From an uncultured virus (IMG/VR IMGVR_UViG_3300009130_000019) (lineage: Duplodnaviria; Heunggongvirae; Uroviricota; Caudoviricetes): a stretch of 20,000 bases of DNA. A model generated the notes under the pieces. That model saw nothing but the letters and a program-made list of their open reading frames with translations. It did no database searches and was not told the DNA's origin. Each line of letters begins with the position of its first letter. Within the stretch, counting starts at the first letter, position 1. Shown here piece after piece: positions 1 to 20,000 of the stretch. The stretch lies in IMG/VR virus record IMGVR_UViG_3300009130_000019. One strand, given 5' to 3'. Made by a program: the position numbers and the translations under genes.

Positions 1-1
1 A

Positions 2-3000
2 AACCAAAGTGTAGATCTTGATAAGTTTAATACTGAAAAAGATTATTTCATATCTATGCCTAAAGGTTTTTATTTAAATATTACAGTTGTTGAAGATACT
101 GGGAATGTTTTATTTACACTTAAGAAAAAAGAATTTAATGGACAAGAAACTAAAACAGTATTTCAAGACACCTTGACATTTACTAATGAACAAATCACAC
201 AGTTGTCAATTGATAATTTGCAGCAAATATTTGATTATTTTAATGTTCAAATAAAAGATAAATTAGATGATACAATTGCTGAAAATTTCACTCTTACAAA
301 AGAGCAGTTTAGAGTAAATTTTTCTAAAGATTCTACTAATGAAGAAATTGCAGGAGATGTAAAAACTGATTTACAAGCAAGGGTGTATAAGCGTAAAAAT
401 TATAAAATACAAGCTTCTACTGAGGCTATAGAGCAAATTAAAAACCCTCCTGTTAACACAAACAACAATAATAATAGCAATGCTAATAATCAAAACTCTA
501 ATAAATCAGACTTAGATAAAAAGATAGAAGAGATTAATTATATAAGAGAAGGTGCTAAATTGTTAATTGATTCAACTAAACTAGCAAATGTTGTTAGGCA
601 ATCAAATATTCAAAATACCAAGGAAGGGCTTGAAAATATTGTTAAGTTTTTAAATAATACGTTTTCAGATACATATAAACTTATAGAATTTGATGGAAAT
701 CAACTTACCTTGTCTAGGAATGGTATAGAATTTAAAATACCTTTTTCAGAAAATAAGCTAGGAGGGGGTGCAATTTATGTATTCGACTTTAATATAAATG
801 ACATTATAGATGCTAAATATAATGCAGAAATAGCAGCATTAACTTTAAATAACAACAATCCAGAATTTAGTAGAGATGATTTAGAGAATCAATTAAGAGA
901 ATTAGAAGATCAAGAACAAAAAAAGAGAAATGAAATAAACAAGCTTAAAAGAAAGCTTAAAAAACAAACTGATCAAAATAAGATTAATTCTATTACTCAA
1001 AAAATAAATGAGTTAGAAGCTGAAGAATTACAATTAGATAAGAAAATATCTGAAATAAATAAACAGCTCAATGAAATTATTGGGAAAGTTATTAATAAGT
1101 CTCATACTAAATATTCAGTAGAAGATATAGATACATTTATAAATTGGCTTAAAGATAATCTACCAAGCTTTATTACAGTTGAAGATATTGATACCCTTAA
1201 AGACAATATGTTACGTGGAGGAAAAAGAGTGGGTGGGTTTATGATGGACATAAGAAAGATAGCTGGAAAGATTAAATCTGGCGGAGTTATCTTTACTAAA
1301 GATGCAAATCCAGGAAAGTATCATGAAGCTTTTCACGCTGTATTTAGATTATTGCTTACAAATGAGGAAATTAGAAACTATTTACAAATAGCAGAAAAAG
1401 AAGTAAGGGAAAAATTAAGAAAAGAAGGTAAAACCTTAGACCAAGAACTTGAGTTGTTTAAAAATATTGATATAAGGTTTGATACATATTCTAAAAAACA
1501 GTTAAAGGAAAGATATTTAGAAGAGTATATGGCAGACGAGTTTGATTTATTTAAATCAAATCCAAGATCTACAAAAACAAACTCTTTCATCAAAAGTCTT
1601 TTTAATAGAATTGTAGAAATAATTAAGAATGTATTATCTTATTTTAGAAAGTCTGATAATGTAGCTTATAATAATCTTAATGAATTATTTATGGCTATTG
1701 ATTCAGGGAAATATAAGTCTGCAAATCTAATGGATAACAGATTTACAGAAACGTTTTCTCCAGGGACTTCAGAAATTATTAACACTTTAGTTCCGTATAA
1801 GAAAAGATCTGGTGGAGAATTAGTGTATCTTGATAGTGATACAAGTGATGCTTTAGTAAATCAAATTTATGCAAGAGTTTTAGTTCAACAAGAAAACAGG
1901 CCTGGTGTTACCATAGATGAACTTATGGATGAAAGCATTGAAAAATTTAATGACTTATATGAGCGACAGATAGAAGACTTAGAAGAAAATGATCCTGAAA
2001 ATAAAAAAATTAGCAGATATAATAATGTTCTTGAAGCATTAGATAATTTTAGAAAGGATATTAAGATCAATATAAATGAAAGGCTTAAATACATAAATCT
2101 TACACAGGAGAATATTGATAATGCTGAAGATGACAGTCTATATGAAATAGGAGAGAACACATCTAACTATGGTCTTAAACAAGAGATGATAGGTGCTGAA
2201 AAGTCTATGCCTAATTTTGTAAGAAAATATTTTGCTTCTACAACAATGGAAAAAAGGGATATGTTTGGTAATACATATCTCACCGAAGATACTATTGATG
2301 AGAATGGAGATATAGTTAAAGGAGAAAAAATAGTTTCCACACCAAATGTTGCAGAGGCATATAATGGATTCTTAAGAGCAACTAGTGATATATTTAATCA
2401 TTCAGAAATGCTTACCAAACTTGTAGTATTTACCGAGTCAAGTAATTTTGAATCTAAAGCAATTATAGATAGGTTGCTTAAAGATGTAGGTATGACAAGA
2501 GAGCAAATCCTTCAAGATGGAATAGATGAAGGATCTTTTATAGCTCTAAGTCTTGATAATGTTAGTAAAAAACCATATTTATTACATAGAGTATTAAAGT
2601 CTTTTGAGAATAGCATGTTTACATATAACATGTCAGTATATGATAAAAACACAAACCAATCATATACATATAATCCAATGACTTATTCTGCAAGAACTGC
2701 TCAAATAGAAAGGTGGAGTATTGGAAATGTTGCTGCTATAAAAAAACCAGAGGCAGAGAATTTTACAAAAGTAAAGAAAGCTCGTACAATATTTCAAAAT
2801 AAAAAAGTTAGGACTGATCAAAGTTTATTGGAAGACTCAAGGTTAATAGCGGAATTAATTGAAGATGGTGTAGGCATTTCATTAAGCCCTTTGTATATAC
2901 AGTATTCTATAGCAAAAAGTCAAGCACATACAATAAAACAAAGATATTTACGTAATGCTTTTGATAAAAGAGATCCTATAACAATAAGTGATTTGGAACA

Positions 3001-6000
3001 GTTATCATTTTTTGCTTTCACAGGCAATGCTATTTTTGTAAAAGATGCAGAAAAAGATATATCTAAAATTTATAGAAGATTAGCTTATAATAATATTGCT
3101 TTTGATGAAACTATAGGAACTACAACATTTTTAAATCCTGAAAATGAAAGAATATATGCTCACCAATTACCAACCTTTAATGCAAAGTTTGCTAAAGACC
3201 TAAATGAAAACTATCTTGATTTTTTAAATTATTTAGTTGAAAATGATTCAATCTTAGAATATAATCATTTAGTTAACCAGGAAGACTTTATAGAGTTTGT
3301 TGAGAATGGCGGGTTTAAATATGAAAGAATAGGTGGGTATTCTATTAAAGAATCTTCTGAAGACAGTTCATCTGGGTCATTTATAAATAAAGGTAAGTCA
3401 TATGGTAAGTTAACAATGGAAGAGTTTTTAACTATTTTATTAATGAATTACACCTCTAATATAACAGGTTCCGGTAGGTTTTCAGATTCAAAAATTCCAG
3501 CATCACCAATATTTACAAGAGTTGCAGAAACTTCAAGGACGGGACCAGAATTTCAAATGCCTATATATAAAGCCATTGAAGAAGATAGTAGTATTACCGA
3601 TAAAGCAATATATGATTTCTACAATTATATTAAAGGAGAGTTTTTAAGAATACAAAAAGAGAGTGCTGAAAATGCAAACACAAAGTTAATAAATAAATAT
3701 AATGCTATAATAAGCGATGTTACTGGTGAGCTTGTTAGAGATGAAAATAAAGAAGGCACAGCATTTAGACTATATAAAACATCAGCTGTTTTAAATAATA
3801 ATTTAGTTCAGGTAGAAAAAATAGAAAACCCTGCCACTGACAAGCTTGTGTATGATGTTATTAGTAAGTCTCCAAAGGGACAGGTAACAATAAGCAAAAC
3901 ATCAGAATTAGCAAACTCTTTAGAAAGAGATGAGAATTTTGCAAATAAAATTAAAATAAAAAAAGAGGAAAATCAACAAGAAATAGATTACAAAAGAACA
4001 TATTTAATTTATGTTGGAGAAAGTAAAGATGGATATATATTTGATTATGATAATAATTATGATGAATATATAGACAAGTCAATTACAGATAAGATTGAAA
4101 GACTTGCTTTAGATCCAGAAAATCAAGGTAGAGATTTTGAAGAAATAATGTCAGAGGAATTTACTGACAATTTAGAAAATATATTTGATCCATTAAATCC
4201 CAAAACAAAAATATCTGTACCTGCTTTTGTAAGAGAAAAATTAGAAGCTGAATTTGAAAAGTTTAAATCTATACTTCAAGATGAAAATATTAATTATTTA
4301 AATCCAGAATCTGAACTATATAATATCATTAATGGAACTCTTGTTGATCAAGAAAGATTAGATTCTTCAAATATAGAATATAATAAATTAGTTAATCAAA
4401 ATGCAGAAAAAAGCAGAAAGGTATTAAATCTTAAAAACAATTTATCTAATATTAGAAATTCTAATATTACTATTGATCATAATCTTAAACAAATATTTTT
4501 TAATCATTACTTTAATAATTTTGCATTAAATCAATTGTTATTGGGTGATCATGCTAAACTATTTGATAGTTATCAAAAAGAAATAAAAAGGGGTAAGGCT
4601 GGAGAATCTGCAGGGGCAAGTGCTTATTCAGAATTATTTGATAGCAAACTTGGAGTACATGAGCCAGTAAAAGAGTTTGACATGTTGGTTTTTAATGAGC
4701 CAAAAAATGAATCTTCATTAACAGGGGAAAAGCTAGATGAAGCTGATGGTCAGCTGTATATGACTGTTAAAGCATTTAGATATTTTTGGTTTGGCATAGC
4801 AAAACTTTCACCTAATCAAGCGGCATTACTTGACAAAATAGAAAAAGGGGAAAAACTAACTGCAGAAGAAATATGGGGAACTTTAAAAGGCGGTTATAGA
4901 TCTGGGGGTGCTGTTAAGAATGGTGAAATGCTCAACCCTAAAAAACTTGTGTATAATGATGCAGAAGTAATGGTAAAGATGTCTGCTTATGTTTTAAGAA
5001 AAGAAGATACATCTGAAAAATTTAATAATACCTGGGTAGCAAAGCCACATAAATTATTGCTACATAATCTTAGGGAGAAATTAGAAAAGCATGAAAAAGA
5101 ACATGGTGCACCAACTGTTGCTGCTCCATTATCTGCAGTTAAAAAAATGCAGGCTAGTGTAAATGGGTTGCTCAGGATGATATCTAATGATCAACAAGAT
5201 AGTGATTTAGGTGTAATGAAGTTAGATGCAAAATACTTTCTTCAACAACAAGTTAACCCTTCTAATAAAACTATTATTACAGACCCTACGCAGATTACAT
5301 TCTTATTAGAAAATGAGCAAGATGATAATCATGTAGTATTAATAAATGGGGAGGAATTTAAAATATCAGAAATTAAAGAATCTTTTGAGAAAAACAAGAG
5401 TGATATTTTAAAGTTTAATTATGCTAATAAAAAAGCATTAATGTTTGATGAAGCTATTGGCGAGTTTAAGAAGTTTAAAAAGACAAGTGAAATGACACCT
5501 AATCTTTTAAGCTTTTTAAGATACGCAGAAGAGTCATTGAAGTCTTCTAATTCATCAAGTGAAATTCTTCAATATTTTAATCTTAGTGAAGATGCTTATA
5601 GAACAGGCTTATTAAACAATCCTATAAGTATAAAAAAATACGAAGAGTTATTACTATCATATTTTAGCAAGTCTATTTTAAAACAAAAAATTCCTGGCTC
5701 TCAATATACAATGAGATCTGATTTTGGAGATAGAGTATACAGAAGGGTGTATTCTTATAGAGAAATAGAATTAAATGGCAAGGCTTATTATATACCAGAT
5801 AAACAAGAAGTAATTAGAGAAGAAGTAGCATTAAAAGAAATACGTAATTCTTATCAGTTACATATTGATCTTGACCCTGGCACAAACACAATATCAGATA
5901 ATGCGGGAAGTGATAGAAATTTAAAAGGTCTTAAAAGTCTGATTGATAAAGACACAAAAAATGAAGGTGTTATTATTATTGACCGTCTAAGGTATGATAT

Positions 6001-9000
6001 GACTGAATATACTTATGAAAACATTAATGATCTTGATAGTTGGACACCAACAGGTGAAAAATATACTGAGGCTATTACTGCAATTATAGACCCGGAAGTG
6101 TATGAGAAATTACAGATTGTTAAGAAAACATCTATGCAACTTGAGCAAGGTTTTAAACAGTGGATAAGTTTAAAGAATTATCCTACTAAAGGAGGGTTGC
6201 TTATAGCTAGAAAAGATAAGAAAAAATACAATGAAGAAAAAGAAAGAATAAACTATGCTAAACAAGAAAATGCTTGGTATGACAAAAAAAATAAAATGTT
6301 TGTACCAAAAGGATTTGAGAAAATACCTGATGTTTTAGCTAAGTTATTTGCCCTTAGAATACCTACCCAAGACAAGCATTCGGCTCTGGCTGTAAAAATT
6401 GTTGATTTTATGTCAGCAACTAATGGGTCAACTATTACTACAGCAAGAGAAATTGTTGAAGTGTCTGGAGCTGACTTTGATATTGATAAATTGTTTGCTC
6501 AATTTAAAGAGTTTGTATATGACAAAGAAACTAAAAACTTTGTTGAAGTTGGTATAAGGCCGGGAGAAGAGTTTTATGATTACATAAAAGTTATAAATAA
6601 AAAAGTAAATACTCCAGGTACAATATTTTTTGAAGCTTATGAAAAATACAAACTAGGCAATGGCTTTCCATCTACTATATCTTATACTGACAAACAAATA
6701 AAAATAGCTAAAAAAATTGGTTTTAATGAAAAAGCTTTTAAGGCTTTAGTAATGTTGGATTTGCCAACAACATTAGAAGACTTTAACCAATATTATATTG
6801 ATAATGAAAAAACATATCCATTTGATTCTATTAATCAAAATAAAGTTTTAGATGCAAAATATGCCCTTGTTGGCAATACTGCTATTACTAGTAAGTCTAA
6901 GTTGTACTTAGCACCTGATGGAACACTTAGCCGTACAAAAGAAGATGATTCCTATAAAGAAATAGAAGTAGAGCTGCCAGCTGTAGCTTATCAACCTGCA
7001 ACTATGGATGCTTTAAAAGAATCACTTGAAGATTTTAAAAGAAAGTTTCCTGATTGGGCAAAAACTGTAATAGATGATATTTTTGACAATGATACATTAA
7101 CTGGCCTAATGTTAGCATATAGGAACAATCAAGTTGGTTCAAGGCTTATTGGTGCCTCGGTACTACCAAATACATATTTGCCAAAGCTTGGTACGCTTGG
7201 TATATCAATCAATGAAAATTTTGCATTAGATATAAATGGTATAACTTTTAATAAGTTTGGTTCTATACTTGAAATGAAATCAGATGGAGCATTTGGTAGA
7301 AGATCACAAGATAATATGTCTGCTCTTATTACAGCAATGACAGATAACGCAACAGAACAATATGCTGGTAAATTTAATATAAATATAAATTCATTAGGTA
7401 TATTATCTAATATGGTTATGCTTGGGGTTCCTTTGCAAACAGGTCTTATGATGATTATTAATCCAGAAATACTTAATCTCTATAAGATAAGTACAGGAGG
7501 TAGGCAGTTCAAAGAAAATCTAAGTGGTTTAATGCAAAGGATAAATAACTATTTTGAAGAAAATACTATAACTACAGTAAGTAATATTTCTAATTCACAA
7601 TTAGAATATCTTGTTAATTCTGATATGAATGCTGAAGATATACTAGATGATATAGATAACATAAATGAAAATAAAATTGAATATCTTAAAAACTTATATT
7701 CTCTTTTACAAAATTATCAAAAAGGTAATAATTTGGCAGATTATAACTATAGTTTAGGAACTTTATTTTCTTTGCAAAAAGGTGTTAGTGACGTTGATTC
7801 CATGACTAAAATAGATGAAGCAATTGATAATTTAGGACTAGAAAAAGATTCAAAAAAACTTGATCCAAAAGAACATCCTTTTGATGCCAAAAAATTATTT
7901 GTAGATAAATCTATGCCATTAAATAAAATTGTTAGAACTTACTATGATATATATAAAGATATTAAAAATGATATTTTGCCCAATGTAGTGATGACTCAAA
8001 CAAAAATGTTTAAAGATTTATTCCAGTCAATAATTTCTAAAGATGTTATAGGTTTTATAACTAGAGATGGAAAGAAGAAACTAAAATATGATCTTGCTGC
8101 TTATGCTCAAATAAAAGCATATATGCAATATGTTTTTGAAAATAAACAAGGGACAAGCTATTCTAACCTAACAAATAATTTAATATATCCCTTTGATCAA
8201 TATGGTGATTCAAATGCAGATTCTATAACAACTATATATGATGAGATTGTTGATAAGAATCCAGATTTAGAAAATAACTTTTTTGTATATCAGTTTGTAA
8301 GGCCGATTATAGCAGATCCTAATATAAATACATATGACATTCATATGCTGGCCAATAATATGATGAGCAAAATACCCGATCATAAAAAAAGAGATGTTAT
8401 TGATGATTTTGTTAAATTATATAAAAACAACAAAACAAAATCTTTGGCTGTTCAAATATTTAATTATTTATTAGTTAAAGATGGATTACAATATAGTAGA
8501 GATTCTATTATGCAAGCTTTGGCACCTATAGTAATGCAAGACTTTACAGAGGTTGTTGGAGAGACATTTGAAAGATTTAAGGATGGACCTGTTGATATTG
8601 ATGGGATGTTTAATGAATTCATTACAAATTATTTTATGAGTTCTAATATTTACTTTAACCCAAATTTTGGTATTAAGAAAAGAAAAGAAGTAGAATCAAT
8701 ATCTAATGCTGATTTATATTCTGCTGAATATAATAATGATAGGATAGAATTTATTGACACGGACAGAAATGATATTTATGTAATTAATCCTTATGGTATA
8801 AACCAAACATCTGGTTTTATCACAAGAAATATGTTTGATAAAACTCAATCAGAAATAGATTTTGCTGTGAAAAAATTATATCCTTCAAAAGAAAAGGGTG
8901 TTGGATTTTTTAAAGCTGGTGGTAAAAGTATACAGTTTAAATTTCCAGCTATAATACAAGTAGAAAATATAGTAGAAGGTGAAAAAGTAATACAGTCTTA

Positions 9001-9523
9001 TAAGCTTACCAGTCTGGTTTCCCAGAACAAAACAGAACAGGTTATAAATGTAGATAATAGATCATACTTAGGCTATTATGCAGAATACACACCAGTTCAA
9101 CCAGAGGGTTCTAAGTTGCAATGGGGTGGCGGGTTTGTATTTGGAGAAAGGCCCTCTTTTGAACAACTAAAAGCTTTTTCTGGTAGTGAAGGTATTCAAA
9201 ATACACAAGAAGACACTACATCAAAGTTTGATTTTTCTGTTGATGATGTAGTATTTGACAAGCAAGAATTTGATGTGGAAAAAGAGGAACTACTAAAGTT
9301 GTTTAAAGATAATCTACGTGGTAAAATATTTTCATATAATGAGCCTACTTATGTAAAATATGTTAATGATAAAATGAAAGCACTTAATGTAAATTTTAAA
9401 AGTTTTGATGATTTTGTTAAATTTATGATTAAGTTTAGAAAAGACAGTGATTTTGACACTGCTAGTATGAAAGAATTCTATAACTGTAATGGTCTTGGAT
9501 TCTTAGGCAATTTACCTTTTTAA
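2..9523 (+). CDS. Giant virion-packaged DNA-dependent RNA polymerase (single chain, two double-psi beta-barrels) with N-terminal zincin metallopeptidase domain; 5'-truncated
   Basis: Frame is open from base 2 (NQSVDLDKFNTEKDYFIS before the Met at 56), so the real start is probably upstream of the window. Motifs: HEAFH 1322-1336 and EEYMADEF 1520-1543 (zincin); ADGQ 4742-4753, KMS 4976-4984, SAVK 5132-5143 (beta-like barrel); RIPTQ 6356-6370 and SGADFDIDK 6464-6490 (beta'-like catalytic loop). The DFDID variant is characteristic of crAss-like RNAPs such as phi14:2 gp66. Confidence 0.9.
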   Translation, partial: NQSVDLDKFNTEKDYFISMPKGFYLNITVVEDTGNVLFTLKKKEFNGQETKTVFQDTLTFTNEQITQLSIDNLQQIFDYFNVQIKDKLDDTIAENFTLTKEQFRVNFSKDSTNEEIAGDVKTDLQARVYKRKNYKIQASTEAIEQIKNPPVNTNNNNNSNANNQNSNKSDLDKKIEEINYIREGAKLLIDSTKLANVVRQSNIQNTKEGLENIVKFLNNTFSDTYKLIEFDGNQLTLSRNGIEFKIPFSENKLGGGAIYVFDFNINDIIDAKYNAEIAALTLNNNNPEFSRDDLENQLRELEDQEQKKRNEINKLKRKLKKQTDQNKINSITQKINELEAEELQLDKKISEINKQLNEIIGKVINKSHTKYSVEDIDTFINWLKDNLPSFITVEDIDTLKDNMLRGGKRVGGFMMDIRKIAGKIKSGGVIFTKDANPGKYHEAFHAVFRLLLTNEEIRNYLQIAEKEVREKLRKEGKTLDQELELFKNIDIRFDTYSKKQLKERYLEEYMADEFDLFKSNPRSTKTNSFIKSLFNRIVEIIKNVLSYFRKSDNVAYNNLNELFMAIDSGKYKSANLMDNRFTETFSPGTSEIINTLVPYKKRSGGELVYLDSDTSDALVNQIYARVLVQQENRPGVTIDELMDESIEKFNDLYERQIEDLEENDPENKKISRYNNVLEALDNFRKDIKININERLKYINLTQENIDNAEDDSLYEIGENTSNYGLKQEMIGAEKSMPNFVRKYFASTTMEKRDMFGNTYLTEDTIDENGDIVKGEKIVSTPNVAEAYNGFLRATSDIFNHSEMLTKLVVFTESSNFESKAIIDRLLKDVGMTREQILQDGIDEGSFIALSLDNVSKKPYLLHRVLKSFENSMFTYNMSVYDKNTNQSYTYNPMTYSARTAQIERWSIGNVAAIKKPEAENFTKVKKARTIFQNKKVRTDQSLLEDSRLIAELIEDGVGISLSPLYIQYSIAKSQAHTIKQRYLRNAFDKRDPITISDLEQLSFFAFTGNAIFVKDAEKDISKIYRRLAYNNIAFDETIGTTTFLNPENERIYAHQLPTFNAKFAKDLNENYLDFLNYLVENDSILEYNHLVNQEDFIEFVENGGFKYERIGGYSIKESSEDSSSGSFINKGKSYGKLTMEEFLTILLMNYTSNITGSGRFSDSKIPASPIFTRVAETSRTGPEFQMPIYKAIEEDSSITDKAIYDFYNYIKGEFLRIQKESAENANTKLINKYNAIISDVTGELVRDENKEGTAFRLYKTSAVLNNNLVQVEKIENPATDKLVYDVISKSPKGQVTISKTSELANSLERDENFANKIKIKKEENQQEIDYKRTYLIYVGESKDGYIFDYDNNYDEYIDKSITDKIERLALDPENQGRDFEEIMSEEFTDNLENIFDPLNPKTKISVPAFVREKLEAEFEKFKSILQDENINYLNPESELYNIINGTLVDQERLDSSNIEYNKLVNQNAEKSRKVLNLKNNLSNIRNSNITIDHNLKQIFFNHYFNNFALNQLLLGDHAKLFDSYQKEIKRGKAGESAGASAYSELFDSKLGVHEPVKEFDMLVFNEPKNESSLTGEKLDEADGQLYMTVKAFRYFWFGIAKLSPNQAALLDKIEKGEKLTAEEIWGTLKGGYRSGGAVKNGEMLNPKKLVYNDAEVMVKMSAYVLRKEDTSEKFNNTWVAKPHKLLLHNLREKLEKHEKEHGAPTVAAPLSAVKKMQASVNGLLRMISNDQQDSDLGVMKLDAKYFLQQQVNPSNKTIITDPTQITFLLENEQDDNHVVLINGEEFKISEIKESFEKNKSDILKFNYANKKALMFDEAIGEFKKFKKTSEMTPNLLSFLRYAEESLKSSNSSSEILQYFNLSEDAYRTGLLNNPISIKKYEELLLSYFSKSILKQKIPGSQYTMRSDFGDRVYRRVYSYREIELNGKAYYIPDKQEVIREEVALKEIRNSYQLHIDLDPGTNTISDNAGSDRNLKGLKSLIDKDTKNEGVIIIDRLRYDMTEYTYENINDLDSWTPTGEKYTEAITAIIDPEVYEKLQIVKKTSMQLEQGFKQWISLKNYPTKGGLLIARKDKKKYNEEKERINYAKQENAWYDKKNKMFVPKGFEKIPDVLAKLFALRIPTQDKHSALAVKIVDFMSATNGSTITTAREIVEVSGADFDIDKLFAQFKEFVYDKETKNFVEVGIRPGEEFYDYIKVINKKVNTPGTIFFEAYEKYKLGNGFPSTISYTDKQIKIAKKIGFNEKAFKALVMLDLPTTLEDFNQYYIDNEKTYPFDSINQNKVLDAKYALVGNTAITSKSKLYLAPDGTLSRTKEDDSYKEIEVELPAVAYQPATMDALKESLEDFKRKFPDWAKTVIDDIFDNDTLTGLMLAYRNNQVGSRLIGASVLPNTYLPKLGTLGISINENFALDINGITFNKFGSILEMKSDGAFGRRSQDNMSALITAMTDNATEQYAGKFNININSLGILSNMVMLGVPLQTGLMMIINPEILNLYKISTGGRQFKENLSGLMQRINNYFEENTITTVSNISNSQLEYLVNSDMNAEDILDDIDNINENKIEYLKNLYSLLQNYQKGNNLADYNYSLGTLFSLQKGVSDVDSMTKIDEAIDNLGLEKDSKKLDPKEHPFDAKKLFVDKSMPLNKIVRTYYDIYKDIKNDILPNVVMTQTKMFKDLFQSIISKDVIGFITRDGKKKLKYDLAAYAQIKAYMQYVFENKQGTSYSNLTNNLIYPFDQYGDSNADSITTIYDEIVDKNPDLENNFFVYQFVRPIIADPNINTYDIHMLANNMMSKIPDHKKRDVIDDFVKLYKNNKTKSLAVQIFNYLLVKDGLQYSRDSIMQALAPIVMQDFTEVVGETFERFKDGPVDIDGMFNEFITNYFMSSNIYFNPNFGIKKRKEVESISNADLYSAEYNNDRIEFIDTDRNDIYVINPYGINQTSGFITRNMFDKTQSEIDFAVKKLYPSKEKGVGFFKAGGKSIQFKFPAIIQVENIVEGEKVIQSYKLTSLVSQNKTEQVINVDNRSYLGYYAEYTPVQPEGSKLQWGGGFVFGERPSFEQLKAFSGSEGIQNTQEDTTSKFDFSVDDVVFDKQEFDVEKEELLKLFKDNLRGKIFSYNEPTYVKYVNDKMKALNVNFKSFDDFVKFMIKFRKDSDFDTASMKEFYNCNGLGFLGNLPF
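1322..1640 (+). other. Zincin-like metallopeptidase domain within giant ORF1, catalytic residues apparently intact
   Basis: HEAFH (HExxH), a downstream EExxAxxF helix that could supply the third ligand, then an amphipathic helix FIKSLFNRIVEIIKNVL. This layout is typical of metallopeptidase domains in phage polyvalent proteins. Confidence 0.8.
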
Positions 9524-9532
9524 TAATTTATT

Positions 9533-12500
9533 ATGGCTTGCATAAATGTATCTTTACCAGAATTTCAAACCTTATCTAAATCTTTTTCTACTAGCAGCAT
9601 AGCTTATGTTAAAACATTAAGGTGGCAAAAAGAGAATAATACGGATGCTATTCCTACATATGAGGATATAGTAGCAATGGATAACAAAGCAAAAAAAGAA
9701 AGTAAAGTAAAAAAGGATGTCCTTGCAAAAAAGATTTTTAATAATTTGCAGAGCAAGGGGCTTATCACCATTGTTAATGATGAAGTTTATGTTAAAGATC
9801 CTAAAGAAAGTTTACAAGACATAGACAACAATATAAATAAAATTAAAAATTATTTAGGCTGGAATGATATTCCTGTGGGTTTTATGACATTTGAAAAGAA
9901 AGATCAACTCACTAAAATAAAAATTAATTATTCACAAATTTCTAATAATGATCCTGTATTATCTAAAACAAATTTTAAGATAAGCAGGACAAAGAAAATA
10001 TTAGACTCTGTAATAAACAGACTTCCTGTAGATTATCAATATTTAACTTCAGAAGAAGCATTAAATATATATGAAGAAATACCAAGTGAGCTTAAAGAAA
10101 ATGTAAGTTTTGATAGTGTCAAATCATTTTTTAACCCGATAACTAAGCAGGTAATTCTTATTAGTGGCAGAGTAACAGACAAAATAGCATTAGAAGAGGT
10201 TATACATCCATTTGTTGCCTCTATGAAAAAAGAAAATAAAAAACTTTTTGATGATCTTTATAAAGAAAGTAAAGAGCTTTACCCAGAGCTGGTAAAGTTT
10301 ATAGAGAATAATTATAAGTTTGACGTGCAAGAAGAGCTAGTTACAAAAGTTCTTCTTGAAAAACTTTTAAAGCCAACAGAAAAGAAAAAATCAAAAAGAT
10401 TTATTTCTTTATTAAAAAGAGTTTTAGAATATATAGGAAATATACTTAAAAGTATTCCAAGGTTTTTGCAAGGGGTGTCTATTGATATGGTAAATATAAA
10501 TAATAATACAACTCTTGATGATATAGTTAATATGCTCAACACTGATGATTTGACCATAAATTATAACATACCAGAAAAAATGCGTGTTAAGTATGCATTA
10601 GACCCTATTAAAAGCAATGTTGTTAATGAGGCATTAAACAAAGGAAATGCCAAACAAAAAGCTATGATCTATGATCTATATAGCACTGTTTTAGATGTGG
10701 AAGAAGAATACCAACAATTTATTGTAAAAAATAAATTTGAAGAGGATGCTTTAGTAGTTCTTGATGAAGAAACACACACATACAGGGATGTTGTTAATGA
10801 TGTAAGTTTTGTTGGGTCAACCAGTACCTTTAATAAAAAACCAACTGAAGATGAAAAAAAATTCATGCAATTTAATTTAGACATGGGTACTATTTATGAC
10901 AGGGTTTTAGAAAATTTAATATTAAACAAAGATCAAAACGAAACATTTTTATCATTACAAGAAGACCCAAGTGTAAAATTAAATCTTATAGGGGAGACTG
11001 TTCAAAGTCAATTTGAACAAATGAAAAATATATATGATCTATTTGAAGAAAACATGGAACAATTTATATCCCCTGGAGATATTGTCTTACCTCAGGTTAT
11101 TATACACCAAAAAGCCAAAAACAAACAATATTATACAAATATAGCAGGAGCTATTGATTTGCTTGTAATTACGAAAGAGGGAAAGCTGAGAGTGGTAGAT
11201 TTAAAAACAAGCAAACATTCAGTAATGAGTGACAGCTATAATAAACCATGGCCTATAAAAGGAACTCTTTTACACCAACAGCTTAAAAAGTTAGGTGGTG
11301 TTTTACATAATGGCGCATATAGAGTTTTAGATGAAATGTCTACCAGGCAAAAGCATCAATTGCAATTAGCTATGTATTCAAGGATGTTAGAAAACATGGG
11401 TTATGAGATAGATCATCAACAACCTTTTTTTACAATAAATGTACAAATAGGTGTTCAGGATACTATAGAGGGTCAAGAATATACTGGAGAACATTCTTTT
11501 GAAGGTATTAATGCACAAAAAGTTATAGTTGAAGATACACAGTTGACAAAAGCCCCCCTTACAACATCAGAAATGTTGGTTGACTTTCTTTTGGAAAACT
11601 ATGCAGAAAAGAAAGAATTTGAAGAAAAGGCAGAATCAACGGCAGAGCAAGAAATGCCAGAGCAATTTGATTATATGACTGAGCTTGATATAATACAAAA
11701 TCAACTTACACAATATGAGCAGATTCTTATAAAAAGAAAGGATGCTGTTAAGCAAATGAATAATAAAATATTTATAGACGTAGATAGAAAAACTTATCTT
11801 AAGAAGATTGATATGGTTTTAAGTTTAATTTCTACCGCAATTGCTTCAAAGGATGTTCAAGAGTCAAGAGCTGCATTTACAGAATCAATATTAAATGCTA
11901 TTGAACAATCAGATAAATTCATTAAGTACTTAAGCGATCCAATAAATCACATTAAACAAGAATTTATTATATATGCACAAAATGCAAAAAGATTTGCCGA
12001 TCAATTTGAGTCTATAAATATTTTAAAAGATGCTGAACTTCTATCTCCTACATTAAAAGATCAAATATTAAGATTGCAAAGTAGGCTTAATAAAATTGCC
12101 GGGAATAATGGAACAGACTTATCTTTATCACAACAAGCAGTTTTTGATTTTGTTAAGCAAAAAATATTAGATAATACAACACAAGAGTTTGACAAAGGAG
12201 AGTTAGATCTATTAATGAAAGAAAGCATGGACATTTCTTTTTTAGAATTTAAAACTAGAGATATGTCAACATCAAGAGATTTGTTTGCAAGGGTTCTTGA
12301 TAAGATAGCCAAGAATAAAAAAATGAATGTTTTTGATAATGCAGATGCAATAAGAAGAGAATTGGCAGAAGTTGGAAACATGTTACATAATGCTTCTGAA
12401 GATAAAGATCCTCAAAAGTATCATAATTTTATGACTAATGATGATGGTACATTAGTCTTAAAATATTCCAGAGAATTTAGTAATAAGAAGAGGGAGGTTA

Positions 12501-15343
12501 GATCTAAAATGTTTAATGAGCAAGACAACTGGAAAGAATATCATATAATAGATGACATAGAAAGTGCTACAAAAGAGCAAATAGAATATAATAAACAGCT
12601 TGCTAAAGATAAAAGAGCTTTTGCGGAATTTATGAGTCCTGAAAAGATTAATGATGATGGAACAATTAGAAAAGGTGACCATTATGAATACAGCGAAGAG
12701 TTTATTAAGGAGAGAGCAAAATATGAAACTCTGCATGTAAATAGATATGGTGCATTTTATTGGAGAAGAAAAGTAGGTTTATCTGACAGGATGTACAAGG
12801 CTTTTGAAAATAAATATTATGAAAAGAAAAAATATTTAACAGCAGCATATTATAAAAATGAGCCTACTGGTATGACTGTAACAAAAACCAAAAAATTTGT
12901 TAAGCCAAAATATGTAAAGATTAGAGATGTTGATTCATCAGGAAAATCTCAATTAAATGAAAGGTATGAGAAAATTATGAATCCTGTTGATGAATTAGGT
13001 AGGGTGCAAAAACAATATTATGAAACATGGATGAGGCTTTACAATAATGAATTGGATAAACTACCTGCAGGGCAGCAAGCTAGAATGATTGGAAGGATGC
13101 CTGTTGTTATGAACAGGTTTGCTGAAGAGCTTGAAAATAAAGAATCTCCAGTTATAAGAATATTTGCAAAATTAAAGCAATCTTATGAATCAATCAAATC
13201 ATTCTTTACAGGAACTTTGCATACAAAAGCTGTAACCATAAATGAATTTGGTGAATTAGTACAAAGTCCACCTGTGTTTTTTACTGGTAGTTTAAAAGAT
13301 GAGGAAAGACTTGAAGAAATTAATAATATAATTGATGATTTACAAGAGAAAAGAAAAGCTGGAGATATAGGCTATGATGAATACAATAAGAAATTTACAA
13401 TGCTAAATGCAGAAAGGAAAAATATACAAAATAGACCTACTGCAAGTCAATTAAACAGAGATTTGACATCTACGCTTATGCAGTTTTCTTTAATGGCAGA
13501 AAATTATGCACAGATGAATGAAGCAGAGAATATTTTTAATGCTTTTTTATCTGTAATAGAAAGGAAAAACTTTCAACCTAAAAGCACATATTTAACAGGA
13601 TATTATAAAGGTAAAGAATTTATAGAAAAGGGTTCTATATCAGGTAAAGAATCATATGTTTATCAAAGAGTTAAAAAATATTTAGAATTAAATATTTGGG
13701 AAACAGATTCTGTTCCTAAATCACTTGTAGAAAAAGTTGTTAATGGGATATTAAAATACACTTCTTTAACTTTCGTTTCTTTAAACCCTTTTGGATCATT
13801 AAATAACTTTGTAGTTGGTAAGATAGGTAACTATATAGAAGCTATTGGTGCCAGGTATTTTCCACTTAGATCTTATACGTGGGCAGAAAAAGAATTTAAA
13901 ACTAATCAATTACCTGCCATGATTAGAAGGATAAGTAGTAAAGTAGAAGGTGGTGTTGATATAGCCAGAGAAAAATTTGGAGATATTCTTGACGCCCATT
14001 TAGCCAAAGAGAGAAATTCAGGGTATTACGATCCTAAACTACCTATGTCTAAATGGGAGGCTTTAGTTGATTATTTTAGAATGATGGATAATAAAGCAGA
14101 TTTACGTGAGGCTAGCTTTGATCTAAATCAAAAATCATTTTTCAGCAAAATGATAGACTTTTCTTATATCATGCAGGATGGTGGAGAGTATACTAACCAA
14201 ACTAAAGTAGGAATGTCTATATTACACTCAACTATTGTGCAAGATGTAGATAGGAAAATGCCGGAAATATCATTGTATGATGCATTTGTTTTTGATATTA
14301 ACAATGCAAATAGTGCAAAATATGGATTAAAACTAAAGAAAGGTTATGAAAATATAATGGTAATAAAAACTCCTGGTCAATTTAAAGGTGAAGCTTCAGC
14401 AGCCGCTAATGGAGATGTTCTTTTTGATAATGATTTTAGATATAATTTAAGAAATTACATTAGAGAGTCCAACAAGCAAATACATGGTAATTATGCTAAG
14501 GTTGACAGAATGGTAATAGAAGGGCATTATGTAGGTAAGCTTATAGCTCAGTTTCATAAATGGGTGGTGCCAGTTGTTAGTGCTAGATTTCAAGCGGAAT
14601 ATTATGATGAAAACCTTGGGTGGGTAGAAGGCAGGGCAAGGTCAGCTGCTAAAATGCTAAAGTATACTTTAACTAATTTAGATAAATTGTCTTTAGATAG
14701 AAAAAAAATGGAAAGAGATTTTATAGATTTTCAAAAAGGCAAACAAAAAAGATTTAAAACAGAAGATCCTGAAAAAATAAAAAAGTTAGAAGAGCAATTA
14801 GAAAATAGATTTAAAAATCAATTTTCTGGCGCAAGAAGATACATTGTAGAGATAACCATGTTAATTGGGTTGTATCTAACTAAGTGCTTAATAGATTCAT
14901 TTGATGATGATGAAGAAATAGACTTAGATACTTATGTGCAACATGGGGGCATTGACTTTGAAAAGGGTTCATCACCCACATGGAATAAACTATATAACAT
15001 ATTAAGGTATCAAGCAGATAGGTCTTATAAAGATTATTCAATATTTGTACCTTTTACTACTTCTTCTTGGAATCAATTAATGAATCAAATACAATCTCCA
15101 ATAGCATCAACAAAAGTGCTAAAAGAATTTACACAGTTTGCATCACAGTTATGGTCAACACCTTTTGCTTATCTAGGTCTTAGTGAAGAAGACTTTTATT
15201 CTAATAAAGAATATGTTTATCAAAGAGGCCCAAGGAAAGGGCAGTTAAAATTAGTTAAAGAATGGCAGGATATAACACCCTGGGTAAGAACTATTAAAAA
15301 ATGGTTTGATTCAGATATAAAGAGAGATTATTATGTTAATTAA
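9533..15343 (+). CDS. Giant virion cargo/ejection-type polyvalent protein: degenerate zincin, PD-(D/E)xK nuclease and helical C-terminal region with a hydrophobic segment
   Basis: 1936-aa ORF starting 10 nt after the RNAP stop. EEVIH 10193-10207 with EELVT 10331-10345; GAIDLL...VVDLKTS 11147-11212 with QLAMY 11363-11377; HGNY...QFHKW 14483-14563; hydrophobic stretch YIVEITMLIGLYLTKCLI 14840-14893. Position next to the RNAP matches crAss-like cargo genes. Confidence 0.75.
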   Translation: MACINVSLPEFQTLSKSFSTSSIAYVKTLRWQKENNTDAIPTYEDIVAMDNKAKKESKVKKDVLAKKIFNNLQSKGLITIVNDEVYVKDPKESLQDIDNNINKIKNYLGWNDIPVGFMTFEKKDQLTKIKINYSQISNNDPVLSKTNFKISRTKKILDSVINRLPVDYQYLTSEEALNIYEEIPSELKENVSFDSVKSFFNPITKQVILISGRVTDKIALEEVIHPFVASMKKENKKLFDDLYKESKELYPELVKFIENNYKFDVQEELVTKVLLEKLLKPTEKKKSKRFISLLKRVLEYIGNILKSIPRFLQGVSIDMVNINNNTTLDDIVNMLNTDDLTINYNIPEKMRVKYALDPIKSNVVNEALNKGNAKQKAMIYDLYSTVLDVEEEYQQFIVKNKFEEDALVVLDEETHTYRDVVNDVSFVGSTSTFNKKPTEDEKKFMQFNLDMGTIYDRVLENLILNKDQNETFLSLQEDPSVKLNLIGETVQSQFEQMKNIYDLFEENMEQFISPGDIVLPQVIIHQKAKNKQYYTNIAGAIDLLVITKEGKLRVVDLKTSKHSVMSDSYNKPWPIKGTLLHQQLKKLGGVLHNGAYRVLDEMSTRQKHQLQLAMYSRMLENMGYEIDHQQPFFTINVQIGVQDTIEGQEYTGEHSFEGINAQKVIVEDTQLTKAPLTTSEMLVDFLLENYAEKKEFEEKAESTAEQEMPEQFDYMTELDIIQNQLTQYEQILIKRKDAVKQMNNKIFIDVDRKTYLKKIDMVLSLISTAIASKDVQESRAAFTESILNAIEQSDKFIKYLSDPINHIKQEFIIYAQNAKRFADQFESINILKDAELLSPTLKDQILRLQSRLNKIAGNNGTDLSLSQQAVFDFVKQKILDNTTQEFDKGELDLLMKESMDISFLEFKTRDMSTSRDLFARVLDKIAKNKKMNVFDNADAIRRELAEVGNMLHNASEDKDPQKYHNFMTNDDGTLVLKYSREFSNKKREVRSKMFNEQDNWKEYHIIDDIESATKEQIEYNKQLAKDKRAFAEFMSPEKINDDGTIRKGDHYEYSEEFIKERAKYETLHVNRYGAFYWRRKVGLSDRMYKAFENKYYEKKKYLTAAYYKNEPTGMTVTKTKKFVKPKYVKIRDVDSSGKSQLNERYEKIMNPVDELGRVQKQYYETWMRLYNNELDKLPAGQQARMIGRMPVVMNRFAEELENKESPVIRIFAKLKQSYESIKSFFTGTLHTKAVTINEFGELVQSPPVFFTGSLKDEERLEEINNIIDDLQEKRKAGDIGYDEYNKKFTMLNAERKNIQNRPTASQLNRDLTSTLMQFSLMAENYAQMNEAENIFNAFLSVIERKNFQPKSTYLTGYYKGKEFIEKGSISGKESYVYQRVKKYLELNIWETDSVPKSLVEKVVNGILKYTSLTFVSLNPFGSLNNFVVGKIGNYIEAIGARYFPLRSYTWAEKEFKTNQLPAMIRRISSKVEGGVDIAREKFGDILDAHLAKERNSGYYDPKLPMSKWEALVDYFRMMDNKADLREASFDLNQKSFFSKMIDFSYIMQDGGEYTNQTKVGMSILHSTIVQDVDRKMPEISLYDAFVFDINNANSAKYGLKLKKGYENIMVIKTPGQFKGEASAAANGDVLFDNDFRYNLRNYIRESNKQIHGNYAKVDRMVIEGHYVGKLIAQFHKWVVPVVSARFQAEYYDENLGWVEGRARSAAKMLKYTLTNLDKLSLDRKKMERDFIDFQKGKQKRFKTEDPEKIKKLEEQLENRFKNQFSGARRYIVEITMLIGLYLTKCLIDSFDDDEEIDLDTYVQHGGIDFEKGSSPTWNKLYNILRYQADRSYKDYSIFVPFTTSSWNQLMNQIQSPIASTKVLKEFTQFASQLWSTPFAYLGLSEEDFYSNKEYVYQRGPRKGQLKLVKEWQDITPWVRTIKKWFDSDIKRDYYVN
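10760..11400 (+). other. RecB-like PD-(D/E)xK nuclease domain within giant ORF2
   Basis: Motifs in the expected order: LDEETHTY, MGTIYDRVLE, GAIDLL, VVDLKTS, HQLQLAMY (GxxD ... DxK ... QxxxY). Confidence 0.8.
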
Positions 15344-15378
15344 AAAATGCCGCATACCAAGGATATGGTAGCGGCATT
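15341..15378. terminator. GC-rich hairpin immediately after giant ORF2; putative intrinsic terminator with the better U-tract on the minus strand
   Basis: AATGCCGC-A-TACCA-(AGGATA)-TGGTA-GCGGCATT at 15346-15378: 8-bp plus 5-bp stem with a 1-nt bulge. It is preceded by an A-run (a U-tract on the minus strand); the plus strand has only TT then AAAA. Confidence 0.6.
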
Positions 15379-15414
15379 AAAACAATTCTATGAAAGAATG
15401 AAAGAAGAAAGAGT

Positions 15415-15428
15415 AGAAATTAATTTCT
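15415..15428. repeat. Perfect 14-bp palindrome AGAAATTAATTTCT
   Basis: Read directly from the sequence. It lies just after the short direct repeat TGAAAGAA x2 (15391-15406). Confidence 0.6.
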
Positions 15429-15483
15429 TTGATTATATATAGTTATAATTATTCCTAAAGCCATTAATATAAAGCAAGATACT

Positions 15484-15524
15484 AACATTTATTTTAATAT
15501 TACGTATTATAAGAAATAAATGTT
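15484..15524. repeat. Inverted repeat AACATTTATTT-N19-AAATAAATGTT upstream of the promoter
   Basis: Perfect 11-bp arms at 15484-15494 and 15514-15524, with an inner TAATA/TATTA stem around TTACG. Confidence 0.65.
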
Positions 15525-15542
15525 TTGTTAAGCTTATGATTT

Positions 15543-15574
15543 TTTGACAAACGTTTTATTATTTTGTATATTTA
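15543..15574 (+). promoter_or_regulatory. Putative host-RNAP promoter for the holin/fibre operon
   Basis: TTGACA (15544-15549), 17-nt spacer, TATATT (15567-15572). The same bases also fit the Bacteroidota consensus TTTG-N20-TAnnTTT(G) as TTTG 15543-15546 and TATATTTA 15567-15574. The next ATG is at 15589. Confidence 0.65.
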
Positions 15575-15588
15575 AACAAAAAATTATC

Positions 15589-15834
15589 ATGAAGTTAAAT
15601 AAAGACAACTGGTTATCTAAGAACGTAAGGCCTATAGTGCTATTATTTTTAGTGTTTTCTACTGTATTGCTAATTTTTATTGATGGTGTAACACCTAAAT
15701 TTGAAGTATCAGCAAATTGGATAGGATTATTAGAATTAGTTTTAATCACGGTAATTGGAGCTTATTTTGGTGGGAGATCTTTTGAAAAGGTAAAAAATAC
15801 AAATTCAGAAATAAGTTTAGAACCTAATCAATGA
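15589..15834 (+). CDS. Holin-like membrane protein resembling the GTA_holin_3TM family (81 aa)
   Basis: WLSKNVRP, two hydrophobic segments and terminal AYFGGRSFEK match my recollection of this family's signature. Start moved to ATG 15589 because the TTG at 15544 lies inside the promoter -35 box. Confidence 0.7.
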   Translation: MKLNKDNWLSKNVRPIVLLFLVFSTVLLIFIDGVTPKFEVSANWIGLLELVLITVIGAYFGGRSFEKVKNTNSEISLEPNQ

Positions 15835-16877
15835 ATATACTAACAGACATATTAAGCTTAATAAAGCGTAAAAAGTATGTAGATACTGTTAAGCCACACG
15901 ATGTTTTAGTTGTAGGTATTCATGAAGAGCCAGACATGCTAGGCGTTGCTTCTCCTATACCTTATAAGTCAGTGAGATTAATCAAGATGGAAGATCTTGT
16001 TGTAACATCACAGGGTTGTATACATGTGAACGTTCCAGCAGCAGATATAGGCTTTGCAGGAATATATAAAGATACAACAACAGTAGGTACAGATTGCTAT
16101 GTTAATCTAAGAAGATTAAAATCTTTATCCCCAAATTTGACAATAGTTGAAAATGGGGATTTTATTGATATAGATACTACAGCAGAAGCTAATTCAGGTT
16201 TAAATGTAGGAGGTGCAGCAGAAGTTTTTAAAGACATGCTTGGTGAAGTGTTAAGATTTAGAACACTAACTTCAAGCGATGCTTCTGTTACAATAACACA
16301 AAATGCTGACACTATAGATTTAGTAGTAGCTGGAGGAGGTTCAGGGAATAATATATATAATTCAAACGGTGTTTTAACAAGCTCAAGAAGTCTTGATGGC
16401 TTTGATGGTGTAACAAATCATCAGTTAGCTTTTGCTAATTTAGCTAGTTTTGCTATAGGTGCAACACCTACAGTTTATATAGCAACAACAACTTCAATAT
16501 CATTAACCTCGCCGCAAATAGGTATTGGAGGGTCTACTTCTGTTTCAATAGCCACCCCTAATACAATAGCATTATTAGGTAAAGTTGGTCAGGTATTAAC
16601 GTTAAATAATACAACAGGAGGATGTGATTGGGAAGATAAGTATTTTGCTGTTGATTTAGATAGTGCTCTACCTAATGTATCAGTTGTTAATGTTGGTTCT
16701 AGCTGGACATATACAGTTACACATAATTTAGATAGCTTAGATATTAAACCTGAATTGTTTAGATTATCTGATGGCGCAACAGTTGGTGCAGCAATAAAAA
16801 GAATAAGTGTAAACGAAGTAACAGTAAGGGTTAAATCTGGTAGTAACCCTAATGGGCTTTATAGGATAATAATATAG
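15831..16877 (+). CDS. Tail/head fibre-like structural protein (348 aa)
   Basis: T/S/G/V-rich, two internal ~40-aa repeats (16050-16322), Gly linker, C-terminal YTVTHNL...NEVTV beta-domain typical of phage fibre proteins. ATGA overlap with the holin stop. Confidence 0.6.
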   Translation: MNILTDILSLIKRKKYVDTVKPHDVLVVGIHEEPDMLGVASPIPYKSVRLIKMEDLVVTSQGCIHVNVPAADIGFAGIYKDTTTVGTDCYVNLRRLKSLSPNLTIVENGDFIDIDTTAEANSGLNVGGAAEVFKDMLGEVLRFRTLTSSDASVTITQNADTIDLVVAGGGSGNNIYNSNGVLTSSRSLDGFDGVTNHQLAFANLASFAIGATPTVYIATTTSISLTSPQIGIGGSTSVSIATPNTIALLGKVGQVLTLNNTTGGCDWEDKYFAVDLDSALPNVSVVNVGSSWTYTVTHNLDSLDIKPELFRLSDGATVGAAIKRISVNEVTVRVKSGSNPNGLYRIII

Positions 16878-16881
16878 TAAT

Positions 16882-17853
16882 ATGGAAATGCAAGATACGC
16901 TAATTTTAGCAAGCCTTACACAAACAGAAATTAATAATATATCAACTCCAGAAACAGGAGGTGTGGTATATAATTCTACTACTAATACTGTCCAAGGTTA
17001 TAATGGTAGCACATGGGTGTCATTAGATGGAGTGGGAGATCTTCTTGCTATAAATAATTTATCTGATGTTACAGATTCTATAACAGCTCTTTCTAATTTA
17101 GGTGGAGAACCTATCTTTTCAAAAAATACAGCATTTAATAAAGATTTTGGAACAATTGCGGGAACTGTTTTAGAAGGTAATACACCTACAATAACAGGAG
17201 CAGAATCAACTAAATTAGCATTTATAACAGTTACTCAAGCTGTAGACTTAGATACTATAGAGTCTGACGTAGCTGCAAATAATGCAAAAGTTACAAATGC
17301 CACACATACAGGAGAGGTGACAGGAAGTGGAGGCTTAACTGTAGATCCTACAGCAATAAGCAACAAAGCTTCTGTAACTGCAGCAGCAGGAATGGAAGTT
17401 CTTGTTAATGATGCAGGGACACTTAAAAAAGCAGATGCTTCAGATTTTTTAGGAGGGGGAGGTACAGTAGAAAGGTTTAATCTTTCAAGAGTAGAAACTA
17501 TAGATGAGAATTCTGCTACTCCCAAAGAATACTTTACCTTTGTTCAAGGTGGTACAGAAATCAGTAATGTAGTGTCTGCAACAGGAGGAGATTATGAAAT
17601 GGTTATATCAATTGTGTGCACTAATACATCTACCGGAGGGAGTATAATAGTAGATCCAGATATTGGAGGAGTATCTGTTTTTTCTCAACCCTTTACAAGA
17701 GAGCCTAAAGATTCAACAGATGTATTTTATGTAAGTATATCTAAAGATGTAACTTTAGCAGCTGGTAATAATACAATAAATTTGCAGCTATCTAACAGTG
17801 GTGGTGGGATTGGAAGAATATTTGAAGCAAACATAACCCTAACAAAAGTATAG
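16882..17853 (+). CDS. Tail fibre-like protein (323 aa)
   Basis: Mosaic of short motifs common in phage fibres: TPETGGVVYNSTTNTVQGYNGSTW, LLAINNLSDV...ALSNLG, KNTAFNKDFGTIAGTV, VAANNAKVTNATHTGEVTG; then a GGGG linker and a beta-rich C-terminal domain. Confidence 0.65.
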   Translation: MEMQDTLILASLTQTEINNISTPETGGVVYNSTTNTVQGYNGSTWVSLDGVGDLLAINNLSDVTDSITALSNLGGEPIFSKNTAFNKDFGTIAGTVLEGNTPTITGAESTKLAFITVTQAVDLDTIESDVAANNAKVTNATHTGEVTGSGGLTVDPTAISNKASVTAAAGMEVLVNDAGTLKKADASDFLGGGGTVERFNLSRVETIDENSATPKEYFTFVQGGTEISNVVSATGGDYEMVISIVCTNTSTGGSIIVDPDIGGVSVFSQPFTREPKDSTDVFYVSISKDVTLAAGNNTINLQLSNSGGGIGRIFEANITLTKV

Positions 17854-17855
17854 AA

Positions 17856-18425
17856 ATGCAGAGTTTTAATATAACAAATAACTCAGGAACAACAATTGTA
17901 ATAGCTTCATTGGATAACACAAGTATTGCTAATGGTGTAACAGTAGATGTGTTTGATCCAGCAAATGGTAAGTTTACAATGGCTGATGTTATTGCAAACC
18001 CGGAAATAGAAGCTTTGATGGATTCATATGCCATTGAGGTAACAGATGAAAATAATGGTGTAGTAGGAAGTTTAAGGTTGTACTTTGGTGTAATTCCTAT
18101 TAAAATTTCACCTCCTCAATTAACTGCTCATGTAAATGACTGGAATCCAACTGGATTTTCAACTGCTTCCATTATTAATGTTGACTTGCTAGGCATCAAA
18201 GAGATAAAAGGCATGAAAGCAGGAAAAAATAATGATAGAAAGTTAATTGTTAATGTAAGTGCCTATGAACTTAAGTTAGGGTATAACGATTCAGGAAGTC
18301 TTGCTCAAAATAGGATTTGGACTGTAGAGCAGGCTGACTATAAGATTAGAAAGTATGGCTGTGTAGAAGTGCTTTATGATAGCTCAATATCAATGTGGAG
18401 AACTATAGCAAGTGAAAAGAATTAA
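17856..18425 (+). CDS. Putative fibre-associated or receptor-binding structural protein (189 aa)
   Basis: Tightly packed in the fibre operon. Beta-rich C-terminal half ending in LYDSSISMWRTIA, resembling phage fibre tip domains. Confidence 0.45.
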   Translation: MQSFNITNNSGTTIVIASLDNTSIANGVTVDVFDPANGKFTMADVIANPEIEALMDSYAIEVTDENNGVVGSLRLYFGVIPIKISPPQLTAHVNDWNPTGFSTASIINVDLLGIKEIKGMKAGKNNDRKLIVNVSAYELKLGYNDSGSLAQNRIWTVEQADYKIRKYGCVEVLYDSSISMWRTIASEKN

Positions 18426-18442
18426 TGTAAAAAACAAATAAA

Positions 18443-18856
18443 ATGGCAAAGAAATTTTGGACAGAAGTAGATGCAGTTAATATACCTGCTGTTGTGTTTT
18501 CAGAAGCACAACCTCCCCCATCTGCTGATGGTAAAGAATTCACTGAAGTGACAGATTCTGCTGAAATTAAACAGCTATATATTACTCAATATGCCTATAG
18601 AATAGATGATGGGCAAGATTACATCAAAAACTTCACAGCAGACAGGTATATTGATGTTATAAATGGAGTATATACTGAAGCAGAAGTTTTTGCTTTGGAA
18701 TCTCACATCAAAGACCTTTATAGTGCTCTTGGCAATGGGTGGTGGTTAACTGCTCAAAATATTAATCAAAATTTGATACTTGATGGTATTTATGATGCTG
18801 CAATGAAAAGTAGTATACAAAGCACCATTGACACATATGTAAGTGATAATTATTAA
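18443..18856 (+). CDS. Hypothetical acidic protein (137 aa), possibly a tail-fibre assembly chaperone
   Basis: A-rich leader, plausible composition, position directly after the fibre genes. Function inferred from context only. Confidence 0.45.
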   Translation: MAKKFWTEVDAVNIPAVVFSEAQPPPSADGKEFTEVTDSAEIKQLYITQYAYRIDDGQDYIKNFTADRYIDVINGVYTEAEVFALESHIKDLYSALGNGWWLTAQNINQNLILDGIYDAAMKSSIQSTIDTYVSDNY

Positions 18857-18869
18857 TAACTCTTAAGAA

Positions 18870-19172
18870 ATGGACTTTACATTACTAATGCAGCGGTTTG
18901 CTGAACAATCCCCTTTAATAATTGGCTGTGGTTTAGCAATTTGGCAACTTCTTAAAATGTATAAAGAAGAAAAAGCTTTATTAAGAACAGAAAGACAAGA
19001 ATGCCAAAAAGAAATTAAAGAGCTTATTGAAAACCACACAGTAGAATTAAGAGAGCTAAACAAGTATACAAGAGAACGTGATTTAGAAACCCAGGAAAGT
19101 TTAAACGGGGCTGTTGTTGCAATAGAATCTATACATCAGCTTATAAATAATAAATTTAGATTATTAGATTAA
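18870..19172 (+). CDS. Small membrane-anchored coiled-coil protein (100 aa), possibly a single-TM holin-like or lysis accessory protein
   Basis: N-terminal hydrophobic segment PLIIGCGLAIWQLL followed by a charged, heptad-like helix. Confidence 0.5.
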   Translation: MDFTLLMQRFAEQSPLIIGCGLAIWQLLKMYKEEKALLRTERQECQKEIKELIENHTVELRELNKYTRERDLETQESLNGAVVAIESIHQLINNKFRLLD

Positions 19173-19183
19173 AACTAAATATT

Positions 19184-19303
19184 ATGTTAAAGCAAGAAAA
19201 TCAGGTTGACCACGATCAGGTTCTTAAGGATTTTGTAAAAAAGCAAAAGAAAAGAATAAAGAAACTTAAGGATAGGTGTAATAAAAAACTAGATAAGAAA
19301 TGA
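19184..19303 (+). CDS. Small lysine-rich hypothetical protein (39 aa), not in the ORF track
   Basis: MLKQENQVDHDQVLKDFVKKQKKRIKKLKDRCNKKLDKK. It fills the gap between neighbours, has A at -3, and its TGA overlaps the next ATG (ATGA 19300-19303). Confidence 0.6.
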   Translation: MLKQENQVDHDQVLKDFVKKQKKRIKKLKDRCNKKLDKK

Positions 19304-20000
19304 ATATTTTACAAGATATCTTAGGACTTTTTAAAAGAAGGGAAATAATTAAAACTCCAAGAAGTAATGATTATTTTCCTTTAGCTACTTTCAAAAGTAA
19401 AAAAGAAGCTTTAAAGCCAAATCCAAAAATGGAAACGGTTATAATTTCTGCTATAGATTTAAAAAATTATATAGGAGGAGGAGGTGGTGGAGGTGAAGAT
19501 TTAGCTGCCACCCTTCTATTAGGCAATATTACAGGAGGCACTGCTATATCTATGTCAGCAGGAGATAATATAGTTGCTACTAGTTCAGATCCTAATAAAA
19601 CTGTAACTTTAGATTTTGGTAATCTTGCATCTAATAGATATTTTGATATAACTACAGATAATCAAAATTATTTAACTCCTTTTTTATCCATCACTAATTC
19701 TTTAGCGCAATTTGGAACAGATACTGCACTTCTTGAGATATTGACAAATAGTTTAGATATAAAAAAAGGAACATTTAGAATAAAAAGTGGTGCTTTTTAT
19801 TACGCAAGTTATATTCCAACTACATTAACTGCTGATCAAACTTATACATTTCAAGATGCAAGTGGAACAGTTGCTTTTCTTTCTGATATTGCAGGAGGCT
19901 CATATGTACAAACAGGGCAAACAACAGATGGAGTGCAATTGACATTGACAAGTTCACAAACAATAACTAACAATTCTGTACAAAGTTTTGTTACAAGAAT
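19300..20000 (+). CDS. Tail fibre-like protein, 3'-truncated, not in the ORF track
   Basis: Open from ATG 19300 to the window end: MNILQDILGLFKRR..., Gly7 linker 19474-19494, EDLAATLLLGNITGG and the fibre motif LTADQTYTFQDASGTVAFLSDI. N-terminus is paralogous to the ORF at 15831. Confidence 0.75.
   Translation, partial: MNILQDILGLFKRREIIKTPRSNDYFPLATFKSKKEALKPNPKMETVIISAIDLKNYIGGGGGGGEDLAATLLLGNITGGTAISMSAGDNIVATSSDPNKTVTLDFGNLASNRYFDITTDNQNYLTPFLSITNSLAQFGTDTALLEILTNSLDIKKGTFRIKSGAFYYASYIPTTLTADQTYTFQDASGTVAFLSDIAGGSYVQTGQTTDGVQLTLTSSQTITNNSVQSFVTR

Follow-up and report, generated by a model that had tools for sequence, protein, structure and literature searches.

Facing terminal cysteines in two giant, cysteine-depleted cargo proteins of an uncultured crass-like phage: a candidate end-to-end link

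Two neighbouring giant proteins encoded in a 20,000-nucleotide stretch of an uncultured virus (IMG/VR IMGVR_UViG_3300009130_000019; hereafter the window) are almost devoid of cysteine and retain one cysteine at each of the two termini facing each other across the gene junction. Both positions are conserved among relatives, and the pair is gained and lost together with the fission and fusion of the genes. We lean towards the view that the two thiols form an end-to-end disulfide, which would turn both proteins into one linear cargo chain. The original prediction had proposed that the terminal cysteines link the proteins by a disulfide or a shared metal site, for ordered ejection and for release in the reducing cytoplasm. 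The linking is supported by the comparison of homologous sequences; we infer the disulfide nature of the bond as opposed to a metal site, its role in ordering ejection and its release in the cytoplasm.

Table 1 Features of the two giant genes and their junction, with positions in the window
Feature	Position	Strand	Remarks
ORF1	2..9523	+	5'-open; 3173 aa visible, the last part of the 4826-aa protein P0039, about 555 kDa
Zincin motif YHEAFHA	1319..1339	+	Close to the C-terminal end of the gp47-like part
gp47-like/gp50-like fusion point, approximate	1730..2030	+	No Cys inside; position extrapolated from alignments, not mapped
DFDID catalytic motif, two-barrel RNA polymerase	6473..6487	+	Profile and tblastn support
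Sole ORF1 Cys	TGT 9485..9487	+	FYNCNG; visible residue 3162; 12th from the C-terminus; 1 Cys in 4826 aa
Gene junction TAA TAA TTT ATT	9521..9532	+	Double stop, then 6-base spacer; ORF2 in the frame of ORF1
ORF2	9533..15343	+	1936-aa gp49-like cargo protein, about 226 kDa
ORF2 Cys3	TGC 9539..9541	+	MACIN; invariant in 38 homologues; motif M-A-(x)-C-x-N-x-N
ORF2 Cys1785	TGC 14885..14887	+	Non-conserved; outside the feature

The expected cysteine rate was taken from the seven other ORFs of the window, which hold 8 Cys in 1426 aa (0.56%). At this rate, about 38 Cys are expected in the 6762 aa of full-length ORF1 and ORF2, and three are present (P(≤3) = 3.5e-13). Likewise, the giants at loci L002-L081 contain 0.046% Cys, compared with 0.58% in the smaller + strand ORFs of 150-999 aa. 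Residue counts confirmed that the visible part of ORF1 has one Cys, which is the only one in full-length P0039 as well, and that ORF2 has two, one of them at residue 3. The proposal that cysteine has been purged except at the two adjacent termini is thereby borne out in depletion and positions, with Cys1785 as a non-conserved extra that is missing from homologue P0002 (79% identity to ORF2). Two accompanying statements did not hold. Cys1785 had been placed in a hydrophobic segment, where no 19-residue stretch exceeds 1.6 (Kyte-Doolittle), i.e. the segment is not strongly hydrophobic; and the smaller downstream proteins, taken for fibre proteins that each contain Cys, include two without any (18443-18856 and 19300-19998), none of them being shown to be a fibre.

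ORF1 had been described as an RNA polymerase protein. By alignment, it is a fusion of proteins similar to gp47 (zincin) and gp50 (RNA polymerase) of crAss001, so that the polymerase assignment stands for one part and the polypeptide also carries the fused zincin protein. Residues 2075-2227 of P0039 align with residues 2137-2293 of crAss001 gp47, including the YHEAFHV motif of gp47 (BLASTP, E 8e-5). The fusion position was extrapolated from the end of gp47, which lies about 48 residues past the alignment; mapping with a profile built on 18 fused proteins did not reach beyond the zincin block, and the junction position is approximate. In the polymerase part, ORF1 shares 46% identity with crAss001 gp50 over 65 aa around DFDxD (tblastn), and profile A6 matched PDB chain 6vr4_A (2194 aa, ‘DNA-dependent RNA polymerase’) with E 3.4e-17. 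This chain we take to be phi14:2 gp66. The DFDxD motif of ORF1 lies in the region homologous to the solved enzyme, as expected of a Crassvirales virion RNA polymerase. PHROGs and Pfam returned no family for ORF1.

ORF2 matches crAss001 gp49 (local BLASTP, E 2e-23), and PHROGs and Pfam yielded a sub-threshold PD-(D/E)XK match and nothing else. The synteny is also that of the known cargo genes, with the HExxH-bearing gp47-like part fused upstream and the gp49-like ORF2 directly downstream. The proteins gp47/gp50/gp49 of crAss001 and gp67/gp66/gp65 of phi14:2 are homologous to and syntenic with those of the window and follow the same terminal-cysteine rule; however, they have two junctions, whereas the gp47-like and gp50-like parts of the window form one 4826-aa polypeptide and leave a single junction. 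Mass spectrometry found gp47, gp49 and gp50 in crAss001 virions (PMC10172136, in the part available), and the annotation notes of NC_021806 state that RNA-polymerase-associated cargo proteins were found in virions by the same method. Packing and injection are established for crAss001 and phi14:2 only; by homology to these sets, both proteins of the window are probably cargo that is packed in the capsid and then injected. In the predicted fold of the last 80 aa of ORF1 (pLDDT 64), a helix stops at the Cys and is followed by a floppy tail. Cys3 lies in coil in the model of ORF2 residues 1-450 (pLDDT 68), with which Foldseek found nothing at E ≤ 0.001. The C-terminal 80 aa of ORF1 and the N-terminal 80 aa of ORF2, co-folded with a 32-row alignment each, scored 0.19 against a mark of 0.32, which counts neither for nor against binding.

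Conservation was analyzed on both sides of the junction. The search for relatives in viral contigs returned none with ORF2 residues 1-400 alone and 234 with alignment A1; a six-sequence gp49 alignment (A2) contained no stretch of high conservation, and a four-sequence one (A3) matched only near relatives of crAss001. Cys3 is among 20 invariant columns in 38 ORF2 homologues with identities down to 17%. A Cys at residue 3-5 is present in 38/38 homologues and in 66/66 complete copies from viral contigs (one at residue 9, after an internal Met). A single Cys is found in 34 of the 38 homologues, and at loci L002-L081 all 66 complete ORF2-type copies carry exactly one, while the 5'-cut fragments are without any (13/13). 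At 63/63 junctions, a Cys stands 2-9 residues before the C-terminus of the upstream giant; across 32 relatives, this Cys is the sole invariant column of the last 80 residues, a stretch with a mean identity of 27%. Cys3 is accompanied by the conserved Asn5 and Asn7 of ORF2; the upstream tail conserves Cys alone. The co-occurrence proposed at the outset, of a C-terminal Cys upstream with an N-terminal Cys downstream, is thus seen at every one of these junctions and in every homologue, and is inseparable from shared descent within the window's clade because both Cys are invariant there.

A wider sample comprised the best 150 cluster representatives matching the RNA polymerase profile, 80 of them at least 4000 aa long. 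The first 10 residues are Cys-free in all of these 80, and the last 9 contain a Cys in 78; the remaining two have the ..NDECA motif as well, 26 and 58 residues before the end. Exactly one Cys is present in 52/80. A Cys within the first 7 residues occurs in 22 of the best 150; all of these have lengths of 2201-3802 aa, and in 21 the last 15 residues contain a Cys too.

Across crass-like phages, the cysteines follow the arrangement of the cargo genes. Where three separate genes are present (crAss001, Dulem virus 41 and phi14:2), Cys is found on both sides of both junctions; in phi14:2, g067 ends in its Cys, while the Cys of g066 are limited to Cys3 and Cys2179 and those of g065 to Cys3. Where gp47 and gp50 are fused (the window, FpV4, cr1_1 and cr53_1), the pair persists at the one remaining junction and the fusion point is free of Cys. 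Fusion of gp50 and gp49 (Rudgehvirus jaberico and crAssphage LMMB) leaves a C-terminal Cys in the zincin protein and Cys3 in the fusion, with none at the far end. The outer chain ends bear no Cys in any of 12 sampled genomes. These architectures imply only about two independent fission/fusion events; fusion of the three cargo proteins in some phages is also described in the Drobysheva preprint. Our literature search found no paper describing a terminal-cysteine rule for Crassvirales, and the word ‘cysteine’ is absent from the Drobysheva preprint, PMC7886860, PMC10136315 and the available text of PMC10172136.

The pattern has several irregularities. The last Cys lies 50 residues before the end in cr273_1 and 21-58 residues before it in four representatives, and internal Cys are more numerous in gut lineages, one representative having as many as 25. 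The first Cys of crAss002 gp33 as annotated is residue 35, which fits only with an internal Met33 start (M-S-C). At the gp055/gp056 boundary of IAS virus, Cys is present on one side only, in a region where the record has ambiguous bases and overlapping ORFs. In 8/80 Kehishuvirus-like loci, the gp50-like gene is apparently split without a junction Cys; we rejected these as counter-examples, as the inserts carry homing-endonuclease ORFs, and one insert scanned with Rfam gave a sub-threshold group I intron match.

An observed precedent is provided by the cyanopodophage A4 (Anabaena phage A-4L), in which cryo-EM of the pre-ejectosome revealed a disulfide between gp27 Cys1715 and gp26 Cys5 (PNAS 2025, PMC12002296, in the part available). 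In the A-4L record, neither protein (1717 aa and 1114 aa) has any other Cys. As in the window, the genes are adjacent and encode large internal or ejection proteins; in A4, the sole upstream Cys lies 3 residues from the end and the sole downstream one at residue 5. Both systems thus combine a near-C-terminal Cys upstream with a Cys at residue 3-5 downstream in otherwise (almost) Cys-free proteins. The pair is also conserved across diverged relatives in each: in the family of the window, and at 23-27% identity in the A4 relatives Pf-WMP3, Pf-WMP4 and TR020. However, the A4 bond was seen in the particle, whereas the pair of the window is known from genes, and A4 links two proteins without an RNA polymerase, whereas the pair of the window includes one. 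Homology to A4 gp27/gp26 was not detected (no BLASTP match below E 1; nothing below E 0.4 in a PDB profile search with alignment A1; no Foldseek match at E ≤ 0.001 with the model of ORF2 residues 1-450). By analogy, the pair of the window may work like that of A4 with no detected relatedness.

How such a bond would be used is less certain. In A4, the only observed case, the gp27 C-terminal helix sits in a cleft of gp26 and is ‘further stabilized’ by the bond; the accessible portion of PMC12002296 describes a single stabilising contact of this one phage and not a rule, and its main text does not contain the word ‘cysteine’. Accordingly, the pair of the window could be a real disulfide or contact that acts as a static staple, stabilising the packed cargo in the capsid and being broken or irrelevant at ejection, with no single thread formed. 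We give this a minor yet appreciable chance. A staple could sit anywhere on the interface, whereas the strict placement within a few residues of both chain ends, and the presence of a peptide bond instead where the genes are fused, suit a linear chain.

In the favoured reading, the end-to-end disulfide, Cys would have been purged from both proteins as in other ejected phage proteins, save for the facing terminal ones. In the particle, the near-C-terminal thiol of ORF1 and the Cys3 thiol of ORF2 would form the inter-chain bond, giving an unbranched chain of 6762 residues and about 0.78 MDa. Internal disulfides would create loops unable to pass the channel; as the putative link sits at the termini and leaves 11 and 2 residues overhanging, the chain could still thread a narrow one. 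The disulfide would take the place of the peptide bond by which these modules are connected in fused-gene phages, would serve ordered ejection and would be reduced in the cytoplasm. Disulfides are reported for the tail and gp57 of crAss001 virions (PMC10172136, available part). Two points bear on this mechanism. The cytoplasm is reducing at assembly and many hosts are anaerobic, which makes the timing of thiol oxidation a difficulty for a disulfide. Moreover, each protein is presumed to be packed in several copies (same source, same part), so that mismatched partners could pair unless a specific docking surface guided them.

It is unlikely that the terminal cysteines act singly, whether by anchoring their proteins to a different virion component, as a redox switch or as the remnant of a site recognised by the cargo protease. 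Smaller cargo proteins with a lone near-terminal Cys and no evident partner do exist (crAss002 gp30 and Rudgehvirus gene49, ending ‘..RCGG..’), but the facing pairs follow the order of the gene chain, are missing at its outer ends and vanish jointly at fused junctions; the Cys-free fused junctions also indicate that cleavage, if any, needs no Cys. A metal ion shared by the two thiols in place of a disulfide, as suggested in the original prediction, is about as improbable, or marginally more so: thiolates facing each other could act as ligands of a soft metal, but no His, Cys, Asp or Glu is conserved beside either Cys, and the bond seen in A4 (PMC12002296, available part) is a disulfide. Chance or base composition can practically be dismissed, since, despite DNA of 30% G+C and the rarity of Cys in phage proteins, base composition alone predicts 2.5% Cys codons, the deficit given above is extreme and the Cys positions are invariant down to 17-27% identity. 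In crAss001, the genes of gp47 and gp50 lie on opposite strands, which rules out a cause in translational coupling or at the nucleotide level.

Four further candidates were rejected by reasoning only. Stop read-through is countered by the double TAA and by a spacer that is not a multiple of three in 18/63 relatives. We also discarded a split intein (unfit Cys positions, missing intein blocks), CaaX-like prenylation or a lipobox (bacterial host, no signal peptide) and an N-terminal nucleophile (Cys offset ranging from 3 to 6).

How hundreds of kDa of protein, including the polymerase that starts the infection, are delivered through a narrow tail by crass-like phages is a question raised by PMC10172136 and PMC13434306. 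A conserved end-to-end link, if true, would determine in which order and stoichiometry the proteins are ejected and account for both the cysteine purge and the frequent fission and fusion in the cargo block. A more speculative generalization, to which we attach distinctly less confidence, is that reducible terminal disulfides and peptide bonds are interchangeable joiners of cargo modules in Crassvirales and allied phages. The whole RNA-polymerase cargo would then be stored in the form of a single linear chain, about 0.78 MDa in size in the window, pulled N to C through the tail in fixed order and cut into active enzymes only when host cytoplasmic reductants reach the links. If true, this would amount to a redox-timed release and would also account for the free splitting and fusing of genes in the cargo block. 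A single Cys at the facing ends of otherwise Cys-free neighbours could make linked ejection proteins easy to recognise in the sequences of uncultured phages.

A related purge is known from the Schitoviridae (N4 gp50, DEV gp71-gp73), in which, as in the window, Cys is depleted from a giant virion RNA polymerase and from the ejection proteins next to it. The cysteine-free N4 virion RNA polymerase invoked in the original prediction agrees with the available part of PMC11445570, which reads the purge as a requirement for passage of the periplasm. The two virion polymerases are globally distinct in structure (PMC13434306). In the Schitoviridae, Cys has been removed completely (gp71 homologues contain 0.00075%) and terminal Cys are absent too (PMC11445570, same part), whereas the window shares the depletion and keeps its terminal Cys.

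A computed count of the cysteines in the two giant proteins of this crAss-like phage reproduced the numbers and positions of the original prediction, giving one Cys in the visible 3173 residues of ORF1 (the RNA polymerase-bearing ORF, open at its 5' end) and two in the 1936 residues of its downstream neighbour ORF2. P0039, the full-length ORF1 product of 4826 aa, still contains one Cys in total, the one near the C-terminus. At the background of the window's other seven ORFs (8 Cys in 1426 aa, 0.56%), ~38 Cys would be expected in the 6762 aa of both proteins (P(<=3) = 3.5e-13). Among relatives, 45 of the 63 junctions of the ORF1/ORF2 type have a spacer whose length is divisible by three. A further ORF of 96 aa matches the holin family phrog_3427 (E 2.7e-13); its position is that of the 63-aa gp48 of crAss001, annotated as 'shock protein C'.

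Location of the features in the window and in the compared loci (L-numbers)
Feature	Location	Strand	Remarks
ORF1	window ..9523	+	long ORF running off the 5' end
ORF1 sole Cys	window 9485-9487	+	TGT; 12th residue from C-terminus
ORF1/ORF2 junction	window 9521-9535	+	TAA TAA TTT ATT alone between the two same-frame ORFs
ORF2	window 9533-15343	+	same frame as ORF1
ORF2 Cys3	window 9539-9541	+	TGC
PD-(D/E)XK-like motif	window 11126-11236		ORF2 aa 532-568, AIDLL ... VVDLKTSK
ORF2 Cys1785	window 14885-14887	+	
Holin-like ORF	window 15544-15834		
Interruption of gp50-like gene	L088 6192-7034		also in L092, L126, L130, L133, L155, L156, L162
crAss002 gp30	L169 889-2562		gp45-like, lone Cys
Rudgehvirus gene49	L083 4537-6810		gp45-like, lone Cys

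Searches of PHROGs and Pfam returned no family match for ORF1 and, for ORF2, a sub-threshold PD-(D/E)XK match only (PF12705, E 4e-4, 20.8 bits, below the cut-off of 22). The corresponding motif is kept in the consensus of the gp49-like family, and one homologue (P0006) bears a precomputed PF12705 label. Using tblastn, ORF1 was found to match crAss001 gp50, the RNA polymerase, around the DFDID motif (46% over 65 aa), and a profile of this region retrieved the PDB chain 6vr4_A ('DNA-dependent RNA polymerase', 2194 aa; E 3.4e-17), which we take to be phi14:2 gp66. Residues 2075-2227 of P0039 match the zincin region at the C-terminal end of crAss001 gp47, with YHEAFH common to both, and DFDID falls near residue 3811 of P0039 versus 1486 in gp50 (gp47 and gp50 have 2341 and 2412 aa). 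Judged by these alignments, P0039 is therefore a fusion of a gp47-like protein with a gp50-like polymerase. By homology, ORF2 is a gp49-like protein; its residues 1283-1744 align with crAss001 gp49, the third cargo protein, at 22% identity (tblastn). According to PMC10172136, gp47, gp50 and gp49 were detected in crAss001 virions by mass spectrometry and placed in the cargo zone of the capsid.

In the 38 homologues of ORF2 (100% down to 17% identity), Cys is found at residue 3-5 in 37 and at residue 9, after an internal Met, in one; 34/38 have a single Cys, and C3 is among the 20 invariant columns of their alignment. Homologues of the giant upstream protein (4550-5353 aa) carry a Cys in the last 2-12 residues in 9/9 cases, as the sole one in seven. 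A scan of viral contigs yielded 234 relatives; the counts were made on 80 loci retained from these (in one, L059, the gp49-like ORF was not recognisable by the motif used). Here, each of the 66 complete gp49-like ORFs carries a single Cys, located at residue 3-5, and 13/13 fragments cut at the 5' side have none. The original prediction proposed checking whether a C-terminal Cys co-occurs with an N-terminal M-x-C of the next gene; a Cys is present on both sides at 63/63 junctions showing the upstream ORF (three loci starting too near the gene are excluded), where the upstream Cys lies 2-9 residues from the end. Elsewhere, these ORFs lack Cys along as many as 3331 visible residues, with one additional Cys in L030 as the sole exception. 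Within the upstream C-terminal 80 residues (32 proteins, mean identity 27%) Cys is the sole invariant column; the first 80 residues of the downstream protein show good conservation (59%). Comparison across relatives and gene architectures (below) strongly supports a pairing of the two facing Cys.

At E <= 1e-3, a profile search with the polymerase gave 3204 cluster representatives, of which the best 150 were analysed. Eighty of these have at least 4000 aa: Cys is absent from the first 10 residues in all of them and present in the last 9 in 78; 52 contain a single Cys, and the density of internal Cys is 0.018%. The two without a Cys in the last 9 carry the same ..NDECA motif farther in, 26 and 58 residues before the C-terminus. 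Another 22 of the best 150, all of separate-polymerase size (2201-3802 aa), contain a Cys in the first 7 residues, accompanied by a near-C-terminal Cys in 21 and by one 22 residues from the end in the remaining one. The other 48 are shorter, mostly fragments, and have no N-terminal Cys; 34 of them end in the Cys motif.

Fusion of the three cargo proteins in some phages was remarked on in the Drobysheva preprint. We compared the Cys positions across such architectures in 12 genomes (the window and 11 annotated phage records). With three separate genes, crAss001 has a Cys third from the end of gp47, Cys5 and a Cys ninth from the end in gp50, and Cys5 in gp49; in Dulem virus 41, the first protein has a Cys fourth from the end, the second Cys4 and a Cys as its last residue, and the third Cys5; in phi14:2, the one Cys of g067 is the last residue, g066 has only Cys3 and Cys2179 of 2180, and g065 only Cys3. 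Where gp47 and gp50 are fused, as in FpV4, the 4287-aa protein has one Cys, second from the end, and the next protein Cys3; cr1_1 and cr53_1 show the same, window-like architecture. Where gp50 and gp49 are fused, as in Rudgehvirus jaberico, the zincin protein has one Cys, second from the end, and the 4098-aa fusion Cys3 and none at its far end, a pattern repeated in crAssphage LMMB. Outer chain ends never carry a Cys in the sampled genomes, and fused junctions are without one. Looser cases are cr273_1 (its final Cys lies 50 residues before the C-terminus), crAss002 gp33 (in the ORF as annotated, the Cys is residue 35, just after an internal Met, M-S-C) and the gp055/gp056 boundary of IAS virus (one-sided Cys; the record has ambiguous bases). 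When the annotated cargo genes of cr53_1 and cr273_1 (L171, L172) are read with table 11, they show 12-40 in-frame stops, which agrees with the reassignment of stop codons that PMC7886860 reports for some crass-like phages; cr53_1 still obeys the terminal rule.

The crAss001 pattern occurs throughout 80 Kehishuvirus-like loci, in eight of which the gp50-like gene is broken without a junction Cys. These breaks are ~0.85-kb inserts ~45 codons before the DFDVD motif, encoding HNH (PF13392, E 4e-8) or LAGLIDADG (PF14528, E 3e-6) ORFs, and the sole insert scanned with Rfam (L088) gave a sub-threshold match to a group I intron (RF00028, 42.9 bits; gathering score 50). We therefore rejected them as protein splits.

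Internal disulfides would create loops that cannot be threaded; a bond at the extreme termini would keep the chain linear. A linear chain of this kind would explain jointly why Cys is purged, why the remaining ones sit so strictly at the termini, and why fused genes have a peptide bond in place of the Cys pair. A disulfide between cargo ends with a role in ejection is plausible, and PMC10172136 describes disulfides elsewhere in crAss001 particles. A metal bridge between the two Cys is unlikely, since in the C-terminal and N-terminal 80-residue alignments neither Cys has a further conserved ligand residue nearby.

A disulfide of this type joins gp27 and gp26 of cyanopodophage A4, as described in PMC12002296. 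In the A-4L record, the only Cys of gp27 (1717 aa) is Cys1715 and that of gp26 (1114 aa) Cys5, a signature kept in Pf-WMP3, Pf-WMP4 and TR020 at 23-27% identity. As all four Saffermanviridae examined (A-4L, L173, L174, L175) have one Cys 2-3 residues from the end of the gp27-like protein and Cys5 in the gp26-like protein, the A4 disulfide looks like a family trait. BLASTP, PDB profile search and Foldseek found no similarity between the A4 proteins and those of the window; the likeness of the two pairs is thus one of design rather than of demonstrated descent. Ejected proteins of Schitoviridae are likewise purged of Cys, which PMC11445570 reads as a requirement of periplasm passage. Full-text searches found no paper stating the terminal-Cys rule for Crassvirales (matches were the DEV, A4 and Bayfield papers only), and the word 'cysteine' is absent from the main texts of four papers: PMC10172136, PMC7886860, PMC10136315 and the Drobysheva preprint. 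The link type is already known from A4; its use as a chain rule for the cargo that includes the polymerase, and the way it trades places with gene fusion, are new.

In Intestiviridae, a lone Cys stands 8-11 residues before the C-terminus ('..RCGG..') of the smaller gp45-like transmembrane cargo proteins, as in crAss002 gp30 and Rudgehvirus gene49, and the next protein offers it no evident partner. Precomputed Pfam labels mark extra domains in gp49-like homologues (PF18760 in P0010; PF06414 and PF13671 in P0023) and in homologues of the giant protein (PF13532 in P0044 and P0045), and these labels suggest that enzyme modules may ride along on the injected chain.
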